The notes under the pieces were generated by a model, which saw nothing but the letters and a program-made list of their open reading frames with translations, did no database searches and had not been told where the DNA came from. The translations under genes and the position numbers were made by a program. Below, piece by piece: positions 1 through 64,000 of a stretch of 64,000 bases of DNA (position 1 is the first letter of the stretch; each line of letters starts with the position of its first letter). This DNA is from an uncultured Oscillospiraceae bacterium (GTDB lineage: Bacteria; Bacillota; Clostridia; Oscillospirales; Oscillospiraceae), in assembly GCA_947624895.1 (NCBI GenBank), contig CANQMK010000001.1, positions 4,270 to 68,269 on the forward strand, read 5' to 3'.

Positions 1-3000
1 CGGCCTTCAGCCGTCTCTCCCTCGCCCTCCACAGCCTGACGGGCGGCGAGACCATCTACCTGACGGACGACATCAAGGTGGGCTTTGCGGCCAAACTGCC
101 GGACGGGGTGGGGGACGTGACCATCAACGGCCAGGGCCACACCATCACCCGGGACAGCTTCGTAAATCCCAATACCATCCTCACGGACCCGGAACTGGGC
201 GATGAGGCGGTCATGAGCATCCTCATGGACCCCGGGATCAGCCTGGCGGCCCTGGAGGACGAAGGGGAGGCGGGCGCCATCCCGCAAGAGCATTACACCG
301 GCGCCATCCTCCAGGTCGGCAAGGGCGACACCGTCACGCTGCAAAACGTGACCATCGACGGAGAGGGCCAGTGGGAGATCGACCAGGAAAAGCTGGAATA
401 TGAGAAAGAGCTGAACAAGAGTTACGATATCGATGTCCTGGAAGACCCGAGGGGCGGCCACCCCATCAGGGAGCTTCTGGGGAACGTGGTCTCCACCGAC
501 AGCCTCATCAAGGTCGCCGGCGGCGCCCTCATACTGGAGGACGTGACCCTGGAGAACTTCTTCGCGGGGGATGGATATGAAGACGACCGACATTTCATCG
601 ACTTCACATCCACCGAAGACGGCAAGCTGGAGGTGACGGGGGCCGGCGCTGTTTTCCAGCATAACGCCTCCCGGTCCGGGGTCTGTATCGGCAACACAGA
701 CAAAAATGAGATCGATCTGGGCGGCTGCACCACCATGGAGGACAACTACTGCTACGGCGGCAACGGCGGCCTGGTGGTGGCGATGGAGGGCACCCAGGTC
801 TATATGGACGAGGGTACGAAGATCCTCAACAACGTGGCGGCGGACACCAACGGCGTCTTCGTCCAGCTGCATAAAAAAACCGATGGGGTCAAAGACGGGG
901 ATAATAAGGGCGAGACCTACGCCAAGCTCCACATGAACGGCGGCGAGATCGGCCACAACGTCGGCCTCCGGGGCGGCTCCTACGGCTGGGGCCAGACGAT
1001 CTATCTCTACAACGGCGGCGCCTTCGAGATGAACGGCGGCGAGATCCACGACAACATCGGCGCGGGCATCAGCAGCATCTATCAGCAGCCCTCCGCCGAC
1101 GCGCTGCGGCTCAACGGCGGATGGATCCACGGCAACACCTGCAGCCTGACCGACGAGGGCACAGATTGGGCGCTGGACATCGCCCTGATGAACATCGGGA
1201 ATGTCGGCGAAGGCATGACCGTGGAGCAAAACTTCGTCGTGGGCGCGGCGGCCATCCTGGGCGGCTACGCCAGCGGCGACGAGTACCTCACCAACGACGG
1301 CACGATCAAGGGAAACATCTCTGTTTATTCCTACTTCAACAACGAAGGGCGCGTCTCCACCGTCGTCAACAACCACATCATCGATGGGAACATCCGGCTT
1401 GAGAACGGCTCGATGATAAAGAACGCGGAGAACGGCGTCATCACAGGCAACGTAACGGTAAGAGGCTCCCTCACGGAGAGCGCGGGCGAGAGCAGCTTCC
1501 ACAACGAAGGTGATATAAAAGGAGACATAGAGCTGGCCGAAGGCGCGCACCTGTACAACAGCGGCGAGGTATACGGCAACGTGACGGTCAAGTCGGGGGG
1601 TACGCTGGAACTCAACTGCAATGAAGAAGGTACGGTGCACGGCGGGACCATCCACGGAAACGTGACGGTCTACCCCGACGGTCTGCTCTACGCGAAGGTG
1701 AGTCCCGCCCTCGTAGACGGCACGATCACCCTGGAGTACGAGGACGAGGAAGACCTGGCGCGCATGAAAGAGGTGCTGCATGACTGCGGGATCCAGTGCT
1801 CCAACATTGTGGAGAAACAGCACGCGCACTCCGAGGTGCTGGATAAAACCGTGATAGAGCCAGACGACGACAAAAAATGCACCGAGCCGTGGGTCACGGT
1901 ATATGTCTGCCAGACCTGCGGGAAGGAGGTCAGCCGGGAGGAGACCACGCCTACGGGCCACCAATACTATGTGGAGAAAGTAGACGAGGCGACCTGCACC
2001 ACGGGGCCAATAGAACACATCCGCTGCAAGCTCTGCAACGCGTATACCAGCTCGACGGCAATGAAGATCCAGGTGGGTGACCCCAACGGGCACACCTATG
2101 TGGAAAACACGCACCTCTACATCCCCCCCACGGAATATGCCTCAGGACACATCTACTATATCTGCACCACCTGCGGCGATGTGTTGGAATTCGAGATCGA
2201 CAAGGTCCATGAGGGCTACACCAAGCATTCCTTCCAGAACGAGGACGGCTCCCTCAAGGAAGAGGCGGGCGTGCTCACCCCGCCAACCTGCACTGCGGAA
2301 GGCGAGATGACCTTCACCTGCGATGACTGTGGAACCACGATAACGGTCCCGGTTCCCGCCGCGGGGCACAGATTCCCCAGAGATCCCGACGAGTATGAAC
2401 AGATCGAACGGGTCGAATCGGGCTGTACGAAGGAAGGGCATATTACCTATAAGCCCCGGTGTACGGTGTGCGGCGAGTTTGACACATCGTCTGGCGCGTA
2501 TACGTACACGGTCAACCTACCCGCCCTCGGCCACGACTGGAGCGAGTGGGAAAACGTGGACTCGGAAAACTATTTTTGCACCACGGAGCGCCTTCAGGAG
2601 CGGCACTGCAAGCGTATGGACGCGGAAGCTGAAGCTGTGGCTGAAGGTGACGGCGACGAGGAAGAAGCCCGCATCATCTGCGACGACCCCAGCAATGCCA
2701 CCGAGACCCGCCTTGGCGGCGAGACGAGCCACACCTGGGACGAGGACAACATCACCTGCCTCGTCTGCGGCTACGTTTCAACCGGCCACCACATCAGCTA
2801 CATGACCAACGGCGGCATCGCGCCCCAGAGCCTGGCCGATATCGCGGGGACCGCCTATAAGCCCGGCAACACGGAGAGCCTCTGGCGGCCCTCCAGCGAT
2901 GAAACGCTGGAAGGCGGCGTATGGACCAAGCAGACCATCAACGGGCAGGCCGTCTTCGTGGGCTGGAGTGCCACCAACCTGGGCGAGACCCCCTGCGAGA

Positions 3001-6000
3001 AAAAGCCCGAGGTCACGTTCATCGCCAGCGTGGTCATCCCCGCGGACGCGGACGCCACCGTCTTCGCGGTCTGGGCCGCGGACAAGAACAAAAACGGCAC
3101 GCCCGACTATCAAGAGACCCCTGTCTCGGTCTTCTACGACAAAAACGGCGGCGCGGGTGACGTGCCCGCTCCCCTGATCGACGTTCTCCCCGGCGCGGCG
3201 TATCCCCTGGAGACAACCCCCGCGCTCACGAAGGGCGCCTACGTCTTCGCAGGCTGGAGCAGGACGCGGTATGACGAGGTGATCAAGACGCCGTTGGAAG
3301 AGCGCGACATAGAGATGGCCCGATCCCTGGTGACCAGTCCCTTCACCGTGCCCGCGGGGGTGGGCGACGTTACCCTCTACGCCGTGTACGCCACGGACGC
3401 GGACGCGGACGGCAAGCCCGACTACTGCAAAGACGCCCTGCACGTGGAGTACTACATCAACGGCGGCCAGGTCCGCGAGGGGTACACCGTGGACGAGAGC
3501 GGTATGTTTTACGTGTGCAACGACTATCACCACCCCGGCGACGACGCCACCCTCCTGGCCCTGGAATACGGCGCGATGATGATCTGCCGGGACGGCGCCG
3601 TGCTGATCGGCTGGAGCGCGGCGCCTGAGGACCTGATCACAAGCGAGGCGAGCGTCGACGGGAAGCCGATCAAAGCAGTCAACCTCACCAGCGCGGAATC
3701 AAACGCGAAAGTATACGCGCTCTGGGCGGCGGACGTCAACCACAATAGCATTGCCGACTACCTGGAGACCACCCTCACCCACACCTACCATCGGAATCAG
3801 TACCTTTCCCAGAGCAATGCGTCGACCCTTCCTGCGGGATACTCCCTGCACGTGACCAAAGCCGAGCCCCCGTTCCAGGTGGACATTCTTCCCGGCACGG
3901 GCGTCGAACTGGCCCCCAACGATTACTTCGACTCCGCCGACCTGCTGGACGACAAGGGCCAGGTGGTCGGTCACTATGTCCAGGTGGGCTGGAGCGGCTA
4001 CTCCCACGGCGCCTGTACGTCCCGGATCGATTATGAGAACTGGGTGATCGCAGGGGAGGCCAACGGATATACGGACGAGGACGGCGTCTATTACCGCGTG
4101 ATCTACGATACGCGGTTCCAGAACGCCTTCGCGGTCTGGGCGTCTGACGAGAACGAAAACGGCATCGCGGATTTTAAAGAGACGTACTACACCATCACCC
4201 TTAACATCAATGGCGGGACCGGCGGAGACGATTTCCAGCGCCAGAGCGTGCTGCTCGACGGCGAATGGTTCACCTTCCCCGCCGACCCCATCAAGGCGGG
4301 CTATACCTTCCGGGGCTGGTCTTCCGACGGCGGCAAGACCCTCCGCCAGGCGGGAGACACATTCAGGGTCACCGCCGACGTGACCTATGTGGCCCTGTAT
4401 GACGAGGTCGCGTTTACGGTCACCCTGGACCTGAACGGCGGCACGGCGGGGGACGACTTCGCAGCCAGCAATCCCGTCAATGCGGGCGAGAGCTTCACCT
4501 TCCCCGCGGACCCCACAAAGGCGGGCTATACCTTCCTGGGCTGGTCCGCTGAGGGTGACGAAAACCTCTACAAGGCCGGGGACACCGTCACAGTCACCGC
4601 CGACGTGACCTACACGGCGCAATACGAGGCGGTCGCCGCGCCCAAGACGTTCCAGGTCACCCTGGACCTGAACGGCGGCACAGCGGGGGAGGGCTTCACA
4701 ACCAAGAATTCCGTCAAGGAGGGCGAGAGCTTCACCTTCCCCGCCGACCCCACGAAGGCAGGCTATACCTTCCTGGGCTGGTCCGCCGTGGGTGACGAAA
4801 ACCTCTACAAGGCCGGGGACACCGTGGCGGTCACCGCCGACGTGACCTACACAGCCCGGTATGAGGAAGTTGCGGTCACGCCCAAGACGTTCACGGTCAC
4901 CCTGGACCTGAACGGCGGCACAGCGGGGGAGGGCTTCACAGCCAAGAATTCCGTCAAGGAGGGCGAGAGCTTCACCTTCCCCGCGGACCCCACAAAGGAG
5001 GGCTACACCTTCCTGGGCTGGTCCTCCGACGGCGGCAAGACGCTCTACAAGGCTGGGGATACCGTGGCGGTCACCGCAGACGTGACCTACACCGCGCAAT
5101 ATGAGGCGGTCGCCGCGCCCAAGACGTTCCAGGTCACCCTGGACCTGAACGGCGGCACGGAAGGGGAGGGCTTCACGGCCAGCACGACGGTCAAGGAGGG
5201 CGAGAGCTTCACCTTCCCCGCCGATCCCACAAAGGAAGGCTACACCTTCCTGGGCTGGTCCGCTGAGGGCGACGAAACCCTCTACAAGGCGGGGGACACC
5301 GTCACGGTCACCGCCGACGTGACCTACACCGCGCAATATGAGGCGGTCGCCGCGCCCAAGACGTTCACGGTCACCCTGGACCTGAACGGCGGCACGGCGG
5401 GGGACGACTTCGCGACCAGCAATCCCGTCAATGCGGGCGAGAGCTTCACCTTCCCCGCCGACCCCACGAAGGCAGGCTATACCTTCCTGGGCTGGTCCGC
5501 TGAAGGTGACGAAAACCTCTACAAGGCCGGGGACACCGTCACAGTCAACGCCGACGTGACCTACACGGCGCAATATGAGGCGGTCGCCGCGCCCAAGACG
5601 TTCCAGGTCACCCTGGACCTGAACGGCGGCACGGCGGGAGACGACTTCACGGCCAAGAATTCCGTCAAGGAGGGCGAGAGCTTCACCTTCCCCGCCGACC
5701 CCGCAAAGGCAGGCTATACCTTCCAGGGCTGGTCCGCCGCGGGCGACGAAACCCTCTACAAGGCGGGGGACACCGTGGCGGTCACCGCCGACGTGACCTA
5801 CACCGCGCAATATGAGGCGGTCGCCGCGCCCAAGACGTTTACGGTCACCCTGGACCTGAACGGCGGCACGGCGGGGGACGACTTCGCAGCCAGCAATCCC
5901 GTCAATGCGGGCGAGAGCTTCACCTTCCCCGCGGACCCCACAAAGGCGGGCTACACCTTCCTGGGCTGGTCCGCTGAAGGTGACGAAAACCTCTACAAGG

Positions 6001-6788
6001 CCGGGGACACCGTCACGGTCAACGCCGACGTGACCTACACCGCGCGGTGGAACGTGCGGGTCGCCTCGGGCAGCGGCAGCGGCCGGACTCCTTCCCCCGC
6101 CATCGACAGGACGGAACACTACGGCTACATCATCGGCGTGACGGCCCATGAGGTCCGGCCCGAACAGGACATCACCCGGGCGGAGGTCGCCACCATCCTC
6201 TTCCGCCTCCTCACCGACGAGGCCCGGGAGGCCAACTGGAGCGAGACGAGCGGCTTCCCCGATGTGCGGAGCGACGCCTGGTACAACCACGCCGTGGCGG
6301 TGCTCCACAACCTGGGCATCGTCCAGGGTGACGGTCACGGCAGCTTCGATCCCGACGACAAGATCACCCGCGCCGAGGTGGCCGCCATGGTGGTCAGGTT
6401 CTACGAGAAGAGCGAGGGGACCGTCCTTGTCAACCGGTTTACCGACGTGGATGAGACGAAGTGGTATACCCAGGCGGTGCTCCTGGCCGACCACTACGAG
6501 TTGATGCAGGGCGACGGGGACCAGTTCAGGCCGGAGGACCCGCTGACCCGCGCCGAGGCCATGGCGGTGTTCAACCGGCTCCTGGGCCGTAAGCCCCACG
6601 AGGATCATCTGCGCGAGGATATGATCGCCTGGACGGACAACATGGATAAGCGCAAGTGGTACTACGCCGAGGTCCAGGAGGCCACAAACTCCCATACGTG
6701 CGGCGGGGATGTGGTGATCGACGGCGAGACCTACGAGACGTGGGAGAGCGTCGAGCCCATGCGCGACTGGGCCGCGCTGGAGCGCTGA
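1..6788 (+). CDS. Giant cell-surface protein, 5'-truncated by window edge (beta-helix region, Cys-rich repeats, Flg_new-type repeats, C-terminal SLH anchor)
   Basis: Frame open from base 3 to TGA 6786-6788. NGGxIxxN beta-helix-like repeats. Six CxxC...GH units. About 12 repeats with the GYxFxGWS signature. Three SLH-like motifs (ITRAE, WY..AV) in the last ~240 aa. Confidence 0.85.
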   Translation, partial: AFSRLSLALHSLTGGETIYLTDDIKVGFAAKLPDGVGDVTINGQGHTITRDSFVNPNTILTDPELGDEAVMSILMDPGISLAALEDEGEAGAIPQEHYTGAILQVGKGDTVTLQNVTIDGEGQWEIDQEKLEYEKELNKSYDIDVLEDPRGGHPIRELLGNVVSTDSLIKVAGGALILEDVTLENFFAGDGYEDDRHFIDFTSTEDGKLEVTGAGAVFQHNASRSGVCIGNTDKNEIDLGGCTTMEDNYCYGGNGGLVVAMEGTQVYMDEGTKILNNVAADTNGVFVQLHKKTDGVKDGDNKGETYAKLHMNGGEIGHNVGLRGGSYGWGQTIYLYNGGAFEMNGGEIHDNIGAGISSIYQQPSADALRLNGGWIHGNTCSLTDEGTDWALDIALMNIGNVGEGMTVEQNFVVGAAAILGGYASGDEYLTNDGTIKGNISVYSYFNNEGRVSTVVNNHIIDGNIRLENGSMIKNAENGVITGNVTVRGSLTESAGESSFHNEGDIKGDIELAEGAHLYNSGEVYGNVTVKSGGTLELNCNEEGTVHGGTIHGNVTVYPDGLLYAKVSPALVDGTITLEYEDEEDLARMKEVLHDCGIQCSNIVEKQHAHSEVLDKTVIEPDDDKKCTEPWVTVYVCQTCGKEVSREETTPTGHQYYVEKVDEATCTTGPIEHIRCKLCNAYTSSTAMKIQVGDPNGHTYVENTHLYIPPTEYASGHIYYICTTCGDVLEFEIDKVHEGYTKHSFQNEDGSLKEEAGVLTPPTCTAEGEMTFTCDDCGTTITVPVPAAGHRFPRDPDEYEQIERVESGCTKEGHITYKPRCTVCGEFDTSSGAYTYTVNLPALGHDWSEWENVDSENYFCTTERLQERHCKRMDAEAEAVAEGDGDEEEARIICDDPSNATETRLGGETSHTWDEDNITCLVCGYVSTGHHISYMTNGGIAPQSLADIAGTAYKPGNTESLWRPSSDETLEGGVWTKQTINGQAVFVGWSATNLGETPCEKKPEVTFIASVVIPADADATVFAVWAADKNKNGTPDYQETPVSVFYDKNGGAGDVPAPLIDVLPGAAYPLETTPALTKGAYVFAGWSRTRYDEVIKTPLEERDIEMARSLVTSPFTVPAGVGDVTLYAVYATDADADGKPDYCKDALHVEYYINGGQVREGYTVDESGMFYVCNDYHHPGDDATLLALEYGAMMICRDGAVLIGWSAAPEDLITSEASVDGKPIKAVNLTSAESNAKVYALWAADVNHNSIADYLETTLTHTYHRNQYLSQSNASTLPAGYSLHVTKAEPPFQVDILPGTGVELAPNDYFDSADLLDDKGQVVGHYVQVGWSGYSHGACTSRIDYENWVIAGEANGYTDEDGVYYRVIYDTRFQNAFAVWASDENENGIADFKETYYTITLNINGGTGGDDFQRQSVLLDGEWFTFPADPIKAGYTFRGWSSDGGKTLRQAGDTFRVTADVTYVALYDEVAFTVTLDLNGGTAGDDFAASNPVNAGESFTFPADPTKAGYTFLGWSAEGDENLYKAGDTVTVTADVTYTAQYEAVAAPKTFQVTLDLNGGTAGEGFTTKNSVKEGESFTFPADPTKAGYTFLGWSAVGDENLYKAGDTVAVTADVTYTARYEEVAVTPKTFTVTLDLNGGTAGEGFTAKNSVKEGESFTFPADPTKEGYTFLGWSSDGGKTLYKAGDTVAVTADVTYTAQYEAVAAPKTFQVTLDLNGGTEGEGFTASTTVKEGESFTFPADPTKEGYTFLGWSAEGDETLYKAGDTVTVTADVTYTAQYEAVAAPKTFTVTLDLNGGTAGDDFATSNPVNAGESFTFPADPTKAGYTFLGWSAEGDENLYKAGDTVTVNADVTYTAQYEAVAAPKTFQVTLDLNGGTAGDDFTAKNSVKEGESFTFPADPAKAGYTFQGWSAAGDETLYKAGDTVAVTADVTYTAQYEAVAAPKTFTVTLDLNGGTAGDDFAASNPVNAGESFTFPADPTKAGYTFLGWSAEGDENLYKAGDTVTVNADVTYTARWNVRVASGSGSGRTPSPAIDRTEHYGYIIGVTAHEVRPEQDITRAEVATILFRLLTDEAREANWSETSGFPDVRSDAWYNHAVAVLHNLGIVQGDGHGSFDPDDKITRAEVAAMVVRFYEKSEGTVLVNRFTDVDETKWYTQAVLLADHYELMQGDGDQFRPEDPLTRAEAMAVFNRLLGRKPHEDHLREDMIAWTDNMDKRKWYYAEVQEATNSHTCGGDVVIDGETYETWESVEPMRDWAALER
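4186..6047 (+). repeat. Eight tandem coding repeats, period 237-240 bp (79-80 aa, TxTLDLNGGT...GYTFLGWS...TADVTYTAQYEAVAAPK)
   Basis: Direct reading: units start near 4186, 4410, 4648, 4888, 5125, 5362, 5599, 5836. The last seven are near-identical at DNA level. Confidence 0.9.
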
Positions 6789-8535
6789 GACCCGCGCGCG
6801 GGCGGCGACCATCCGCACGCGCCCCCGCGAGGACGCCGCGAAAAAGCGAATACACACGAAAGGGCCGCCTGTCGAGAGACAGGCGGCCCTTTGTCTTGGC
6901 GGGAAAAGACGCCGCGGCGGAACACGCGCGGGGACGCTCATGAAAAAGTCGCCGTGAGCGAACGCTCACGGCGACGTGGTGGCCCCCAGGAGAATTTGTA
7001 AGAACCCCAGGGCCATCGCATACAACTTCTTCCGGGGAGTTCGGGTCGTCCTTGTCTGTAAGGGTGAAGCTCAAAATTTCGTCCTTGTCTGTGTAGTAAT
7101 AATGGATCTCGATTTTGTCATCCCATAGATAGACCGCCTTAACGAATGTGTCAATGAGCCTCTTTTGGTACTCCTTACTTTCCACGGCACCATCCCGGAA
7201 CTGTTCCATGGACCAGATGATGCGCTCCTTCTCAACATGCCTCTCCTCCTGGGCCGCCTTGGCCAGCACAATGGTTTTCTCCAGCTCGGCGATTTCTCCC
7301 TCCAGTTCCAACAGGCGATCTTTCGTGGTGACGGTGAAAATGCCCTGCTCGATGGCGGTCATAATGTTTTTGACCGCCTTCCTGTTTTGGGACAGCTCCG
7401 CTTCCAGCCTGTCGATTTCCTCTTTACTGCCTGACTGCTCCAGTATTTTGATTGTTCCGTCGGCTATCCACTCTATCACATCATCCCGGAGGATAAACCG
7501 CTGGGTCAACTCGGCCACCGTTCGCTCGATGAACTCCTTTTTTACACTCTTCTTCTGGCATCCGCCGCCTCTCAGGTGTCCGTTACAGGTATAGTAATAG
7601 TGCTTGCTCCCAGTGTGGCTGGTGCCGGATATGCCGACCATGTAGGACTTGCAATAACCGCAGTGCAATTTCCCAGTGAGGAGATAATCCCCACTTTCCC
7701 GGTGCTTTCCTCTCGGATTTTTCTTCGTGGTCAAATGCCGTTGCATTTTGTAGAACACCTCCTTCTCGATGATTGGAGGGATGCCGCACTCATTGACATA
7801 GCCTGAGTGACGATATACGCCGATATAATTGTCGTTGGTGCAGAGACGATGAAAGCTGTTTTTATTCCAGGGCTTCTTCTGCTTTGTCTTGATCCCCCTG
7901 GCGTTGAGATCGGCGGCAATCGAGGCGAAGGACTCCCCATCCAGCACTCTGCGGTAGATCTCCCGGACAATGGCCGCCTCTGCCTCATCGATGGCGTATT
8001 TCCCGTCCGGCCCTCTGACATAGCCGAGCGGGAGAGATCCATTGACCTTGCAATTCCTGGCGTTGTCCTCCATGCCGCGCTTGATGTCCTCTCCCATGTT
8101 CTCGGAGTAGAACTGATTTACATTCATCATAGTACGCAGGGCAAAGCGGCCGGCGGCGGTGTTGCCGAATTCCTCTTTGGCATATAGGGTCTCAATGCCA
8201 AGCCTTGCCAGCCTGTCCTCATAGCTGAGAGCGTGGAGCATATTCCGTGCGATGCGGTTCGATTTGTAGGCTATGACTACCGCAAACTCACGTTTCTCCG
8301 CGTCCCGAAGCATTCGCTGGAAGTTGGGCCGCTTATCCGTTTTCCCGGTGATGGCCTTGTCGGCGTAGACCCGGAGCACCTTGATGTGCTGGGCGACGGC
8401 GAAGGCCATGCACTCCTCGACCTGCTGCTCGATGCTCTCTTCCTTTTGCGCATGAGATGAAAATCTGGCATATATCACGCCTGGCCTTTCGTCCGCCATC
8501 TCCGCGGAGCCCATTCTGCGCGGCAAAAACATCAC
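6571..8535 (-). CDS. Large serine recombinase (prophage integrase) with about 150-aa non-homologous C-terminal read-through
   Basis: VIYARFSS..Q catalytic Ser region, resolvase core, recombinase/zinc-ribbon region (CGYC...C..HLRGGGC), coiled coil. Likely start is M at 8499 or 8514. After about 7000 the ORF becomes Arg/Pro-rich antisense of host DNA. Confidence 0.85.
   Translation of the reverse strand: MMFLPRRMGSAEMADERPGVIYARFSSHAQKEESIEQQVEECMAFAVAQHIKVLRVYADKAITGKTDKRPNFQRMLRDAEKREFAVVIAYKSNRIARNMLHALSYEDRLARLGIETLYAKEEFGNTAAGRFALRTMMNVNQFYSENMGEDIKRGMEDNARNCKVNGSLPLGYVRGPDGKYAIDEAEAAIVREIYRRVLDGESFASIAADLNARGIKTKQKKPWNKNSFHRLCTNDNYIGVYRHSGYVNECGIPPIIEKEVFYKMQRHLTTKKNPRGKHRESGDYLLTGKLHCGYCKSYMVGISGTSHTGSKHYYYTCNGHLRGGGCQKKSVKKEFIERTVAELTQRFILRDDVIEWIADGTIKILEQSGSKEEIDRLEAELSQNRKAVKNIMTAIEQGIFTVTTKDRLLELEGEIAELEKTIVLAKAAQEERHVEKERIIWSMEQFRDGAVESKEYQKRLIDTFVKAVYLWDDKIEIHYYYTDKDEILSFTLTDKDDPNSPEEVVCDGPGVLTNSPGGHHVAVSVRSRRLFHERPRACSAAASFPAKTKGRLSLDRRPFRVYSLFRGVLAGARADGRRPRAGLSAPARPSRAWARRSPTSRRSRRRSPHPRRTYGSLWPPGPRRSTTCAYPCCPSRRSYPRADDPRGAYGPGAG
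6861..6897 (+). terminator. Intrinsic terminator of the surface protein gene
   Basis: Perfect 13-bp stem AGGGCCGCCTGTC/GACAGGCGGCCCT, loop GAGA, followed by TTGTCTT. Confidence 0.75.
6943..6975 (-). terminator. Minus-strand intrinsic terminator lying inside the integrase reading frame
   Basis: 13-bp stem GTCGCCGTGAGCG/CGCTCACGGCGAC with a 2-nt loop. On the minus strand it is followed by TTTTT (plus-strand AAAAA 6943-6947). Confidence 0.65.
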
Positions 8536-8560
8536 CCCCTTTTTTGGGTATGACCACTGA

Positions 8561-9073
8561 TTACTCCGCAGAGCTTAGTGGGTAAAACCAGTCCATGGCG
8601 CCATATCTGTCCACCAGATCCGCTATACTCTGGTTTTTCAGCAGAATTTCGTTTCCGTTATATGCGTCGAAAAGGATCCCTGATATGCAGTCGTTTGTGC
8701 TCCACCTCATTACATCTTCTTCTCCGGCAGTGAAGGTGATAGATACCTCGGAAAGCGATAGGCCGTACTCCTCGGCAAGCTCCTGAGACTGGATCACCAT
8801 AGCGTTTGCGAAATCCGGGAATGTGATCTGCAACACCATCCCCACCGCATGGAGAGACGTTTCGAAGGCGCCATCACCATCATCGAGCACAACGATAGAG
8901 ACATTGTCATGTCCATAGAAAAAATCGGTGAGCCTGGTATTAATATCATTCAAAGTTTCCTGCGGGATCTTTGTGTCGCTCTCGGATGGGGCTGCAGACG
9001 GTTCCTCCGCCTGTTGACTGGCACACCCAACCAGCAGGAGGAGAATGGGCAGGATAATACACAGCCTTTTCAT
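8561..9073 (-). CDS. Lipoprotein (moron; candidate superinfection-exclusion protein)
   Basis: Lipobox signal peptide MKRLCIILPILLLLVGC. RBS AAGGAGG. Visibly lower GC than neighbours. Sits between integrase and repressor. Confidence 0.7.
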   Translation of the reverse strand: MKRLCIILPILLLLVGCASQQAEEPSAAPSESDTKIPQETLNDINTRLTDFFYGHDNVSIVVLDDGDGAFETSLHAVGMVLQITFPDFANAMVIQSQELAEEYGLSLSEVSITFTAGEEDVMRWSTNDCISGILFDAYNGNEILLKNQSIADLVDRYGAMDWFYPLSSAE

Positions 9074-9240
9074 AGAAATAGCCTCCTTGTCAAAGTATGT
9101 CGAATGTTATTATTTACCCTTTTATGTCAAAACTACGCATTCGTGTTATAATTCAATCAGCGCAAAAATGAGCCGTGGCGCGCCGAGGCGGAAAGGGGAA
9201 ACGGTGGAAAGAACTGAAGCAGAGCGGCTTGTCCATTCCC

Positions 9241-9615
9241 TCACTCCAGAGGAGAAGAGGGCTTTGGTCGAGCTGCTATCAACCCTTGTACAAACGCTTC
9301 GACCTTCTCCTGTTCATCAGGGTTCAGGCCAACAAGTACATCAATGAGAGATTGGTCAAGAGTAGCCTCCCTGTCAGCCGAGACAGGGGGGCTATTTTTT
9401 TCATTGCCTGCCTCCGACCAGCCCATCAAGTAGGACGGAGGCACTTGAAGAACATCGGCCAATGGTGCAATAACAGCAAGCGGGAAATTTTCGATTTCAT
9501 CACTTTCATACCTGTAAACTGTGGCTCGGTTTTTACCCAACCGCTTAGCAACATCGTCAACGGTCAAGCCAAGCTCCAGGCGGCGGTCTCTGATCCTGTC
9601 TCCCAATGTTGGCAT
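9241..9615 (-). CDS. CI-like XRE-family HTH repressor
   Basis: N-terminal HTH (LGLTVDDVAKRLGKNRATVYRYE). RBS AAGGAGG. Divergent from the cro-like gene. Confidence 0.8.
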   Translation of the reverse strand: MPTLGDRIRDRRLELGLTVDDVAKRLGKNRATVYRYESDEIENFPLAVIAPLADVLQVPPSYLMGWSEAGNEKNSPPVSADREATLDQSLIDVLVGLNPDEQEKVEAFVQGLIAARPKPSSPLE

Positions 9616-9639
9616 AGCTATGACCTCCTTGTTGCTACC

Positions 9640-9668
9640 ATTCTAGCATGAGTGTCGCAAATTTGCAA
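9640..9668 (-). promoter_or_regulatory. Repressor promoter TTGCAA-N17-TAGAAT (TGn extended -10)
   Basis: -35 at 9663-9668 and -10 at 9640-9645, read on the minus strand; 17-nt spacer. Confidence 0.6.
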
Positions 9669-9770
9669 CACAAAAACACAAACAAATGAAAAAATTTCGC
9701 ATAATTTGCGAATGAAGTATTGACAGTGCGACATTCCTGTGGTAATATGCGGTTATCGCACAGTATGCGA
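9655..9770. promoter_or_regulatory. Three operator-like palindromes TCGCA-N4/5-TGC(G/A)A
   Basis: 9655-9668 overlaps the repressor -35. 9697-9711 lies upstream of the cro -35. 9756-9770 lies just downstream of the cro -10. Confidence 0.55.
9720..9748 (+). promoter_or_regulatory. Early rightward promoter TTGACA-N17-TAATAT
   Basis: -35 at 9720-9725, -10 at 9743-9748; about 39 nt upstream of the cro-like ATG. Confidence 0.7.
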
Positions 9771-9786
9771 AAAGGAGGTGACAACT

Positions 9787-10011
9787 ATGAACTGTGTCAA
9801 CGTCAACAAGCTCAAGGGAAAGATTGTGGAACACGGCTTTTCGGTTACAGACCTTGCGGCAAAACTGGATATGGACCGTGCCACGCTTTACAGGAAAATG
9901 AGCGATGGGGGCAAAAACATGACCGTTAGAGATGCCAACCGCATTGTCGAGGTGCTTGGTTTAAGCGCCGATGATGCTATGGCTATTTTTTTTGGTCATG
10001 TTGTCGCATGA
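9787..10011 (+). CDS. Cro-like HTH regulator
   Basis: RBS AAAGGAGGTG 9771-9780, ATG 9787. HTH FSVTDLAAKLDMDRATLYRKM. Confidence 0.7.
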   Translation: MNCVNVNKLKGKIVEHGFSVTDLAAKLDMDRATLYRKMSDGGKNMTVRDANRIVEVLGLSADDAMAIFFGHVVA

Positions 10012-10043
10012 TGTGCGAATGACGGCGAAAGGAGGTGAACAGG

Positions 10044-10253
10044 ATGCCGTTGCCAGTAGCGTGTGGGGACTGCGCTATCCATGTGGACACGGCAACTATC
10101 CCAGCCTTCCGGCAAGAAGCACTCGCCAAGGGCGCCCTGGAAATCATGGACCTGGCGTTTGCGATACCTGGGGCAGAGGAACGCTACCAGGCATGGCTGG
10201 CCGCAAGGCGCACTAGGTCAAAACGCAGAGCAAAGAAAGGAGCACAAGAATGA
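10044..10253 (+). CDS. Hypothetical early protein
   Basis: RBS AAAGGAGGTG before ATG 10044. ATGA overlap with the next gene. Confidence 0.5.
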   Translation: MPLPVACGDCAIHVDTATIPAFRQEALAKGALEIMDLAFAIPGAEERYQAWLAARRTRSKRRAKKGAQE

Positions 10254-11317
10254 AAACAGGCAGAACCCTCCAGGAACTTGCCATCGAGCTGGACCGGCAG
10301 TCGGGTGCCAAAAGGGACTTCGTTGTTGAGAGCGGCGCCCTGCACATGGACATCGTTGATGAGCAGCCGGAACTCCGAATTGGGGCGTATGACGCCTACG
10401 AGGCCTTTGGGCTGAACGAGATCGCCCATAGGCAGGTGGGACAGCACTTGAAGATCCCAGCTCAGTACTACGATCGCATGAGACATGAAGACCCTGGCCT
10501 CTTGGCCACCAATGTCAACCACTGGTTGTCCAGGCAGTTGACGGTGCGTCGCATGGTGCGGACGATGGACGGCGTTGCCAGGGCTTTCCTCTCTGACCGT
10601 TACCGCCGAATTGATAACTACGAGGTTGCCCAGGCAGTCCTCCCCATCATCGGCGCCATGGACGGAGCCAGTGTGGTTAGCTGCGAGCTGACGGACTCCC
10701 GCATGTATCTGAAGGTCGTAAACCCCCGCATCCAGGCCGAGGTCAACAAGGGCGATGTGGTCCAGGCCGGCATCCTCATCACCAACAGTGAGGTTGGCCA
10801 GGGCAGCGTGACCGTCTCCCCGCTGATCTACCGCTTGGTCTGCACCAACGGCATGATTGCCGAGGATGGCCGTCTCCGCAAGTACCATGTTGGCAAGGCC
10901 AACGAAGTCGGCGAGGACTACACCATATTCCGTGACGAGACGGTGGAAGCTGATGACCGGGCATTTTTGATGAAGATCGAGGACACGGTCCGGGCGGCGG
11001 TTGACCAGGTCAGGTTTGAGCAGATCGTTGATCGCATGCGGGAGGCCACCCAGGTCAAAATGAGGCCCCAGGACGCTCCCAAGGTCATTGAACTGGCGGC
11101 CACAGAGTACAGGATCAGTCAGGACGAAAGCAAGGGCATCTTGGGCCACCTGATTGATGGCGGCGACTTGTCTTTGTATGGCGTTGGCAACGCCGTTACC
11201 CGCTTCTCCCAAGACGTGGAGTCCTATGACCGGGCCACCGAGCTGGAGACTCTTGGTTGGCGGATCATGACCATGCCCCACACGCTCTGGCGCCGACTGA
11301 ATGCCGCGGCTGTTTGA
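10250..11317 (+). CDS. DUF932-type phage/plasmid protein
   Basis: Length and motifs (RAFLSDRYRRIDN, ITNSEVGQGS, LVCTNGM) recalled from the DUF932/TIGR03299 family. Confidence 0.6.
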   Translation: MKTGRTLQELAIELDRQSGAKRDFVVESGALHMDIVDEQPELRIGAYDAYEAFGLNEIAHRQVGQHLKIPAQYYDRMRHEDPGLLATNVNHWLSRQLTVRRMVRTMDGVARAFLSDRYRRIDNYEVAQAVLPIIGAMDGASVVSCELTDSRMYLKVVNPRIQAEVNKGDVVQAGILITNSEVGQGSVTVSPLIYRLVCTNGMIAEDGRLRKYHVGKANEVGEDYTIFRDETVEADDRAFLMKIEDTVRAAVDQVRFEQIVDRMREATQVKMRPQDAPKVIELAATEYRISQDESKGILGHLIDGGDLSLYGVGNAVTRFSQDVESYDRATELETLGWRIMTMPHTLWRRLNAAAV

Positions 11318-11330
11318 GGAGGTGACAAAA

Positions 11331-11516
11331 GTGCAGTACAGAGTGTGCCCCGATTGCGGCTGTGCCCTTGATTCCGGGGAGCGATGCGACTGCCACGACG
11401 AAAAAAAGGAGGCCGCCCCCGCCGAACCGGGAACGACCTCGGGCACAAGACCCAAGGAAAGTTTATCAGCTTGGGGCCGAGAAGTCAATAGGGGGTGTCG
11501 CCGTGTCCGTGTCTGA
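11331..11516 (+). CDS. Small zinc-ribbon protein
   Basis: RBS GAGGAGGTG, GTG start. CPDCG...CDC. Confidence 0.45.
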   Translation: MQYRVCPDCGCALDSGERCDCHDEKKEAAPAEPGTTSGTRPKESLSAWGREVNRGCRRVRV

Positions 11517-11886
11517 CGAACTCCGGGCCTTGCGCCTGGAGAAGCGCATCCCGGCCAGAGAACTGGCCGATGCCATCAGGGAGATCTACCCCAGGTTCGA
11601 CAAGGCGCTGCTCTCAAAGGTAGAGCACGGCGTGGATTACGGCGTCAGTCTCAGGCCAGACGTTATGGACGCTCTCTACCGCAAATTCGCCCCAGAGCTT
11701 CTAGAGGCCCGTAGACGGGCCAGAATGGGCGGCAACCGTCTGACGTGTCGTATCTCGGCTCGGCTGGAAGATGGGGCGTATTCGGCGTTGCAACGGCAAA
11801 TACGGGCCGATGGCTATGCCACCACCCAGGATTGGGTCGCCGACATGGTATACAAGTACCTCGGATGGGGGTCTGACCATGGCTGA
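11503..11886 (+). CDS. HTH-domain protein
   Basis: GTG 11503 after AGGGGG. IPARELADAIREIY helix-turn-helix-like segment. Confidence 0.45.
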   Translation: MSVSDELRALRLEKRIPARELADAIREIYPRFDKALLSKVEHGVDYGVSLRPDVMDALYRKFAPELLEARRRARMGGNRLTCRISARLEDGAYSALQRQIRADGYATTQDWVADMVYKYLGWGSDHG

Positions 11887-12109
11887 CATCCCCGACCACC
11901 CCATCATCCGCAACTGTGAGCGGACGGGCTACCCGGACGGCAAGGAGCCGCCGGCGCCTCGTTGCCCCATCTGCGGCGAGGAGTGCGAGACCATCTACCG
12001 GGACCGTTCCGGCGAGTGCGTCGGCTGTGACATCTGTATGGAAGCCCTGGACGCCTGGGGTGTGCCCGAGTGTTTCCAGGAAAAGGAGGGAAACCTTTTT
12101 GGTTCTTAA
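11879..12109 (+). CDS. Small Cys-rich (CPICG...CVGCDIC) protein
   Basis: ATG 11879 overlaps the upstream stop; four-Cys zinc knuckle. Confidence 0.45.
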   Translation: MADIPDHPIIRNCERTGYPDGKEPPAPRCPICGEECETIYRDRSGECVGCDICMEALDAWGVPECFQEKEGNLFGS

Positions 12110-12302
12110 ATTTTTGGGGCTCGACAGTTCAAATCGTCCCGTATATCAAGACCGTGCCGGAAATCTCTATGTTGACGTGAATCCGCGCAAAGACTACGCG
12201 CCCAAAATCTTCACCAAGTATCGAAACAGCTTCGACGGTGAACCGTGTGACCCTGTACGCAAGGAGGTTACTCTTGTTCCCCGCCGATATACCTGGGACT
12301 GA
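12099..12302 (+). CDS. Hypothetical protein
   Basis: TTG 12099, 8 nt after RBS AAAAGGAGGG 12081-12090. Confidence 0.4.
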   Translation: MVLKFLGLDSSNRPVYQDRAGNLYVDVNPRKDYAPKIFTKYRNSFDGEPCDPVRKEVTLVPRRYTWD

Positions 12303-12316
12303 TAGGAGGATATCCA

Positions 12317-12571
12317 ATGAGCAAATATTACTTCACTTACGGCTCGGAAGGGCAGCCCTTTGTGGGCGGCTGGACGGAGATCGAGGCCCCGGACGCCAAA
12401 ACGGCCTGTGCCATCTTCCGGGCGCTCCACCCCGATCGTGACGAGGGGTTCCTGAACTGCTGTGCCTACTACACGGAAGCACAGTTTATGGCGACCACAA
12501 TGGCCAAGCGTGGCAATCTTGGAGCCCGGTGCCACGAGAAGATCACGGTAACGAGAAATATCTATACCTGA
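12317..12571 (+). CDS. Hypothetical protein
   Basis: ORF with RBS GGAGGA upstream; high GC3. Confidence 0.5.
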   Translation: MSKYYFTYGSEGQPFVGGWTEIEAPDAKTACAIFRALHPDRDEGFLNCCAYYTEAQFMATTMAKRGNLGARCHEKITVTRNIYT

Positions 12572-12590
12572 CCTGAAAGGAGACACTGAT

Positions 12591-13586
12591 ATGATTTGCA
12601 AGCCTGAAAGCCTGACCTTCGCGGAGAAGAAGATCCGCCTCCTGATCGCCGGCTATCCCGGCATCGGCAAGACCACCCTGGCGCTGTCTGCGCCCAAGCC
12701 CCTCTACATCGATGTTGACCTCTCCGCGGAGCGGATCAACCGGGAGATCCTCAACCTGGCCGCTGGCGTGACCCAGCCCAGGGACTACGAGGAGCTGCGC
12801 AACGACCTCGGCATGGGCTGCTCCGAGATGGAGCTGGCCGCCGTCAAGACCCGCCTGGCCGACTACCAGACCATCGTGGTGGACACCGGCGGCAAGCTCC
12901 TGACCATCATGGGCAACTATGGCCGGAAGATCGAGCCCAAATACGGCCAGCGGGACGGTAGCCTGTCCCTGAAGGGCTACGGCTGGCTGGGCAAGGAATT
13001 CCAACGCTTCCTTGACCACATCATCTATGTGCTGGACAAGCACATCGTTATCGTTTTCCATACCGTCGAGGATAAGGACGGCGATGATACCAGGCTCCGC
13101 ATCAAGGCCGAGGGTTCCTCCAAGAACTCCGTTTGGGAGGTCATGGACCTGGGCGGCTTCATGGAAATGCGGGGCAACATCCGCACGATTGGATTCTCCA
13201 ACTGCGAGCGGTACTTTGCCAAGGGCACCCGCGGCATCCATGGCGTCATGCAGATCCCGGAGCTGACGCCGGAGACGCCCAACGACTTCCTGACCCGGCT
13301 CTTTGCCAAGTACAACGCCATTTCCGGCGAGGAGGCCGAGAAGGCCGCCTCCGACAAGAAGATCTACGATGAGGCCATGGAGGCCGGCAATGCCATCATC
13401 GCCACCGTCACCGACGCCGCCAGCGCCAACGCGGCCGTGGCCGCTATTGCGGCCATTCCCCACGCCTTGACCTCGAGGAAGGAGCTGGGCGTCCTGTTCA
13501 AGAAGCGGGCCAAGTCCTGCAACCTGTTCTATGACAAGGTGGCGAAGGTCTACACGCCCGCACCCCCGGAGAAGGAGGGCGAGTAA
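12591..13586 (+). CDS. Sak4-like AAA_24 ATPase (RecA-fold recombination protein)
   Basis: Walker A GYPGIGKT, Walker B IVVDTGG; placement in the recombination module. Confidence 0.6.
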   Translation: MICKPESLTFAEKKIRLLIAGYPGIGKTTLALSAPKPLYIDVDLSAERINREILNLAAGVTQPRDYEELRNDLGMGCSEMELAAVKTRLADYQTIVVDTGGKLLTIMGNYGRKIEPKYGQRDGSLSLKGYGWLGKEFQRFLDHIIYVLDKHIVIVFHTVEDKDGDDTRLRIKAEGSSKNSVWEVMDLGGFMEMRGNIRTIGFSNCERYFAKGTRGIHGVMQIPELTPETPNDFLTRLFAKYNAISGEEAEKAASDKKIYDEAMEAGNAIIATVTDAASANAAVAAIAAIPHALTSRKELGVLFKKRAKSCNLFYDKVAKVYTPAPPEKEGE

Positions 13587-14201
13587 ATGGCTCGGTATCT
13601 TCTGACCCACTCGCTCTTGTCCTCCTGGCTCTACGCTATGAAGGATGACCCGTATGAGGACGCCACCACCGAAAAGGACGCCTACGCCGAGTTCATGGCC
13701 ACCCTCCGCCGAGAGAGGACGCCGACCACCGAGGCCATGCAGAACGGCATTGACTTCGAGGATCTGGTCACCGCCATCACCCATGGCGCCGGCGATACCT
13801 CCAACGATTGGTACAAAGCCGCCGCTGAGGTCGCCCGTATCCTGGACGGCAGCCTCCTCCAAGTGACAGCCCAAAAGGAGATCCAGGTGGGCGGCACGTC
13901 CATCCTCCTCTATGGCCGCCTGGATGCCCTGAAGGCCGGGATCATCCGGGACATCAAATTCTCCAGGAAATACGACCGGGGAAAATACATCAAGAGCACC
14001 CAGCACCCGGTCTACCTGGAGATCGTCCCGGAGGCCACCGCCTTTGAGTATGTGGTCAGCAACGGCTCCGAGGTCTGGACGGAGCGGTACGAGCGGGAGG
14101 ACACCCCCAGCATCATCCCCACCATCGAGGCCTTCCTGGACTGGCTCCGCGATACTGGGAACATGGAGATCTACCAGGAGAAATGGATGGCGAGATCGTG
14201 A
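13587..14201 (+). CDS. PD-(D/E)XK family nuclease (Cas4/RecB-like)
   Basis: GRLDAL...IRDIKFS...Q..Y motif pattern. Confidence 0.55.
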   Translation: MARYLLTHSLLSSWLYAMKDDPYEDATTEKDAYAEFMATLRRERTPTTEAMQNGIDFEDLVTAITHGAGDTSNDWYKAAAEVARILDGSLLQVTAQKEIQVGGTSILLYGRLDALKAGIIRDIKFSRKYDRGKYIKSTQHPVYLEIVPEATAFEYVVSNGSEVWTERYEREDTPSIIPTIEAFLDWLRDTGNMEIYQEKWMARS

Positions 14202-14740
14202 ACGGGCGTCTGAAAGATCTCTCCTACTCCCGTAGCGGTGAGAAGCTGCTGACCATTTCTACCCGCGAGAGTTGCCAGCGCCTATGGGACAAGCTGGGAG
14301 AGCAGGAGATCACATTCTCCATCAAGAAGCGGGTCGAGCCCAGGAGCCTCCGGGCCAACAGCTACGCCTGGGCCCTCATCGAGCAGTTGGCCGTGGCCCT
14401 CAAGACCGACAAGGACGACCTCTACGAAAACCTCCTCCGGCAGTATGGCGCCAGCGAGACCTACACGGACGGGCTGGGGAATGAGGTCGTGGTCATGTTC
14501 TCCTTGCGGGAGGACGTTCCACCCCGCCGGGTGGCCAGGCACTACGCTCAGATCGGCGAGGGGTTTGTGGATGGCAAGCGGTTCATCCACTACCGGGCAA
14601 TCAAGGGCACCAGCGAATACAGCACAAAGGAGATGAGCGTTTTCCTGGACGGCATCATCTACGAGTGCCAGCAGGTTGGCATCGAGACGGACACCCCGGA
14701 GCAGGTCTCCCGGTACAAGGAGGCGTGGGGTAAAGGATGA
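14183..14740 (+). CDS. NinB/Orf-like recombination mediator
   Basis: RSLRANSYAWALIEQLA and GTSEYSTKEMSVFLDGII resemble lambda NinB RSLDQNRKLWA / STSRM..EFAELLE. Confidence 0.45.
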   Translation: MDGEIVNGRLKDLSYSRSGEKLLTISTRESCQRLWDKLGEQEITFSIKKRVEPRSLRANSYAWALIEQLAVALKTDKDDLYENLLRQYGASETYTDGLGNEVVVMFSLREDVPPRRVARHYAQIGEGFVDGKRFIHYRAIKGTSEYSTKEMSVFLDGIIYECQQVGIETDTPEQVSRYKEAWGKG

Positions 14741-15180
14741 GAGACGTCTACTGCGACTACTGCGGCACAAAGGCGGACCTGGTGGATAGCAAGGTCGTCT
14801 ACGGCGAGAGCTACGGCCTGATCTACCTCTGCCCAAAGTGCGGCGCCTATGTCGGAGTCCACAAGGGCACCGACAAGCCCCTGGGTCGGCTGGCCAACGC
14901 GGAACTCCGCCACTGGAAGCGCAACGCCCACGCTGTCTTTGACCCTCTGTGGCAGCATGGACCATTCAGGGGCAGGCGCAACGCCGCCTACGCCTGGCTG
15001 GCTCAGCAAATGGGGCTCCCGGTCGAAAAAACACACATCGGGATGTTCGACGTGGCCCAATGCAAGACAGCCATCAACATCATTTTCGAGTACATGAAAG
15101 GAGTACAGCAAAATGGCGCATTACAGCGAAAAGAACGACATTCTCATTTCCCCGGCGGACACAGCGACCATCCCTATTGA
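14737..15180 (+). CDS. Zinc-finger protein (DUF3268-like)
   Basis: CDYCG...CPKCG N-terminal zinc ribbon. The 3' end overlaps the next gene by 68 nt. Confidence 0.45.
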   Translation: MRDVYCDYCGTKADLVDSKVVYGESYGLIYLCPKCGAYVGVHKGTDKPLGRLANAELRHWKRNAHAVFDPLWQHGPFRGRRNAAYAWLAQQMGLPVEKTHIGMFDVAQCKTAINIIFEYMKGVQQNGALQRKERHSHFPGGHSDHPY

Positions 15181-15391
15181 GGAATACCGGTCGCTCGTGA
15201 AGAAAGGCGCCCTCCTCGATATGATCATCTGTGCGGTCGAGAGTGACTGTGACAGCTTCGAAGTCACAAGCGTAGCCGGGTATGCCAAGCGTGTCCTTGA
15301 CACTGAAACCCTCCAGACGGCGTTGTTCGAGGGCCGGGGAGAGGATAGTGGCACGACAGATCAGGAGCAGGGAGAGAGAGCCGATGCTTAA
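15113..15391 (+). CDS. Hypothetical protein
   Basis: RBS AAAGGAG 8 nt upstream of ATG. Confidence 0.45.
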   Translation: MAHYSEKNDILISPADTATIPIEEYRSLVKKGALLDMIICAVESDCDSFEVTSVAGYAKRVLDTETLQTALFEGRGEDSGTTDQEQGERADA

Positions 15392-15869
15392 CCACATCGT
15401 TTTGATGGGCCGCCTGGTGGCGGACCCGGATCTCCGGCAAACTCCCGGCGGGGTCCCGGTGGCCACCTTCCGCATTGCCGTGGATCGGGACTTCAAGAAC
15501 AAGGAGACCGGGGAGAGGGAAACCGACTTCGTCACCATCGTGACCTGGCGCAACACCGCCGAGTTCGTCTCCCGGTACTTCACCAAAGGCCGCATGGCTG
15601 TGGTGGATGGGCGGCTCCAGATCCGCCCCTACACAGACCGGGACGGGAATAAGCGCGTCACCGCCGAGGTCGTGGCCGACAGTATCTACTTCGGGGACAG
15701 CAAGCGGGACGACAACGGCCCTTCCGCCGGGTATCAGCCCAGCGCCTATGGTGGAGGGTATGGTGGCGGCGGTACCCGCCAGCCTCCCGCCCAGCGGGAC
15801 GACAGACCCCCTCTGAACCAGCAATTCCGGGACCTTGACAACGATGATGACGGCGATTTGCCGTTCTGA
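15384..15869 (+). CDS. ssb: Single-stranded DNA-binding protein
   Basis: OB-fold N-terminus MLNHIVLMGRLVADPDLR, Gly-rich linker, acidic tail DDDGDLPF. Confidence 0.9.
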   Translation: MLNHIVLMGRLVADPDLRQTPGGVPVATFRIAVDRDFKNKETGERETDFVTIVTWRNTAEFVSRYFTKGRMAVVDGRLQIRPYTDRDGNKRVTAEVVADSIYFGDSKRDDNGPSAGYQPSAYGGGYGGGGTRQPPAQRDDRPPLNQQFRDLDNDDDGDLPF

Positions 15870-15884
15870 TGGGAGGTGTCCGCT

Positions 15885-16772
15885 ATGGCACAGCGACGGA
15901 TGTTCTCGATGCAGATCGTGGACACCGATGCGTTCCTGGACATGCCCCTCTCCGCTCAGGCGCTATATTTCCACCTGGGCATGAGGGCGGACGATGATGG
16001 GTTTGTGAGCAACGCGCGGCGTATTCAGCGGCTCATAGGCGCCGCCGACGATGATCTCAAGCTCCTCGCCGCAAAGCGGTTTATCCTGGTCTTTGAGAGC
16101 GGGATCGTCGTTATCAAGCACTGGCGCATGCTCAACACCATCAGGAGCGACCGCTACAAAGAGACCCTGTACCAAGAGGAGAAGGCCACCCTGTTCGTCA
16201 AGCCGGACGGGGCCTACACCGACCATCCCGCAGACGGCGCAACGCCCCTGTTGCCCCCGGGCGCACCTATGGCAACCACTTGGCAACCAGATGGCAACCA
16301 AATGGAACCCCAGGTTAGGTTAGGTAAGGTTAGGTTAGGTAAGGATAGGTTAGATAAAGAAGTAAAAGATATATATATACATTCTACTTCTACAGGGAAA
16401 AAACAGCATAAAGGGGGTGTGGGGGGAAGTGCTGACGCACTCCCGCCCCAGCAGCCGGAGTCGGTGATCGTGTTACCGCTGAATGATGGGACTGGATACG
16501 CAGTCTCACAGGAGCAGTGCCAAGAATGGGCGGGCCTGTACCCTGCTGTCGACGTGATACAGCAGCTGCGAAACATGATGGGGTGGCTGACTGCCAACCC
16601 GACCAGGCGGAAGACCCGCCGAGGCATCCTGCGGTTTGTAAACGGCTGGTTGGCCCGTGAGCAGGACCGGGGCGGCGTCCACCAGCAGGGGCGTAGCCGC
16701 GCCGCCGGTGCGTCCGGCGCTATGGAGGATCTGCAAGCCCTCCACGCCGCCCTCTCTTCGGGGGAGGTCTGA
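15885..16772 (+). CDS. Phage replisome organizer (DnaD-like)
   Basis: N-terminus RRMFSMQIVDTDAFLDMP..AQALYFHL and C-terminus LPLNDGT...NPTRRKTRRGILRFVNGWL are typical of the rep_org family. Confidence 0.75.
   Translation: MAQRRMFSMQIVDTDAFLDMPLSAQALYFHLGMRADDDGFVSNARRIQRLIGAADDDLKLLAAKRFILVFESGIVVIKHWRMLNTIRSDRYKETLYQEEKATLFVKPDGAYTDHPADGATPLLPPGAPMATTWQPDGNQMEPQVRLGKVRLGKDRLDKEVKDIYIHSTSTGKKQHKGGVGGSADALPPQQPESVIVLPLNDGTGYAVSQEQCQEWAGLYPAVDVIQQLRNMMGWLTANPTRRKTRRGILRFVNGWLAREQDRGGVHQQGRSRAAGASGAMEDLQALHAALSSGEV
16270..16393. repeat. Candidate phage origin: 4x TGGCAACCA at 11-bp phasing, 2.5x GGTTAGGTTAGGTAA, AT-rich tract
   Basis: 9-mers at 16270, 16281, 16292 and 16303 (the last degenerate). 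15-mers at 16313 and 16328, plus a partial one. AT-rich 16353-16393. Confidence 0.6.
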
Positions 16773-16773
16773 T

Positions 16774-17295
16774 ATGACCGCAAAGGAAATGACAGAGATC
16801 TTCGGCGTCATGCTCCTGGCGTGGCCAAACGCCGAGACGTTCAAAGGCGGCCTCGCAAAGCTGGGACCTACCGTCAAGTTGTGGACGGACACCACAAGGG
16901 ACATTGACTTCTGGACGGGCCAGCAGGCGGTACTGCGGCTCTGCATGGAGTCCAAGTACCCGCCCACCATTGCCGAGTTCCGGGCAGCGGCCGAGACGGT
17001 GGAACGTGACATCAAGCGGGCTATCAAGAGATCGTGGCAAACCTTGATGATCGCCGCTGCCGCACGGAATGGCGATGTCACTGACTTTCTGGAAAGGCTC
17101 CCGCGTGAAACTCCTGTTAGGGCTGTGATTACGGCCATGGGCGGCCCGGATGCGCTCATTGTCCGGGATGAGGCGGGGCGCCACTGGAACTACAAGGGCT
17201 TTGAGGCCGCCTACATAGCACTGATCCGACAAGACCCTGCCTTTGACGGCGGGGTGACGCTCGCCCTACCGGGGCGAAGAAAGGAGTGTACATGA
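16774..17295 (+). CDS. G39P-like helicase loader/inhibitor family protein
   Basis: IFGVMLLAWPNAE... pattern, and position directly after the replisome organizer. Confidence 0.4.
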   Translation: MTAKEMTEIFGVMLLAWPNAETFKGGLAKLGPTVKLWTDTTRDIDFWTGQQAVLRLCMESKYPPTIAEFRAAAETVERDIKRAIKRSWQTLMIAAAARNGDVTDFLERLPRETPVRAVITAMGGPDALIVRDEAGRHWNYKGFEAAYIALIRQDPAFDGGVTLALPGRRKECT

Positions 17296-17498
17296 CAAGC
17301 AAGAGATACCGAGGGCGAAAGCCCGGCCACATCCGCCGCACAGTCTGGCGCACCATCTGTGGCTTTGGCCTTCTGCTGACCCTCGGCGCCGCCGGCAACA
17401 GCGACCTCGGAATGTCGACGGCGATGGTGGTGCCGCCTTTGGTGATCGGGCTGACCTTGTTCGCCGTCGGCGGATACCTGGGAGAGCTGATCCAATGA
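17292..17498 (+). CDS. Small membrane protein (two hydrophobic spans)
   Basis: RBS AAGGAG; basic N-terminus, then ICGFGLLLTLGAA and VVPPLVIGLTLFAVGG. Confidence 0.45.
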   Translation: MTSKRYRGRKPGHIRRTVWRTICGFGLLLTLGAAGNSDLGMSTAMVVPPLVIGLTLFAVGGYLGELIQ

Positions 17499-18010
17499 TC
17501 GCCCAGGGGAAAGATCCCCGCCTCCAACTGCAGGGCAAACTCAACCGGGCCAGGGGCAAGGAGTTCGAGGGCCGCCTGGATGCGGCGTTTGAGTATTATC
17601 GCCTCCGGGGGAGCGCCTTGGTGGAGAAGACCCCGGAGCCGATGAAGCCAATCCGCAGCCTAGGCCGCGGCCAGTTTGTGGCCTGCTACGAGCGCAAGGC
17701 ACAGCCAGACTACAAGGGCGTCATCAAAGGCGGGCGGACGGTCATGTTCGAGGCGAAGTACACCAGCACAGACCGTGTGACGCAGGACCGGGTACGCCCG
17801 GAGCAGGGCGACTACCTAGATCGACACCAAGCCCTGGGCGCCAGGTGCTATGTGCTGGTTGGCTTCCACTCTGGGGCGGTCTACCGTCTGCCCTGGGACG
17901 ACTGGAAAACCATGAAGCAGAGGTATGGCCGGAAGTACGTCACCGAGGCCGACCTACAACCGTACCGTGTGCCGAGAGACAGGGCCGGACGGCTCCTGCT
18001 CCTCGGCTAA
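17495..18010 (+). CDS. RecU-like Holliday junction resolvase
   Basis: GKEFE...EKTPEP...DYKGV..G....FEAK.T architecture as in B. subtilis RecU. Confidence 0.65.
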   Translation: MIAQGKDPRLQLQGKLNRARGKEFEGRLDAAFEYYRLRGSALVEKTPEPMKPIRSLGRGQFVACYERKAQPDYKGVIKGGRTVMFEAKYTSTDRVTQDRVRPEQGDYLDRHQALGARCYVLVGFHSGAVYRLPWDDWKTMKQRYGRKYVTEADLQPYRVPRDRAGRLLLLG

Positions 18011-18036
18011 GGCAAAATGCGAAAGGAGTAATTACC

Positions 18037-18780
18037 ATGAGCGAGATATCCAAGTACGAGAGTTACAAGAAGAAGCTGGAAGGTCTGTGCGACGAGCACA
18101 ACATGGTGTTCCGGCTCCGCAAGGACAAGTACCCCTTTAAGCTGACCATCCGGCCGGCCGACGGGCTGGACGCTCAGATGTCCCTCCTGGAGCGGGAAGA
18201 CAAGGACAACTTCACCAGCCCGGACGCTACCATCACCTTCTCCATGGTGGATGGCGTCCTGGTCTACCGCATGTCCAAGACCTTCACCATCGGCGACGCC
18301 CTCTTTGGGCGCTTCAAAAGCCTGTTCAAAAACCTGTACGCCTCTTACACCGGCTTCTTCTTTCAGGACGTGATGGAGCGTGATCTGCTCCGTGGCCGGG
18401 CGGCCCCCGTCATTGACGAGAGCGATGAGGAGGATCCCGCTGACAAGGCCGATGACGAGGACGAGGCCGGGGCTGGCGATGCCGGCGGCGCCGGAGAGGA
18501 TGACCCTGATGACGGCGCCGAAGATCTGGACGCTGACGAGGTGGCCACCGCCACCAGCCTGGTGCGCCAGGAGAACAAGGCCAGCGTGTCTTTCCTCCAG
18601 CGCGCGATGAAGATCGGCTATGCCAAGGCCGCCCGGATCATGGACAAGATGGAGAAGAACGGCGTGGTCGGCCCCTTCGGCGGTTCCACCCGTGAGGTCT
18701 TGCCCTATGACGAGCCCGAGGACGCCAAGATCCCCGGCCTGGGTGACAACAAGGAGGTGCCCGGCGATGATGAGGCGTGA
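18037..18780 (+). CDS. Protein with acidic linker and C-terminal FtsK-gamma winged-helix domain
   Basis: SVSFLQRAMKIGYAKAARIMDKMEKNGVVGP matches the FtsK gamma signature (S.S.LQR...IGY.RAAR..D.ME..G.V). Confidence 0.6.
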   Translation: MSEISKYESYKKKLEGLCDEHNMVFRLRKDKYPFKLTIRPADGLDAQMSLLEREDKDNFTSPDATITFSMVDGVLVYRMSKTFTIGDALFGRFKSLFKNLYASYTGFFFQDVMERDLLRGRAAPVIDESDEEDPADKADDEDEAGAGDAGGAGEDDPDDGAEDLDADEVATATSLVRQENKASVSFLQRAMKIGYAKAARIMDKMEKNGVVGPFGGSTREVLPYDEPEDAKIPGLGDNKEVPGDDEA

Positions 18781-18949
18781 GGACTACAAGGCCGTCAAGC
18801 ACATGGACAGGGAGCAGATGAACGCCTACCTGGAACGGGTCTACAAGCGGGCGTACCGGGCTGGATATGAGGCCGGCATTCGCCGGGGTTATCGTAACCC
18901 CCCTGCCATCGAGATCTCGCCTGAAGAGCCAGGAGAGGGTCAGGAGTAA
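18767..18949 (+). CDS. Hypothetical small protein
   Basis: RBS AAGGAGGTG 18751-18759, ATG 18767. Confidence 0.45.
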   Translation: MMRREDYKAVKHMDREQMNAYLERVYKRAYRAGYEAGIRRGYRNPPAIEISPEEPGEGQE

Positions 18950-18952
18950 GGC

Positions 18953-19837
18953 ATGGCCAAGAAAACGGCCCGCCAATTCCAGGACGAGGCCATGAAGGAG
19001 GTCGCCAAAACTCTGGATGAACTGAGCGGCCGCTACTCCCGCTGGGAGGTTTGGCAGGACTTTGTATCCATGGGCGCCATCGCTATCTCAAATGCGGTGG
19101 ACACCTACCACCGGGAGGCCAGGGAGAAGGCGTATCTTGACCGGGCCAAGAAATATCAGCCAAAGGAACTTGAGGCCCTGTCCCACATGCTGGCATCCGC
19201 GGTGACCAGTTTGGACGGAAACCCCAACCAGGACTTCCTGGGTGAGATGTATATGGGTCTGAACCTTGGCAACGACCACGCCGGGCAGTTTTTCACACCA
19301 TACTGCGTCTGCCGGTGCATGGCTGAAATGAGCGCCGGAGACGCTCTGGCGGCGCAAATAGAACGGGACGGATGGGTATCTGTTTCTGACCCGTGTTGTG
19401 GCGGTGGCGCCCTGCTCCTGGCCTTTGCGAACGTCTGCCGGGATCGTGGCATCAACTGCCAGACCTCCGTCCTGTTCGCCGCTCAGGACATCGACTACAC
19501 CGTGGCCATGATGTGCTATATACAGCTAAGCCTCTTGGGGTGTGCCGGATATGTAACGGTCGGCGACTCCCTCGCTGATCCGATGGTCAGCTTCGGCCCC
19601 AATGGGCTGCTCGTGGCTCCCGGTGACAACGTCTGGTACACCCCAATGTACTTCCGGGACATCTGGCACTACCGCCGCCTGTGGGCAACGGTGGACATGA
19701 TGATATCCCGAATGGGTGGCACCAAAGGTGCCCTCCCTGTTGGGGAGGCCGCCCCCGGAGCAGACAAAACGCAACCCACGGCGCCGGAGATCATAAACCT
19801 CCGGGCCAATGAAGAAGGACAGTTCACATTGTTTTGA
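18953..19837 (+). CDS. N6-adenine-MTase-like protein lacking the (D/N)PP(Y/F) motif
   Basis: GQFFTP and motif I DPCCGGGALLL are present. No NPPF/DPPY-type tetrapeptide anywhere downstream. Confidence 0.5.
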   Translation: MAKKTARQFQDEAMKEVAKTLDELSGRYSRWEVWQDFVSMGAIAISNAVDTYHREAREKAYLDRAKKYQPKELEALSHMLASAVTSLDGNPNQDFLGEMYMGLNLGNDHAGQFFTPYCVCRCMAEMSAGDALAAQIERDGWVSVSDPCCGGGALLLAFANVCRDRGINCQTSVLFAAQDIDYTVAMMCYIQLSLLGCAGYVTVGDSLADPMVSFGPNGLLVAPGDNVWYTPMYFRDIWHYRRLWATVDMMISRMGGTKGALPVGEAAPGADKTQPTAPEIINLRANEEGQFTLF

Positions 19838-19850
19838 GGGGGGTGCAGGC

Positions 19851-21164
19851 GTGAAACGATGGACAGCCGCAGAGGATATGTACCTCCAAGCCAATTATCA
19901 GAAGCTGACGGACGAGGAGCTGGCCAGGTACTTCCACTGCCACCCGAGCCAAGTCGCCACCCGCAGACACACCAAGAGACTGAGCCGCGAGCGCAGTAGT
20001 CATGGCGGCGGTAAGCCTTGGACGCCAGAAGAAGAAGATCTGCTTAGCGAGAAGTGGGGCGTTATCTCTGTCGGCGGAATAGCCAAAGCACTGAACCGCA
20101 CAGAGACAGCGGTGCAGGCCAGAGCCAGAAGGCTTGGCCTTGGCAGGTACCTTGAAGGCGGTGAGTATGTATCACTGAACCAGTTGCACCTGGCTATGGG
20201 ATATGACGGTGGCGGCAACTACAAACTGAAAAGCTGGGTCAAGAACAGAGGCTTGCCGGTCCACAGAAAGCGCAGGCTTGCACAGTCCGTCCGGGTGGTC
20301 TATCTGGATGAGTTTTGGAAGTGGGCTGAGAAAAACCGCTCGTTCATCGACTTCTCGAGGATGGAGCCGCTGGCACTGGGCGAGGAGCCGCCCTGGGTGG
20401 CAGAGCAGAGGAAGAAAGACTTTACCGCCTGTGCCATCCAGCGAAAGGATGTGTGGACGGAGGAGGCCGACTCCCGGCTGAAAATGCTCCTATCCATGCA
20501 CAAGTACACCTGGGCCGAGCTGTCCAAGGAGATGTCCCGCTCTTGCGGCGCCATTCAAAGGCGCATAAAAGATCTCGGCCTGGAGGACAGACCCATCCGC
20601 ATTCCCTGCGGTGGCCGCCAGGGAACTTGGACAGAGGAGATGTTCCAGATCCTCGCTGACGGCATCCGCAGCGGTGACAGTTACCAAGCCATCGGGGACG
20701 CCCTTGGTATCTCCGAAAAGGCTGTCCGGGGGAAGGTATACTACGACTACCTGACCGAGAACGCCGATAAGGTACGGAGCATGATCGGCGATGGCCCATG
20801 GGGAACCGGCGCACCAGAGCCGACGATCAGGCAGGCGGTCAACCTATCGCGGACGAGAGTGGAGGTCAGGAAAAACCTATCTGCGCTGGACGCCCTGCTC
20901 CGCTACCGCATGAACGAGCTGGGCTACGATCCGTACTGGCAACGCTTCATGTGCCTCAACTGGCACGACATCAAGGGGTGCTCTGCTGGGTGCGACAACT
21001 GCGACGACTGCACAGAGTTCCGGCGCATCCCACCCCAATACTGCGCCAGGTGTGGAGCTACCTTCTTTGAGCGGGCGGAGCAGACGTTTTGTCAGGCTTG
21101 CAGACAAGCCAGAAAGAAACAGGCCCAGCGCAAATGGCGCCGGAAGCATAGCAAGGAGAGGTGA
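19851..21164 (+). CDS. Four-repeat Myb/SANT-like DNA-binding protein with C-terminal Cys-rich domain
   Basis: WTAAEDMYL, WTPEEEDLL, WTEEADSRL and WTEEMFQIL repeats. C-terminus CSAGCDNCDDC...CARCG...CQAC. Confidence 0.55.
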   Translation: MKRWTAAEDMYLQANYQKLTDEELARYFHCHPSQVATRRHTKRLSRERSSHGGGKPWTPEEEDLLSEKWGVISVGGIAKALNRTETAVQARARRLGLGRYLEGGEYVSLNQLHLAMGYDGGGNYKLKSWVKNRGLPVHRKRRLAQSVRVVYLDEFWKWAEKNRSFIDFSRMEPLALGEEPPWVAEQRKKDFTACAIQRKDVWTEEADSRLKMLLSMHKYTWAELSKEMSRSCGAIQRRIKDLGLEDRPIRIPCGGRQGTWTEEMFQILADGIRSGDSYQAIGDALGISEKAVRGKVYYDYLTENADKVRSMIGDGPWGTGAPEPTIRQAVNLSRTRVEVRKNLSALDALLRYRMNELGYDPYWQRFMCLNWHDIKGCSAGCDNCDDCTEFRRIPPQYCARCGATFFERAEQTFCQACRQARKKQAQRKWRRKHSKER

Positions 21165-21166
21165 CC

Positions 21167-21457
21167 ATGTACATCTTGAGCCAGGATGGAAAGCAACTCG
21201 TGAGGGCTGAGTACCCGGAGCGGTACTGTTTGGTAGAAAAATATGACGCGGTGCTTGTGGTAGCCAGCTACCGCGACGACCGACCGCCGGTGACGTTGGG
21301 TCGGTACGCCAATTTGCAAGAGGCCGGCGAAGCCTTATCGGATCTGCTTGTGGCCCTGACGGGCGGACAGGGATATATGAGTATGCCGCTCAGCCAACTC
21401 AATGCGGCGGCACCCATTGTCCACGATGCCAGGACCAAGCGGAGAGGAGGCAGTTGA
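21167..21457 (+). CDS. Hypothetical protein
   Basis: RBS AAGGAGAGG; ORF with high GC3. Confidence 0.45.
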   Translation: MYILSQDGKQLVRAEYPERYCLVEKYDAVLVVASYRDDRPPVTLGRYANLQEAGEALSDLLVALTGGQGYMSMPLSQLNAAAPIVHDARTKRRGGS

Positions 21458-21648
21458 TGGCGTACTTTCTGGAACGGCGAGAGGCAGTCACCAGGCCAAA
21501 CATCCTGGGAGGCCACAGCTACCCGGTGCACACCTACCGCTGGAAAGTGATTTACACCTGCCCGGAGCGATGGCCCCTGGAGAAAATGCTGGAGGGCATG
21601 GACAAGAAAACGCACAGAATTACATCCAACTCCCCGGCTGAGGGGTAA
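21457..21648 (+). CDS. Hypothetical protein
   Basis: RBS GAGGAGG 8 nt upstream of ATG 21457. Confidence 0.4.
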   Translation: MAYFLERREAVTRPNILGGHSYPVHTYRWKVIYTCPERWPLEKMLEGMDKKTHRITSNSPAEG

Positions 21649-21675
21649 ATCGGCAAGACGAAAGGAGCAAGCACT

Positions 21676-23094
21676 ATGGAAGCAATCAAACTCATCCCCA
21701 TCGAGCAACTGTACCCACACCCGGAGAACCCCCGCAAAGACCTGGGTGACCTGTCCGAGTTGTCGGATAGCATCAAGGCAAACGGCATCTTTCAGAACTT
21801 GACCGTTGTGCCTTGGTCCGGGAAACTCCCTGGCAAGAAGGGCAAGGCTGTGGATGGCTACCGGGTGATCATCGGCCACCGCCGGATGGCGGCGGCGAAG
21901 CTGGCCGGGGTGTCCGAGCTGCCCTGCGCTGTGGTGGAAATGACAGAGGCCGAGCAGGTCAGGACCATGCTCATGGAGAACATGCAACGCTCTGACCTCA
22001 CCGTTTACGAGCAGGCCCAGGGGTTCCAACTGATGATGGACCTGGGGTGTACGGTGGAGGAGATCGCCCAGCAGACCGGGTTTTCCGAGACCACGGTCCG
22101 GCGGCGGGTGAAGCTCACGGAGCTGGATCAGGAAACGCTGCGGGAGGTGGCCACTCGGCAGATCTCCATGGGGGATCTGGATCAGCTGAATAAAATCGAG
22201 AGCCTTGCGGAGCGGAACAAGGTGCTGCAGGACATCGGCACAAATGAATTCAATCATAGTTTCAGGGAGGCCATGAACAAGCAGCTCATCAGGAAAAACA
22301 AACCCGCTGTGAAGAAGTGGCTGAAAGAGATCGGGGCGATAGAGATCCCCAAGAAAGATCTTTATTGCGGCAAGTATGAAACCTATCCGGGCTGTCCGTA
22401 CTACGTTTATCTGGAAAATTGGGAAGAGACCAAGGAGAAGTTGCCCAAAACGTGGAAAGAGCCTGTCTACTATGCGCTTAACGAAGGCACCTTGAGATTG
22501 CTGGCAAAGGAGAAAAAGGCAAAGCCGAAGAAGAAATCGCCCGAGGAGAAGGCCAAGGGCGCGGCGATCGACGCGGCGTGGAAGGCCCTGGACGCCGCGG
22601 CCAAAACTGCCTATGACCTCCGCCGGGAGTTTATTGCCGGCGTTGCGATGGGGACGAAGAACAGGGAGAGCATCCTGACCGGCGCTGTCTATGCGGTTCT
22701 ACTGGAGGCCGTTGACTTTAACTACTCGGACCGGGGCAAGATCCTCGACGTTTTGGGAGTAGAGCGCACCGGCGACGAGCGGATGATCAAGGCCTGGGAG
22801 GCCTATGCCAAGCTCAGCCCAAAGGATATGGCCAAGCTGGTCTACGCGTACTTCAACGACCGCGAAACCGAGACCTGCACGGGACATTGTGGACGGTCTG
22901 AGTTTCCCGTGTTCGCGCGCAACGCCAAGCTGGAAATGCTCTACAACTGGTTGTGGGAGCTGGGCTATGTGATGTCCAACGAGGAGACGGCGCTCCTGAA
23001 CGGGACACACGAGGCGTACAAAAAGACGGCCTCTCAAAGCCAGGATCCCAAGGGCGACAAAGCCGGTAAGGAGGGTGAAGGTGGTGGCGACTGA
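21676..23094 (+). CDS. ParB/Srx N-terminal domain protein (472 aa)
   Basis: IPIEQLYPHPENPRK...VIIGHRRMAAAKLAG...HTH; long C-terminal extension. Confidence 0.75.
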   Translation: MEAIKLIPIEQLYPHPENPRKDLGDLSELSDSIKANGIFQNLTVVPWSGKLPGKKGKAVDGYRVIIGHRRMAAAKLAGVSELPCAVVEMTEAEQVRTMLMENMQRSDLTVYEQAQGFQLMMDLGCTVEEIAQQTGFSETTVRRRVKLTELDQETLREVATRQISMGDLDQLNKIESLAERNKVLQDIGTNEFNHSFREAMNKQLIRKNKPAVKKWLKEIGAIEIPKKDLYCGKYETYPGCPYYVYLENWEETKEKLPKTWKEPVYYALNEGTLRLLAKEKKAKPKKKSPEEKAKGAAIDAAWKALDAAAKTAYDLRREFIAGVAMGTKNRESILTGAVYAVLLEAVDFNYSDRGKILDVLGVERTGDERMIKAWEAYAKLSPKDMAKLVYAYFNDRETETCTGHCGRSEFPVFARNAKLEMLYNWLWELGYVMSNEETALLNGTHEAYKKTASQSQDPKGDKAGKEGEGGGD

Positions 23095-23353
23095 TCAGGA
23101 TTTGCGGATTTGCGCCGAGGTTACATACCGTGCCCCCGGCTGGCAGGGCATGGCGATGCAGATGGAGGACACCCCCAGCAAAATCGAGCGGATGCGGCGG
23201 GAAGTGGCTGCCTTTGCGGGCTGTACGGTGGATGAGGTCGAATGCGTACTCGATGACACCCGCCCTGTACTCATCATCCGGCCCAAAAAGGCCGCGCTCC
23301 GAGATCTGTGCCATGTTGCCGTCCAGTGTGACACAGGGAGGGAGGCACCGTGA
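23081..23353 (+). CDS. Hypothetical protein
   Basis: GTG starts at 23075/23081/23084 after AAGGAGGG; exact start uncertain. Confidence 0.4.
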   Translation: MVATDQDLRICAEVTYRAPGWQGMAMQMEDTPSKIERMRREVAAFAGCTVDEVECVLDDTRPVLIIRPKKAALRDLCHVAVQCDTGREAP

Positions 23354-23787
23354 AGGCGATCACCATCTGGCAGCCCTACGCCACCCTCCTTGTCTGCGGG
23401 GACAAGCTCTATGAGACTCGGAGCTGGGCTACCACCTACCGAGGCCCCATAGCCATCCATGCCGCCAAGCGGCCGGCGCGTCAGGTCATTGACGCGCTGG
23501 CCCACGGCTCGGCCGGGGAACGTCAAACCGCCTTGCTCATGGAGAGGCTCTTACGGAGGCGTGGAGGACCGGACCATCTCCCTATAGGGGCGGTGATTGG
23601 AACGGCCAATCTGGTGCGTTGCAACGCCATCACAGAGGAGTTTATGCGGACGCTTCCGCCGCAAGAACTGGCCCTGGGTGATTTTACCCTCAGACGGTAC
23701 GCCTGGGAGTTCGAGGATATGAGCCAGATCGACCCCATCCCGGCCAAAGGGCAACAGGCGCTGTGGGACTGGAGGGGTGCCACATGA
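23350..23787 (+). CDS. ASCH (PUA-like) domain protein
   Basis: KAITIWQPYATLLVCGDKLYETRSW.TTYRGPIAIHA pattern. Confidence 0.6.
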   Translation: MKAITIWQPYATLLVCGDKLYETRSWATTYRGPIAIHAAKRPARQVIDALAHGSAGERQTALLMERLLRRRGGPDHLPIGAVIGTANLVRCNAITEEFMRTLPPQELALGDFTLRRYAWEFEDMSQIDPIPAKGQQALWDWRGAT

Positions 23788-24029
23788 GGCCCGCCCCCAA
23801 AAGCCCCTGCGAGGGGTGCAAGCGGAAACCAAACTGCCCCACGGTCTGTTACCCCATGAGAGACTGGGAGCGAAACCAAAAAAAGAAGAAACGCAGGGAG
23901 GCCGCACGCCCAAACGGGACAATGTTCATAGGCGGAAGGCCGGTTGCCGGCTGCTTCGTCTACACCAAAAAGGATCTGGACCGTGTCGAGGTTGCGGTGC
24001 GAGACAGACCCATGGAAGGAGAATGCTGA
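23784..24029 (+). CDS. Small Cys-rich basic protein
   Basis: ATGA overlap with the ASCH gene; CEGCKRKPNCPTVC. Confidence 0.4.
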   Translation: MRPAPKSPCEGCKRKPNCPTVCYPMRDWERNQKKKKRREAARPNGTMFIGGRPVAGCFVYTKKDLDRVEVAVRDRPMEGEC

Positions 24030-24752
24030 ATGAAACCCATCTATACGCCCAAGGGAAAGGCTGGTGAGTACGGCGATCTCGCCGTCAACATCTACACCGG
24101 CTGCCCCCATCGGTGCTTCTATTGCTTTGCCCCTGGCGTTCTTCGCAAGGAGCGTGAGCAGTTCCACACCTGCGTGGAGCCCCGCCCCGGCATCGTTGAC
24201 GCCGTGAAGCGCCAGCTTGACCAGGAGGGCATTACCGGCAAGCTCATCCACCTGTGCTTTACCTGCGATCCATACCCGGAGGGCTGTGACAGCACCGCCA
24301 CCAGGGAGATCATCAAGGCCATCAAGGACGCTGGAAACCATGTCCAGATACTCACCAAGGGCAGCGGCCGCAGGGACTTCGACCTGCTGGACAGCGGGGA
24401 CTGGTACGGCGTGACGATTTCTTGCTGGGATGGCAATGCTTTGTGGGATGAACCCTGGGCATCCCTGCCCTCTGACCGTTGCCGGGATGTCGCCTACGCC
24501 CGGGATGCCGGTATCAAGACCTGGGTTTCATTTGAGCCTGTGCTTGACGCCGACCTCGTTTTGCGGACGCTCATGGGCAGTGGCATCTTGTTTGACCGGG
24601 TGAAGATCGGCAAGCTGAACTACCACCCCTCTAACATCGACTGGGCAGAGTTTGGCCGCAATGCCGAGGCCATCTGCCAGGCCAGGGGGCTGGACTACTA
24701 CATCAAGGACGATCTGAGGAAAGAAATGGAGGAGCACGATGAGAACGCTTGA
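24030..24752 (+). CDS. Radical SAM enzyme (SplB/COG1533-like small family)
   Basis: NIYTGCPHRCFYCFAP = CxxxCxxC cluster near the N-terminus; 240 aa. Confidence 0.7.
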   Translation: MKPIYTPKGKAGEYGDLAVNIYTGCPHRCFYCFAPGVLRKEREQFHTCVEPRPGIVDAVKRQLDQEGITGKLIHLCFTCDPYPEGCDSTATREIIKAIKDAGNHVQILTKGSGRRDFDLLDSGDWYGVTISCWDGNALWDEPWASLPSDRCRDVAYARDAGIKTWVSFEPVLDADLVLRTLMGSGILFDRVKIGKLNYHPSNIDWAEFGRNAEAICQARGLDYYIKDDLRKEMEEHDENA

Positions 24753-24915
24753 TCTGTGCGGCGTCTGCGCCGCAAAACTGGCAACGGGCTACGCCATCCG
24801 CAAAGTCGCCGGCGGGGTGGACAATAAGATCACCTGCGCCGAGTGTGGCCGCCGGAGATACGGAGGGACCTATGAGGTGACAAAAAAAGGGGGCGCGGGC
24901 CGTGGCAGAGGCTGA
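24739..24915 (+). CDS. 58-aa zinc-ribbon protein (below ORF-track cutoff)
   Basis: Hand translation MRTLDLCGVCAAKL...ITCAECGRRR...; overlaps the rSAM stop. Confidence 0.45.
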   Translation: MRTLDLCGVCAAKLATGYAIRKVAGGVDNKITCAECGRRRYGGTYEVTKKGGAGRGRG

Positions 24916-25072
24916 AAAGCGGGCCGGAAAATGCTACTCCTGCGATTACTTCGCGGAGTTTCGGGAGCCGAGGAAGATCAGGGCCCAAGCCACGGCGTAT
25001 GGCTACTGCTTTAGGGTGGGCCTGGTGTGTGCCATCCGTATTAGGTGCGGCGCCTTCAGGCGGAGGAGGTGA
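24902..25072 (+). CDS. 56-aa Cys-rich protein (below ORF-track cutoff)
   Basis: Hand translation VAEAEKRAGKCYSCDYF...; GTG start, stop TGA 25070-25072. Confidence 0.35.
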   Translation: MAEAEKRAGKCYSCDYFAEFREPRKIRAQATAYGYCFRVGLVCAIRIRCGAFRRRR

Positions 25073-25077
25073 CGGGG

Positions 25078-25281
25078 ATGATAACTATGCGGGAGATCCT
25101 GGAGCTGGCGGAAAAAAGCCTTTTGGCCGAGCGGGCCAAGCTCGAAAGACGCAAAACCCGGGCGGCTGAGGGTATGCACGAGGGCGCCACAGGGGCCAGG
25201 GAAACCTACTTAAATCTTGTAGAAGAGATTGAAAACGTGAATCTCAAAGTCGATGAAATCCACGAACTGAGGGGATTTTGA
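25078..25281 (+). CDS. Small coiled-coil protein
   Basis: RBS GGAGGAGGTG; helical heptad-like sequence. Confidence 0.45.
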   Translation: MITMREILELAEKSLLAERAKLERRKTRAAEGMHEGATGARETYLNLVEEIENVNLKVDEIHELRGF

Positions 25282-25302
25282 CAAGAGAAAGGAGCAATCG
25301 GT

Positions 25303-25740
25303 ATGACTGGTTACATCAGCCGGGCGGCGGCCGCGGCGGAGATCGCCCGGGCCTACCAGGATGGGCGGACCAACACCCTGGAGGAGATCTTGGGGGTGTT
25401 GGACATGCTGCCCGCCGCCGAGGTGGAGGCTGTGCGGAGTACATGGGTGCCGCACGGGAACATTGTCTATGACCTCTACCAGTGCAATCGGTGCGGCCAC
25501 ATTATCCAGGAGGAAGACGAGATCCTACCAGAAGAGTGCCCTGCTTGTCACGCAGGGATGGAGCCGCACAGAAGGAAAAGGCCGCCGGTGACGTTGCCTT
25601 GTGAAGATTGTCCGGCTATGACAATGACCTATACGACAAAACCCTCCAGGGGTGGACTAAGCTGCAGCACAAGGCCCAATGCGAGGGCGGCGGGGCGAGA
25701 ATGGAAACGCTGTGGCTCAACTACGAGCCGCAGACGGTAA
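25303..25740 (+). CDS. Zinc-ribbon protein; 3' third doubtful
   Basis: CNRCG...CPAC. After about 25605 the GC3 of this frame drops (about 60%) while another frame rises (about 79%). Confidence 0.45.
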   Translation: MTGYISRAAAAAEIARAYQDGRTNTLEEILGVLDMLPAAEVEAVRSTWVPHGNIVYDLYQCNRCGHIIQEEDEILPEECPACHAGMEPHRRKRPPVTLPCEDCPAMTMTYTTKPSRGGLSCSTRPNARAAGREWKRCGSTTSRRR

Positions 25741-25763
25741 TGTTTTGAGAGGGGAGACAGCCG

Positions 25764-26672
25764 TTGGAGAGGGAAGCCCACATAGCTGACGCCCAGCTTC
25801 AGTACATCGCCCGGATCAGCCACGGCAAGGACAGCATGAAAATGCTGGATGTGATCTTCACCCGCAGACTTCCCCTTGACCGTATCACCACGACCGACGT
25901 GTGGGCCACTGACACCATCCGGGGGGAGCACCCAAGGATGGTAGAATTCAAGGCCAGGGCCGACGAGTACATCTGGCGAAAGTACCACATCGAGGTCGAG
26001 CACCTTTGCGCTATGCGGGGAGGGAAAAAGGTCACATACGAGGGAATGTTCTACCACATCCCAAAACGTAAAAATGCCGGGGGGGCATATCCACAAGGTG
26101 CGATCCGTGGCTTCCCGGATCTCTGGAACAAGTGGTGCCAGTCGGACCTCAAGCGGAACGTCCAAACCCCGCAGGGCTTCCCCGCACAAATCGGTAGCTG
26201 GTGCAAAAAGCTCAAGGTGGAGCATGTGAGATCCCCCGCCGCGAGAGGCGGTAGAAATATCGTGGAGTACCTGGGCATAGCCGCAGACGAGCCAAAACGC
26301 TTCGCCCAGCTCAATGACCGCAAGCGGGCGCCGCTGGTGGAATTTGGGATTGAAGAAGGCCTGTGCGGACTCTATTGCCAGCACGAAGGGATCCTTGCGC
26401 CGACCTACGAGACGGGCTGCCGGGATGGGTGCTGGATGTGCCACAACCAGGGCGTGGATCAGCTTCGCTTACTGCGGCGTAACTACCCGGAGCTGTGGGC
26501 GCTGCTACTCAAATGGGATGCAGATAGCCCGGTCACGTTCCACGCGGATGGACACACCGTCCACGACTTTGACCGGCGCTTTCAGATGGAAGACGAACAC
26601 CTCCTTGTCCCAGGCGACCCGCGCTTCCGCTGGGCTATGCTGGACGAAGAACTGAATTACAGTCTTTTTTAG
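25764..26672 (+). CDS. PAPS-reductase-superfamily PP-loop protein
   Basis: PP-loop ISHGKDS; C-terminal Cys cluster GCRDGCWMC. TTG start after GAGGGGAG. Confidence 0.65.
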   Translation: MEREAHIADAQLQYIARISHGKDSMKMLDVIFTRRLPLDRITTTDVWATDTIRGEHPRMVEFKARADEYIWRKYHIEVEHLCAMRGGKKVTYEGMFYHIPKRKNAGGAYPQGAIRGFPDLWNKWCQSDLKRNVQTPQGFPAQIGSWCKKLKVEHVRSPAARGGRNIVEYLGIAADEPKRFAQLNDRKRAPLVEFGIEEGLCGLYCQHEGILAPTYETGCRDGCWMCHNQGVDQLRLLRRNYPELWALLLKWDADSPVTFHADGHTVHDFDRRFQMEDEHLLVPGDPRFRWAMLDEELNYSLF

Positions 26673-26705
26673 CTTTTCAAAAATTCAAGTGATGAGGGTG
26701 AGATC

Positions 26706-26936
26706 ATGGACATGGATTATGCCAGACTCAATGTCGAGGTGACGCGTGTGGCCGGGAAACTGGGCGAGGCGGTCGTGGACGTGGCTGGGCCATCGGCGTT
26801 ACTACTGAACGGGCTGGCCACACTAATCTGGAAGTTGGCAAAAGAAATCGGCTGGGATCCGGAGGACTTGTGCGACGCGATGAAGCGCACCATGCGGGAG
26901 GACAGGATGGAGATAGAGAGGAGGAATTGTGAATGA
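26706..26936 (+). CDS. Hypothetical protein
   Basis: ORF with ATGA coupling to the next gene. Confidence 0.4.
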   Translation: MDMDYARLNVEVTRVAGKLGEAVVDVAGPSALLLNGLATLIWKLAKEIGWDPEDLCDAMKRTMREDRMEIERRNCE

Positions 26937-27790
26937 GCGAAAAGCAGGGAAAAAGATGGAGCTATGGCCGACTGACGACCGACCAGCCGGATGACAACGT
27001 CTCCCATGCTCTCAACCTGTTTTACGTCAAGGGCGGCGAAACGTGGGGCCGCAACTGCGGGATGGAGTTTGAGGACATCAAACTGACCGACCTTATTCGC
27101 CTCGCGGCGGCGAATGCCCTGCACATACAGGATTTTACCCTCCCTGCGGATGATCGGGACCTGGATTGTTTCATGGCGGATCTTGTGATGGATGTGCCGT
27201 ATTCGCCAGAGGGTATTCTCGGAATGCTCCACACTACCGCCTGGGGTTTCTCTGCGCTTCGCGAGAAGCTCAAACTCTACGAGGACACTGGGCTCACCCC
27301 GGAGGAGGTGGCCGCGCTCAAGGCGGGGCAGGCCAGGGCCGGGGCGAGGGATGAGGCCGGCCGCATGACGGTTGAGGACGCAATCAAACACCTGGACGAA
27401 TGCATCCCACGCCTCCGCGCCGATGGATGCGAGGGGTGCGCCCAAGAGCATGAGCAGCTTAAATTGTGGCTGGAGGAGTTGGTCGCTCTCCGTGCCCAGC
27501 AGAGGGTGAAGAGCCCTTGCTCCGCTTGTACGAGTTGTCCTGCACAACCCAAAGAGGCGGAAAAGGCCGAGCCGCTGACGCTGGAGGAATTGCGGCAGAT
27601 GGACGGCCAGCCAGTATGGGCAGAAGAACCTGACGGCTACAAACATTACTCCAGGTGGTGTTTGGTAGATTGCGCCTGGAAAAGCAAGGGACTTATCTAT
27701 CTGTGCTCCTCTCCGGGGCAGGTTATGCTTGAAACATTTATTTCCAATGGCGGAAAAATCTACCGACACCCTCCCAAGGAGGCTGAATGA
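26933..27790 (+). CDS. Hypothetical phage protein
   Basis: 285-aa ORF, high GC3, translationally coupled on both sides. Confidence 0.5.
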   Translation: MSEKQGKRWSYGRLTTDQPDDNVSHALNLFYVKGGETWGRNCGMEFEDIKLTDLIRLAAANALHIQDFTLPADDRDLDCFMADLVMDVPYSPEGILGMLHTTAWGFSALREKLKLYEDTGLTPEEVAALKAGQARAGARDEAGRMTVEDAIKHLDECIPRLRADGCEGCAQEHEQLKLWLEELVALRAQQRVKSPCSACTSCPAQPKEAEKAEPLTLEELRQMDGQPVWAEEPDGYKHYSRWCLVDCAWKSKGLIYLCSSPGQVMLETFISNGGKIYRHPPKEAE

Positions 27791-28068
27791 TGGAGCTGAG
27801 ACCTTGCCCGTTTTGTGGAGGTGAAGCCAAACTGAAGAAGGGGTTTCCAGGCAGACAAAATGGTAGGAAGCAAGCCCTGGTACAATGCCGCGCTTGCGGG
27901 TGTAGGACTCCCATGTTTTACCAGTACGAATATGAGTCGGTTTCAGACGTTTACGCTCATGCAGTCGAAGCCTGGAACCGCCGCACCCCGGGAGAACAAA
28001 CTGAAGATGGAGGAGGAAGACTGAGTATGAGACAGCATCAAGGAGGGGACGGACATGATCCAGTTTGA
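27787..28068 (+). CDS. Lar-family restriction alleviation protein
   Basis: LRPCPFCGGEAKL...VQCRACGC...AVEAWNRR signature. Confidence 0.6.
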   Translation: MMELRPCPFCGGEAKLKKGFPGRQNGRKQALVQCRACGCRTPMFYQYEYESVSDVYAHAVEAWNRRTPGEQTEDGGGRLSMRQHQGGDGHDPV

Positions 28069-28411
28069 GAAATACTACCTTTTCCCGGCCCAGGAGGTGG
28101 AGAGTATCTCCATCGGCGAAAACTCCGGCCTTAACACCTATCCCTTCCAACTGACAGTGTACCTCCGGAGTGGGCGTTCCCTTGGCGTGAGCTACAAGAC
28201 CAAGGAGGCCCGCGACAAGGCAAAAGCCTCTTTGGCGGCAAGAATCGACAACGAGCTGAACGGCACCGACCGCATCATGGACATCCAGTTAAGGGCCCAC
28301 GCCATTGAGGAGAACCTCCGGGGCGTGGAGAAGCGGCAACTCAAAATTGCCCGCATGGTAAGAAAACTACTTCCACCGACCGATGATGAGACGAAGGAGG
28401 ACGTGAAATGA
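28055..28411 (+). CDS. Hypothetical protein
   Basis: ORF in an operon of coupled genes. Confidence 0.45.
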   Translation: MIQFEKYYLFPAQEVESISIGENSGLNTYPFQLTVYLRSGRSLGVSYKTKEARDKAKASLAARIDNELNGTDRIMDIQLRAHAIEENLRGVEKRQLKIARMVRKLLPPTDDETKEDVK

Positions 28412-28614
28412 GCGCGCGACGAGAGCATAAACGGCGCTACTATCTACGGCTGGAGTACGAAGCTCAAATGTTACAGTATTGGGAGCTCGAGGAGCCGCCG
28501 AAGTGGCGGATCTTCTCCCGGCGCCGCTGGCGGGCGCAAAAGCCAGCGCCGAGCCAGAAGTGTGTGCGAAGGTGGCTGGAGAAAAAATTCAAGTTAAGGA
28601 GGAGTGGCGCATGA
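28408..28614 (+). CDS. Small basic protein
   Basis: ATGA coupling; Arg/Lys-rich. Confidence 0.4.
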   Translation: MSARREHKRRYYLRLEYEAQMLQYWELEEPPKWRIFSRRRWRAQKPAPSQKCVRRWLEKKFKLRRSGA

Positions 28615-28850
28615 TTGAAATCAACAATGGGGCAGGCAAGGACAGCGAAACCGCTATCCTCCACGTTGAGCTCAAGGATTGCAACCGCGACGGCGTCAAC
28701 GGTTCCGTGTCCGTCTGCGGGCCGGAAGATATGGTTTTGAGCGGCCTTAGCATGATGATCTCAGCGGTTGCCAACCATCTTGGTTGTACTTATAGAGACC
28801 TATGCTATGCCATATCAACACCCATACAAAGAAGGAAAGAGGGCTTATGA
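28611..28850 (+). CDS. Hypothetical protein
   Basis: ATG 28611 overlaps the upstream stop. Confidence 0.4.
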   Translation: MIEINNGAGKDSETAILHVELKDCNRDGVNGSVSVCGPEDMVLSGLSMMISAVANHLGCTYRDLCYAISTPIQRRKEGL

Positions 28851-29014
28851 TGGGTAGGCCTATCAAATACTGGACCCTTGGAGAAATCGTGGCAGAGTGC
28901 CATCGGCATGAGGAGTGCGGGAGGGACTGCCTGATCTACACCGGCTATGTCTGCGAAGCGGGCCGCATCACAGGAACGCCCCCGGATGAGTGGGGGATGG
29001 AGGAGGTACCATGA
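28847..29014 (+). CDS. Hypothetical small protein
   Basis: ATGATG start overlapping the upstream stop. Confidence 0.35.
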   Translation: MMGRPIKYWTLGEIVAECHRHEECGRDCLIYTGYVCEAGRITGTPPDEWGMEEVP

Positions 29015-29262
29015 CCAGAAAACGCTTTTGCAAGATGCTCATGTCACTTGGTGCCAGTAGGAATGAAGCGAATCGCTGGGCCGCACAGGTTGCGATGGGA
29101 TTTTCCTTTGACTATATGTACTTTCCTGCATCATTTAGCGTGACGTTTTTGCGGACGTGCACTTCTGTTTGTTCGGTTGAGATGCATTTTGTAATGGCGG
29201 AGCAACCTGTAATGCCGAACACGCATGATGTCGTTGGAGCCAAAACTGTGACGACCATTTAG
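29011..29262 (+). CDS. Hypothetical protein
   Basis: ATGA coupling; lower GC at the 3' end. Confidence 0.4.
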   Translation: MTRKRFCKMLMSLGASRNEANRWAAQVAMGFSFDYMYFPASFSVTFLRTCTSVCSVEMHFVMAEQPVMPNTHDVVGAKTVTTI

Positions 29263-29296
29263 ACGAAAGACACATTGAGAACGGGGGGTGACTAGC

Positions 29297-29707
29297 ATGA
29301 CGCTGCACGAACTGTCACAATATCATAAGCTCCTGGAGCGTCTGCACCGGGACAGGGAGATGTTGGCGTCGTTTGAGTCCAAAGCGCATCCCGGCGCCCA
29401 GGTCCTCACCGGGATGCCGCACACCCGCGGCGTCAGCGACAAGGTGGGCGACCTGGCCGTGGAGATCGCCGACCTGAAAGACCAGATCGCCTGGCTCCAG
29501 GGGGAGATCGAGCGGAGGCGAGGCCAGGTGACGGAGTTCATCAGCGCCATCGAGAACGACCAGACCCGCATGATCTTCCGGCTCCGCTTTCTCCGTTGCC
29601 TCACCTGGGGCGAGGTTGCCGATGTCATCGGTGGCCGGAACACCGAGGACGGCGTGAAAAAGGCCTGTTACCGATACCTCCGGGCAATCGGTGTCGATGT
29701 TGCCTGA
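29297..29707 (+). CDS. DUF1492-type sigma-region-4-like late regulator
   Basis: LTGMPH...D....I.DL...I...RLRFLRCLTWGEVA pattern typical of DUF1492/ArpU-like activators upstream of packaging genes. Confidence 0.6.
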   Translation: MTLHELSQYHKLLERLHRDREMLASFESKAHPGAQVLTGMPHTRGVSDKVGDLAVEIADLKDQIAWLQGEIERRRGQVTEFISAIENDQTRMIFRLRFLRCLTWGEVADVIGGRNTEDGVKKACYRYLRAIGVDVA

Positions 29708-29785
29708 AAGTTGTCCCGCCATGTCCTTGTGGTTCCCGGCGATATGTGTCAGAATGGCACCTGTAAAATCCTACATCAAGCCAGG

Positions 29786-29817
29786 CTGCCACCCTTCGGG
29801 GTGGCAGTCATTCTTTT
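29786..29817 (+). terminator. Intrinsic terminator
   Basis: CTGCCACCC-TTCG-GGGTGGCAG followed by TCATTCTTTT. Confidence 0.75.
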
Positions 29818-29927
29818 GGGAAGGAGGTTTTGGCCGCCGTGTTACTCCTTGCGCGGTGGGCCGGCGCCGGGTCTGGTGGACGCCAACACCAGACAGCGGA
29901 CGCACACAACAAAGGAGGAAAACCATC

Positions 29928-30932
29928 GTGTTTTCGCGCATCAAAAGCAAGTTCAAGCAGAACCCCACCGCATACTATGCCCTCAGCATAGCGGCATCGT
30001 GGGCCGGCGCCGGGTCACTTATGAACTCGACCACGCTGGCCAACACGCTGGGCGTTGTCCCGGCGCTTATCTGGTGTATCTTCAACACCCTGGCCTGCAT
30101 CGTCTTCGGGCTGGTCATTTGGAAACTGCCTACGGTCAGGGAGATCATGCGGACGAAGCCGTGCCGCCTGGTGCTGGCCTTGTTCAGCATTTTCCAGATC
30201 TGGCTGTGCATGACGGCCATCTCCGAGGCGTGGGCCTCCACGCCGCTGGGCCAGGTGGGTGGCATGATATTGACCTACGCTGTCACGCTGGGCTTCATCA
30301 TGGCGCTGTATCGCCGCGGCATTATCGCCAACATCATGACGGACAACGGCGGCATGTGGGTCATATACGCTCTGGTGGTCGCCCTGTACCTCGCCTCTGT
30401 GGTGATCGCCGGCAACAAGGTGGTGGACCTCCCGGCAGGGATGGAGACCGGAAACCTGTTGCAAGGGCTGTATAAGGGGTTGCTGTTACTGCCTGGGCCG
30501 TTTACCTATCCCTACTTCTTCAAGCTCCTGGACTACAACGAGCGCAACGAGGAGCAGGTCAGCCGTGTGGACATTACCAAGGCGTTCATTTACGGCGGGA
30601 TCGGCTTTGGCGTCTATTTGTTCTTTGCGTTCTCCCTGATTTTCACCGGGCTGTCCCCGGCGCTCAACATCTGCAAGGCGGTGTTGCTCTCTGCGCTGGC
30701 CATTTCCTCGCTTTCTTCCTTCGTCTACTCGGAGTTTGCCGTGTTTGGCAGAGGGGTGGGGCTTGGCATCAACCTCTTTTCCCTGGCTTTTTGGGCCTGG
30801 GTCGCCCCGCTGGGGGTGATGGGCGTTTGGACGCTCATGGCCGAGAGCAGGGTCTACCTGATCGTCGCCATCCTCCTCGCCGCCCTTATTAAGAGGGTCG
30901 TCGACAGGAGAAGGGGGGCGGCGGTCAAATGA
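29928..30932 (+). CDS. Polytopic membrane protein, transporter-like (about 10 TM, SSS/LeuT-like N-terminal motif)
   Basis: GTG 29928, 9 nt after AAAGGAGG. Hydrophobic spans throughout. ALSIAASWAGAGSLMNS resembles SSS TM2. Confidence 0.55.
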   Translation: MFSRIKSKFKQNPTAYYALSIAASWAGAGSLMNSTTLANTLGVVPALIWCIFNTLACIVFGLVIWKLPTVREIMRTKPCRLVLALFSIFQIWLCMTAISEAWASTPLGQVGGMILTYAVTLGFIMALYRRGIIANIMTDNGGMWVIYALVVALYLASVVIAGNKVVDLPAGMETGNLLQGLYKGLLLLPGPFTYPYFFKLLDYNERNEEQVSRVDITKAFIYGGIGFGVYLFFAFSLIFTGLSPALNICKAVLLSALAISSLSSFVYSEFAVFGRGVGLGINLFSLAFWAWVAPLGVMGVWTLMAESRVYLIVAILLAALIKRVVDRRRGAAVK

Positions 30933-31528
30933 AGATCGTCAAGAAGTCCCTGACCGACCTCCACCCGCCCGAGCGGAATATCCGCAAGCACACCGACAAG
31001 CAGATCGCCGAGTATGTCCGTTCTCTGGAGATGTTCGGTCAAATCAAGCCTGTTGTCATTGACGAGGCCGGGGAGATCATCGCCGGGAATGGCCTCTACC
31101 TGGCCCTTGTCCAGATGGGGGCCAAGGAGTGCGACTGCTACATCATCTCCGGGATGACCGAGGCCCAGAAGAAAAAGCTCATGATGGCCGATAACCGGGT
31201 CTACGAGCTGGGCATCACCGACATGGACGCCTTTGAGGAGATCATCAAGTCTCTGGACGGTGACGTTGATGTGCCCGGCTGGGATGCCGACCTCCTGGAC
31301 ATGATGAACGCCGCCGCTGCCGACGTAGATGATATGGTCAGCGGCTACGGCGCCTTTGATCAGGGCGATGTGGACAAGGTATCGGAGCGGCCCGCCGCTT
31401 CCACCGGCGGACAGCAACCCACTCCGCCCCAGCCCGCCGGCGAGGCGCCGCAGGATGCGATCGCCGAAAAGCCCGGGGTGGAGAAGTTCATCACCTGCCC
31501 GAAATGCGGTGAGCGGATATGCCTCTAA
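30929..31528 (+). CDS. ParB/Srx N-terminal domain protein with C-terminal zinc knuckle
   Basis: LHPPERNIRKH...IIAGNGLYLAL; C-terminus CPKCGERIC. ATGA coupling to the membrane protein gene. Confidence 0.65.
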   Translation: MKIVKKSLTDLHPPERNIRKHTDKQIAEYVRSLEMFGQIKPVVIDEAGEIIAGNGLYLALVQMGAKECDCYIISGMTEAQKKKLMMADNRVYELGITDMDAFEEIIKSLDGDVDVPGWDADLLDMMNAAAADVDDMVSGYGAFDQGDVDKVSERPAASTGGQQPTPPQPAGEAPQDAIAEKPGVEKFITCPKCGERICL

Positions 31529-32661
31529 AGAAGCTGACCAGCAGCATCAATGTGCTGGACGCCGCCAAGACCCGCATCAAGAACCTGTTTTCCACCGGCG
31601 TGAAGGTGTATCTCTCCTTTTCGTGCGGTAAGGATAGCTTGTGCCTGTCCAGCCTGACATACGACCTTATCATGGCCGGGGAGATCGACCCCAAGCAACT
31701 CACCATCGTCTTCATCGACGAGGAGGGCCTTTACACCTCCATGGTGGACGCCGCCCACCGCTGGCGAAAGAAGTTTGCCTCGGTGGGCGTACCGTTTCTG
31801 TGGTTTTGCCTGCCGTTCAAGCAGGTGTCTGTGCTGGACCACCTGACCACCTCGGAGAGCTGGATAACCTGGGAACCCGGAAAAGAGGATGAGTGGATCA
31901 GGAAGCCACCGCCTTTTGCCATCATGTCCCACCCGGTGCTTCACTACCCGGGGGAGATGAACTACCAGACCTTCTGCCGGAGGGCGTTTTCCGATGGGGT
32001 GCAGATGATAGGGCTTCGAACGTCGGAGTCCTTGACCCGCCTCCAAGTCCTTGCCCGGTTGGACATGACAAAGGTGACACCCGGCGGGGCGTTCTACCCC
32101 ATCTACGACTGGCGGGACAAGGACATCTGGCTCTACATCCGGGAGCGCAACCTGGAATTCCCGGAGATCTACATGAGGCTCTATGAGGCCGGGGTGAAGA
32201 AGAACAACCTCCGGCTCTGTGCCTTCTTCGGGGACTGCGGTACCCAGGGCCTCCGCTGGATCGCCGAAACGGACAACGAGCTTTGGCAGCGTATCGAGCG
32301 CCGGGAGCCAAACGCCTACCTGGTGCTACTCTATTGGAACAGCGAGATGTTCCGCCGCTCCAGCGATAAGCGCAAGGAGCTGGAGGAGGGCCAGGCCAAG
32401 AAGGACTACAAGGCCCTCTGCAAAGACATCCTGTTCCTGAACACGGACAAGTACACCATCGCCTCGGACACGAAGAAGAACCTCCGTAGCTGGCGTGGGC
32501 TTTTCATCAAGACCTACGGCGTGGCCCAGGAGAAGCACTACAAGCGGATGTACGAGGGGCTTCTGTACGGAGACCCCAAGATGCGCATACTCCGCATCCT
32601 CTGGACGCAGATATACAACGACTACAACCCGAAGAAGAAGGTGAAACGGCATGGAGATTGA
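31519..32661 (+). CDS. IbrA-like PAPS-reductase-superfamily PP-loop protein (DUF3440-type)
   Basis: PP-loop SFSCGKDS; 380 aa; followed by an IbrB-like ParB gene. Confidence 0.6.
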   Translation: MPLKKLTSSINVLDAAKTRIKNLFSTGVKVYLSFSCGKDSLCLSSLTYDLIMAGEIDPKQLTIVFIDEEGLYTSMVDAAHRWRKKFASVGVPFLWFCLPFKQVSVLDHLTTSESWITWEPGKEDEWIRKPPPFAIMSHPVLHYPGEMNYQTFCRRAFSDGVQMIGLRTSESLTRLQVLARLDMTKVTPGGAFYPIYDWRDKDIWLYIRERNLEFPEIYMRLYEAGVKKNNLRLCAFFGDCGTQGLRWIAETDNELWQRIERREPNAYLVLLYWNSEMFRRSSDKRKELEEGQAKKDYKALCKDILFLNTDKYTIASDTKKNLRSWRGLFIKTYGVAQEKHYKRMYEGLLYGDPKMRILRILWTQIYNDYNPKKKVKRHGD

Positions 32662-33175
32662 CGTCTTCTCCCCGCTCGCCTCCCTCCAATGGGTGAGCCG
32701 GGATAAGCTGCGCGCAAATGACTACAACCCCAACAAGGTCAGCGAGGACAACCTGCAGCTCCTCACCCAGTCCATCCTGACCAACGGCTGGACGCTCCCC
32801 ATCGTGGTGCGCCCGGACTACACCATCATCGACGGTTTCCACCGCTGGACGGTATCAGGGCGTGAACCGCTCCTGACAAAGCTGGGAGGGAAAGTTCCTG
32901 TGGTCATTGTCGACCACGGAGAGGACAGCTCGGCCGATGTCTATGGCACCATCACCCACAACAGGGCAAGAGGAACGCATCTGCTCGAACCTATGAAGGC
33001 CATCGTGAAGAAGCTCATGGACGAGGGCAAGAGCGTACAGGAGATCGGGAAACAACTGGGAATGAAACCAGAAGAAGTCTTCCGGCTCTCCGATTTCACC
33101 AGGGATGAGTTCCTGGCCCTCATGACCAAAGGGGTGCGTGGATACAGCAAAGCGGAGGTCGTCGTGAAGGTATAG
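32651..33175 (+). CDS. IbrB-like ParB/Srx domain protein
   Basis: L..NDYNPN.V....L..L..SI...G...PIVV....IIDGFHRW. Confidence 0.6.
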   Translation: MEIDVFSPLASLQWVSRDKLRANDYNPNKVSEDNLQLLTQSILTNGWTLPIVVRPDYTIIDGFHRWTVSGREPLLTKLGGKVPVVIVDHGEDSSADVYGTITHNRARGTHLLEPMKAIVKKLMDEGKSVQEIGKQLGMKPEEVFRLSDFTRDEFLALMTKGVRGYSKAEVVVKV

Positions 33176-33468
33176 AGACAGAGGGACAACAGGAGAGGGC
33201 GTAGGGGCCGCTTAGGGCGGCTTCTACGCTCTCCCCATGGTTACACATACCCAACAGGCTGAATGGACGCTCCTGGGCGTTGCAACCCCAAACAGGGGCA
33301 CAGCGGACGCCATCGACCGAAAAAAGGTACTGTGACGGGGCGGCCCCATTGGTTGCGGGCGCTTCGACCCCGAAATTCGTGTAGTTAGTGGGGGCAAAAA
33401 TGGGGTGTTTCCGTTCCAGAACGGATGCCACTATGGACAAAACGGCACAGAGAGGGGAGGGAAAAGGT

Positions 33469-34032
33469 ATGGCAGAGGCGAGGATTACGCCCGATACAGA
33501 GGTCAGCACTACGGAGCTGGCCTGTGTCTTGGGCATAACCGGGCGGCGTGTTCGCCAGTTGGCCGAGGACGGCCAGCTCGAAAGGACCGGCAAGGGGGTC
33601 TTCAACTTGGCCGCCTCTGTTCAGCGGTACATCGCCGGTCAGTCCAGGCCGACCACCAGCGAGGAAGAGGCCAAGATGGAAAAGGGCAAGCGCCAGGCCG
33701 AGGTCACGCTGAAAGCGGCAAAGGCGGAGATGGCCCGGTTGGAGATGAAGGAGCTCCAGGGCAAGATGCACCGCGCCGAGGACGTGAAGGCCATGACAGA
33801 GGACTTGGTCTACACCACCCGCTCCGCATTGATGGCCCTGCCCGGCCGCCTGGCGGTGGATGTGTGCGCCGCACAGACTGCCGCCGAAGCCTCCGAGATC
33901 ATCCGTAGGGAGGTCGCCCTGGTCATGAGGGAGTTGGCCAGTTACCGCTATGACCCCAAGAAATACGAGGAGCGGGTGCGGGAGCGGCGAAGCTGGGACA
34001 CCGGGCAGGGGCGTGATGACGATGACGACTGA
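33469..34032 (+). CDS. Terminase small subunit (Nu1-like HTH)
   Basis: N-terminal HTH STTELACVLGITGRRVRQLAEDG; position before GpA-type TerL. Confidence 0.6.
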   Translation: MAEARITPDTEVSTTELACVLGITGRRVRQLAEDGQLERTGKGVFNLAASVQRYIAGQSRPTTSEEEAKMEKGKRQAEVTLKAAKAEMARLEMKELQGKMHRAEDVKAMTEDLVYTTRSALMALPGRLAVDVCAAQTAAEASEIIRREVALVMRELASYRYDPKKYEERVRERRSWDTGQGRDDDDD

Positions 34033-35968
34033 ACTTGACGCCATCCGTCTAAACCGGGTCATCGCCGAAGTAATGGCCGGAATGCAGCCACCCGCCAACC
34101 TGACCGTGAGCCAGTGGGCCGAGAAGCGGCGCCGCCTCTCCACCGAGAGCAGCGCAGAGCCAGGGCCGTGGCGCACCTCCCGGACGCCCTACCTCCGGGA
34201 GCCTATGGACGCCTTCACCGACGCCAAAGTGCGGCACATCGTCATGGTGGCCGCGTCCCAGGTCGGCAAGAGCGAGTTTCTCAATAACGGCATCGGATAC
34301 ATCATCGACGAGGATCCTGGCTCCATCCTGTTCGTCCACCCGACGACCATTGACGCCAAGGAATACTCCAAACTGCGGATTGCCCCGATGATACGGGACT
34401 GCCCGACGCTGCGGAAGAAGGTGTCCGACCCCAAGAGCCGGGACAGCTCAAACACGATCCTGCAAAAGACATACCCCGGCGGCATCCTGACCATGTGCGG
34501 CTCCACCGAGGCCCACGCCCTGGCATCCAAGCCGATCCGCTATGTATTCGGCGACGAGCGTGACCGATGGGCGACGAGCGCCGGCAACGAGGGCGACCCC
34601 TGGGATCTGGCCATGGCCAGACAGACCACCTTCTACAACGCCAAGGCTGTAGAAGTCAGCACCCCGACCATCAAGAACGCCAGCGCCATCGAGGCCGCCT
34701 ATGCGACCGGCACGATGGAGCGGTGGAAGTCCCGCTGCCCCCATTGCGGCGAATACCACGAAATCCAGTGGGCGGACATCCGCTTTGAATATGACGAGGT
34801 GGTGGTGGCCGGCAAGACCACCTACAAGATCAAGTCGGTCTACTATGTCTGCCCCGGGTGCGGGTGCGTGTCCGACGAGCAGACCATGAAGCGCCAGCCC
34901 GCGCGCTGGGAGGCGGACAACCCCGACGCCTATGAGCAGGGGACGCGCTCTTTCTGGCTCAATGCCTTTGTCAGCCAGTGGGCCACCTGGTCGTCCATCG
35001 TCCTGAAGTTTCTGAATGCCACCGGCAGCAGCAAAAAGCTACAGGTCGTCTACAACACCTGCTTCGGCCAGCTCTGGGAGGACCGGGGCGATCTGGAGGA
35101 TGAGGACAGCCTGATGGCCCGCCGGGAGATGTACGGCGTGGACGCCGAGGGGAACCCCGTGGACGAACTGCCCGACGGTGTGCTGGTGCTGACCGCCGGG
35201 GTGGACACCCAGGATGATCGCATGGAGTACGAGATCATCGGCCACGGCCATTTTGGGGAGACCTGGGGCTTGGAGGTCGGGGTGGTCATGGGCCGCCCGG
35301 ATGACCCCGCCGTGTGGGAGAAACTGGACGCCCTGGTTTTTGACCGGGTGCTCCACTTCCGGGACGGCCTGGGGCTGAAGATGAGCATCAGCTTCGTGGA
35401 TGAGGGCGGGCACTTCACCCAGGAGGTGCGGCAGTTCTGCCGCGCCCGACAGGGCAAGAAGGTGTTTGCCGTCAAGGGTATGCCCGGCCCGGATAGGCCC
35501 TACACCAGCCCGCCCAAGAAGATGAAGATCGTGGTCCGTCAGGTGGTCGTCGGGACCTGCTGGCAGTATCAGATCGGGGTAGACGCCGGGAAGCAGATCA
35601 TCATGGACAACCTGCGGGTGCAGACCCCCGGCCCGAAATACTGTCACTTTCCCCGGCGGGACGACTACGGCTCCGCCTACTTCACTGGCCTGCTCTCCGA
35701 GCGGCTGGAGTACGACGCCGCCAAGAAGCAACCTTGGATTTGGAAGAAGATCCCCGGCCATGAGCGCAACGAGCGGTTGGACTGCCGCAACTATGGCATG
35801 GCGGCCTTCAAGGTTCTCCCGAAAGACCTTGACGACATCGACCGCAAGCTGAAGGCCGCGCGGGGACAGCACGCCACGGATGGCGCCCCGGCCGTGGCGG
35901 CGACACCAAAGCGCAAGAAGCGCAAGAGATCCGGGGGCGGTATAGACAAATACTTTGACGCCTGGTAA
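34016..35968 (+). CDS. Terminase large subunit, lambda GpA family
   Basis: Walker A ASQVGKSE, TVSQWAE..R.L, RCPHCG zinc motif; 650 aa. Confidence 0.85.
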   Translation: MTMTTELDAIRLNRVIAEVMAGMQPPANLTVSQWAEKRRRLSTESSAEPGPWRTSRTPYLREPMDAFTDAKVRHIVMVAASQVGKSEFLNNGIGYIIDEDPGSILFVHPTTIDAKEYSKLRIAPMIRDCPTLRKKVSDPKSRDSSNTILQKTYPGGILTMCGSTEAHALASKPIRYVFGDERDRWATSAGNEGDPWDLAMARQTTFYNAKAVEVSTPTIKNASAIEAAYATGTMERWKSRCPHCGEYHEIQWADIRFEYDEVVVAGKTTYKIKSVYYVCPGCGCVSDEQTMKRQPARWEADNPDAYEQGTRSFWLNAFVSQWATWSSIVLKFLNATGSSKKLQVVYNTCFGQLWEDRGDLEDEDSLMARREMYGVDAEGNPVDELPDGVLVLTAGVDTQDDRMEYEIIGHGHFGETWGLEVGVVMGRPDDPAVWEKLDALVFDRVLHFRDGLGLKMSISFVDEGGHFTQEVRQFCRARQGKKVFAVKGMPGPDRPYTSPPKKMKIVVRQVVVGTCWQYQIGVDAGKQIIMDNLRVQTPGPKYCHFPRRDDYGSAYFTGLLSERLEYDAAKKQPWIWKKIPGHERNERLDCRNYGMAAFKVLPKDLDDIDRKLKAARGQHATDGAPAVAATPKRKKRKRSGGGIDKYFDAW

Positions 35969-35983
35969 CGGAGGGTGAGAGGT

Positions 35984-36241
35984 ATGGCGGACAACGTAGA
36001 GATCAGAGCCCGGCTTGATTTCCGGCGCAAGGCCCTGGAAAAGCTCCGGGCGGCGTATCTGGCTCTGGTAGATGGCCGGGTGAAAAGCTACACCATCGAC
36101 GACCGGGAGCTGACCCGCCTGGACATCGGTGATCTCCGACAGGAGATCGAGGCCGCCGAGCGGGAGGTAGACCAGCTTGAAGCGCAGTTGGCCGGCCATC
36201 GCTCCCGCAAGGCCTTTGCCGTCCTGCCCAGGGATTGGTAG
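35984..36241 (+). CDS. gpW-like head-tail joining protein
   Basis: Size, position and the SYTIDDRELTRLDIGDLR motif. Confidence 0.55.
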   Translation: MADNVEIRARLDFRRKALEKLRAAYLALVDGRVKSYTIDDRELTRLDIGDLRQEIEAAEREVDQLEAQLAGHRSRKAFAVLPRDW

Positions 36242-36357
36242 AGGGCACCGGCCCGGATGGGCCGTAGACATGGGTACAAGCCGCCCCACAGCGGCTTTGC
36301 CACGAGCTGTCCGGCGGAGTTTGCCGCTCCTTTCGCCGCCGGACGGCTCGTTTTGAT

Positions 36358-37944
36358 TTGAGACAGGAGGTGGCCGTCATTCGCCAGGATAAGAGGACCG
36401 GGCTCTATCTGCCCGACACGGTAAGACCAAGGGCAAAGGGATACAGCGAGGCGGGGGCCAGCCTGACCCGGCGGGCCATGAAGGGGTTTACTCCCCAAAG
36501 CGGGAGTCCCAATGAGGATATCAACTGGAACAACGACACCCTCAGACAGAGAGGCCGGATGTTGTTTATGTCGGCCCCGCTGGCTACCTCTGCCATCAAC
36601 ACCAACCGCACCAAGGTGGTGGGCGTGGGTCTGACCCTCAAGCCCGCCATCGATCGGGCCGTTCTTGGGCTGGGGCCGGAGGAGGCCCAGGCGTGGGAAC
36701 AGCGCACAGAGGCCGAGTGGAGGCTATGGTCCAGCCACAAACAAAACTGCGACGCCATCGGCATGAACGATTTTGACAGCCAACAGCAGTTGGCCCTTAT
36801 CTCATGGCTCCAGTCCGGGGATGTGTTCCCGCTGTTCAAGCGCTACCCGCCCACCCGTACAAATCCCTACTCCCTGCGGGTCCATCTGATCGAAGCGGAT
36901 CGGGTGAGTACCCCGACCCTGTCAACGGGAGTGCTGGGGATCACAGACGGGCGAAACCAGGACAACGGGAACCGCATCTATGACGGGGTGGAGGTGGACG
37001 ACAACGGCATGGTGGTGGCCTACCACATCCGCAGTACCTACCCGTGGCAGAGCACCGCCGAAATGACGACGTGGACCAGAGTGGAGGCGTATGGCCAGCG
37101 CCTGGGGCTACCCAACATCCTCCACGTTATGAGCAGCGAGAGGCCTGATCAGTACCGGGGCGTGACGTACCTGGCCCCGGTCATCGAACAGCTTCTCCAG
37201 CTTCGGCGCTACACGGAGTCCGAGCTGATGGCCGCCCTGGTGCAGAGCTTCTTTACCGCCTGGATCGTCACCACCACCGACCCATCCACCATCCCCTTCA
37301 ACGAGGCGGGCGACGATGATGGGCGCGGCGTGTCCGAGAGCGAAAACGAGTACGAGATGGGGCCGGGTACGGTGGCCCACCTGGAGGATGGGGAGGACAT
37401 CAAATTTGGCTCCCCCAACATCCCCACCGCCGGCTTCGATGCCTTTGTCAAGACCTTCTGCAAACTGATCGGCGCTGGGCTCGGCATCCCCTATGATGTG
37501 CTGGTCAAGGAGTACAACTCCTCCTATTCGTCCGCCAGGGCCGCCCTGCTGGACGCATGGGAGGAATTCCGCATGCGCCGGAAGTGGCTGGTGAGGAGTT
37601 TCTGCCAGCCCACCTACGAGGTCTGGCTGTGCGAGGCGGTAGCCAGGGGCCGTATCAAGGCTCCTGGCTTTTTCAATGACCCGCTCATCCGGGAGGCGTG
37701 GAGCGGCGCCCGTTGGATCGGGCCGGTGCAAGGCAGTCTCGACCCGCTCAAGGAGGCAAAGGCCGCCGTCATCAAGATCAACCAGGCCATCACGACCAGC
37801 GAACAGGCCACCATGGAGGACTCCGGCGGCGACTGGCGGGCCAACGTAGCCAAGCGCGGCGAAGAGATTGCCTTGTTGGCCGCCGCCGGCGGTGGCGGTC
37901 AGACCACCGACACGCTGGACAAAGGGGAGGAAGATGAAGAATGA
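36358..37944 (+). CDS. Portal protein, lambda gpB family
   Basis: Position and size; start codon uncertain (TTG 36358 or GTG 36370). Confidence 0.75.
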   Translation: MRQEVAVIRQDKRTGLYLPDTVRPRAKGYSEAGASLTRRAMKGFTPQSGSPNEDINWNNDTLRQRGRMLFMSAPLATSAINTNRTKVVGVGLTLKPAIDRAVLGLGPEEAQAWEQRTEAEWRLWSSHKQNCDAIGMNDFDSQQQLALISWLQSGDVFPLFKRYPPTRTNPYSLRVHLIEADRVSTPTLSTGVLGITDGRNQDNGNRIYDGVEVDDNGMVVAYHIRSTYPWQSTAEMTTWTRVEAYGQRLGLPNILHVMSSERPDQYRGVTYLAPVIEQLLQLRRYTESELMAALVQSFFTAWIVTTTDPSTIPFNEAGDDDGRGVSESENEYEMGPGTVAHLEDGEDIKFGSPNIPTAGFDAFVKTFCKLIGAGLGIPYDVLVKEYNSSYSSARAALLDAWEEFRMRRKWLVRSFCQPTYEVWLCEAVARGRIKAPGFFNDPLIREAWSGARWIGPVQGSLDPLKEAKAAVIKINQAITTSEQATMEDSGGDWRANVAKRGEEIALLAAAGGGGQTTDTLDKGEEDEE

Positions 37945-39215
37945 GTCGCAAGCAAGGGGTCAGCATCGACATCAAAACGCCTGTGTACGCCATGGCTACG
38001 GTGGACGGGCAGTCAGCCGAGCTGACTATGTACGGCACCATCCTGGAACAGCGCCCCACCGACTGGGAGGGGAACCCCATGGAGGGGGCCTATATCCTCC
38101 TGGATGAGTTCATGACAGATTTGGAGAAGATCGCCGGGTGCACGGACATCACCATCCGCATGAACAGCTACGGCGGTGACGCCGGCGTGGCCAACATCAT
38201 CCACAACCGGCTCCGGGAACTGGCCCGCGGAGGCGCGACGCTCACCTGTGTCGTGGACGGAGTGGCCATGTCCGGCGGCTCCCTCATCATGTGCGCCTGT
38301 GACCACATCAAGGTGAACCCGTCCAGCCTCATCATGATCCACCAGGCGGCCTCGTTTTTGTTTGGGTACTACAACGCCTCCGATGTGTTGGAGGTCACTG
38401 ATTCGCTTACCGCCTACGACAAGATGCAGGCGGAGATCTACAGGCGCAAGACCGGCCTATCCGCCACGGTCATCCGCCACATGATGGAGGAGACTACCTA
38501 CATGACGGGCCGGGAGGCGGTAGAGAAGGGCTTTGCCGATGAGATCATCGAGGACGCCGAGCCTCTGGACATCGCCGCCAGCGCCGATGGGCGGGCCTTG
38601 GTGTTCCGGGGCAAACAGATCCATCTCGCTCCGGGGACGTTTGCCCCGGACAACATCCCTACGGTCACACCCGAGGCCTCGGCCACGGTTGGGACAAATA
38701 AAGAGCCGGCAACGACCGGCGAAGGAGGAGGAAACCCTATGACCCTCGCAGAGTTCCGGGCCAAGTACCCGGAAGCGGCTGCTGAACTGGAGGCCGAGGC
38801 CAGAGCCGCCGAGACTGGCGGCGACGGCGCTGGTGCCCCTGGTGCGGTTGCCGGAACCCCCGCTCCCGCTGCCGAGCAGCGGGAAGATGCCGCTCAGGCG
38901 GAGCGCCAGCGCATCCAGGAAATCGATGCTCTGGCCGGACTGTACGATGCGGAGACCATCAACGCGGCGAAGTATGGCGACACCGCCTGCACCGCCCAGG
39001 AGATGACCTACCGCGCCGCCCAGGCCGCCGCCAAGAACGGCAAAAAGTTCCTGGCCGCCATGGAGGCCGACATCGCGGACTCCGGCGCCCAGGACGTCAC
39101 GGGCGTTGACAGCACCGGCGGCGTCAACCCCACGGCCGCCACGGATGAGGCTATGCTGGCCCAGGCCAGGGCGGACGCCAAGGCGTTCAACGAGCACAAG
39201 AAGGAGGTTATATAA
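37941..39215 (+). CDS. ClpP/S49-type head maturation protease fused to scaffold
   Basis: ITIRMNSYGGDAG...VDGVAMSGGSLI (ClpP-like Ser); Ala/Glu-rich C-terminal half. Confidence 0.8.
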   Translation: MSRKQGVSIDIKTPVYAMATVDGQSAELTMYGTILEQRPTDWEGNPMEGAYILLDEFMTDLEKIAGCTDITIRMNSYGGDAGVANIIHNRLRELARGGATLTCVVDGVAMSGGSLIMCACDHIKVNPSSLIMIHQAASFLFGYYNASDVLEVTDSLTAYDKMQAEIYRRKTGLSATVIRHMMEETTYMTGREAVEKGFADEIIEDAEPLDIAASADGRALVFRGKQIHLAPGTFAPDNIPTVTPEASATVGTNKEPATTGEGGGNPMTLAEFRAKYPEAAAELEAEARAAETGGDGAGAPGAVAGTPAPAAEQREDAAQAERQRIQEIDALAGLYDAETINAAKYGDTACTAQEMTYRAAQAAAKNGKKFLAAMEADIADSGAQDVTGVDSTGGVNPTAATDEAMLAQARADAKAFNEHKKEVI

Positions 39216-39216
39216 G

Positions 39217-40032
39217 ATGAACCGTGAAAATCTGGCCCGCAAGGTGGGCGAGACCAGCCAGGACAACCTGATCGCTGGCCCGTACCCTCGCGCGCTCACC
39301 ACCGGCGTCAAAATCGCCAACAACCAGAGTGTGCTGCCGCGCGGCTCCGTGCTGTCGCTGGACGAGGAGAGCGGCCTGTATACCCTCCTCGGTGCCGGCG
39401 GTAAGGCCAACTGCGTCCTCGCGGACACCCTGGACACCGGGAGTGTCCCTGCCGACCAGCCCGGTCAGAAGGCCGAGTTGGTGAGCCAGTACGCGGCGGA
39501 GTATGCCAAGGCCGGCATTACCGTTGAGGGCGGGAAGATCGTGTATAAGCCCACCGGGGACATCGACAAGAAGATCACCCATCAGGTGGGCAACACCACC
39601 TACGTCTATGTGGGCCTGGTGTTCGACCCTCCCGCCGGCGCCGAGGCCAAGAGCGTGATCATCAAGAGCAACGGCGAGATTCTGAAGGCCGCCGATGGCT
39701 CCGATGAGATCAAGCTGGAGAAGGACAGCGATGACGTCATCGGCGGCAAGCCTGTTGTCTACTTCTCCGTCGCTGACGCGAGCGGCACGGCCAGGGTCGA
39801 CAAGACCTTTGACCTGACCTTCACCTGGAAGGGCGCTGACGGCGCCGTGTGCGCGGCCACCAGCTTCACCGCTGCCCGGTTCTCCGGCGACGGTGTGACG
39901 GGGGTCGTCTACATCGCCGGGTGTTTCAACAGAAACGCCCTGGTCATGGCCGACGGCTATAACCTGACCATCAAGGATCGGGAGGCGCTGCGCAATGGCG
40001 GCATCATCCTGACCGATATGATGCCCAGCTGA
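39217..40032 (+). CDS. Head decoration protein (gpD-like) with about 150-aa insertion
   Basis: DNLIAGPYP...LPRGSVL...VLADTLD ... VVYIAGCFN...NGGIIL. The gpD-like halves are split by an insert. Confidence 0.5.
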   Translation: MNRENLARKVGETSQDNLIAGPYPRALTTGVKIANNQSVLPRGSVLSLDEESGLYTLLGAGGKANCVLADTLDTGSVPADQPGQKAELVSQYAAEYAKAGITVEGGKIVYKPTGDIDKKITHQVGNTTYVYVGLVFDPPAGAEAKSVIIKSNGEILKAADGSDEIKLEKDSDDVIGGKPVVYFSVADASGTARVDKTFDLTFTWKGADGAVCAATSFTAARFSGDGVTGVVYIAGCFNRNALVMADGYNLTIKDREALRNGGIILTDMMPS

Positions 40033-40046
40033 GAGGAGAGGACGAC

Positions 40047-41126
40047 ATGAATATCTACGATACCCTGTACATGATGGCGGCCGTGGAAGATCTGGCTCCC
40101 GAGCCCACGTTCTTCAAGCGCCGCTACTTCCCCACCGACATCTCCATGGACGTGTTCGGTACCAGCAAGGTGCTGGCGGACTACAAGGAGGGGAACCGCA
40201 AGGCGGCCCCCTTCGTGCTGCCCCGGATCGCCCCTCTGCCTGTGGGCCGCGGCGGGTTCAGCACCTTCGAGCTGGAACCCGGCAACATCTCCATCTCCAA
40301 GCCCCTGACCATCGACCAGCTCAACCAGCGCAATTTTGGCGAGAGCATCATGAGCACCGCCACCCCTGAGCAGCGGGCCCGGAGGCTGCTGATGGGCGAC
40401 CTGAACGACCTGATGGCCCGCATCTCCCGCCGCCTGGAGTGGCTGGCCTGCGAGACCATGCTCAACAACGGCTGTGTGATGCGCCACCAGACGGACGACC
40501 CGGAGGTATTCCAGGATGTCCCGGCCCGGTTCTACGACGGCGACAACAACCCGGCCCTCTTTACTCCCGGCGCCGCCTGGGAGCACAGCAAGGATGAGCA
40601 CACCCCCGGTAACTGGTACTGGGACATCGTGCAGATGATCAAGATGCTCACCCGCAGGGGCCGCCCCGCCACCGATCTGCTGGTGTCCAACGACGTCGGC
40701 AACTTCCTCATGGAGGATCCCTGGATCCTTGGGATGATGGACAACCGCCGGGCCGACTACGGCGCCATCAACCCCGAGGCCCTGACCGAGTACGTCACTT
40801 CCCTGGGCCGGTTCAATTTTGGCGGCCGCCGCCTGGAGATCTTCGTCAACGACGGTACCTTCCAGGACCAGACCGGGGCGGAGGAGCCCTATCTGAAGGA
40901 GGGCAGCGCCGTTGTCACCGCTCCCAACTGCGGCAAGGGCCTGTTCGGCGCCGTGACGCAGAAGGAGATGGACAATGCGTGGCACACCCGCGCCGGCGTC
41001 TATGTGCCCAACCATGTGTCCACCGTCGTCCCGCCTGTGGACGATACGATCCTGTCCAGCCGTCCTCTGCTGGCGCCCAAGACCATGTGTCCCTGGACCT
41101 CCGCCAAGGACGTGTTCGCGGCGTAA
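40047..41126 (+). CDS. Major capsid protein, lambda gpE family
   Basis: MNIYDTLYMMAAVE...FFKRRYF N-terminus is typical of the Phage_cap_E family. Confidence 0.8.
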   Translation: MNIYDTLYMMAAVEDLAPEPTFFKRRYFPTDISMDVFGTSKVLADYKEGNRKAAPFVLPRIAPLPVGRGGFSTFELEPGNISISKPLTIDQLNQRNFGESIMSTATPEQRARRLLMGDLNDLMARISRRLEWLACETMLNNGCVMRHQTDDPEVFQDVPARFYDGDNNPALFTPGAAWEHSKDEHTPGNWYWDIVQMIKMLTRRGRPATDLLVSNDVGNFLMEDPWILGMMDNRRADYGAINPEALTEYVTSLGRFNFGGRRLEIFVNDGTFQDQTGAEEPYLKEGSAVVTAPNCGKGLFGAVTQKEMDNAWHTRAGVYVPNHVSTVVPPVDDTILSSRPLLAPKTMCPWTSAKDVFAA

Positions 41127-41158
41127 CGCCGACGGAAAATGAAAAGGAGTGATATGAA

Positions 41159-41644
41159 ATGATCAGGATCACCTGTGGGACCTGCGGCACCACCAAGGGC
41201 TACAAGACCAGTGCGGACGGGGCCATCACCCTGGCGCCGGAAGAGGAGGCCCGCCTGGTTGCCCGTGGCGTGGCGGCGTATGAGACTACGCCCATCATCA
41301 GCGCCGCCGTAAGCGCCGTTGCAACGGCCCCTGTGCCCACCGCGGAGGACGGCAAGGGTAACGATACCCCCGACAAGGACGGCGGCCGGAATGTGGCCCT
41401 GCTGGGCGTGGAGCTGCCCGACGAAGTGGACATCGTGGATGGCCGCTTTACTGAGGAGAGCCTGGCGGCTATGACCAACTCCGCCTTGGCGAAGCTGGCC
41501 CATGACCTCGGGCTGGACGCCAAGCGTTGCAGGGCCAAGGCCGACTATGTGGCCCTGCTGTCCTCCATCGAGCTTGACGTGGACGGCCAGGACGACCAGG
41601 ACGACGATCAGCCGCCCGACCTCAGCGCCGAGGTCCCGGTGTGA
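41159..41644 (+). CDS. Hypothetical head-associated protein with SAP/Rho_N-like motif
   Basis: LAKLAHDLGLDAKRCRAKADYVALL. Confidence 0.4.
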   Translation: MIRITCGTCGTTKGYKTSADGAITLAPEEEARLVARGVAAYETTPIISAAVSAVATAPVPTAEDGKGNDTPDKDGGRNVALLGVELPDEVDIVDGRFTEESLAAMTNSALAKLAHDLGLDAKRCRAKADYVALLSSIELDVDGQDDQDDDQPPDLSAEVPV

Positions 41645-42012
41645 TGAGCACCTTCCGGGACATGGTGGCCGCCGACAACGAGGCTGTGTTTCTCAACACG
41701 GATGAGTTTGCCGACCGGCGCACCATCCGCTATGACGGGGAGGAATATGTGGACATTCCCATCGTCCTCACCGGCGTCAAGGAGAAGGACCGGCGCCAGG
41801 TCGTCAGCGACCACGCGCAGGGCCTCTTTCTGGTGAGCGCCGTCCTGCACTGCCGCAAGGAGGACCTTGGCGGCAACCAGCCCAAGCAGGGCATCGAGAT
41901 CTACATCAACAACCGGGAGGGGGGCGGCGGATTTTTCCGCCGCTTCACCGTGGCCGCCTCCTCGTGCGCGGAGGGGATGCTGCGGGTGGAGTTGGAGGCG
42001 GTGACGCAATGA
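41641..42012 (+). CDS. Head-tail connector candidate
   Basis: Position only. Confidence 0.35.
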   Translation: MMSTFRDMVAADNEAVFLNTDEFADRRTIRYDGEEYVDIPIVLTGVKEKDRRQVVSDHAQGLFLVSAVLHCRKEDLGGNQPKQGIEIYINNREGGGGFFRRFTVAASSCAEGMLRVELEAVTQ

Positions 42013-42593
42013 GCCAGCAGATGGGTGTTATCTCCATGGAGTCCGTGGGCGGCCACGGGCTCGACCATGTGAACAAGATCCTGGCTGGTTTCCCCGGCGC
42101 CGCCTTCAAGGCGGCCCACAACGCCCTGCGCAGGGCCGGCGACACCGCGAAGACCAGGGCGGGGCAGTTTGCCGCCGCCCAATACACCATCAGCAAGGGC
42201 GACTTTATGCGGCGGGTCACAGAGAAAACCACCGTATCCGGCGGCTCTGATGGCGTGGCCGAGGTGAGGGTATCTTTCGCCGGCCACGTCATCCCGCTGC
42301 TGACCTTCAACACCAAGTTCGGCCGAGATGGTCGGGTACAGACCCAGGTCAAGCGCAACGGCGGGGCCACCGCCCTGGATCACGCTTTCGTGGCAAAGGT
42401 CTTTGGCCCCGCTGCCGTGTTTGAGCGCCTGGGCGCATCCCGCTTCCCGGTCGAGCAAAAGTACGGCCCCAGCACCGCCCACATGATGGAGAACGATCAG
42501 GTGGTAGAGCAGATGGAGGCCACCATCCGGGAGACCTTCGAGGCACGGCTTGACCACGAGACACTGCGGATCTTGGACGGATGGGGAGGATAG
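42009..42593 (+). CDS. Head-tail adaptor/tail completion candidate
   Basis: Position; ATG 42009 coupled to the upstream stop. Confidence 0.35.
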   Translation: MSQQMGVISMESVGGHGLDHVNKILAGFPGAAFKAAHNALRRAGDTAKTRAGQFAAAQYTISKGDFMRRVTEKTTVSGGSDGVAEVRVSFAGHVIPLLTFNTKFGRDGRVQTQVKRNGGATALDHAFVAKVFGPAAVFERLGASRFPVEQKYGPSTAHMMENDQVVEQMEATIRETFEARLDHETLRILDGWGG

Positions 42594-42596
42594 GTT

Positions 42597-43094
42597 ATGG
42601 ACAGAGTTGCGCTGTTGGAGGCGCTGAAGCTCGAAACAGAGACAGCCGTGGCCGATCTCCTTCTGCCGGTGGAAATGCAGGAGAACGAGAATGACAAGCC
42701 GAGGGATCGCCCTGCCAAGGTATTCTGTATGCGGGTACCGAACAGCAGAGCGGCCAATCGGAACGCCCCCTACGTTCTCCATCAATTCATCACCGGGGCC
42801 GACGAGCAGAAGGAAGGAGAGATGGACACTTCGACCGCTGTCGTCCGCTCTATCTTTGTCGTCTACAACGAAAAGAACGAGGAGGCTGGTGGTCTGGCCC
42901 TGTTGGGCCTCATGGAGCGGCTGCGTATCCATCTGCTCCGCAAGGTCATCATTGACGGCAAGTTTGAGCTGGACAAGAAGGCCAAGGTGGAGTGCATGGC
43001 CTACCCGGACGATACCACACCCTATTACGCCGGAGAGATGATCACCACCTGGAAACTCCCGGCTGTGGAAAGAGAGGTCACGAGGTACCTATGA
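42597..43094 (+). CDS. Tail completion candidate
   Basis: Position before the sheath gene. Confidence 0.35.
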   Translation: MDRVALLEALKLETETAVADLLLPVEMQENENDKPRDRPAKVFCMRVPNSRAANRNAPYVLHQFITGADEQKEGEMDTSTAVVRSIFVVYNEKNEEAGGLALLGLMERLRIHLLRKVIIDGKFELDKKAKVECMAYPDDTTPYYAGEMITTWKLPAVEREVTRYL

Positions 43095-43465
43095 GCAAGA
43101 ACATCAAGCCCGCCCAGGTGAAAACCGAGGGCGAGAACGCGGCCGCTGTGGTCGCCGCCCCCGCCGAAAAGAAGGTGGAGGCGCCCACCACCAAGGCCGT
43201 CAAGAAGGAGCAGACCGCCAAAAGCGCCGGTTTCTGCGCCTATATCGGTCCCAGCATCCATGGCGTGATCCAGACCGGACACATCTATGAGGGCGACAAG
43301 GCGAAGGTTCTGAAGGAGCTTGCCCCCATCGTGGAAAAGCGGCCCCTGATCGCCGCTCTGGTGGTGGATGGCGCCACGCTGAAGACCGACCGCATCAAGG
43401 TCAAGACCCCCGGCAACCTGCTTTTTGTGCAGTATCAGAAGCTGGCCGCCGGGGAGATCAACTAA
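43091..43465 (+). CDS. Hypothetical structural protein
   Basis: ATGA coupling; position. Confidence 0.35.
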   Translation: MSKNIKPAQVKTEGENAAAVVAAPAEKKVEAPTTKAVKKEQTAKSAGFCAYIGPSIHGVIQTGHIYEGDKAKVLKELAPIVEKRPLIAALVVDGATLKTDRIKVKTPGNLLFVQYQKLAAGEIN

Positions 43466-43477
43466 GGAGGTTAAACC

Positions 43478-44899
43478 ATGAAACACGGCGTTTATGTCTC
43501 GCAGAAGGGGACCAGCGTCGGCACCCCCGTGGTGGCGGAGTGCGGCATCCCGGTTTTTGTCGGCACCGCGCCGGTGCAGAGCGCCGCCTCCCCCGCGAAG
43601 GTGGGGACGCCGGTGCTTTGCACCAGTTGGGATGAGGCCGTTGACAAGCTCGGCTACTCCGACAACTGGAAGAGCTACACGCTCTGCGAGGGCATGCACT
43701 CCCACTTTCTGCTCTACGGCTGCCAGCCCGCCATCTTCTTGAACGTCCTGGACTGCGAGAAGATGACCACCAGCCAGGAGGCCGCCGACCTGAGCGTGGC
43801 CGACCACAGGATCAAGCTCCCCATCGAGGCGCTGAACAACGACGATCTGGTGGTCAAGGAGGCCGGCGGCGAGGGGAGCACCTACGCCAAGGGCACCGAC
43901 TACGACACCTACTATGACGGCGAGGCCCTGGTCATCGAACTCATCGAAGAGGGCTCCGCCTACTCCGCCCCCACGCTGAACGTGGGCTACAAGAAGGTCG
44001 ATCTCACCGCTGTCACCGCCGCTACCGTGGCGAGCGGGATGCAGGGCATCGACCTGTGCATGACCATGTTTGGCGTCGTGCCTGATCTGATCTGCGCCCC
44101 CGGCTGGTCCCACAAGGCTGAGGTGGCCGCCGTCATGGCCACCAAGGCCGCCGGTATCAACGGGATGTTCCCGGCCAAGGCTCTGATCGACATCGGCTGC
44201 GGGGATGACGGCGCCAAGACCTATGACGCCGCCATCAGCGGCAAGGCGGCGCTCAACGCGGTGGACGCCGATCAGATCGTCTGCTGGCCCATGGAGAGGC
44301 TGGGCGATAAGGTGTTCCACGCCAGCACCCAACTGGCTGGGCGCATGGCCCTGGTGGACGCCGACAATGGGGGCATCCCCTACGAGAGCCCCAGCAACAA
44401 GACCATCCAGTGCGACAGCCTGTGCCTGGAGGATGGCACCGAGGTCCTGCTGACGCTCGACCAGGCCAACATCCTCAACGCCAATGGCATTGTGACCGGG
44501 CTGAACTTCATGGGCGGCTTCAAGTGCTGGGGCAACTACACCGCCTGTTACCCCACCAACACCGACGTCAAGGACTACTATATCCCCATCTCCCGGATGT
44601 TCGGCTGGGTGACCACCTCCCTGATTAAGACCTTCTGGGATCGGCTGGATAAGCCCATGAACCGGCGGCTCATCGACTCCATCATTGACACCGCCAACAT
44701 CTGGCTCTCCGGCCTGGTTGGCTCCGGCTATCTCCTGGGCGCCAGGGTGGAGTTCAATGAGGAGGAGAATCCCCTGTCCGACCTGATGGCGGGCATCATC
44801 AAGGTGCACATCTACATGACTCCGCCCAGTCCCGCCCAGGAGATCGACTTTGTCGTGGAGTATGACGCCTCCTATGTGGCGTCTGCCCTCCAGGCGTAA
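43478..44899 (+). CDS. Contractile tail sheath protein
   Basis: N-terminus KHGVYVSQ..TSV..PV...G.PVFVGTAP; size; followed by the tube gene. Confidence 0.8.
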   Translation: MKHGVYVSQKGTSVGTPVVAECGIPVFVGTAPVQSAASPAKVGTPVLCTSWDEAVDKLGYSDNWKSYTLCEGMHSHFLLYGCQPAIFLNVLDCEKMTTSQEAADLSVADHRIKLPIEALNNDDLVVKEAGGEGSTYAKGTDYDTYYDGEALVIELIEEGSAYSAPTLNVGYKKVDLTAVTAATVASGMQGIDLCMTMFGVVPDLICAPGWSHKAEVAAVMATKAAGINGMFPAKALIDIGCGDDGAKTYDAAISGKAALNAVDADQIVCWPMERLGDKVFHASTQLAGRMALVDADNGGIPYESPSNKTIQCDSLCLEDGTEVLLTLDQANILNANGIVTGLNFMGGFKCWGNYTACYPTNTDVKDYYIPISRMFGWVTTSLIKTFWDRLDKPMNRRLIDSIIDTANIWLSGLVGSGYLLGARVEFNEEENPLSDLMAGIIKVHIYMTPPSPAQEIDFVVEYDASYVASALQA

Positions 44900-44914
44900 A
44901 GGAGGAGAAAAAAC

Positions 44915-45433
44915 ATGAGCAAGCAGCCTGAAGCCATCATCGATTTCGAGGTCTACGAGGATGCCGTGAACTTTGTCGGCATCGCCAACATCACCCCGCC
45001 CGACATTACCTACCTGAGCCAGACCATCACCGGCGCCGGCATTGGCGGCAACATCGAGGCCGTCCTGATCGGCATGATGGAGGCTATGACCTGCCAGATG
45101 AACTTTCGCAGTGTCACTGACGCCGCCACGAAGCTGGCGGAGCCCCGCAAGCACAACATTGACGTCCGTATTGCCGAGCAGTATTGGGATACGGTTGACA
45201 CCGCCAAGGAGGTGCAGGTTGACAAGTTCGTGATGCTGGTCGTGCCCAAGACCACCTCCCCCGGCCAGATCGCGCCCGCCTCCGCCTCCGCGGCCTCCGG
45301 CCAGTACGCCGTATACCGCTACGAGGCGTACAAGAACGGCAAGGAGCTGTGGTGCATCGATCCGTTCAACTACATCTGCCGGATCAATGGGACGGACTAC
45401 ATGGCCGATGTCCGCAAGGCCCTCGGCAAATGA
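44915..45433 (+). CDS. Tail tube protein (FII-like)
   Basis: Size, position, FEVYED...NITPPDI pattern. Confidence 0.7.
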   Translation: MSKQPEAIIDFEVYEDAVNFVGIANITPPDITYLSQTITGAGIGGNIEAVLIGMMEAMTCQMNFRSVTDAATKLAEPRKHNIDVRIAEQYWDTVDTAKEVQVDKFVMLVVPKTTSPGQIAPASASAASGQYAVYRYEAYKNGKELWCIDPFNYICRINGTDYMADVRKALGK

Positions 45434-45463
45434 CCGGCAAATAACCCGCGGAAACCCGACACG

Positions 45464-45499
45464 CCCGGGGCGGCCAACAGCCGCTCCGGGCCTGTTTTT
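45464..45499 (+). terminator. Hairpin plus T-run between tube and chaperone genes (probably a partial terminator)
   Basis: CCCGGGGCGGC-CAACA-GCCGCTCCGGG, then CCTGTTTTT. Confidence 0.5.
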
Positions 45500-45515
45500 G
45501 AAAGGAGTATACACC

Positions 45516-45914
45516 ATGAGCGAGACCAAGAAGACCGTTAAGAAGATCGATGAGGCCGTCCATGTTGACCCCGAGGAACTGGCCGTTGCCACGGCCGAGG
45601 CCGAGGCCCAAAACGATGACATCTATACCCACACTTTCAAAAAGCCCTTTTCCTATGAGGGCCAGACCTACAATAGCCTGACCTTTGACTTTTCTACCCT
45701 GACGGGCAATGATGCCATCGCCGCGCAGGACGAGATGGATCGTGTCCGCAAAGCAGCCCTTGTCCCGGCGGCGAACATTACCTACCTGAGCGTAATTGCG
45801 GCCCGGGCGTGTACCGTCCCGCTGGCGGTCAATGTCCTTCGGGCCATGCCCCTGCGTGACTTCAACCGTATTACCGGAAAGGCGCGTGCTTTTTTGCTCG
45901 GTGCGGAGTTGTAA
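45516..45914 (+). CDS. Tail assembly chaperone (gpE/G-like), zero-frame product
   Basis: Position between tube and tape measure genes. Confidence 0.65.
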   Translation: MSETKKTVKKIDEAVHVDPEELAVATAEAEAQNDDIYTHTFKKPFSYEGQTYNSLTFDFSTLTGNDAIAAQDEMDRVRKAALVPAANITYLSVIAARACTVPLAVNVLRAMPLRDFNRITGKARAFLLGAEL

Positions 45915-46093
45915 CCGGCGGGGATATGTCCCCCGGAGAACAACTCCGTCAGACCGCTCTCATTCTGGCGCAAAACAACAACACACCCGCTTCTTACTGG
46001 CTGGGCTTGCGGCTCACTTCGTTGCATGAGTGGGTAAAGGCCAACAACCAACTCCAAAGGGAAATGGAGGAAGCCAGGAAACAGAAACGGTAA
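45516..46093 (+). CDS. Tail assembly chaperone -1 frameshift product (E+E'/GT-like)
   Basis: The -1 frame is open from 45860 to TAA 46091-46093. Slippery site T TTT TTG at 45890-45896. Confidence 0.6.
45890..45896 (+). promoter_or_regulatory. Programmed -1 ribosomal frameshift heptamer T_TTT_TTG
   Basis: X_XXY_YYZ in the zero frame (ttt ttg = F L of ...RAFLLG). Confidence 0.6.
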
Positions 46094-46108
46094 GGAGGTG
46101 GCTTTTGT

Positions 46109-49100
46109 ATGGACATTGGCAAGCAATACAGCGTGTTATATAAGCTCCAAGCCCAGCTTGACAGCGCCTTTGCCAGCACCTTCACCAAAGCCCAAGCCTC
46201 CGTTGCCTCCATGCAGAAGGAGATCCAGGACCTCAACAAGACCCAGGGAAACATCGCCGCTTACCAGAAACAGCAGAGCGCCGTTGAAGCCACCCAAAAG
46301 AAGTTGGAGGTGCTTCAGCAGCAATACGACAACATCCAGAAGGAGATCCAGGAGACGGAGGGGTATTCCTCTTCTCTTGAAAATAAGCTCCTGTCCAAAC
46401 AACAGCAAATCGACAAGACTTCCGCCTCCCTGCAGAGCCAGACCCAAAAGCTCCAGGAGATGGAAAGGGCGCTCCAGGAGGCCGGCGTGGACACCGACAA
46501 CCTCACCGGCGAAAGCGCGCGGCTGGGCACCCAAATCGACGAGCTGAAGCGCAAGCAGGAGGAGGCCGCAGAAAGCGCCGGGGCATTCGGTGACGCCGGA
46601 GAAGAGGCGTTTGCCAATGTCAAGGAGGCGCTGGTGGCCGCTGGGCTGGTGGCCGCTCTCAAGGAGATCGGCGACGCCTACATGGAGTGCGTTGGCATCG
46701 CCGGCGACTTCGAAGAGGCAATGTCCACGGTGGAGGCCCTGTCCGGGGCCTCCGCCCAGGAGATGGCCGCTTTGAGCGCCGAGGCCAAGGAGCTGGGCGC
46801 CTCCACCAAATTCACCGCCAAAGAGGCCGCCGACGCCATGGGCTACATGGGCATGGCCGGATGGTCCGCCGCCGATATGCTTCAGGGCATGGATGGCGTA
46901 TTGCAACTGGCCGCCGCCTCCGGGGAGGATCTGGCCAGGGTGTCCGACATCGTAACGGACAACCTCACGGCGTTTGGCCTGACGGCGGCGGATACGGCCC
47001 ACTTCTCCGATGTTTTGGCCGCCGCCGCCACCAACGCCAACACCAATGTGTCCATCATGGGTGAGACGTTCAAAATGTCCGCCCCGCTGGCCGGCGCCCT
47101 TGGGTACAGCATTGAGGATGTTGCCACAGCCGTCGGCATGATGGCCAACAGCGGCATCAAGGGGAGCCTTGCCGGTACCAGCCTGAAAAATATCTTCAAC
47201 GGATTGTTGGAGGGTGTGACCCTGACAAGCGCCGCATTCGGCGAGTATGAATTTACCGCCGTCAATGCCGATGGCACCATGAAGGAGTTTGGTGCGACCA
47301 CCGAAGAACTGCGCGACCTCTTTGCCGAAATGACAGAGGCCGAGAAAATGAGCAATGCCCAGGCCATCGCCGGTCTGCGCGGCTACGCTGGCTTGCTATC
47401 CATCCTCAACGCCACCGAGGAGGACTATGTCAAGCTGGCCACCAGCATTGACAACTGCACCGGTTCCGCGGAGCGCATGGCGAAGATCAAATTGGACAAC
47501 ATGAACGGCCAACTCACCATCGCCAAATCCGCGTGGGACGGCCTGAAGATCAGCGTTGGCGAGCAGTTCACGCCTGCTATGCAGAGGCTCTATGAAGTGG
47601 CGGCTCAGGTGTTTGGCGCCATCAACGAGTTTGTCAAGAAAAATCCTGGTATCGTAAAGGCCATCGCTTCCATTGTTGCCGGACTGGCGGCGGCTACCGC
47701 TACCATCCTGGGCGTTGTCGCTGCGGTAAAAGCGGCCCAGTTGGCCCAGGCGGCGTGGAACGTGGTTATGAACATGAACCCCATCGTCCTGATGACAACG
47801 GCTGTTGTCGGCCTTGGGGTCGCCGTCGGAACTCTGGCGGCTACCTATGAGGGTTGCCAGAGCGAGTATGAGTCCTTGACCGCCACCTCCAGAGCGCAGT
47901 ATGACGCCATGCAAGACCTTCAGGCCGAGTACGAGAAAGTCCGGGATGCCATGGGCGAGACCTCCGCCGAAGCCCAACTCCTCAAGCGGGAACTGGATGA
48001 CGCCACCGCCGCCTATGAGGACAACAAGACGACCACCAAAGAGCTGGCTGAAGCCAACCGCGCTGTCATTGACGCTCACAACGAGCTGATGGCCGCTTAC
48101 GAAGAAACCATTGACGGCATCGACACGGAGGCGGAAAGTACCGTTGCGCTTGGCAAGAAGCTGGAAGACCTGATGTCCGTTGAAGGAAAGACGGCAAAGA
48201 CCAAGAAGGAAATTTTGGCGGTTGTCGAATTGCTCAACGAGGCCATGCCCCAGCTCGGGCTTGCCTACGATCAGTATGCGGACTCCCTCAATATGGGCGC
48301 TGATGCAGTCCTGCGCATGGCACGGGCTGAGGCCGCAAGAGAGAAAAACAAGGCAATGTACGACCAGTTGAAGGAGCAGATCTCTAAGGAGGCCGAACTG
48401 GAAGCCAATCTCGCCAGGGAGAGGGAGGAGACAGCAAAAAGGCAGAAAGAATTCGACGAAAAGTATGTAGAGCTCTCTCCGGCCCCGGCTGGTGAAGCGG
48501 CCGCCAGGAAGTGGGCGTCCGAAAATGCGGGCGCCCTCGCGCGCAACAAAGAAGCCATCGATGCGCTTGCGGCCCAGCAGGCCGAGGAAGCGAAGGCCCG
48601 GACCGCCTACGAGGAAAACCAGGCGCAGATCGAGCAATTGTCCTCCGCGCTTGGCGGGTATGGCGATGTTGCCGAGACCACCGGCGCCGCTGTTGTCGAT
48701 CGTATCAACGAAACCGGCGCCGCCATGCAAAGCCTCGTGGAAAAATACAACGAGGCATATACCGCCGCCTACGAGAGCGTTTCGGGGCAGTACGAGATCT
48801 GGGATCAGGCCGACCAGGTGGTAGCCACCAGCGTGGGCAACATCAACGCAAACCTGGAAAGCCAGGCCAAATACTGGGAGGACTACAACGCCAACCTTGC
48901 GACCCTGCGTGACCGCACGGAGGAGATCGAGGGACTGCAGGAGGTTATCGCCTCTTTTGCCGATGGCTCCCCGGAGAGTGTCAACGCCATCGCCGGTATG
49001 GTAAATGCCACCGACAGCGAATTGGCCGAGATGGTGGAGAATTTCCAGGCGGTCCAGGACGCCCAGCGCGACACCAGTGACAGCCTGGCCGAAATGAAGA

Positions 49101-49852
49101 CCAACTTCGACCATGAGATGGATGAGTTGACGCGGGCGCTGGAGGAGGACATCGCGGAGATGAACTTCTCCGACGAGGCCGGCCTGGCCGCCCAGGACAC
49201 TGTCCAGAGCTATATCGACGCCGCCAACGATATGCTGCCCAGGGTACAGGCGGCCTACAGCGCCATCGGTGACGCGGCGAGCAAGGCCCTATCCCAGCAC
49301 AAGAACACGGGATGGATGGGTTCTTACTTTGACATTCCCGGCCACCACTACGCAGACGGGACGAACTACGCACGTCAGGGCATGGCCCTGGTGGGCGAGA
49401 ATGGCCCGGAGCTGGTGTATATGCGGGGCGGGGAAGGGGTACTGACCGCACGGGAGACTGAGAAGCTGTTGGCCGAGTATGCCGCCATTGTCTCGGCCAT
49501 GGGCGGTATGACCCCGGAAGCCTACGCCACCGGAACAAGGTACGCCCAGGAGGGCATGGCCCTGGTGGGCGAGAATGGCCCGGAGCTGGTGTATATGCAG
49601 AACCACAGGCCGGAGTTGGATGTCGACCCAAGGCCAGAACTCCCCAAGCCGTTCTTCAACGGTGGCGGCTACGGTGGTTTTGACAGAAACCTGTCTGTCA
49701 GGGTCGATGTCCATGTTGATGGCAACGCCTCCCAGGACACGGTCGATGCGCTGGACGCCAAGGCGAGGGAGATTGCCGACATGGTCGCCGACGAGGTCAT
49801 GGACCGCATACGCGATGAACAGGACGACGCCGAAAGGAGAGCCTACCGATGA
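46109..49852 (+). CDS. Tape measure protein
   Basis: 1247 aa, coiled-coil rich, central hydrophobic segments; position. Confidence 0.85.
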   Translation: MDIGKQYSVLYKLQAQLDSAFASTFTKAQASVASMQKEIQDLNKTQGNIAAYQKQQSAVEATQKKLEVLQQQYDNIQKEIQETEGYSSSLENKLLSKQQQIDKTSASLQSQTQKLQEMERALQEAGVDTDNLTGESARLGTQIDELKRKQEEAAESAGAFGDAGEEAFANVKEALVAAGLVAALKEIGDAYMECVGIAGDFEEAMSTVEALSGASAQEMAALSAEAKELGASTKFTAKEAADAMGYMGMAGWSAADMLQGMDGVLQLAAASGEDLARVSDIVTDNLTAFGLTAADTAHFSDVLAAAATNANTNVSIMGETFKMSAPLAGALGYSIEDVATAVGMMANSGIKGSLAGTSLKNIFNGLLEGVTLTSAAFGEYEFTAVNADGTMKEFGATTEELRDLFAEMTEAEKMSNAQAIAGLRGYAGLLSILNATEEDYVKLATSIDNCTGSAERMAKIKLDNMNGQLTIAKSAWDGLKISVGEQFTPAMQRLYEVAAQVFGAINEFVKKNPGIVKAIASIVAGLAAATATILGVVAAVKAAQLAQAAWNVVMNMNPIVLMTTAVVGLGVAVGTLAATYEGCQSEYESLTATSRAQYDAMQDLQAEYEKVRDAMGETSAEAQLLKRELDDATAAYEDNKTTTKELAEANRAVIDAHNELMAAYEETIDGIDTEAESTVALGKKLEDLMSVEGKTAKTKKEILAVVELLNEAMPQLGLAYDQYADSLNMGADAVLRMARAEAAREKNKAMYDQLKEQISKEAELEANLAREREETAKRQKEFDEKYVELSPAPAGEAAARKWASENAGALARNKEAIDALAAQQAEEAKARTAYEENQAQIEQLSSALGGYGDVAETTGAAVVDRINETGAAMQSLVEKYNEAYTAAYESVSGQYEIWDQADQVVATSVGNINANLESQAKYWEDYNANLATLRDRTEEIEGLQEVIASFADGSPESVNAIAGMVNATDSELAEMVENFQAVQDAQRDTSDSLAEMKTNFDHEMDELTRALEEDIAEMNFSDEAGLAAQDTVQSYIDAANDMLPRVQAAYSAIGDAASKALSQHKNTGWMGSYFDIPGHHYADGTNYARQGMALVGENGPELVYMRGGEGVLTARETEKLLAEYAAIVSAMGGMTPEAYATGTRYAQEGMALVGENGPELVYMQNHRPELDVDPRPELPKPFFNGGGYGGFDRNLSVRVDVHVDGNASQDTVDALDAKAREIADMVADEVMDRIRDEQDDAERRAYR

Positions 49853-50064
49853 ATACCTACACCACCGTACAGGGAGATATGTGGGACAGTATCGCCTACA
49901 CGCAGCTTGGCGACGTGGCCTACACCGACAAGCTGATGAACCTCAACCCGGAGTACCGGGACATCTTCATCTTCCCGGCGGGCATCGTCCTGACCCTTCC
50001 CGATGCCGTTGCGGTGAGCGCGCCTGACAGCGCCACGCCTCCATGGAAGAGGGTGGCGGGATGA
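49849..50064 (+). CDS. Tail protein X (LysM-like, XkdP analogue)
   Basis: [14 protein letters not shown]...NP......FPAG..L.LP. Confidence 0.65.
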
Positions 50065-51560
50065 GCCAAAAGGATCTTGCCCGGCGCACTGCGGTACAGA
50101 TCGCATTTGCCGGGACGGACATCACCGAGGACATGAGGCAATACCTCCTGTCCGTGACCTATACCGACAACGAGGAGGACGAGACAGACGACCTCCAAAT
50201 CAAGCTCCAGGACAGGGACGGCATCTGGATGGAAAACTGGTTGGCCTCCGCAGTGGACGCTGCGGCCGTTGCAACGGCCCAGGGCGGCGTTTCTGGCGGT
50301 GGGCCATCATCCTACATGGTCACAGCCAAAAGCGGCTTAAATGTGCGTTCCGGGCCAAGCACGAGTTATGCTCGTCTTGGCGCTCTGGTGTGTGGCGCCG
50401 CGGTGGAGGTGCTGTCCATCGAAAACGGCTGGGCTTCCATCCAGTATGGCGGCAAGGATGCCTATGTGAGCGCCCAATACATCAAGCCTGTAGATGGGCA
50501 AGGTGGCGGCTCCGAGGCGGACTCCGGCGAGGCGGTCTACACGGTGGTCAAGGGGGACAACCTGTCAAAGATCGCCGCCCAGTACGGGACAACGTGGCAG
50601 AAGCTGGCCGAGTACAACGGTCTCAAAAATCCGAACCTCATCTATCCGGGGCAGAAGATCAAGATCCCAGGAGGAGACGGCGGGGCGCCCGCCATAGCGA
50701 CCTCAACCAGCATGAAGATCCAGGCGGTCTTCGTGCGGGAAAACTGGCACGGAGACGGCAAGGACGAGGCGCTGGACTGTGGCCAATTCGAGCTCGACAG
50801 CGTGGTGGCCTCCGGGCCGCCGGCTGTCATCACCATCAAGGCGACCTCACTGCCCTACACCTCCCAGGTGCGGCAGACGGAGAAGACCCGGGCGTGGGAG
50901 AATATCTCATTGTCCGGCATCCTCCAACAAGTGGGATCGGAGAACGGCATGACCGTCCTCTGGGAGAGCGCCTACGACCCGGTCTATGAGCGGGTAGAGC
51001 AGTTCCGGGAGAGCGACATCGCCTTTTCCTCCCGGCTCTGCCACGATGCGGGCATCTCCCTGAAGGCGACCAATAACATCATCGTGGCCTTCGACCAGGC
51101 GGCCTATGAGGCCAAGCCGGAGGTAAGGACGATCCGCCGGAAGGACGGTAGCTACTCCAAGTACAGCCTGACCATCGGCTCCACCGACACCAAGTATTCC
51201 TCGTGCCGGGTGCGCTACACCGATCCGGCCACCGGCAAGCTCATCGAGGGCAAGGCCTACGCCGAGGACTACAAGGAGGATGCCAAGACCAACCAGCAGT
51301 TGGAGATCTGGGCCAAGGTGTCCAGTGTGGCCGACGCGAACACCCTGGCGGCCAAACGGCTGCGGCTCCACAACAAGTACGCCAAGAGCGCGTCCTTTAC
51401 CCTCCCCGGTGACCCCGGCCTTGTGTCTGGGGTCACCATTCTGTTGGATGGGTGGGGACCGTGGAACGGCAGGTATATCATCAAGCAGGCCGTCCACAGC
51501 GTGGACAAAAACGGTTATGTCACGAAGATCAAGCTCCGGCGTGTATTGGAGGGATGTTGA
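50061..51560 (+). CDS. Late control D / XkdQ-like baseplate hub protein with inserted SH3b and LysM domains
   Basis: gpD-like N- and C-terminal parts. Insert carries [11 protein letters not shown] (SH3b-like) and [17 protein letters not shown]...YPGQKIKIP (LysM). Confidence 0.65.
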
Positions 51561-51922
51561 TGGCGACAGAGGTTGAGCGGGTATTGTCCCGGATGGTACA
51601 GCGCGGCATTGTTGCCGACGTTGACGCGGAAAAGCTCCGGGCCAGGGTCAAGTTCCCGGAGACGGATATGATCTCCGGCTGGCTCAACGTCCTGCAACAC
51701 AGAAACATGGGACTGTCCATCACCGAGGATGGTGGGCACGGCCATGACGTCACCGTGGTGGACACCTACACAGGGGGAGGCAGCGGCACGGCCAAGGCCG
51801 TCCCTGGCCATTCCCACGCGGAGAGCGTCACCACCGCATGGATGCCGAGGGTCAATGATCAGGTGGTAGTGCTCTACCTCCCCGTCGATGATGGGGACGG
51901 TTTTATCCTGGGAGGGCTGTAA
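51560..51922 (+). CDS. Baseplate assembly protein V-like spike
   Basis: GIVADVD...RARVKF....ISGWL.V ... VNDQVVVLY...GDGFILGG. Confidence 0.6.
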   Translation: MATEVERVLSRMVQRGIVADVDAEKLRARVKFPETDMISGWLNVLQHRNMGLSITEDGGHGHDVTVVDTYTGGGSGTAKAVPGHSHAESVTTAWMPRVNDQVVVLYLPVDDGDGFILGGL

Positions 51923-52321
51923 ATGGTTGTTGGATGCCTGGGGGAGATCCCTTTCACGGTCTCAAGCGAGGCCATCCAGACGCTACAAAACATGGTATGG
52001 TCCGGCTCCGCACAGTACGGCACACACGACCGCCACCTGCACGGCAGCCTGACCGAGTTTACCGGGAGCAAGCCGGACGGTTACACATTTGACATGGTGC
52101 TATCGGCGTTCCTTGGCGTGAACCCCATGGACTCCATCACCGAGCTGTGGACCTATGAGCGCACCGGAAGGGCCGTGCCGCTGGTCGTCGGCACTCACGC
52201 CTACGGCGAATACCGATGGACTGTGCTCAGCCATAAGATCAAGGTCACGACCTGTGACGCCGATGGCGACATTCTGACGGCCACCGTCAGCGTGACGCTT
52301 CAGGGATATTTGAGGGGGTGA
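51923..52321 (+). CDS. gpU-like tail protein
   Basis: Overall pattern resembles the P2 GpU family (G..PF........G...TF.M.L...........L......G.A.PLV.G). Confidence 0.45.
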   Translation: MVVGCLGEIPFTVSSEAIQTLQNMVWSGSAQYGTHDRHLHGSLTEFTGSKPDGYTFDMVLSAFLGVNPMDSITELWTYERTGRAVPLVVGTHAYGEYRWTVLSHKIKVTTCDADGDILTATVSVTLQGYLRG

Positions 52322-52650
52322 ATACCGTGGCCTACAAAGTCAACGCCGCAGACCTGACCCACATCCGGCTCAACGAAACCGATACCGTGGCGTCCGTCCT
52401 CCAAAATGTTGCCATCATCCTGGCTACCAGGCAGGGGACGGCGCCCCTTTGGAGAGATGGGGGCCTGCCCCAAAACTTTGTAGACAAGCCTATCCCGGTG
52501 GCCAAGACCATGCTGCTGGCCGAGGTCAAGGAGGCCGTGGAGAAATACGAGCCGCGGGCCACGGTGGTTGGCGTCACCTTCACCGACGACGCCGCCACCC
52601 CTGGGCGGCTCATTCCTACCGTGGAGGTGGAGATCAATGCGCAACCCTGA
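52318..52650 (+). CDS. Baseplate protein W / gp25-like
   Basis: SVLQNVAIILATRQGTAPLWRDGG pattern; size and position. Confidence 0.55.
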   Translation: MNTVAYKVNAADLTHIRLNETDTVASVLQNVAIILATRQGTAPLWRDGGLPQNFVDKPIPVAKTMLLAEVKEAVEKYEPRATVVGVTFTDDAATPGRLIPTVEVEINAQP

Positions 52651-53818
52651 ATACCAGTTTTTCGACACCGACACCGACACGTTGATCGCGCAGTTGGTGG
52701 CCATGTACGAGCGGATGGTGGGTATCAGCGTTCACCCGGCCAGCCCGGAGAAGCAATTTATTCTCTGGGTGGCGACGGTCATTCTGCACGAGAGGGTGGC
52801 GAGCAATTACAATGCCAACCAAAACGTGCCCAGCCGAGCGTCTGGCGAAAATCTGGACGCCCTGGCCGACCTGTTCTACCTGGACAAGCGCCCGGAGGCC
52901 AAGCCCGCCGCCTGCACGGTGCGGTTCCACATCTCGGAGCCGCAGACAAGTCCCGTCCTCGTTCCCGTTGGAACACGGGTGACCGACGGCAACAACTCCC
53001 TGACCTGGTCCACCGATGCTGACGTCTACATCACCGCCGGGGACACCTACGCCGACATCCCGGTGCACTGCCAAGCAGCCGGGGTGCTGGGCAATGGGTA
53101 CACCCCCGGCCAGATCAACACCATGGTGGATCTCTACGACTACTGCTCCGGGGTCGAGAATATCACGGAGAGCGCCGGCGGCTCGGACGCCGCCAGCGAT
53201 GATGAGTTCTACGAACTCCTCCGGGCCAGCATGGACGGATATAGCTGTGCCGGGGCAAGGGGCAGTTACATCTACTTCGCCAAGGCCGTGTCCACGGAGA
53301 TCGCCGATGTGGCCGCCAACTCTCCCGCCGCCGGCGAGGTGGCCATCTACGTCCTCATGGCGGACGGCACCCCGGCGGGGGAGGAGATCAAGGCGGCGGT
53401 GCTGGCGGCGTGTAACCAGGAGGACAGGCGCCCCATGACCGACCTGGTGAGCGTCAAGGATCCCGACACGGTGACCTACAACATCGAGTTCGTTTACTAC
53501 ATCAAGGACGGCGCCACCATCAGCTCCGAGGAGATCCAGGGGCGGGTGGAGGCCGCCGTCCAGGAGTATGTGGAGTGGCAACACGGCAAATTGGGGCGGG
53601 ACATCAACCCTGACGAGCTGAGGGCCTACCTCGGCACCGTGGGGAAGACCTGGGACGCCGAGGCTGGGGAATATGTGGGGACATCAGCCATCAAGCGCAT
53701 CGTCCTCACCAGCCCGGACTTTACCGTACTGCGAGACGGAAAGAACAACGCCGAGGTCCCGCAGGTCGCCCAGCTCGGCACCATCAAAATCACGAATGGG
53801 GGCTTCGAGGATGAATGA
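52637..53818 (+). CDS. Baseplate J-like protein
   Basis: Size, position; ...ASGENLDALADLFYL... motif. Confidence 0.7.
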   Translation: MRNPEYQFFDTDTDTLIAQLVAMYERMVGISVHPASPEKQFILWVATVILHERVASNYNANQNVPSRASGENLDALADLFYLDKRPEAKPAACTVRFHISEPQTSPVLVPVGTRVTDGNNSLTWSTDADVYITAGDTYADIPVHCQAAGVLGNGYTPGQINTMVDLYDYCSGVENITESAGGSDAASDDEFYELLRASMDGYSCAGARGSYIYFAKAVSTEIADVAANSPAAGEVAIYVLMADGTPAGEEIKAAVLAACNQEDRRPMTDLVSVKDPDTVTYNIEFVYYIKDGATISSEEIQGRVEAAVQEYVEWQHGKLGRDINPDELRAYLGTVGKTWDAEAGEYVGTSAIKRIVLTSPDFTVLRDGKNNAEVPQVAQLGTIKITNGGFEDE

Positions 53819-54401
53819 CGCGGCGCATTCCCTCACCGCCGAGAACCTCATGCGGGTATTCCCGGAGGCCCTGGCTATGGACAACAGCATGGTGGCCCTG
53901 GGCAGTGCCACGGCCGCCGTCCTGGAGGCGGTGGTCAACGAGAGCAGGGAGATGTCTATCTACACCCGCATCGATGAACTCCCGGAGGATCTTCTGGACA
54001 TACTCGCCCACGACTTCAAGGTGGACTGGTGGGATGGGGACTTCACGCTGGAACAGAAGCGGCAGATCCTCAAGAGCAGTTGGTACGTCCACCGCACACT
54101 CGGCACCAAGGCCGGCGTTACATCCGCCATCTGCTCTATCTACCCCGACACAAAGGTGTTGGAGTGGTGGGAGTACGAGGGCCAGCCGTACCATTTTCGG
54201 CTGCGGATCAATTCGACTTACGCAGACGTGTCTCCGGCCCTCCACCAGCGCGTGTTGGAGAAGGTCAATTACTACAAGCCCCTGCGGTCGGTGCTGGATA
54301 CCGTGGAATACTACGACGCCGGGGCCAGCGCGACCATGTATACCGGGGCGGCCTGCGTCGGCGTTGAGATGGTAGACGGCGCAACGGCGGTCAGGTATTA
54401 G
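53811..54401 (+). CDS. Tail protein I / XkdU-like
   Basis: LAHDFKVDWWD....EQKRQILKSSWYVHRTLGTKAGV. Confidence 0.65.
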   Translation: MNDAAHSLTAENLMRVFPEALAMDNSMVALGSATAAVLEAVVNESREMSIYTRIDELPEDLLDILAHDFKVDWWDGDFTLEQKRQILKSSWYVHRTLGTKAGVTSAICSIYPDTKVLEWWEYEGQPYHFRLRINSTYADVSPALHQRVLEKVNYYKPLRSVLDTVEYYDAGASATMYTGAACVGVEMVDGATAVRY

Positions 54402-54411
54402 GAGGTAGACT

Positions 54412-55104
54412 ATGGCAACGAACTGGATCGGCGTGATCACAAACGCCGGAAACGCTCTGCTCAACGCCTGGGTTGGCGGGAAGGTCCTGAATTTTGATGG
54501 GGCTGAAGGCGGCACCGGCACGGTGCAAGAGGTCGCCATCATCGCACAGACCGCCCTGGTCAACAAAAGGCAGGACTTGAGCATCCTCGGTGCTGAACGG
54601 CTCCCCGAAGGCTACCGATTGAAGCTCCGTGTCCCGCCCTCGGATGAGGGCTATGTCCTCAACCAAATCGGCATCAAGGCCACCGTCACCGGCGGCCAGT
54701 CCACCATGCTGGCCCTGTTCCAGCACGAGCAGGGCATTGTCATTCCCAGCAAAACAGAGATCCCGGATTTTCAGTACACCTTTTACGCCCTGGTCTCCTG
54801 TTCCAACACCGGGCATTGGACGGTGACGCTTGACCCCACCGTGTTCATCACGCGCGGCGAATTCGCCGCCGTTATGGAGGGCGTCATCCGCGGACGTATC
54901 GTCGGCACGGCCAAGGACAGAGACGCCGACCGGCCTACCTACGGCATGGATGAGGATGCGCCCAACGAGGATGTTGTGTTACTCACCGGGCCGTACACGG
55001 GCAAGCACAAGGCTGCAGTTGAGTTGAGTGGAGAGCTGTACGACGCTCTCAACATCAGTCTGTCCGAGGCCCAGGCCTCTGACGGCGACCTCATACTCTC
55101 ATAG
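54412..55104 (+). CDS. Tail fibre protein (tail-collar N-terminal domain)
   Basis: ITNAGNALLNAW..G..L.F......GTG... pattern; position. Confidence 0.5.
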   Translation: MATNWIGVITNAGNALLNAWVGGKVLNFDGAEGGTGTVQEVAIIAQTALVNKRQDLSILGAERLPEGYRLKLRVPPSDEGYVLNQIGIKATVTGGQSTMLALFQHEQGIVIPSKTEIPDFQYTFYALVSCSNTGHWTVTLDPTVFITRGEFAAVMEGVIRGRIVGTAKDRDADRPTYGMDEDAPNEDVVLLTGPYTGKHKAAVELSGELYDALNISLSEAQASDGDLILS

Positions 55105-55117
55105 GGAGGCAATCACC

Positions 55118-55588
55118 ATGAGCGACAAGAAGTACCTGGAACGGGCCACTCTCGATGGGGTGCCTTTCGACCTGTGGACAAAGGCCTCTCTGGTAGAGGT
55201 GACCTACAACGGCACGGCTATGACCCTGGCCGATGCCATGGTGGAGATCTACGCCGACCTGTCCGAAGTCATCACCCCGGATGAGGTAGACGCCAAGATC
55301 TCCGCCGCAATTGGAGCGTTGGTCAACGGCGCCCCGGAGACTGGCGACACCCTCAAGGAGCTGTGCGACCTCATCGGCGACAATAAGGACGCCATGCGGC
55401 TGCTGAACGAGGCCATCGGGAAGAAGGTGGACCGGGTCGAGGGGAAGGGCTTATCGACCGAGGACTTCACCTCCGCGCTCAAGGCCAAGTTGGAGACCCA
55501 GCCCACCATCTTGCCGTTGGGCAAAGATGATGAACTGCCCGCCGGCCTGGCGGACGGCACCATCATTGTCCGCGGCATCACGGTGTAG
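55118..55588 (+). CDS. Tail fibre-associated protein
   Basis: GAPETGDTLKELCDLIG fibre repeat motif. Confidence 0.45.
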   Translation: MSDKKYLERATLDGVPFDLWTKASLVEVTYNGTAMTLADAMVEIYADLSEVITPDEVDAKISAAIGALVNGAPETGDTLKELCDLIGDNKDAMRLLNEAIGKKVDRVEGKGLSTEDFTSALKAKLETQPTILPLGKDDELPAGLADGTIIVRGITV

Positions 55589-55617
55589 ATCACACAATCT
55601 GATTGGAGGAAACCGAT

Positions 55618-57165
55618 ATGGCAATCCAGCAAGTGGACGGCGCCCTGTCCATCGTCATCAAGGGCAAAGAATATCTGCTCATGCCCATCACAAGGGGCGG
55701 CAACATCGAGAACGACGCCGTGACTATTGACGCGCTGGCCGACAATGACGAGATCCTCATTTGGGATGCCAGCGACAAGAGCACGGCCAAAAAGACCACC
55801 TGGGTCGAGGTCAAGCAGTCTGTGCGGGAGAGCATCCCGATCCTCTATCCGCAGATCGTGGTGTCCGTCTCCACCGGCTCCTCGGTCACCTGCTCCAACG
55901 GCGGCACCACCAAGACTGCCCAGGCCGTCGGCGGCGTGGCCACCTTTGAGGTCACCGAGTACGGCGCCTGGACGGTCAAGGCCTCCCTGTCAGGTCAGGA
56001 GTCCTCCAGCGAGGTCATCCAGGTGGATGCCGTCAAAAAATACCCTGTCACGCTCCACTACGCCTCTGTGTTCGGCGTCTGCTGGGATCCGTTGAATCCG
56101 TCCACGGCCCTGGCCCGGCTCACCCAGTCGAGCGACCCCAACGGCTTTGTCACAGTGAATATCAGCACCGAGCCTTCGCCCGCCGTTGGCACCGGGTCGG
56201 GCAGTTCGCCGTTTGACCGCTATGCGCCGTGGAGCCAGATGGACGAATACAACATCGTCAACGGCACTGTCGGCCCGTGCAAGGGGGACGCTGGTTTTTC
56301 CCGCGGGCGTGACACGATGGTTTATATTCCGGAGTTCTGGTTCAAGTTCATGGAGACCGGCGGCAAGCGGTATTTCTACATCGCCGACAAGCCCAAGGAC
56401 GGCTTCGGGCTGCATCCTGGCTCCGGCAAGTATCTGAGCCGCTACTCCATGAGTGAGGACGGTATGTCTAAGACCGGGGTTGCTCCGCTCACGGAGATCA
56501 CCCGCGGGGAGGCCAGGGAGAAAGCCAGGGCCAAGGGCGAAAAGTGGAGCCAGTACGACTACATCACCTGGAACGCCGTGTGGCTGCTCTACCTGGTCGA
56601 GTTCGCCGACTGGGACTGCCAAAAGAAAATCGGTCGAGGCCGTGTTGACATGACGTGGTCGGATGGCAAGGCCGACAACGGCGGTACCGACACCATGTCC
56701 TACCACACCGGGCGGGCCGCCGGCGAAGACGGCAAGACCTGCATTCAGTACCGCCACCTGGAGAATATATGGGGAAATGTCTTCTACTGGATCGACGGTA
56801 TCAACATCAACGTCTTTGACGTGTACATCTGCACGGACCACAAGCTGTACGACGATGATACGGATGTCGGCTACGAATGTATCTACACGACCGACATCAA
56901 TGATGACGGCGGCTACATCAGCGCCATCGCCTCACCCCCGGAAAACGCTCCGTGGGCGTTCCTCCCATCTGGTATCAGTGGGAGCGAGACGACCTACATC
57001 CCGGATTATGGCTATTACTGGGGCGAAAGCGAAGAGTGGTATTTGCCGTGCGGCGGCGGCGGCTGGTACGACCGCTCGGATGCCGGCCTCTTCCAGTTCG
57101 GCGCCGACTATCTGTCGGATGAGACGGGCTCGAGCGACGGCGCGCGACTCCTTTTTAACCCCTAA
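55618..57165 (+). CDS. DGR target: receptor-binding tail protein with C-terminal CLec/FGE-sulfatase-like variable domain
   Basis: YRHLENIWGNVFYWIDG motif. The last 40 codons are the VR matching the TR. Confidence 0.8.
   Translation: MAIQQVDGALSIVIKGKEYLLMPITRGGNIENDAVTIDALADNDEILIWDASDKSTAKKTTWVEVKQSVRESIPILYPQIVVSVSTGSSVTCSNGGTTKTAQAVGGVATFEVTEYGAWTVKASLSGQESSSEVIQVDAVKKYPVTLHYASVFGVCWDPLNPSTALARLTQSSDPNGFVTVNISTEPSPAVGTGSGSSPFDRYAPWSQMDEYNIVNGTVGPCKGDAGFSRGRDTMVYIPEFWFKFMETGGKRYFYIADKPKDGFGLHPGSGKYLSRYSMSEDGMSKTGVAPLTEITRGEAREKARAKGEKWSQYDYITWNAVWLLYLVEFADWDCQKKIGRGRVDMTWSDGKADNGGTDTMSYHTGRAAGEDGKTCIQYRHLENIWGNVFYWIDGININVFDVYICTDHKLYDDDTDVGYECIYTTDINDDGGYISAIASPPENAPWAFLPSGISGSETTYIPDYGYYWGESEEWYLPCGGGGWYDRSDAGLFQFGADYLSDETGSSDGARLLFNP
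57042..57153 (+). repeat. DGR variable region (VR)
   Basis: 112-nt gap-free match to 57407-57518. 13 mismatches, all at TR adenines. Confidence 0.9.
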
Positions 57166-57172
57166 TGGGGGA

Positions 57173-57192
57173 CCGGGGGCCGCAGCCCCCGG
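57173..57192 (+). promoter_or_regulatory. GC hairpin downstream of VR (DGR target-recognition hairpin/cruciform candidate)
   Basis: CCGGGGGC-CGCA-GCCCCCGG, 8 nt after the stop codon. Absent after the TR. Confidence 0.65.
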
Positions 57193-57406
57193 AAACCTAT
57201 CAGCAAGCACCACGTTTTTGGTGAGTGGCGCAGGGTGCGGCAACGGCCCTTTATACCGAGCGAAGCGAGGTCGGCGCCAATTTTGAAAATAACAATATTC
57301 GTTATTTCATCTCAAATCCATGGGCGGCGGGACGACCGCAGCCTATAATTCAGGCAGGGATTGCCTACGCTCTGCGTCGGGCCTTGTGCTTCGGATGGGT
57401 GGGCCG

Positions 57407-57518
57407 TTTGCCGTACGGCGGCGGCAACTGGAACAACCGCTCGAATGCCGGCCTCTTCCAGTTCAACGCCAACTATCTGTCGGATGAGACGAACTCGAAC
57501 GACGGCGCGCGACACCTT
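57407..57518 (+). repeat. DGR template repeat (TR)
   Basis: Asn-codon (AAC)-rich invariant copy of the VR, 127 nt upstream of the RT start. Confidence 0.9.
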
Positions 57519-57645
57519 GTTTGCACGACAACTATATGCGTAGGTTCTCCCCCACCGCTTGGTGAAAATATTGCCGAGTAGGACAGGGCTCAGTAGGTTT
57601 ATTCTCGACCAGCCTTGCAGGCAAACAAGGAGTGTGCTTCCTACC

Positions 57646-58872
57646 ATGCCGAAACGAGTAGGCAACATCTACGCCCGGATGGAGGCCCCCGACTTCATCC
57701 GAAGGTGTATCGCGATCGGGACAAGAGACAGCAAGAAGCGGCGCCGCCGGGACGTGCGCCGTGTACTTGCCGACCTGGACGGCCATGTGGCCACGATGCA
57801 ACGCATTGTGCGGGAGCGGTCCTTTTGCCCTCGCCAGCCGAACCAGAGGACGATCTACGACGTCAGCAGCCAGAAGAACCGGGACACCAACAGTGTCCCG
57901 TTTTTCCCGGACGCCCTCATGCACATCATGGAAGTCCAAGCCATGATGGATGTCCTCATGCGTGGGATGTGCCACTGGTCGTGTTCCTCTGTCCCTGGCC
58001 GGGGAGGGAGGCGGGTGTACCTCCGGCTCAAGAGCGCCATGAAGAACGACCCGAAGGGGACACGGTACGCCGCCGAACTGGACGTCAAGAGCTACTATCC
58101 GAGCCTGCCGCTGGACAGGCTCATGGAGGCGTTCGAGCGTAAGATCAAGGACAGGGAATTTTTGCTTCTGCTGGCCCTCTCCCTGACCTGCCGCCCCATC
58201 TCGCTCCAGGAGGCCAAAGACCAGGGCCTCACATGGAGGGACATCACCCAGGGGCGCCGGGGGCTGTTCATCGGCTTCTACCTCTGCCAGTGGGCGGCCA
58301 ACTACTACCTAGAGCCGCTCGACCGTTTCATCATGACCCTGCCCGGCGTGAAGTACATGACCCGCCACATGGACAACATCACCCTGCTGGGGCCGAGCAA
58401 GCGAGATCTCCACAAGGCGGTGAACGCCATCCGGGACTTTATGGGCCGGGAACTGGGGCTGACCATGAAGGAGAACTGGCAGGTCTACCGCACCAGCTTC
58501 ACCGCCGCCGTGGAGAAGCGCCACCGCCTGCTGACGGAGAGGCAACGGAGGCTACGCCGCCCCCGCATGGTGTCGGCAGTGGGCTACCGCTTCGCCCACA
58601 CCCACGTCACCATCCGCAAGCGGAACTTCCTCCGGCTCACCCGGCAGGCCCGCCGGACGAAAAAGCGGATAGAGGCGAAGAAGCCCATATCCCCGCGGCT
58701 GGCCGCCGGCCTTTTGAGTCGGATCGGCCAGCTCAAGCACAGCAACAGCTACAACGTGAGGACGAAATACATAGACCCCATCGGGGTCAAAGTTCTAAAG
58801 GAGGTCGTGCGAAATGAGAGTGCGAGGAAGTGTTGCTCCCAGCAACGCCTTTACAGTGGAGGAGCAGCCTAA
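57646..58872 (+). CDS. DGR-type reverse transcriptase with atypical HMDN catalytic box
   Basis: RT motifs 1-7 are readable. IGFYLCQWAANYYL corresponds to the DGR IGxxxSQ..AN.YL motif. Motif C reads RHMDN. Confidence 0.8.
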   Translation: MPKRVGNIYARMEAPDFIRRCIAIGTRDSKKRRRRDVRRVLADLDGHVATMQRIVRERSFCPRQPNQRTIYDVSSQKNRDTNSVPFFPDALMHIMEVQAMMDVLMRGMCHWSCSSVPGRGGRRVYLRLKSAMKNDPKGTRYAAELDVKSYYPSLPLDRLMEAFERKIKDREFLLLLALSLTCRPISLQEAKDQGLTWRDITQGRRGLFIGFYLCQWAANYYLEPLDRFIMTLPGVKYMTRHMDNITLLGPSKRDLHKAVNAIRDFMGRELGLTMKENWQVYRTSFTAAVEKRHRLLTERQRRLRRPRMVSAVGYRFAHTHVTIRKRNFLRLTRQARRTKKRIEAKKPISPRLAAGLLSRIGQLKHSNSYNVRTKYIDPIGVKVLKEVVRNESARKCCSQQRLYSGGAA

Positions 58873-59224
58873 CAAGCCGGGGTTCTGCCTGATCCGCTTC
58901 TTCGAGGATGTTCAGCCCTACGAAGAGGAAGGCCCCCATGGGAAGCCCATCACCGGCTTTGAGTACGACGAGTACCATCTTGAGGTCGCCGACTACGACG
59001 GCCTGGAGAACGACGTGCTCAATGGGTTTGACGGGTATCTGGCCCAGGCGAAGCTCCAGGAGGCCGAAGGGAAGATCATCCCCGCCCTTCAGACCCAGGT
59101 GGCCGCTCTGGAGCTGGAAAAGGCCGAACTGACCGACAAGGTCATTAACTTGGAGGGACAGGTCACCGACACCCAAATGGCCCTCTGCGACGTCTTCGAG
59201 CTGGCGTTGGGAGGTGAGCGGTAA
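58814..59224 (+). CDS. Hypothetical tail-associated protein (XkdW-position) with C-terminal coiled coil
   Basis: RBS AAAGGAGG 58798-58805. Overlaps the RT 3' end by 59 nt. Confidence 0.45.
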   Translation: MRVRGSVAPSNAFTVEEQPNKPGFCLIRFFEDVQPYEEEGPHGKPITGFEYDEYHLEVADYDGLENDVLNGFDGYLAQAKLQEAEGKIIPALQTQVAALELEKAELTDKVINLEGQVTDTQMALCDVFELALGGER

Positions 59225-59349
59225 TGGCCAGGGTATACGCCGAACTGATCCGCAAGGGAAAGAAGACCATAGAGGATGTGCCGGAGTTTCTGAGGAAAGA
59301 AGTACAGGCCATCCTCGAAGCGATGGAAAAGGGAGCTGAGGGCTTATGA
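59224..59349 (+). CDS. XkdX-family small protein (41 aa, below track cutoff)
   Basis: Hand translation MARVYAELIRKGKKTIEDVPEFLRKEV... Confidence 0.5.
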   Translation: MARVYAELIRKGKKTIEDVPEFLRKEVQAILEAMEKGAEGL

Positions 59350-59402
59350 AAAGCCTTCAGCTCTTTCTTTTACACATTCTGCTGAGAAAGGAGGTCAAGG
59401 AC

Positions 59403-59519
59403 ATGGCTGTTGTCTATGCGACGCTGATCGTCAAGGGCAAGAAGACGCTCGAACAGGTCCCGGCTCTGTTGCGGACTGAGGTCGAGGAGATCATCGAGGC
59501 CCTGGAGGTCAAACTGTGA
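59403..59519 (+). CDS. Second XkdX-family paralogue (38 aa)
   Basis: Hand translation MAVVYATLIVKGKKTLEQVPALLRTEV... Confidence 0.5.
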   Translation: MAVVYATLIVKGKKTLEQVPALLRTEVEEIIEALEVKL

Positions 59520-59591
59520 TCGCTGACGGCGGGGGTGACAAATGCCACTCCCGCCGCCATCTATCTATCAATCCACCAGGAGGGACCAGCA

Positions 59592-60014
59592 TTGAGCCTC
59601 GATGAAATTCTTGCCAGGGGAGGAGCGGCGCTTACCGTCATTATGACGCTTGTCCAGATCTCTCCCATCAAAATTTACCCGTGGTCGTGGCTGGCTAAGG
59701 CCTTTGGCCGGGCCATCAACGCGGAACTGATCGCGAAGATCGACGCGCTGGAAAAGAAGGTCGAAAAGCTCCACTCCAGGGACGGAGAGAAGGAGGCCAT
59801 CGACCAACGCAACCGCATCCTCCTATTTGCGGATGAGGCCGTGCGTAACATCAAGCACTCCGAGGAGCACTTCAACCAGATCCTCAGAGACATTACAGAG
59901 TACGAGGCGTTCTGTAACGCCCACAAAGACTTTGAGAATGAACGGGTGGTTTTGACCTGCGCCAGGATCAAGGAGATCTACAAGAGGTGCCTTGAGACGG
60001 GCGATTTTTTGTGA
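59592..60014 (+). CDS. Membrane-anchored protein of lysis region (holin-associated candidate)
   Basis: TTG 59592 after AGGAGG (the track start 59535 is less likely). One TM, AALTVIMTLVQISPI, then a helical domain. Confidence 0.4.
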   Translation: MSLDEILARGGAALTVIMTLVQISPIKIYPWSWLAKAFGRAINAELIAKIDALEKKVEKLHSRDGEKEAIDQRNRILLFADEAVRNIKHSEEHFNQILRDITEYEAFCNAHKDFENERVVLTCARIKEIYKRCLETGDFL

Positions 60015-60030
60015 GAAAGGAGTGATCACC

Positions 60031-60924
60031 ATGGGCTTCAGCCCGCTGTGTACTTACATCAGACTGTCCCCAAACCATACCCACCCCCGCAATCATTCCA
60101 TCGACCGCCTCACGCCCCATGTGATCGTCGGTCAATGCACCGCCAGGCAGGCGGCAAACCTCTCCCGGTTCGTCAACTACGACGGCAAGAGCGGCGCTTC
60201 CTGCAACTACGCCATCGGGCGGGACGGTGATTATGCTGGCCTTGTGGACGAGGGTGATCGTTCTTGGTGTACGTCGAACCGGGAGAACGACCACAGGGCC
60301 ATCACGTTTGAGATCGCCTCCGACCCCCAGCACCCCTACGCCATCACGGACGCCGCGTATCAGGCCATGCTCGATCTGATGACCGACATCTGCAAGAGGC
60401 ACGGCAAGACGAAGCTCTTGTGGTTGGGCGGGAAGGAGGCCACTCTTGCCTACAAGCCCGCCGCCGACGAGATGATGCTGACGGCGCACCGATGGTTTGC
60501 AAACAAGGCGTGTCCCGGCGACTACATCTATCTCCGGGAGGGGGAGATCGCCCAGGAAGTCACCCGGCGGCTCGCTCTCCCGGCAACCAACGACAACAAG
60601 AAGGAGGACATCGACATGAGCAAAGAAGAACTGCGCGAGACCCTGGTGGACATCATGAAGACGGAACTCCGCCCCGTCATCAAGGAGGTGGTGGAGGAGG
60701 TCTACAACGAGCTCAATCCCGTATATGCTGACATCAAGGACGTGCCCGCATACTGGCGCCCCCTCGCTCAGAAGTTGCTGGACGATGAGGCCGTCAACGG
60801 CGGCACCGAGCGGGATGTCTGTGATACGGACGTGAACCTCCGGGCCGAGACGCTGAAAGCGGCGGTAATCGCCGTCCGGCATTATATGGCCGCATCCAAC
60901 GGTGAAGGGGGTGAGCGGGTATGA
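60031..60924 (+). CDS. Endolysin, N-acetylmuramoyl-L-alanine amidase (Amidase_2/PGRP type)
   Basis: LSPNH..R...ID.L.PH...........NY.IG.DG......E.D.SW.......N...I.FEI. Confidence 0.75.
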   Translation: MGFSPLCTYIRLSPNHTHPRNHSIDRLTPHVIVGQCTARQAANLSRFVNYDGKSGASCNYAIGRDGDYAGLVDEGDRSWCTSNRENDHRAITFEIASDPQHPYAITDAAYQAMLDLMTDICKRHGKTKLLWLGGKEATLAYKPAADEMMLTAHRWFANKACPGDYIYLREGEIAQEVTRRLALPATNDNKKEDIDMSKEELRETLVDIMKTELRPVIKEVVEEVYNELNPVYADIKDVPAYWRPLAQKLLDDEAVNGGTERDVCDTDVNLRAETLKAAVIAVRHYMAASNGEGGERV

Positions 60925-61352
60925 CCATCAATGCGCTGCGCCTGGGCCTCGGCCTGCTCGCTCTGATCGCCGTCAACATCATCCTGGGGAGCATCGACGC
61001 CTTCCTGGACAAGAGCTTCGACCGGGGCAAGTTCCTCCGGGGCATCATCAAGGGGGCGATCGTGGCCGCGTGCTTCGCGGTCACCTACCTGATCGGTTGG
61101 CTGAACCCCGATGTGCTGGCCGTCACCATCAACGGTGAGGCGGTTAATCTGCTGACGGCGGTTACTCTGGTCGTCATGGCCGGCTTCCTGTTTTATGCCA
61201 AGGAGGTCATCATCAAACTGGCGGTATTCGTCCATGGCCAGGTGGACACCGGGGAGTTGGTGGTGAGCGCCACCGGCAACGGCGGGAGGAACACCGTGCG
61301 GGCGGCAGACCAGCACCCCCCCGATGCCGGTGAGAGTTCGCCCAACGCATAA
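60921..61352 (+). CDS. Holin (3-4 TM)
   Basis: ATGA coupling to the endolysin gene; hydrophobic spans; charged C-terminal tail. Confidence 0.55.
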   Translation: MTINALRLGLGLLALIAVNIILGSIDAFLDKSFDRGKFLRGIIKGAIVAACFAVTYLIGWLNPDVLAVTINGEAVNLLTAVTLVVMAGFLFYAKEVIIKLAVFVHGQVDTGELVVSATGNGGRNTVRAADQHPPDAGESSPNA

Positions 61353-61356
61353 GAAA

Positions 61357-61396
61357 GCCCCCTCCGGGAGATCACTTCTCCTGGAGGGGGCTTTTT
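61357..61396. terminator. Bidirectional intrinsic terminator between convergent genes
   Basis: 15-bp stem GCCCCCTCCGGGAGA/TCTCCTGGAGGGGGC (one G-U pair), flanked by AAA and TTTTT. Confidence 0.75.
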
Positions 61397-61411
61397 GTCG
61401 TCTGTGGGGGA

Positions 61412-61918
61412 TTAAGCTGGCGCGTTATCCAGCCCTGTCAAGATCTCCATCAACCGTTTGCGGTTTTCCGCTGACGGCTGGGCCTGGCCCTTCTCCCAGC
61501 GGGAGATCTGCGCCTGGGTGACACCCACCAACTCGGCAAGCTGGGCCTGGGAGAGCTTCTTGGCCCGCCGGCGGCCCTCGATGTCCAGGGAGTCCGCCGG
61601 AGGCGCCAAGGGCTTGCCGGCCCGTGCGTGGTAGTAGCCGATCTGCCAGGAGCCCTGTACCTCCAAGGGCTGGACGGACTCGGGCTGTTGCTCGTCTACC
61701 CAGGTTATTTCCTCGAACGCTGTTCCGATCTTTTGATCCAAGCCCTCCAGGACGCCTTCACGGGATGCCGCCTGGATCGCGATTGCCGTAGAGGACAAAA
61801 TGCGGAGTGATGGGGTGGGGTTTCCGGGGATGCCCCTATGGTTTTTGCGGTGTAATGCCTCCTCAATTATCCCGTAGACCCATCCAAATACATAAGCCTC
61901 TCTGTGCGTCATGATCAT
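61412..61918 (-). CDS. Protein with unknown N-terminal domain and C-terminal XRE-type HTH
   Basis: KKLSQAQLAELVGVTQAQISRWEKG. Start probably ATG 61912 (better RBS spacing). Confidence 0.6.
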   Translation of the reverse strand: MIMTHREAYVFGWVYGIIEEALHRKNHRGIPGNPTPSLRILSSTAIAIQAASREGVLEGLDQKIGTAFEEITWVDEQQPESVQPLEVQGSWQIGYYHARAGKPLAPPADSLDIEGRRRAKKLSQAQLAELVGVTQAQISRWEKGQAQPSAENRKRLMEILTGLDNAPA

Positions 61919-61930
61919 GTCCTCCTTTGC

Positions 61931-62326
61931 TTAGCAGTATGGGTAGATGTCATCGTCCATCATCTTTACGACGGCCTGGTAATGGCGCTCATACTCGGCT
62001 TCAGCGGCTTCCCGCGCAGGCCGGTTCGCCTCGATTTGTGCGGTGCGCTCGTTGTCAAGCGCAATAAGCGCGGCGGCCTCATCCTCGGTAATGTACCACG
62101 CACGGTTGCCGCAGCCGTAGAAGCTGCCGTCACTCTCGCGTGTCCAGATACCCATTTTTTCGAGGTCGTCCCAGCCGATGTGGGCCAGGGCTTGCGAGTC
62201 ACCGCTGCCGGTAAAGAGTGTCCCGGTCTCGCGCCCGTTATCCCACTGGCCTACTTCGACGTTGCGCTCGATGGTAACGCCGGGGTAGCTGTATGCGTAC
62301 TCCAATACGATGTTCTTCATTTTCAT
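61931..62326 (-). CDS. Hypothetical 131-aa protein, first gene of a two-gene operon
   Basis: RBS AAGGAGG; consensus promoter upstream. Confidence 0.5.
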   Translation of the reverse strand: MKMKNIVLEYAYSYPGVTIERNVEVGQWDNGRETGTLFTGSGDSQALAHIGWDDLEKMGIWTRESDGSFYGCGNRAWYITEDEAAALIALDNERTAQIEANRPAREAAEAEYERHYQAVVKMMDDDIYPYC

Positions 62327-62374
62327 GGCCTCCTTGTTGCTTTTTGGGTGTCTTGTATTTCCCTTGCACTCATT

Positions 62375-62402
62375 ATTATACTCATATTTTATTACTTGTC
62401 AA
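62375..62402 (-). promoter_or_regulatory. Near-consensus sigma-A promoter TTGACA-N16-TATAAT
   Basis: Minus-strand -35 at 62397-62402 and -10 at 62375-62380, within an AT-rich gap. Confidence 0.6.
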
Positions 62403-62440
62403 GTATAAAATATGATTTTTTCAAAAAATCTTTTTGCCAT

Positions 62441-62489
62441 CAAAAAGCCTCTCTCATTCGCCTTTGCGATTGAGAGAGGCTTTGTTTTT
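62441..62489. terminator. Bidirectional intrinsic terminator
   Basis: 12-bp stem AAGCCTCTCTCA/TGAGAGAGGCTT plus inner TCGC/GCGA, flanked by A-run and T-run. Confidence 0.7.
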
Positions 62490-62522
62490 CCTGATCTACA
62501 CCCTCTGCGATACATTCTCATG

Positions 62523-62798
62523 TCATAGCTGATCTCCCTCTCTCTCCCAGCCGGCTTCTTCCAGATCGTCAAAGCCATTCCTGGCGTCCTCCAAGACCAG
62601 GTTGCCGTTTTCGTCCACGATAACGCAAGCGGCCTTATCGCCGCACTGATTTGGCTCCAAAAGAAATAGGTGCGCGTGGATCTCCTTGACCCCGCCGCTA
62701 GGCGTGTTCTCGATCCAGGCAAAGCGGCCCTCATCAATGACATACCAGGTGCCGACATGACCGGCAACGCGGATGTGATCGCTGCCCTTAGTAATCAT
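62523..62798 (-). CDS. Hypothetical protein
   Basis: ORF followed by a terminator. Confidence 0.45.
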   Translation of the reverse strand: MITKGSDHIRVAGHVGTWYVIDEGRFAWIENTPSGGVKEIHAHLFLLEPNQCGDKAACVIVDENGNLVLEDARNGFDDLEEAGWEREGDQL

Positions 62799-62813
62799 GC
62801 TGTGATTGCCCTC

Positions 62814-63251
62814 CTAAGTCAGCCCCTCATCAATGTCTTTCTGTAAATCCATATTTCCGTAATGCGTACCATACATGATCCTTTTGTGCCCGCATATGCA
62901 CTCAAATCCGACGCTAAACTGTACCCCATACCTGTCACTGTCAATATCGGCCTCATGTGAGCACTTCGCAAAGAAAGTACCTTTGGTTCCTCCGCATTTT
63001 GGACACCTCAAATCGGCCAGCGACTCATAATCGATCTCCCTTTTGTACCACTCGGAATTATCGTAGACACTATTTCCTACCTCCGCATACTCAATGCAGT
63101 TGATTCCACGCTCGTCTACTCTGCTTATGATATAGTAGGGACGGTAGGTAAGCAAATTGTAATCCAAGCGACGCTCTATGCCTATACACTTGACTACGGT
63201 TCCAGCCGGAGATCTCGGCAAGTCCTTTAATTGCGTAAATATGTATCTCAC
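62814..63251 (-). CDS. Hypothetical Cys-containing protein, markedly low GC
   Basis: ORF with CPKCGG...CICGH; AT-rich codon usage unlike its neighbours. Confidence 0.45.
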   Translation of the reverse strand: MRYIFTQLKDLPRSPAGTVVKCIGIERRLDYNLLTYRPYYIISRVDERGINCIEYAEVGNSVYDNSEWYKREIDYESLADLRCPKCGGTKGTFFAKCSHEADIDSDRYGVQFSVGFECICGHKRIMYGTHYGNMDLQKDIDEGLT

Positions 63252-63253
63252 AA

Positions 63254-63694
63254 TTAGTCCCTCCTTTCAATTCCGTGCAGATAGCAGTCGGCGGTGCCGT
63301 CCGTGGAGAGGCAGGCCTGGGACTCGCCGGGGCAGCCGACACAGGTGCCGCCCTCGTCTGGCCGCCAGAACGGGCAGCAGTCCTCGCCCCGGATCATGCG
63401 CTTGTGGGTGTCGTCATGCCGCATGGCCGCCCCGGACTTGGCAACGGCCCAGTCCTGGAGGGGGATGCTCTTCCCGGCAAACTCCCTGATTGCCTCATCC
63501 ATCCCACAGGCATCGCAGATGTAAACGGAGACGTAGCGGCTCAGGGCGTTTGTGCGCAGGCGGTCCTTGACGGTGAAGCGGCCGCATCGGGGGCAGAGGT
63601 GCGTCCCATCGGCCTGTACCGCGGCAAAGGCCTCGATGGCCTTTTTGGCGGCGATGTCGTCATTGCCGCCTCTGGAAAACTGCTTGCAACTCAT
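63254..63694 (-). CDS. Hypothetical Cys-rich protein
   Basis: ATG 63694 after AAAGGAG. CPRCG...CDACG, then a CCPFW...CVGCPG cluster. The track ORF start at 63865 is less likely. Confidence 0.45.
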   Translation of the reverse strand: MSCKQFSRGGNDDIAAKKAIEAFAAVQADGTHLCPRCGRFTVKDRLRTNALSRYVSVYICDACGMDEAIREFAGKSIPLQDWAVAKSGAAMRHDDTHKRMIRGEDCCPFWRPDEGGTCVGCPGESQACLSTDGTADCYLHGIERRD

Positions 63695-63740
63695 AATCAG
63701 GCTCCTTTCTTGGTGTTTACCCGGTAGGGTAGGCGTGTTG

Positions 63741-64000
63741 TCAAACGTCCATACAGAGGTGATGGTAGGCGTACCACCGGCCTCGGCGCTGAAATATTTT
63801 GTACCAAGCTGTAAACACCTGCCCGGTACAGTCGTAGGGGCCGGGAGCACACTCCCGCTCCTCATAGGCGCGGAAATAGTCCTCCGCCGCCTCGCGGTCT
63901 ATGATGTTCTCCGGGAACGTCACCAGCAGGGTCGCAGAGTCGCCGTCGGCCTTGATGAAACGGTGGGTGGTATCATATTCCTGGCATCGGCGGTTGTACG
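63741..64000 (-). CDS. Hypothetical protein, 5'-truncated by window end
   Basis: The frame of the 63741-63923 ORF stays open to base 64000. Confidence 0.4.
   Translation of the reverse strand, partial: YNRRCQEYDTTHRFIKADGDSATLLVTFPENIIDREAAEDYFRAYEERECAPGPYDCTGQVFTAWYKIFQRRGRWYAYHHLCMDV

Follow-up and report, generated by a model that had tools for sequence, protein, structure and literature searches.

Genes for PAPS reductase-like proteins are common in phages, as IbrA-like and NinC-like genes, and in type IV-B CRISPR-Cas loci, as a cysH-like gene; the phage copies are often labelled as sulfur metabolism genes. To our knowledge, none of these IbrA-like, NinC-like or cysH-like genes has a known function. 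In the IbrA/IbrB system, from an island of E. coli ECOR-9, a PP-loop gene of the PAPS reductase type is followed by an overlapping small ParB_N gene. IbrA and IbrB were originally described as activating the expression of prophage genes and not as modification enzymes, and genes of this type in many phages are labelled 'co-activators of prophage gene expression'.

We analysed a four-gene cassette at positions 29,786 to 33,175 of a 64,000-nt stretch of DNA (hereafter, the window) from an uncultured Oscillospiraceae bacterium (GCA_947624895.1 CANQMK010000001.1:4270-68269). Its last two genes, encoding a PP-loop protein (PAPSL) and an IbrB-like protein, repeat the IbrA/IbrB arrangement. The orthologs named IbrA and IbrB in the Faecalibacterium phage FP_Taranis are 73% and 82% identical to the window proteins, and genes of Streptococcus thermophilus phages share the same names. 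Unlike IbrA/IbrB, the cassette adds a divergent ParB protein (ParB1) and a transporter-like membrane protein (MEM), stands at the head of a late operon and has no detectable DUF3440.

Four other systems invite comparison. In type IV-B-like loci on viral contigs, members of the MEM family adjoin a cysH-like gene near Csf1-Csf2-Csf3-Cas6. The cysH-like protein is matched by the PAPSL profile (hhalign probability 95.9, E 6e-9) and, like PAPSL, is devoid of the CysH catalytic cysteine, in keeping with the reported absence of the catalytic C-terminal cysteine from type IV-B CysH (PMC8175902). Where these loci have a Csf targeting module, however, the window cassette has ParB proteins; it contains no csf1, csf2 or csf3 gene, Csf genes being found only in distant loci with the MEM family, and the type IV-B papers that we consulted mention no membrane partner. 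The phosphorothioation systems Dnd, Ssp and BREX type 4 use enzymes of the same PP-loop superfamily (DndC/SspD/BrxP) together with a ParB-superfamily partner, DndB being ParB-like. Unlike them, the cassette has no adjacent cysteine desulfurase, DndD or DndE gene and lies between a RinA-like gene and terS, and PAPSL has a single invariant cysteine in place of a cysteine cluster. In the Dpd system of 7-deazaguanine DNA modification, DpdA is accompanied by the ParB-like ATPase DpdB, a precedent for a ParB-like NTPase that aids an enzyme in putting a small-molecule-derived base modification into DNA (PMC12839542); the cassette differs in having no TGT/DpdA homolog, its enzyme being a PP-loop protein. 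Finally, lambda NinC is a non-essential, phage-encoded PAPS reductase-like protein with no known role (PMC10695390). It shares a broad PHROG annotation (phrog_424) with an extra short PP-loop gene found in relatives but, unlike the cassette, lies in the early nin region and has no linkage to ParB or transporter genes.

The cassette opens a late operon

Examination of the reading frames confirmed four overlapping plus-strand genes at the predicted positions (Table 1), with overlaps of 4, 10 and 11 nt at the three junctions, the last placing an IbrB-type gene against the PAPSL gene, as in IbrA systems. The product of the gene 5' of the leader matches phrog_36 'transcriptional regulator' (E 5e-14) and, weakly, DUF1492 and Sigma70_r4, and its FP_Taranis homolog carries the label 'RinA-like transcriptional activator'. 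On the 3' side, relatives have one or two small ORFs at the position of the spacer, and related loci continue with terL homologs. In this temperate, siphovirus-type prophage of a gut bacterium of the Clostridia, the late (packaging) operon begins with the four genes.

Table 1. Features of the cassette and its surroundings (positions in the window)
Feature	Position	Strand	Remarks
RinA-like late transcriptional regulator gene, 139 aa	29288-29707	+	directly 5' of the leader
Candidate extended -10 promoter element	29745-29755	+	TGTGTCAGAAT; conserved block, alignment A6
Conserved structured leader RNA	29763-29927	+	alignments A6, A7
Leader 5' box		+	GTAAAATCCTACATCAAGCC; alignments A6, A7
Leader hairpin 1	29784-29809	+	11 pairs, then U-tract ATTCTTTT; the 'terminator' of the original prediction
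SD-like sequence in leader	29818-29827	+	GGGAAGGAGG
Leader hairpin 2	29834-29859	+	loop holds anti-SD-like CUCCUU (29845-29850)
Leader hairpin 3	~29864-29902	+	
True SD of the MEM gene	29911-29918	+	AAAGGAGG
MEM, 334-aa membrane protein	29928-30932	+	GTG start
ParB1, 199-aa divergent ParB/Srx-fold protein	30929-31528	+	C-terminus FITCPKCGERICL
PAPSL, 380-aa PP-loop ATP-pyrophosphatase, PAPS reductase superfamily (IbrA-like)	31519-32661	+	motif SFSCGKDS
IbrB-like ParB_N protein, 174 aa	32651-33175	+	motif IIDGFHRW
Spacer ahead of terS, 290 nt	33176-33465	+	no terminator-like site
terS	33466-34032 (or GTG start at 33388)	+	terminase small subunit, phrog_57, E 4e-30
terL	33950-35968	+	transcription direction unchanged

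The original prediction had the cassette insulated, behind a strong terminator. A terminator scan does detect hairpin 1, but it reports three sites in a region where 5.1 are expected, so that alone it is weak evidence. The hairpin is nevertheless real, because 10 of its 11 pairs covary in relatives, as do all 8 pairs of hairpin 2. Paired cells make up 94.5%, compared with 79% after shuffling, none of 500 shuffles being equally good, and the minimum free energy is -77.3 kcal/mol (z -4.37); Rfam contains no match. Hairpin 1 is terminator-like, with the GC-rich stem and U-tract of an intrinsic terminator. It is missing from two loci (L008 and L088) whose leaders are otherwise conserved. In nearly all viral loci examined, the leader motif is preceded by a RinA-like ORF; the order is the same when the first gene encodes a transporter, a ParB protein or a PP-loop protein. 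The hairpin therefore belongs to the leader of the late operon, which the cassette opens rather than being insulated from it; likewise, the scan reports no terminator in the gap on the 3' side. The candidate -10 element ahead of the leader reads TGTGnTATnnT in relatives and was not reported by a sigma-70 scan, which also demands a -35 hexamer.

An unclassified LeuT-fold carrier and its partners

MEM matched no family in Pfam, NCBIfam, PHROG or PADLOC, 32 diverse relatives likewise matched no Pfam or NCBIfam transporter family, and a profile search against PDB sequences came back empty. Its AlphaFold2 model (pLDDT 90, pTM 0.87) is predicted to have the LeuT-type 5+5 inverted-repeat fold, with TM1 and TM6 broken at residues 26-27 and 186-195, and Foldseek ranks the choline transporter CHT1/SLC5A7 highest (E 6e-5, TMq 0.75), with Nramp, LAT1, SGLT2, CodB and BetP next. 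Structure comparison, though not the Pfam search, thus bears out the earlier SSS/LeuT-like reading: on this model MEM is a transporter with a 10-helix LeuT/APC-fold core, of an unclassified family. The most conserved part of the family is SIAASWAGAGSLMNS; the near-invariant segments AASWAGxGSLMN (TM1) and LLLPGPFTYPY (TM6) map to the broken helices, and a Ser/Thr-rich TM8 motif is conserved as ISSLSS in MEM and TSTLDS in distant relatives. MEM therefore resembles the SLC5/SSS symporters (CHT1, SGLT, PutP) and other LeuT-fold carriers in predicted fold, sharing their broken TM1 and TM6, where its most conserved residues sit. By sequence it is unlike them, with no match to SSF or the corresponding NCBIfam models, and its 334 residues make up the 10-helix core only, against some 400-600 residues in the matched structures. 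The family is small, with 166 clusters at 50% identity in a set of 1.84 billion representatives.

PAPSL matches PF01507 (E 7.6e-10; 39.5 bits against a cut-off of 22.5) and phrog_2302 (E 1e-83). Invariant in its alignment (A4) are SxGKDS, FIDEE, W95xC97, GxRxxES..R and PxYDW; C97 is the only invariant cysteine, and the alignment shows none of the cysteines of the CysH, DndC or TtuA type. The earlier assignment to the IbrA/DUF3440 type holds for the PAPS reductase PP-loop and the adjacent IbrB-type gene but not for DUF3440, which was found neither in PAPSL at E <= 0.1 nor in 120 close homologs, for which PF01507 is the only precomputed Pfam assignment. Two more specific identities were rejected. 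As a CysH PAPS/APS reductase, PAPSL scores 18 bits against cut-offs of 154-254, and the ECGLH-type C-terminal cysteine is not conserved. As DndC/SspD/BrxP, it scores 12.6 bits with TIGR03183 (cut-off 290.4), and the partner genes are not alongside; PADLOC gives weak partial matches to DndC and BrxP (E ~8e-5). With a model of moderate quality (pLDDT 72), Foldseek returns generic PP-loop enzymes only (NcsA, TtuA, LarE, the FAD synthase PAPS domain, CysD and TilS).

The two ParB proteins differ in how clearly they can be assigned. The IbrB-like protein is of the predicted ParB type (PF02195, 30.2 bits against a cut-off of 26.3; phrog_2159, E 3e-70), has an intact DGFHRW box and is encoded by the best conserved of the four genes (75-88% identity across loci). 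For ParB1, the ParB/Srx assignment is upheld by phrog_620 (E 3e-49), and the C-terminal CPKCGERIC is as predicted, but the Pfam ParB_N score of 14.9 bits is under the cut-off and the box, as we read the sequence, is degenerate, with AGNGLY where ParB proteins have GxxR. ParB1 also matches methyltransferase families over their N-terminal ParB region (phrog_498, E 9e-30; PADLOC MTase_II, E 1e-18).

Linkage of the transporter family to PP-loop genes

The original prediction expected the membrane protein to co-occur with ParB and PP-loop genes in relatives, and it does. In about 100 transporter loci from IMG/VR and GTDB genomes, MEM (identity down to 42%) is followed by ParB1, PAPSL and IbrB wherever the flank suffices. 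A PAPS-type PP-loop gene lies on the same strand within 2.6 kb in 7 of the 8 informative MEM clusters at 50% identity, in 22 of 23 at 70% and in 42 of 43 at 90%; the eighth cluster at 50% has a different PP-loop protein (SGGIDST) two genes away (locus L169). A ParB gene is present in only four of these eight clusters.

The linkage holds in three settings: with MEM first, with MEM last before a different terS, and with a cysH-like gene and type IV Csf genes. Distant MEM relatives (20-29% identity) in another phage lineage show the order PAPS262-ParB-PAPS373-ParB-MEM-terS, with a Terminase_4 terS, and another order among such relatives is MEM-PAPS259-150 aa-PAPS376-ParB. On the viral contigs with Csf genes, MEM adjoins the cysH-like PP-loop gene without any ParB gene, after it in locus L190 and before it in L135 and L125. 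Locus L190 reads Csf1-Csf2-Csf3-Cas6, cysH-like, MEM (matches: Csf1 3e-18, Csf2 2e-16, Csf3 1.5e-14, Cas6 1e-9). Because the link persists when genes are reordered, when the phage lineage changes and when Csf replaces ParB, functional coupling of the transporter and the PP-loop enzyme is well supported.

The surveyed loci come mostly from related gut Clostridia phages, so the synteny is partly inherited rather than independently selected, and two natural deletion variants (L060 and L075) keep MEM and have lost PAPSL. The ParB/PP-loop set also occurs widely where the transporter is missing (158 phage records, against 4 that have both); the core activity therefore does not require the transporter. 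Contrary to the earlier view that no system joining a transporter to such a pair had been described, FP_Taranis is already annotated with the cassette, as 'transporter membrane protein', nuclease, IbrA and IbrB, although we found no study of it in the literature. FP_Taranis and Pioen are cultured Faecalibacterium phages with the complete cassette.

Possible roles of the cassette

We tentatively favour, at somewhat less than even odds, a pathway in which an imported solute is used, at the expense of ATP, to modify nucleic acid, probably progeny DNA. MEM would be a minimal LeuT-fold secondary transporter and the partner of the PP-loop ATP-pyrophosphatase, carrying a small solute into the infected cell; import of a substrate is a reasonable reading of such a protein. 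The enzyme would spend ATP to adenylate an acceptor and attach the solute to it, or would process the solute in some other way, and both ParB/Srx-fold proteins would act as DNA-binding or NTP-dependent targeting partners. The acceptor would most likely be nucleic acid, probably replicated phage DNA shortly before packaging, yielding modified virion DNA. Because the literature on IbrA-like, NinC-like and type IV-B cysH-like proteins contains no demonstrated modification chemistry, substrate or target, it is only the company of ParB and Csf proteins that points to nucleic acid. The direction of transport, the substrate, this target, the late timing and an anti-restriction benefit are what we infer, and DNA modification or counter-defence, as originally predicted, is what the cassette may accomplish.

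In a broader and rather doubtful version, the transporter and the PP-loop enzyme would form a portable catalytic core for a new kind of nucleic-acid modification, in which an imported small molecule passes through an adenylated intermediate and is joined to DNA (or RNA) where an exchangeable targeting module directs it: the ParB pair in phage late operons, an RNA-guided Csf complex in type IV-B-like loci. If so, the phage 'IbrAB/PAPS reductase' genes and the type IV-B cysH-like accessory gene would be explained alike.

Instead, the PP-loop enzyme might serve a pathway of small molecules, adenylating an imported metabolite or making an exported product (a cofactor, nucleotide analogue or sulfur compound), with ParB or Csf proteins only regulating or localizing it. 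The minimal conserved unit indeed joins the transporter to a PP-loop gene and not to a ParB gene; the enzymes structurally closest to PAPSL include some that work on small molecules (LarE, FAD synthase, CysD, NAD/GMP synthetases); CysH models give the best score for the type IV-linked partner (E 6e-23); and published annotations name such genes host-metabolism genes. We consider this unlikely, however, as the CysH catalytic C-terminal cysteine is missing from the alignment, as from type IV-B CysH (PMC8175902), and the constant DNA-binding ParB or RNA-guided Csf partners near terminase genes are hard to reconcile with a purely metabolic role.

The position of the cassette between a RinA-like activator gene and terS, the labels of its relatives as IbrA/IbrB co-activators and the conservation of IbrB, the highest in the cassette, would also suit control of transcription or packaging. 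IbrB and ParB1 would then be ParB-type DNA clamps or nickases that co-activate late genes, as the name IbrAB suggests, or ready DNA for terminase, PAPSL an accessory and the transporter a passenger with a separate role; a Riemerella phage has ParB-ParB-PAPS immediately 5' of terminase, with no transporter. This reading, which we regard as quite unlikely, leaves unexplained why the transporter tracks PP-loop genes in altered order or, in type IV loci, without ParB; moreover, S. thermophilus phages have IbrA-IbrB after the lysis genes, away from terminase, and the invariant, intact PP-loop favours catalysis over a scaffold. Least probable is a membrane effector opened by an adenylated signal from a triggered PP-loop enzyme for phage exclusion, lysis timing or abortive infection, akin to the membrane effectors that nucleotides activate in type III CRISPR systems. 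In its favour, type IV Csf loci, which have no nuclease and with whose accessory enzyme the transporter pairs, do need some effector, and a transporter gene first or last in the module, overlapping its neighbours, is therefore co-expressed. Against it, the model shows a full LeuT-type carrier core rather than a pore or holin, with conserved residues where TM1 and TM6 are broken, as is typical of substrate sites; the protein has no signal-sensing soluble domain; and its gene stands at the head of a late structural operon, which implies constitutive late expression.

An unclassified LeuT-fold family thus travels almost always with PAPS reductase-like enzymes, in phage and type IV settings alike, and this tie to PP-loop enzymes makes it probable that the pathway consumes a transported small molecule. 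As the cultured phages FP_Taranis and Pioen carry the cassette, the question is open to direct testing. Should DNA modification be found, it would represent a new anti-restriction chemistry in abundant human gut phages and a lead on the role of type IV-B systems.

Setting and conservation of the four-gene cassette

The window holds a prophage, its two ends probably marked by a serine recombinase gene and an endolysin gene, within a genome of about 60% G+C; G+C falls to 0.48-0.53 near 7-10 kb and 62-63 kb. Four co-directional, overlapping genes had been predicted in it, and the ORF list and sequence confirm them, with stop/start overlaps of 4, 10 and 11 nt. They encode a membrane transporter, a divergent ParB protein (ParB1), a PP-loop protein of the PAPS-reductase type (PAPSL) and an IbrB-like ParB protein, and are followed after 290 nt by the terminase genes terS (phrog_57) and terL. 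The window also contains a large ORF at its left edge, outside the prophage, and a diversity-generating retroelement (DGR).

Coordinates of features in the window and in surveyed loci
Feature	Position	Strand	Remarks
2236-aa ORF	78-6788	+	left window edge
Large serine recombinase	6571-8535	-	Resolvase, Recombinase, Zn_ribbon_recom domains
RinA-like regulator gene (139 aa)	29288-29707		upstream of cassette; phrog_36, phage transcriptional regulators
Conserved block including leader	29745-29927		between RinA-like gene and first late gene
Hairpin 1	29784-29809		within leader; U-tract follows
Transporter gene (334 aa)	29928-30932	+	GTG start, AAAGGAGG just 5'; ORF list and sequence
ParB1 gene (199 aa)	30929-31528	+	ORF list and sequence
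PAPSL gene (380 aa)	31519-32661	+	ORF list and sequence
IbrB-like ParB gene (174 aa)	32651-33175	+	ORF list and sequence
DGR, whole	55603-58872
DGR variable repeat	57042-57156		3' end of 520-aa ORF
DGR template repeat	57407-57521		13 of 14 mismatches on template adenines
DGR RT-18 RNA	57553-57632		Rfam RF03021, 63.8 bits
DGR reverse transcriptase gene	57640-58872
Amidase_2 endolysin	59992-60924	+
Extra 262-aa PP-loop gene	L022:7999-8787		between transporter and ParB1
IV-B-like Csf1/Csf2/Csf3/Cas6, cysH-like gene and transporter	L190:3698-9083		also L129, L140, L152, L135/L125, L117, L165
Distant transporter homolog	L169:5294-8095	-	near tail-fibre and lysis genes

The four genes also occur, in unchanged order between a RinA-like activator gene and terS, in the Faecalibacterium phages FP_Taranis and Pioen. 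The FP_Taranis annotations read 'transporter membrane protein', 'nuclease protein', IbrA and IbrB, with a 'RinA-like transcriptional activator' as the upstream neighbour. Since this published genome carries and annotates the cassette, the genes themselves are not new; the original prediction had been aware of no described system joining a transporter to such a pair in a phage late region. In a set of 108 loci drawn from IMG/VR and GTDB genomes (Oscillospiraceae, Faecalibacterium, Lawsonibacter, Selenomonadaceae, Lachnospiraceae and others), ParB1, PAPSL and IbrB come after the transporter wherever the flanking sequence reaches far enough. The exceptions are rare deletion variants, L060 and L075, which retain the transporter and have lost PAPSL, L075 having lost ParB1 as well. 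A subset consisting of L022 and about 25 other loci (for example L012, L020, L043 and L094) has an additional 262-aa PP-loop gene (PF01507, phrog_424, SAGKDS motif) and therefore encodes two different PAPS-reductase-like enzymes per cassette; this gene is absent from the cassette in the window. Apparent transporter-ParB fusions among database relatives of the transporter (P0150, P0166 and P0169, with a ParB_N domain) were rejected as proof of physical coupling: they are truncated transporters joined to IbrB or ParB1 by internal deletion or frameshifted read-through.

Linkage of the transporter to PP-loop enzymes in distant relatives

Because the 108 loci represent related phages, distant relatives of the transporter were also surveyed. 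At one of these (P0352), where the phage has another type of terminase, the order is permuted to PAPS262-223aa-PAPS373-ParB-MEM-terS (MEM, the transporter; PAPS-type PP-loop genes named by product length), while at another (P0316) it is MEM-PAPS259-150aa-PAPS376-ParB. Scanning with a degenerate DNA pattern for the AASWAWG motif provided 28 further viral loci, which display the same two architectures and a third containing a cysH-like gene and Csf genes and no ParB. In this third architecture the cysH-like PP-loop gene adjoins the transporter, on its 5' side in most loci and on its 3' side in L135/L125. Locus L190, for instance, reads Csf1, small protein, Csf2, Csf3, Cas6, cysH-like gene, transporter, with NCBIfam E-values of 3e-18 (Csf1), 2e-16 (Csf2), 1.5e-14 (Csf3), 1e-9 (Cas6) and 6e-23 (CysH), all under the curated cut-offs. 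The PAPSL profile matches the type IV-linked cysH-like protein with an hhalign probability of 95.9 (E 6e-9), and the match extends past the core. The type IV-B literature examined mentions no membrane partner of the cysH-like accessory gene.

Linkage was scored, in informative clusters, by the presence of a PAPS-type PP-loop gene on the transporter's strand at a distance of at most 2.6 kb. The survey of gene neighbourhoods, proposed with the original prediction as a check, upheld the association: such a gene is nearby in 7 of 8 transporter clusters at 50% identity, 22 of 23 at 70% and 42 of 43 at 90%, while a ParB-type gene is found in only 4 of the 8. The sole 50% cluster without a PAPS-type gene is L169, where a 403-aa SGGIDST PP-loop protein with no Pfam family is encoded two genes away. 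Among phage records, IbrA-like genes occur in 158 and the transporter in only 4; it is absent, for instance, from a Riemerella phage with the order ParB-ParB-PAPS-terminase and from S. thermophilus phages, in which IbrA-IbrB follows the lysis genes. Since PP-loop genes accompany the transporter more consistently than ParB genes, and since IbrA-like genes so often occur without it, the conserved functional pair is predicted, as judged from gene neighbourhoods, to consist of transporter and PP-loop enzyme. To the widespread ParB/PP-loop module, the transporter is an optional extra.

By sequence, the transporter could be placed in no known family: Pfam, NCBIfam, PHROGs and PADLOC yielded no hit, nor did PDB sequences when searched with a profile. 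HMMER, run exhaustively over 1.84 billion cluster representatives, recovered only 166 related clusters. Among these are full-length relatives with 20-29% identity, and 32 diverse members gave no Pfam match. An AlphaFold2 model built from a 54-sequence alignment is confident (pLDDT 90, pTM 0.87) and predicts approximately ten membrane helices, two of them broken. Foldseek comparison of this model with the PDB returned carriers of the LeuT/APC fold, the best being the SLC5 choline transporter CHT1 (E 6e-5, TM 0.75 over the query), with Nramp, LAT1, SGLT2, CodB and BetP next. The most conserved stretches of the family, AASWAGxGSLMN and LLLPGPFTYPY, both fall at the broken helices. On the strength of these matches and the placement of these stretches, the description of the membrane protein as 'SSS/LeuT-like' is right for the fold, but not for the sequence family.

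Of the other three proteins, PAPSL carries a PAPS_reduct domain (PF01507, E 7.6e-10) and aligns end to end with phrog_2302 (E 1e-83). The IbrB-like protein, a match to phrog_2159 (E 3e-70), scores above the Pfam ParB_N cut-off. ParB1, which falls under that cut-off, matches the ParB-like phrog_620 (E 3e-49) and, in methyltransferase families, the N-terminal ParB-like part. None of these proteins attains the curated cut-offs of the CysH, CysD, DndC or ParB partition models, and the DUF3440 domain is absent from PAPSL and its 120 closest database relatives. 'IbrA-like' thus denotes resemblance, not membership; this much of the 'IbrA/DUF3440 type' assignment survives, but DUF3440 does not. Across distant homologs of PAPSL, SxGKDS, FIDEE, WxC97, GxRxxES..R and PxYDW are all invariant, and the alignment contains neither a CysH-type C-terminal catalytic cysteine nor a cysteine cluster. 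Assignment to a specific PP-loop subfamily by structure was abandoned, as the PAPSL model is moderate (pLDDT 72) and its Foldseek matches (NcsA, TtuA, LarE, the FAD synthase PAPS domain, CysD and TilS) are generic PP-loop ATP pyrophosphatases at TM 0.25-0.34. A profile search of the PDB gave a marginal result.

A conserved leader RNA at the start of the late operon

The cassette had been described as insulated by a strong upstream terminator. The hairpin and U-tract are real, but they form part of a conserved leader, and a terminator scan detected no terminator-like site between IbrB and terS, so insulation is unsupported. Its four genes are best understood as those that open the late operon. 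Conservation extends over the entire 220-nt spacer, even between loci whose proteins share only 42-50% identity. From 5' to 3', this spacer comprises a block resembling an extended -10 element, the box GTAAAATCCTAATCAAGCC, hairpin 1 with its U-tract, an invariant GGAAGGAGG, hairpin 2 with an invariant CUCCUU(U)G loop, a third hairpin and the true ribosome-binding site. In the window the leader folds as three hairpins (z = -4.4). Covariation in a 19-sequence alignment was observed at 10 of 11 pairs of hairpin 1 and all 8 of hairpin 2; paired cells amount to 94.5%, versus 79% in shuffles, none of 500 being as good, and 41-56% in slid controls. The GGAAGGAGG element is SD-like and the CUCCUU loop anti-SD-like; AAGGAG and CUCCUU never vary, so the alignment speaks neither for nor against a possible pseudoknot between them.

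A pattern scan of viral contigs located at least 120 copies of the leader, of which 80 were read. A RinA-like gene lies 5' in nearly all of these, whatever gene comes next: this is the transporter 46 times, a ParB1-like gene 23 times, PAPSL 3 times (in the order PAPSL-IbrB-ParB1-terS) and a member of no labelled family 8 times. Because the leader is found before ParB or PP-loop genes in transporter-free phages, it goes with the head of the late operon rather than with the transporter. In L008 and L088, hairpin 1 is missing from an otherwise conserved leader. A riboswitch for the transporter was considered on account of the resemblance to an expression platform, but Rfam returned no match at gathering scores or at E <= 10, and the leader also precedes ParB/PP-loop genes without the transporter. 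A small upstream ORF after the SD-like element was likewise rejected, its start codon and reading frame not being conserved across loci. In phage lambda, the Q-PR'-tR' region places a regulator gene, promoter and early terminator before the late genes; by analogy, the RinA-like gene, leader and late genes recall this layout. One possible role of the leader is to control the late operon by antitermination or at the level of translation.

Proposed function of the transporter and PP-loop enzyme

The pairing of ParB with PAPS reductase is already familiar as a theme of uncharacterised function, from IbrAB and from predicted modification modules. Literature on IbrA/IbrB, DUF3440, type IV-B CysH and the combination of ParB with PAPS reductase yielded no functional study of the cassette or of a membrane partner. 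In the literature searched, the transporter family itself appears undescribed, as does its nearly exclusive pairing with PAPS-reductase-like enzymes, among them that of the type IV CRISPR-Cas cysH-like gene. The cassette differs from Dnd, Ssp and BREX-4 in each defining feature that could be tested.

We propose that the transporter would supply a small molecule to the PP-loop enzyme, which would in turn adenylate an acceptor and so activate it, by the chemistry general to PP-loop enzymes (TilS, QueC, ThiI and GMP synthetase among them). PAPSL has an intact PP-loop and is without reductase or Fe-S cysteines. Functional coupling of transporter and enzyme is highly probable. The module beside the linked genes consists of ParB proteins or a Csf complex; as both are nucleic-acid binders, and as packaging genes lie beside the cassette in phages, the acceptor would be a nucleic acid, most likely progeny DNA. 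A nucleic-acid target is slightly favoured, and the full proposal, which joins solute import and adenylation to such a target, is tentative, with the balance somewhat against it. Rival explanations are that the genes serve a small-molecule pathway, that they control transcription or packaging with the transporter as a passenger, or that they form a signal-gated membrane effector. Extending our proposal to all architectures, the transporter and PP-loop enzyme would constitute a portable modification core, targeted by the ParB pair in some elements and by the Csf complex in others, a unifying reading that we consider unlikely.

Follow-up and report, generated by a model that had tools for sequence, protein, structure and literature searches.

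Catalogs list thousands of diversity-generating retroelements (DGRs), and many of these are found in the tail fibres of phages from gut bacteria. Their reverse transcriptases (RTs) carry two clade signatures, [I/V/L]GxxxSQ in motif 4 and YxDD in motif 5. An avd gene is present in about 74% of DGRs and is thus not universal. The same is true of a GC-rich inverted repeat located downstream of VR only, which accompanies about a third of the elements. In the DGR of Bordetella phage BPP-1, the parts are ordered mtd-VR/avd/TR/Sp/brt. Another layout, the Avd-less "Architecture A1," consists of target, TR, and RT only (Wu et al. 2018, PMC5758913).

We analyzed a locus within a 64,000-nucleotide stretch of DNA, hereafter the window. 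A preliminary description had read this locus as a DGR on the basis of an adenine-specific VR/TR pair, a GC-rich IMH, a hairpin after VR only, an RT next to the repeats, and a target of the lectin type. We found each of these, the lectin-type fold as a predicted structural match (Table 1). We are highly confident that the locus is a functional DGR in the tail-fibre module of a prophage with a P2-like baseplate, residing in a Gram-positive (probably clostridial) host. The element shares with the BPP-1 DGR a target at the tip of a phage tail fibre, a VR at the extreme 3' end of that target, adenine-specific transfer from TR to VR, a GC-rich IMH as opposed to IMH*, and an RT fold that is closest to bRT. 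Another shared feature, the hairpin after VR only, has a GC stem of 8 bp and a loop of 4 nt, in line with the BPP-1 layout that had been proposed. As a DGR, the element is ordinary; it is a residue in the active site of its RT that is unusual.

Table 1. Features of the DGR locus, with positions counted from the first letter of the window
Feature	Position	Strand	Details
DGR target gene, 515 aa, tail-fibre tip/receptor-binding protein	55618..57165	+	PHROG 5302 "tail protein," E 4e-68
VR	57042..57153	+	Target codons 475-512 of 515; mutable tract 57050-57137; population differences here
IMH-like VR 3' end	57139..57153	+	GGCGCGCGACTCCTT; VR tail CTCCTT in 35/36 unique loci
Small stem spanning the stop codon	57159..57170	+	CCCC-TAAT-GGGG; conserved in 41 loci
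GC hairpin/cruciform element	57173..57192	+	Stem CCGGGGGC, loop CGCA, stem GCCCCCGG; 8-bp stem
Conserved non-coding block	57281..57349	+	AT-rich inverted repeat AAATAAC/GTTATTT at 57287-57307; TATAAT at 57344-57349
TR	57407..57518	+	25 A, including 7 AAC and 1 AAT codon; identical in L006 despite differing VR
IMH* at TR 3' end	57504..57518	+	GGCGCGCGACACCTT
RT-18 RNA (Rfam RF03021)	57553..57632	+	63.8 bits vs gathering score 41.3
DGR RT, 408 aa	57646..58872	+	PHROG 1423, E 6e-70; motif 4 IGFYLCQ, motif C HMDN
Acidic 136-aa ORF	58814..59224	+	Overlaps RT 3' end by 59 nt

The repeat pair and its non-coding elements

Realignment of VR with TR reproduced the gapless match at an offset of 365 that the preliminary description had reported. 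The window pair differs at 13 positions (11 A>G and 2 A>T), each on a TR adenine, and all 87 non-A positions are identical; no mismatch falls on a non-A template position. The probability that 13 of 13 mismatches would land by chance on 25 adenines among 112 positions is 1.5e-10. When its adenines are masked, the TR pattern occurs twice in the window against an expectation of zero, and the exact masked pattern had no match in viral, metagenome, or genome collections. At the codon level, AAC and AAT in TR appear in VR as GGC, TAC, GAC, and AGC, as had been noted, and also as GAT. The mutable tract contains 12 A>N changes, all of them at codon positions 1 and 2. The sole third-position adenine belongs to a CGA (codon 510) inside the unmutated IMH tail. 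An ORF of 118 aa (57225-57581) overlaps TR, but we rejected it both as a gene and as Avd: it amounts to a translation of TR in the frame of VR, it has the same PHROG tail match as the target, and it matched nothing in Pfam or NCBIfam.

The homology between the two repeats had been described as ending at GACGGCGCGCGAC, but it continues for 5 nt beyond that block (T/A, then CCTT). The IMH of VR reads GGCGCGCGAC-TCCTT and the IMH* of TR reads GGCGCGCGAC-ACCTT, which is a difference of a single base, unlike BPP-1. At this position VR has T (57149) and TR has A (57514), and the difference is fixed, recurring in 35 of 36 unique related loci. Because it is fixed, we attribute 12 of the mismatches to mutagenesis and one to a marker that distinguishes IMH from IMH*. 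The earlier count of 13 mismatches on TR adenines stands, but this one does not reflect random mutagenesis. The adenine of the CGA in the IMH tail was changed in 0 of 19 cases, and D507 (57137) is still variable among target alleles. These observations place the 3' limit of mutagenesis inside the GC run, 5' of the IMH tail.

The hairpin lies where it had been reported. A perfect stem of at least 6 bp follows VR, and none follows TR. Of 53 related loci, 52 have such a hairpin, 16 to 26 nt past the end of VR homology, with compensatory (covarying) changes in the stem. The CGCA loop deviates from the GRNA consensus for DGR hairpins, BPP-1 having GAAA/GRNA (PMC3240598). Fold z-scores from whole-strand folding were unremarkable both for the hairpin region (-1.3) and for the TR-spacer RNA (-1.1), and support for these structures comes from conservation and covariation. 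The non-coding block upstream of TR is conserved in 41 loci and is a candidate promoter/operator of the TR-RT transcript, although a simple sigma-70 scan of the + strand upstream of TR found no full promoter.

The spacer between TR and RT contains a full-length match to the RT-18 motif that exceeds the gathering score and, as for the Rfam family, is located 5' of an RT gene. A covariance model recovered RT-18 (56 to 78 bits) in each of 12 related loci, always in this position, and in all 13 loci examined the motif separated a verified TR from the corresponding RT; compensatory changes affected 9 of 18 pairs (30 loci). The original paper made a DGR link for RT-10 only, speculating that many RT motifs belong to retrons, and did not tie RT-18 to DGRs (Weinberg et al. 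2017, PMC5737381). Where BPP-1 has RT-10 as its spacer RNA (PMC5737381), the element described here has RT-18, and this orphan Rfam motif is hereby assigned to a DGR spacer.

Natural variation among related loci

To gather population evidence, we used exact-protein look-ups in public assemblies. One locus from the assembly of another sample (L006) encodes an RT and a TR identical to those of the window. Its VR differs at 11 positions, all corresponding to TR adenines, compared with 2 differences in ~4.6 kb outside VR (Fisher p 6e-17). Two other loci (L002 and L003) likewise have the same RT and TR with different VRs. Among four target proteins that are 97 to 99% identical, there were 12 variable positions in residues 478-507 versus 5 in the other 477. 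Five VR alleles of the same phage were recovered from public assemblies, with differences almost confined to TR-adenine codons, which is the heterogeneity that the preliminary description had anticipated. The exact look-up of the window's own target protein returned no record, and a megablast search of 55000-59300 against 50,697 phage records gave no match.

Adenine specificity was also evident across a broader set of 53 related loci, in which 652 of 683 VR/TR mismatches were on TR adenines. Outside the IMH tail, 594 of 1,374 adenine positions were changed, compared with 25 of 4,746 non-adenine positions. Changes of A>C were rare (4%), consistent with dGTP reportedly being the nucleotide that bRT misincorporates least (PMC7826257).

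The A>G bias in the window (11 of 13) would make sense if the repeats were simply a partial gene duplication that had diverged by ordinary mutation or adenine deamination, with no retroelement involved. We give this explanation a negligible probability. Across loci, the 652 mismatches on adenines include 237 A>T and 56 A>C, and changes occur in one copy only, the other being invariant between genomes. Furthermore, mutagenesis stops sharply inside the GC run, and the repeat pair comes linked with an RT, with RT-18, and with the hairpin. Judged by these comparisons of natural sequences, the element is active and has been diversifying recently in natural populations, with TR constant and VR variable. 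Comparative sequence evidence likewise establishes the anatomy of the element, its adenine specificity, the TR-to-VR direction of transfer, and the conservation of its cis elements.

The reverse transcriptase and its neighbours

The RT begins with an ATG 127 nt past the end of TR, in agreement with the preliminary description, and is preceded by AAGGAG at 57627-57632. Its best PDB match by sequence was the BPP-1 DGR RT (8ub7_A), which was also the best fold match for the predicted model (TM 0.87). Relatives at 30 to 35% identity carry IGxxxSQ and YxDD. Together, sequence, fold, and these distant relatives favor a place for the enzyme among the DGR RTs, not outside that clade. Among named relatives, an Anaerotruncus RT (53% identity) is closest, and an RT search of a genome collection returned only an unrelated Nitrospinota locus at 24% identity. 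The protein is longer than the RT of BPP-1 (328 aa); very basic segments extend it at both the N and the C terminus, and its pI is 10.8.

Because the RT reads IGFYLCQ and HMDN, both DGR RT signatures are only partly kept. In motif C, Asn replaces the second catalytic Asp, and in motif 4, Cys replaces the Ser of IGxxxSQ; the BPP-1 enzyme has YMDD and SQ. In an early survey of 155 DGR RTs, both motif-C aspartates were 100% conserved (PMC3521204). Our literature searches for "YMDN" together with DGR or reverse transcriptase found nothing, although the variant may still be recorded. We also found no description, in the literature searched, of an HMDN motif C shared by a subclade, an IGxxxCQ motif 4, or an acidic 136-aa ORF overlapping the RT.

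Could the RT be catalytically dead? If the change from YMDD to HMDN had abolished activity, the element would be a fossil whose VR/TR differences are historical. The Asn itself favors this view, as does a Pfam RVT_1 score (28.3 bits) slightly under the gathering cut-off (29.6). Yet VRs differ between near-identical genomes that share TR, RT, and flanks. Moreover, MDN is common to the whole RT subclade and is not a private lesion, the dN/dS of the RT is about 0.2, and the fraction of changed adenines is as large in MDN loci (0.42) as in their YMDD sisters (0.46). We therefore regard a fossil as highly improbable. The unusual active site could instead mean that the adjacent RT does no more than bind RNA as a scaffold and that some other host or phage polymerase carries out the mutagenic copying. 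This seems extremely improbable, given that Asp146 of motif A and Asp243 of motif C are invariant, the predicted model and active-state bRT superpose at 2.8 A, and RT-TR-VR linkage is strict in 53 of 53 loci; a non-exhaustive scan also revealed no second RT, either close to the cassette or in those ORFs of the window that it covered. The functional DGR with its own RT as the mutagenic polymerase is accordingly the reading we retain.

BPP-1 has avd, and the element described here has none that we could detect. Family searches and inspection of flanking ORFs recognized no Avd, HRDC, MSL, or CH1 gene with the TR-RT cassette. For Avd, there was no match among the flanking ORFs (the family is poorly conserved, and a very divergent member is possible), and none among precomputed Pfam hits within about 6 kb in related loci. 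The absence of a detected Avd gene is a known DGR architecture. Architecture A1 of Wu et al. 2018 (PMC5758913) has the same core with an upstream target. The role of Avd may fall to the very basic extensions at the two ends of the RT.

The acidic 136-aa ORF overlaps the RT in 83 of 84 loci, and its homologs were seen only beside this RT clade in the places examined. It had no match in Pfam, NCBIfam, other family collections, or PDB, and it is outside the four accessory classes named in the text of Wu et al. 2018 (PMC5758913). This ORF could be an accessory gene specific to the lineage, or merely a syntenic phage gene. A more elaborate proposal, which we consider rather doubtful, is that the locus belongs to a separate DGR lineage, independent of Avd and typical of gut-type Firmicutes phages, in which the RT works as [Y/H]MDN, the Asn shifts misincorporation opposite adenine toward dCTP (A>G-rich), and the 136-aa protein is the lineage's own accessory factor. 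We did not accept the excess of A>G in MDN versus MDD loci as a property of the enzyme, because selection and shared ancestry were uncontrolled.

The target protein and a proposed mechanism

The target gene is downstream of genes for Baseplate_J, P2 gpI, and a tail-collar fibre. Its AlphaFold2 (AF2) model (pLDDT 76) has low confidence at residues 342-373 and 483-490, the latter within the VR-encoded stretch. In the model, a beta-sandwich (approximately residues 79-156) precedes a C-type-lectin-like domain, and VR belongs to the latter. Its best PDB match was TaqVP of Thermus aquaticus (5vf4), a DGR variable protein with a C-type-lectin fold (E 3e-7, probability 1.0, ~380 aligned columns), at 18% identity and a TM of 0.43 to 0.45. 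Unlike TaqVP, the target belongs to a phage tail and has an additional beta-sandwich toward its N terminus. Matches in BFVD included "tail collar fiber" proteins of uncultured phages and proteins labelled SUMF-like and TvpA-like, TvpA being one of the proteins with which a comparison had been suggested. The preliminary description had assigned the target to the CLec/FGE type. The predicted structural match to TaqVP favors that assignment, whereas Pfam does not contribute to it: there was no FGE-sulfatase match at E<=0.01, nor any other match in Pfam or NCBIfam. The accompanying ENxWGNVxxW motif is present as ENIWGNVFYW at residues 382-391, with E382, N383, W385, G386, and N387 (nearly) invariant in 48 homologs.

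By analogy with BPP-1, a transcript containing TR and the RT-18 spacer would be bound by the basic RT encoded just 3' of it. The RT would then copy TR into cDNA, presumably by RNA-primed synthesis, faithfully except opposite adenines. This cDNA would take the place of VR in the 3' part of the gene for the tail-fibre tip, the recipient being marked by its GC-rich IMH and by the GC hairpin that follows. With 23 TR adenines able to vary, mostly in the 8 AAY codons, about 4e13 protein variants could be produced. If these variants are displayed on the ligand-binding face of the C-type-lectin-like domain, then the phage may switch receptors, changing its host specificity.

The locus is a compact cassette of two genes, target and RT, in which no Avd was found and for which natural populations provide proof of activity. 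Adenine mutagenesis persists in a whole subclade with Asn at the second motif-C aspartate. Should this Asn influence how the enzyme binds metal or which bases it misincorporates, the MDN and YMDD sister clades would be a natural pair for studying the fidelity of DGR RTs, and the comparison could help in the engineering of smaller diversifiers.

Adenine-specific repeats in the window and in natural populations

The element is an active diversity-generating retroelement (DGR) that diversifies the tip of a phage tail fiber, and the interpretation given in the preliminary description held up along with the observation behind it. By base-by-base comparison, the variable repeat (VR), at the 3′ end of the target gene, aligned without gaps to the template repeat (TR) at a constant offset of 365 nt. 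As had been claimed, all 13 mismatches fell on TR adenines (11 A>G and 2 A>T), and the 87 non-adenine positions of the TR were all the same in the VR. With 25 adenines among 112 positions, the probability of this outcome is 1.5 × 10−10. The repeat with its adenines masked is matched at exactly two places in the 64 kb (0 expected), and there is therefore no second target in the window. Read in the frame of the target gene, the TR adenines fall at the first and second positions of their codons, namely seven AAC codons, one AAT codon, and a few others; at the AAC and AAT codons, the VR carries GGC, TAC, GAC, GAT, or AGC. The 23 adenines of the mutable tract allow for approximately 7 × 10^13 DNA variants and 4 × 10^13 protein variants.

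Using exact-protein look-ups, we identified further assemblies of this phage or of close relatives. One contig (L006) has an RT (reverse transcriptase) and TR identical to those of the window. Between positions 57050 and 61793, it departs from the window at 11 VR positions, all of them TR adenines, compared with 2 outside the VR (Fisher P = 6 × 10−17). Two further contigs (L002 and L003) have a common RT and TR and differing VRs. In four targets from different samples (97 to 99% identical), there were 12 variable positions in residues 478 to 507 versus 5 in the other 477, and in several assemblies the contig breaks exactly at the VR. A profile search of IMG/VR added 80 loci with RT identities of 44 to 66%. 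Enough upstream sequence for the TR/VR pair was available in 53 loci, of which 48 came from IMG/VR and the other 5 were the window and contigs from the look-ups. Their layout was nearly constant (VR-to-TR offset, 227 to 383 nt; TR end to RT start, ca. 117 to 171 nt). Of the 683 VR/TR mismatches in these loci, 652 were at TR adenines. When the 3′ tail was left out, 594 of 1,374 adenines were changed compared with 25 of 4,746 other positions, the confinement of VR polymorphism that the preliminary description had proposed looking for.

Non-adenine changes in the VR were rare. One of the 12 variable positions is such a change, S487T (TCG to ACG; residue 487 of target protein P0392, window codon 57076-57078), found in one allele, and the VR of L002 contains one G>T. 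Separately, past position 61793, which lies in the HTH regulator gene, L006 (4760-4801) and the window no longer match at all, reflecting either a contig-end artifact or a phage mosaic boundary.

Features of the DGR and its surroundings
Feature	Position	Strand	Details
Surface-protein gene (host)	78-6788	+	2,236 aa; SLH domains and Listeria-Bacteroides repeats
Large serine recombinase	6571-8535	-	Overlaps 3′ end of surface-protein gene
Target gene	55618-57165	+	515 aa; VR at 3′ end
VR	57042-57153		
Small stem			CCCC-TAAT-GGGG over target stop codon, 5′ of GC hairpin; DNA fold
GC hairpin	57173-57192		8-bp stem CCGGGGGC/GCCCCCGG, loop CGCA; DNA fold
AT-rich inverted repeat	57287-57307		AAATAAC/GTTATTT
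TATAAT	57344-57349		
TR	57407-57518		
RT-18 RNA (RF03021)	57553-57632		63.8 bits (gathering score, 41.3); full model length
RT gene	57646-58872	+	408 aa; ATG at 57646; AAGGAG at 57627-57632
Acidic ORF	58814-59224	+	136 aa; pI 4.2; 59-nt overlap with RT stop in 83/84 loci
HTH regulator gene	61412-61918	-	

Recipient boundary and downstream hairpin

In the 53 related loci, the VR always ends in CTCCTT, a form fixed in 35 of 36 unique loci, and the TR ends in CACCTT, CTACTT, CTGCTT, or CCCCTT. In the CTA-type loci, the differing base is the third of a leucine codon (CTN) and is synonymous, so selection on the protein cannot account for the fixed C of the VR. The A of the CGA three bases upstream, likewise synonymous, was intact in each of 19 unique loci, whereas elsewhere 43% of TR adenines are changed. 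Because this adenine is invariant while D507 of the target (GAC, A at 57137) still varies among alleles, mutagenic transfer stops within GGCGCGCG (57139-57146). The mismatch at 57149/57514 is the difference between the VR and TR 3′ ends (IMH and IMH*) that sets the recipient apart from the donor, as it does in Bordetella phage BPP-1 (PMC5758913), which leaves 12 of the 13 mismatches as products of mutagenesis. The original count and its placement at adenines were right, but not all 13 arose in the same way.

A perfect stem of at least 6 bp follows the VR and not the TR, as described from the sequence alone. The energy of the hairpin region was unremarkable (z-score, −1.3), and support for the hairpin thus comes from comparison between loci. 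It is kept in 52 of 53 related loci, 16 to 26 nt past the end of VR homology, with an invariant CGCA loop and compensatory stem variants (CTGGGGGC/GCCCCCAG and CCGGGGGT/ACCCCCGG). Guo et al. found that such a hairpin is needed for efficient retrohoming in BPP-1 and described DGR hairpins with GC stems of 7 to 10 bp and 4-nt loops, 4 to 34 bp after the VR (PMC3240598). Their loop consensus is GRNA, from which CGCA departs at the first base.

Reverse transcriptase, spacer RNA, and accessory genes

That the ORF beside the TR encodes a DGR-type RT was supported by matches to PHROG 1423 "Reverse transcriptase" (6 × 10−70) and to 8ub7_A, the active-state RT of the BPP-1 DGR ribonucleoprotein. The latter was the top match among all PDB sequences and likewise the top fold match of the AF2 model (pLDDT, 88.6; E = 2 × 10−16; TM, 0.87 on target; rmsd, 2.8 Å). 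The score against Pfam RVT_1 (28.3 bits) was slightly below the cutoff of 29.6. An exhaustive search yielded 124 full-length RT cluster representatives, with SQ in motif 4 of 76 and xxDD in motif C of 100. Together with the nearest sequence and fold, these motifs place the RT within the DGR clade, as far as sequence and model can indicate, with its own motif 4 (IGFYLCQ) and motif C (HMDN, versus YMDD in the BPP-1 enzyme, bRT) departing from the signatures.

The HMDN motif is not a private lesion of this RT, since [Y/H/N]MDN occurs in nearly all of the 120 closest homologs, an alignment of 31 sequences shows no variation at D243 or N244, and dN/dS against two relatives is ca. 0.2. Among the cluster representatives, 24 of 124 have xxDN. 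Relatives at 44 to 48% RT identity have YMDD, yet share the CQ motif, hairpin, and layout. For comparison, Schillinger et al. reported 100% conservation of both aspartates across 155 DGR RTs, with no CQ in their list of SQ variants (PMC3521204). We found no mention of YMDN in the literature searched, and later DGR catalogues may still record the variant. Motif C (58369-58383 in the window; residues 242 to 246, MDNIT) reads [Y/H/N]MDN in the window and all relatives of at least 49% identity (L001 to L061). Adenine-specific VR changes were observed in both this group and the YMDD sister group.

Among the 53 loci, changed TR adenines had become G (67%), T (29%), or C (4%) in those with MDN, whereas the YMDD sister group had 51% T, 45% G, and 4% C, a difference (Mann-Whitney P = 0.004 per TR group) in which shared ancestry and selection are uncontrolled. 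It could stem from the motif C asparagine, or else from selection on the binding site or shared ancestry. The rarity of A>C is in keeping with bRT, for which dGTP is the least and dATP the most frequently misincorporated nucleotide (PMC7826257).

RT-18 is the sole Rfam match in the window. It lies in the same position in 12 of 12 related loci tested, with compensatory changes in 9 of 18 predicted pairs (30 distinct sequences). The paper describing RT-18 linked RT-10 alone to a DGR and, for the remaining RT motifs, only speculated that they belong to retrons or DGRs (PMC5737381); the present locus connects RT-18 with a verified DGR. By analogy, it would be the counterpart of the BPP-1 Sp region, which functions in RT binding and priming. 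Between the hairpin and the TR (57281-57349), the inverted repeat and TATAAT, both conserved in 41 loci, form a candidate promoter/operator for TR transcription; a simple promoter scan did not confirm a promoter, and no matching −35 element was found.

No Avd-like accessory gene was found adjoining the cassette or in related loci. The avd gene is missing from about a quarter of DGRs, and a TR-RT-only architecture has been described (PMC5758913). Relative to bRT, the RT has 80 additional aa; it is very basic, with a pI of 10.8 (11.9 in its final 124 aa), and may thereby substitute for the nucleic-acid binding of Avd. The acidic ORF has a coiled-coil-like C terminus and no family or PDB match. 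Its family is small (425 proteins) and, in the places examined, was seen only directly after RTs of this clade. The ORF could encode an accessory factor specific to this lineage or, just as well, be a phage gene that has accompanied this tail module all along.

Target protein and prophage

The target is preceded by Baseplate_J, P2 gpI, and two tail-fiber-like ORFs. It matched PHROG 5302 "tail protein" (4 × 10−68) and had no Pfam or PDB sequence match. Its family is large, with at least 2,805 matches (E ≤ 0.001) among the 8,000 candidates scored, and its members share the C-terminal ca. 440 aa and vary in N-terminal length. The proposed ENxWGNVxxW motif is present as ENIWGNVFYW and is conserved. 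The fold prediction that had been suggested (AF2; 48 homologs; pLDDT, 76) gave TaqVP, a Thermus DGR variable protein, as the top match (5vf4; E = 3 × 10−7), and matches among viral models included many uncultured-phage proteins named "tail collar fiber" and others labeled SUMF-like or TvpA-like. Position and modeled fold point to a tail-fiber, receptor-binding protein. In close relatives (e.g., L002, 2963-5521), the DGR target is one fiber protein of 750 to 900 aa. The same region in the window (54412-57165) and in L001 comprises three ORFs of 230, 186, and 515 aa, making the variable tip a separate polypeptide.

The surface-protein and recombinase genes are followed by a myovirus-type prophage with a gpA terminase, lambda-type portal, capsid E, tape measure protein, and P2-like baseplate, and then by the DGR, an amidase endolysin, and the HTH regulator. 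The first two genes probably mark the left prophage junction, with the phage perhaps integrated into or beside the surface-protein gene; no tRNA gene was found in the window. GC content falls to 0.50 at 8 to 10 kb. Of the named RT relatives, one from Anaerotruncus is the closest (53% identity), and a clostridial bacterium of high GC content is the probable host. Two related contigs carry ribozymes above the gathering score that were not found in the window: a Twister-sister (L051, 6678-6760, minus strand; 80 bits) and a type-P5 Twister (L078, 11930-11987, minus strand; 54 bits).

For specialists, the interest lies in a clade-wide Asp-to-Asn change in motif C alongside clear natural activity, in the linking of RT-18 with a DGR, and in the conserved ORF overlapping the end of the RT.

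Follow-up and report, generated by a model that had tools for sequence, protein, structure and literature searches.

A DGR in a contractile-tailed temperate phage

The window, i.e., the whole stretch of 64,000 nucleotides from an uncultured Oscillospiraceae bacterium analysed here (contig CANQMK010000001.1), carries a diversity-generating retroelement (DGR) in which a tail target gene with its variable repeat (VR) is followed by the template repeat (TR) and by the reverse transcriptase (RT) gene. Its components are located as follows:

55603-57165, + strand: DGR target gene coding for a 520-aa phage tail protein with the VR at its C-terminal end (phrog_5302 tail protein, E 4e-68)
57042-57153, + strand: VR, which recurs 365 nt downstream, in direct orientation, as the TR
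57136-57148, + strand: IMH-like, GC-rich 3' end of the VR, GACGGCGCGCGAC, the same in the TR, read from the VR/TR alignment
57173-57192, + strand: GC hairpin of 8 bp with a 4-nt loop (CCGGGGGC CGCA GCCCCCGG), from RNA folding
57407-57518, + strand: TR, with 25 adenines in 112 nt, identical in the related contig L131
57646-58872, + strand: DGR RT of 408 aa, an ATG-started ORF of the DN type, i.e., with Asp-Asn in place of the Asp-Asp of motif C

The VR lies within the last 40 codons of the tail protein gene. Its internal mismatches with the TR number 13 and all of them fall at TR adenines (chance ~3e-9), so that the 13 A-site changes counted in the original prediction were right. By likeness to the DGR of the Bordetella phage, GACGGCGCGCGAC would act as the IMH (PMC3240598). 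The hairpin, which begins ~20 nt past the VR, is a candidate for the element of target recognition in DGRs (Guo et al. 2011, PMC3240598), for a terminator, or for both. Of the features by which a DGR is operationally recognized, the following are found together: an RT of the DGR clade, a TR/VR pair with adenine mismatches, a VR at the 3' end of the target gene and, when the window is compared with L131 and in other sets of DN-type loci, VR adenine sites that vary beside a constant TR. An avd gene beside the TR and RT, the mark of the Avd-dependent Architecture B, was not found among the ORFs that flank this cassette. Neither avd nor any other accessory gene was found around the cassette on comparison of the flanking ORFs with Pfam and PHROG, and the gap between VR and TR is too small for any ORF.

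Genes for a terminase, portal, protease, major head protein, sheath, tape measure and baseplate lie upstream of the DGR, and those for an amidase, a holin-like protein and an HTH repressor lie downstream. The window represents a temperate phage or prophage with a contractile tail, and the layout of the DGR, its target and its phage are ordinary. At the left end, an ORF of 2,236 aa (78-6788) exhibits only weak PHROG matches, to families of unknown function. The GC content is 50% at 8-10 kb vs ~60% in the rest of the window, which may mark the boundary of a module or element.

Two further features of the region may be mentioned. The RT bears an N-terminal extension (57646-57830, residues 1-60) and a long, very basic helical C-terminus (58540-58869, residues ~300-408), and these extensions might stand in for Avd in an accessory-free lineage. 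A 136-aa acidic ORF at 58814-59224 overlaps the 3' end of the RT gene by 59 nt and is conserved in place in loci L131 to L137 (135-136 aa) with no Pfam or PHROG matches; it could be an unrecognized DGR accessory gene or merely a gene of the tail or lysis module. Two ORFs of 41 and 57 aa separate it from the lysis genes.

The RT lacks the canonical motifs C and 4

The 408-aa protein matches the RT family phrog_1423 (E 6e-70), and bRT, the RT of Bordetella phage BPP-1, comes out as its closest PDB entry whether sequence, profile or fold is compared. Four of its motifs are of concern here:

58075-58083, + strand: motif A, E144-L145-D146, in which D146 corresponds to the catalytic Asp D138 of bRT in the alignments
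58270-58290, + strand: motif 4, IGFYLCQ (canonical [I/V/L]GxxxSQ), in which Ile and Gln are kept and Ser is replaced by Cys
58366-58377, + strand: motif C, H241-M242-D243-N244, encoded by cac atg gac aac (canonical YMDD)
58573-58578, + strand: motif E, S310-A311, in SAVGY (DFLGY in DD-type enzymes), covarying with N244

The protein therefore fails both the motif 4 signature of canonical DGR RTs, [I/V/L]GxxxSQ, and their motif 5 (motif C) signature, Y/F-x-D-D. Motif 4 departs at C214-Q215 (tgc cag, 58285-58290), and two residues before the catalytic Asp of motif A (position -2) there is a Glu, E144, where canonical DGR RTs have a Lys (K136 in bRT). In phmmer alignments against the PDB, RYMDDIVVLG of bRT is aligned to RHMDNITLLG, and IGSLTSQLFANVY of bRT to IGFYLCQWAANY; D243 thereby corresponds to bRT D215 and N244 to bRT D216. 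A profile built from 36 members of the clade gives an identical register against bRT and group II intron RTs. The AF2 model of the protein (pLDDT 89.5, pTM 0.82) places motif A on a strand (141-147) and motif C on a hairpin (237-241/244-249) with M242-D243 as the turn, and its best fold match in the PDB is bRT 8ub7_A (E 3e-17, TM 0.87 on the target, rmsd 2.8 A). Since the phmmer alignment, the clade profile and the AF2 model give one and the same register, there is no motif C elsewhere with a normal DD pair. HMDN instead of YxDD and CQ instead of the SQ of DGR RTs had both been predicted with the exact residues and coordinates, and the sequence, profile and fold alignments concur on both.

YxDD is taken as the hallmark of every RT and is mutated as the standard dead control. 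Replacing the second Asp of HIV-1 RT is reportedly strongly deleterious. The dead bRT control used in the field carries YMDD>SMAA. In the DGR RT set of Schillinger et al. (2012), both Asp were 100% conserved and the Tyr was replaced by Phe only (PMC3521204). In the literature searched, a body that leaves most subscription journals outside, we found no description of an RT with a YMDN, YxDN or HMDN motif, nor any data on single substitutions at the second Asp of a DGR RT, the paper on the reconstituted-DGR screen included.

The DN motif is conserved and under purifying selection

A single G-to-A change would suffice to turn GAC into the AAC codon at 58375-58377, and HMDN could in principle reflect a sequencing or assembly error. 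This explanation has a negligible probability. The same AAC codon occurs in the window, in L131 and, from independent assemblies, in L132 to L137. Its presence in five independent assemblies from close relatives speaks against an error of base calling. Additionally, a survey of the 120 closest homologues (49-100% identity) revealed the Asn of xMDN in all 120 and DD in none. The variants found were YMDN (61), HMDN (54), NMDN (4), HLDN (1) and QMDN (1). Motif 4 is similarly uniform in lacking its Ser: CQ was found in 101 of these homologues, NQ in 10 and DQ in 9, and SQ in none.

Selection on the RT gene is purifying. Pairwise comparisons of the 408-aa RT with relatives of 81-85% identity gave dN/dS of 0.12-0.20 at dS ~0.6. 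In a 36-sequence alignment of the clade, in which mean column identity is 65%, E144, D146, D243 and N244 are invariant; so are the fingers residues K77 and R79 and the Ile and Gln that contact the dNTP.

These data bear on the view that the RT is a recently inactivated pseudo-enzyme whose VR differences are relics of past activity. The replacements Tyr to His and Asp to Asn do resemble loss-of-function changes, in a motif that was 100% conserved among 155 DGR RTs (PMC3521204). Against this, the Asn is shared by every homologue down to 49% identity, dN/dS is low, and neither relaxed selection nor mainly non-adenine TR/VR mismatches were seen in the DN clade. Together with the recent VR turnover described below, they leave the pseudo-enzyme very improbable.

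The first residue of motif C is variable throughout the superclade, where Y, H, N or Q occur among DN and DD members alike, and adenine-only mismatches are found whichever of the four is present. A sister clade (L017, L023, L025, L026, L029, L030, L032 and L113) carries N-M-D-D with N/D-Q in motif 4, and its TR/VR mismatches are cleanly adenine-only. Consequently, the Tyr of motif C appears to be dispensable as well in this DGR superclade.

DGRs with DN-type RTs diversify their targets

About 130 loci were collected from GTDB genomes and IMG/VR by alignment-based scans, since a locus search with the single protein had given only 4 loci, and TR/VR pairs were sought with a self-BLAST detector. 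Nearly every DN-type RT with enough upstream DNA was found to have a TR ~130-270 nt upstream of the RT and a VR a further 230-380 nt upstream of the TR. The TR/VR mismatches are almost purely at adenines (17/17 in L011, 20/20 in L063, 18/18 in L038; also 15/15), and the independent DN lineage of L044 and L045 has 17 of 18 and 10 of 10 mismatches at adenine sites.

Comparison of nearly identical elements reveals recent activity. L131, an ENA metagenome contig, encodes an RT one residue off that of the window (M95L) and has an identical TR. The two VRs differ at 11 positions, each of them a TR adenine, as against 2 differences in 4,655 aligned positions outside the VR. Such adenine-only turnover recurs in other DN sets: three YMDN sets in which RT, TR and flanks are identical vary at VR adenine sites alone. 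Within L062/L063/L103 and within L097-L100, the RT genes (YMDN) and the TRs are identical and the upstream kb shows 0-1 differences, while the VRs differ at 7-21 positions, every one a TR adenine. The proposal that diversification predates the decay of the RT is thereby contradicted, given purifying selection, the universal Asn and recent adenine-only VR turnover beside near-identical RTs. L134-L137, from four sequencing runs, have identical RTs, are clonal and show no VR variation; they are uninformative on activity as such and indicate that activity is not constant.

The L131 contig ends inside its VR (L131 1-20 vs window 57035-57060), a break that may reflect heterogeneity of the population, and an apparent extra GGC triplet was seen in the CGG-repeat at the 5' end of this VR. 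A group of YMDN loci ~58% identical to the 408-aa RT (L039, L056, L057 and L058-L061) has no clean TR/VR adjoining the RT as judged by the self-BLAST detector, in L039, L058 and L060 despite 8 kb of upstream DNA; these may be remote-target DGRs, degenerate cassettes or detector misses.

A different objection is that the DN protein is a dead RNA-binding scaffold and that the cDNA is made in trans by a host DNA polymerase or by some canonical DGR RT encoded at another place in the host. The second Asp is counted in the catalytic triad of RTs, bRT included (bioRxiv 10.1101/2023.10.23.563531), and co-residence does occur: the Oscillospiraceae chromosome OY762913.1 carries a DD-type locus (L019) and a DN-type locus (L020), each with its own TR/VR pair. 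Yet no second RT was found within the 64-kb window, DN RTs are accompanied by their own adjacent TR at >60 loci in many host genera, and a mere scaffold would not need the invariant D146, D243, Ile, Gln, K77 and R79. We consider the scaffold improbable. The suggestion that another RT acts in trans is likewise unsupported by the content of the window and by the adjacent TRs. On these comparative data, the HMDN/CQ state arises neither from decay nor from a sequencing error, and the enzyme is not a dead one.

The preferred reading is that the window holds an intact, currently active DGR, carried by a temperate phage with a contractile tail from gut Clostridia (Oscillospiraceae-type), and that its DN RT would be functional with a co-ordinately remodelled active site; we assign it a probability of about 85%.

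The outcome of diversification differs little between DN loci and their DD sisters. The share of TR adenines that are changed is 45% and 48%, respectively, and changed adenines become G/T/C at 59/31/10% in DN loci vs 47/42/11% in the DD sisters. A substitution spectrum specific to DN enzymes was considered, yet there is only a modest A-to-G shift (59% vs 47%), from which no conclusion is drawn because selection on the VR and relatedness of the loci confound it. The shift could come from VR selection or from a real change of misincorporation preference.

The CQ motif had been noted as a concern for adenine mutagenesis, in which I181 and R74 of bRT promote adenine misincorporation and a Q187P change leaves misincorporation frequency unchanged (PMC7826257). 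In the bRT structure, I181 and Q187 touch the incoming dNTP (bioRxiv 10.1101/2023.10.23.563531). The 408-aa RT keeps both dNTP-contacting residues, as I209 and Q215, and the motif 4 Ser alone is replaced. The concern is unfounded, the Ile and Gln being those tested or seen in structures (PMC7826257; bioRxiv 10.1101/2023.10.23.563531); it is also countered by the C/N/D-Q clades, which have adenine-only mismatches whether DD or DN.

Second-site changes coupled to the motif C Asn

Covariation was analysed in 243 RTs that are <90% identical. As the sample was seeded from a DN query, its proportions are unlike those of DGR RTs at large. The column most tightly coupled to position 244 is 144 (0.89 of 1.0 bit), two residues before the motif A Asp. 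Glu at 144 occurs with Asn at 244 in 106 RTs and Lys with Asp in 101, and neither of the crossed pairs, Glu with Asp or Lys with Asn, occurs at all; Gln at 144 is found in both D/N states, 18 and 8 times. A crude NJ tree gives ~10 changes of the D/N state, and Lys at 144 is found in none of the 12 DN blocks and Glu in none of the 23 DD blocks. With the covarying columns masked, at least 5 DN lineages have their nearest relatives among DD enzymes rather than among the remaining DN lineages. YxDN/CQ is thus evidently, as far as sequence comparison can tell, a conserved and recurrent variant with a tightly coupled second-site change, and a functional one.

After 144, the columns most coupled to 244 are 311 (Phe in DD, Ala or another small residue in DN), 310 (Asp vs Ser, Ala or Asn) and 246 (Val vs Thr), of which 310 and 311 belong to the DFLGY segment of motif E. 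The small independent DN lineages repeat the changes at 144 and 311, those at 310 being less consistent. By motif register, we take positions 144, 244, 246, 310 and 311 to be V108, D186, Y188, L228 and W229 of HIV-1 RT. These HIV-1 residues pack beneath the YMDD hairpin, which suggests a co-ordinated remodelling of the support of the hairpin. An acidic residue at motif A -2 is compatible with RT chemistry, because profile alignment places an Asp there in group II intron RTs (VDMD, VDID).

An argument from net charge was also considered. The sum over positions 144, 244 and 310 comes to -1 in the majority of DD enzymes and likewise of DN enzymes, which is suggestive, but it is not relied on because 310 is inconsistent in the small DN lineages.

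Comparison with known systems

The DGR of Bordetella phage BPP-1 (mtd-avd-TR-brt; bRT 8ub7 and others) has an RT with the same fold (TM 0.87), which likewise carries the motif 4 Ile and Gln and both Asp that ligate Mg2+. Its TR and VR, too, differ at adenines only, its VR lies at the 3' end of the gene for a receptor-binding tail protein, and a hairpin comes after the GC-rich end of that VR. Unlike the window cassette, it has avd, and its RT is only 19% identical to the 408-aa protein. The latter is 80 aa longer, with its N-terminal and basic C-terminal extensions, and changes YMDD to HMDN, SQ to CQ, LKSD to AELD in motif A and NFLGY to SAVGY in motif E.

The target-TR-RT order with no recognizable accessory gene resembles that of the accessory-free DGRs (Architecture A; the avd-lacking lineage of Wu et al. 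2018, PMC5758913). Architecture A makes up 29% of the DGRs of that survey; DGRs of this kind are found in Firmicutes and their phages, and the text as consulted makes no mention of active-site variation (PMC5758913).

A further comparison is offered by the sister DGRs with YMDD or NMDD RTs (e.g., L108-L128, L017, L029), which are 40-47% identical overall and up to 69% in the core. Like the DN loci, they have C/N-Q as their motif 4, mismatches at adenines only, this cassette layout and this type of tail target. They differ in that DD is kept, along with a Lys at -2 of motif A and the DF of motif E. These RTs are natural controls for the DN state.

Active right-hand polymerases with an Asn in motif C are found among RNA viruses, namely the L proteins of the Mononegavirales (GDN) and birnavirus VP1 (ADN). 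They are RNA-dependent RNA polymerases and not close homologues of the DN RTs, so that the likeness is an analogy only.

How a DN active site could work

In the cryo-EM structure of bRT, Mg2+ is modelled 2.2 and 2.3 A from D138 of motif A and D215, and D216 is listed among the catalytic aspartates and not given as a Mg2+ ligand (bioRxiv 10.1101/2023.10.23.563531). The equivalents of both ligands are kept in the 408-aa RT as D146 and D243. The DN-type RT would accordingly be able to make adenine-mutagenized cDNA from the TR transcript, with Mg2+ held by D146 and D243 and the incoming dNTP contacted by the Ile and Gln; that the 408-aa enzyme itself catalyses this reaction is a prediction. The loss of the second Asp does not stand alone and is accompanied by the Lys-to-Glu change at motif A -2, by the Phe-to-small and Asp-to-Ser/Ala changes in motif E and by the Val-to-Thr change two residues past the Asn, all presumably packed under the catalytic hairpin as the motif register suggests. 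The likeliest form of this remodelling would be a charge-conserving rewiring in which a Lys-Asp pair becomes a Glu-Asn pair. E144 and N244 may be in spatial contact, as their covariation suggests, and E144 may have a role in metal binding, possibly as the source of a third carboxylate.

A more specific proposal holds that the motif A strand, through Lys to Glu at -2, has taken over the third carboxylate that motif C lost with Asp to Asn, that the packing under the hairpin is altered with it (motif E Phe to Ala, Val to Thr) and that this switch evolved several times in DGRs. We offer it tentatively and regard it as rather unlikely. In such a centre, the geometry at metal A would differ, and metal preference or fidelity might be altered as well.

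The original prediction had included a functional, non-canonical active site among its explanations, and this part fits the comparative data. Its description as mechanistically new was too strong, because both Mg2+-ligating Asp are kept, RNA-virus polymerases provide DN precedents, and the substitution spectra of DN and DD loci are nearly alike.

The repeated D-to-N change, each time with Lys to Glu, bears on the role of the second Asp of motif C. For bRT it predicts that D216N alone would be defective and that K136E would rescue it.

DN-type RTs in gut phages

Individual protein clusters of the DN-type clade comprise hundreds to thousands of member sequences, and the named hosts are mostly gut Oscillospiraceae and relatives (Faecousia, Yanshouia, Hominicoprocola, Agathobaculum, Dysosmobacter and Flavonifractor). 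The DGR RTs of gut phages that apparently work in nature with YxDN form a large and abundant clade. The large DGR catalogues surely contain members of it; in the literature searched, we found no sign that the active-site feature had been noted. Real DGRs would be missed wherever pipelines or curators discard RTs without DD or SQ as degenerate. With a DD-type and a DN-type RT on one chromosome, OY762913.1 would provide a natural system for the cross-action of the two types.
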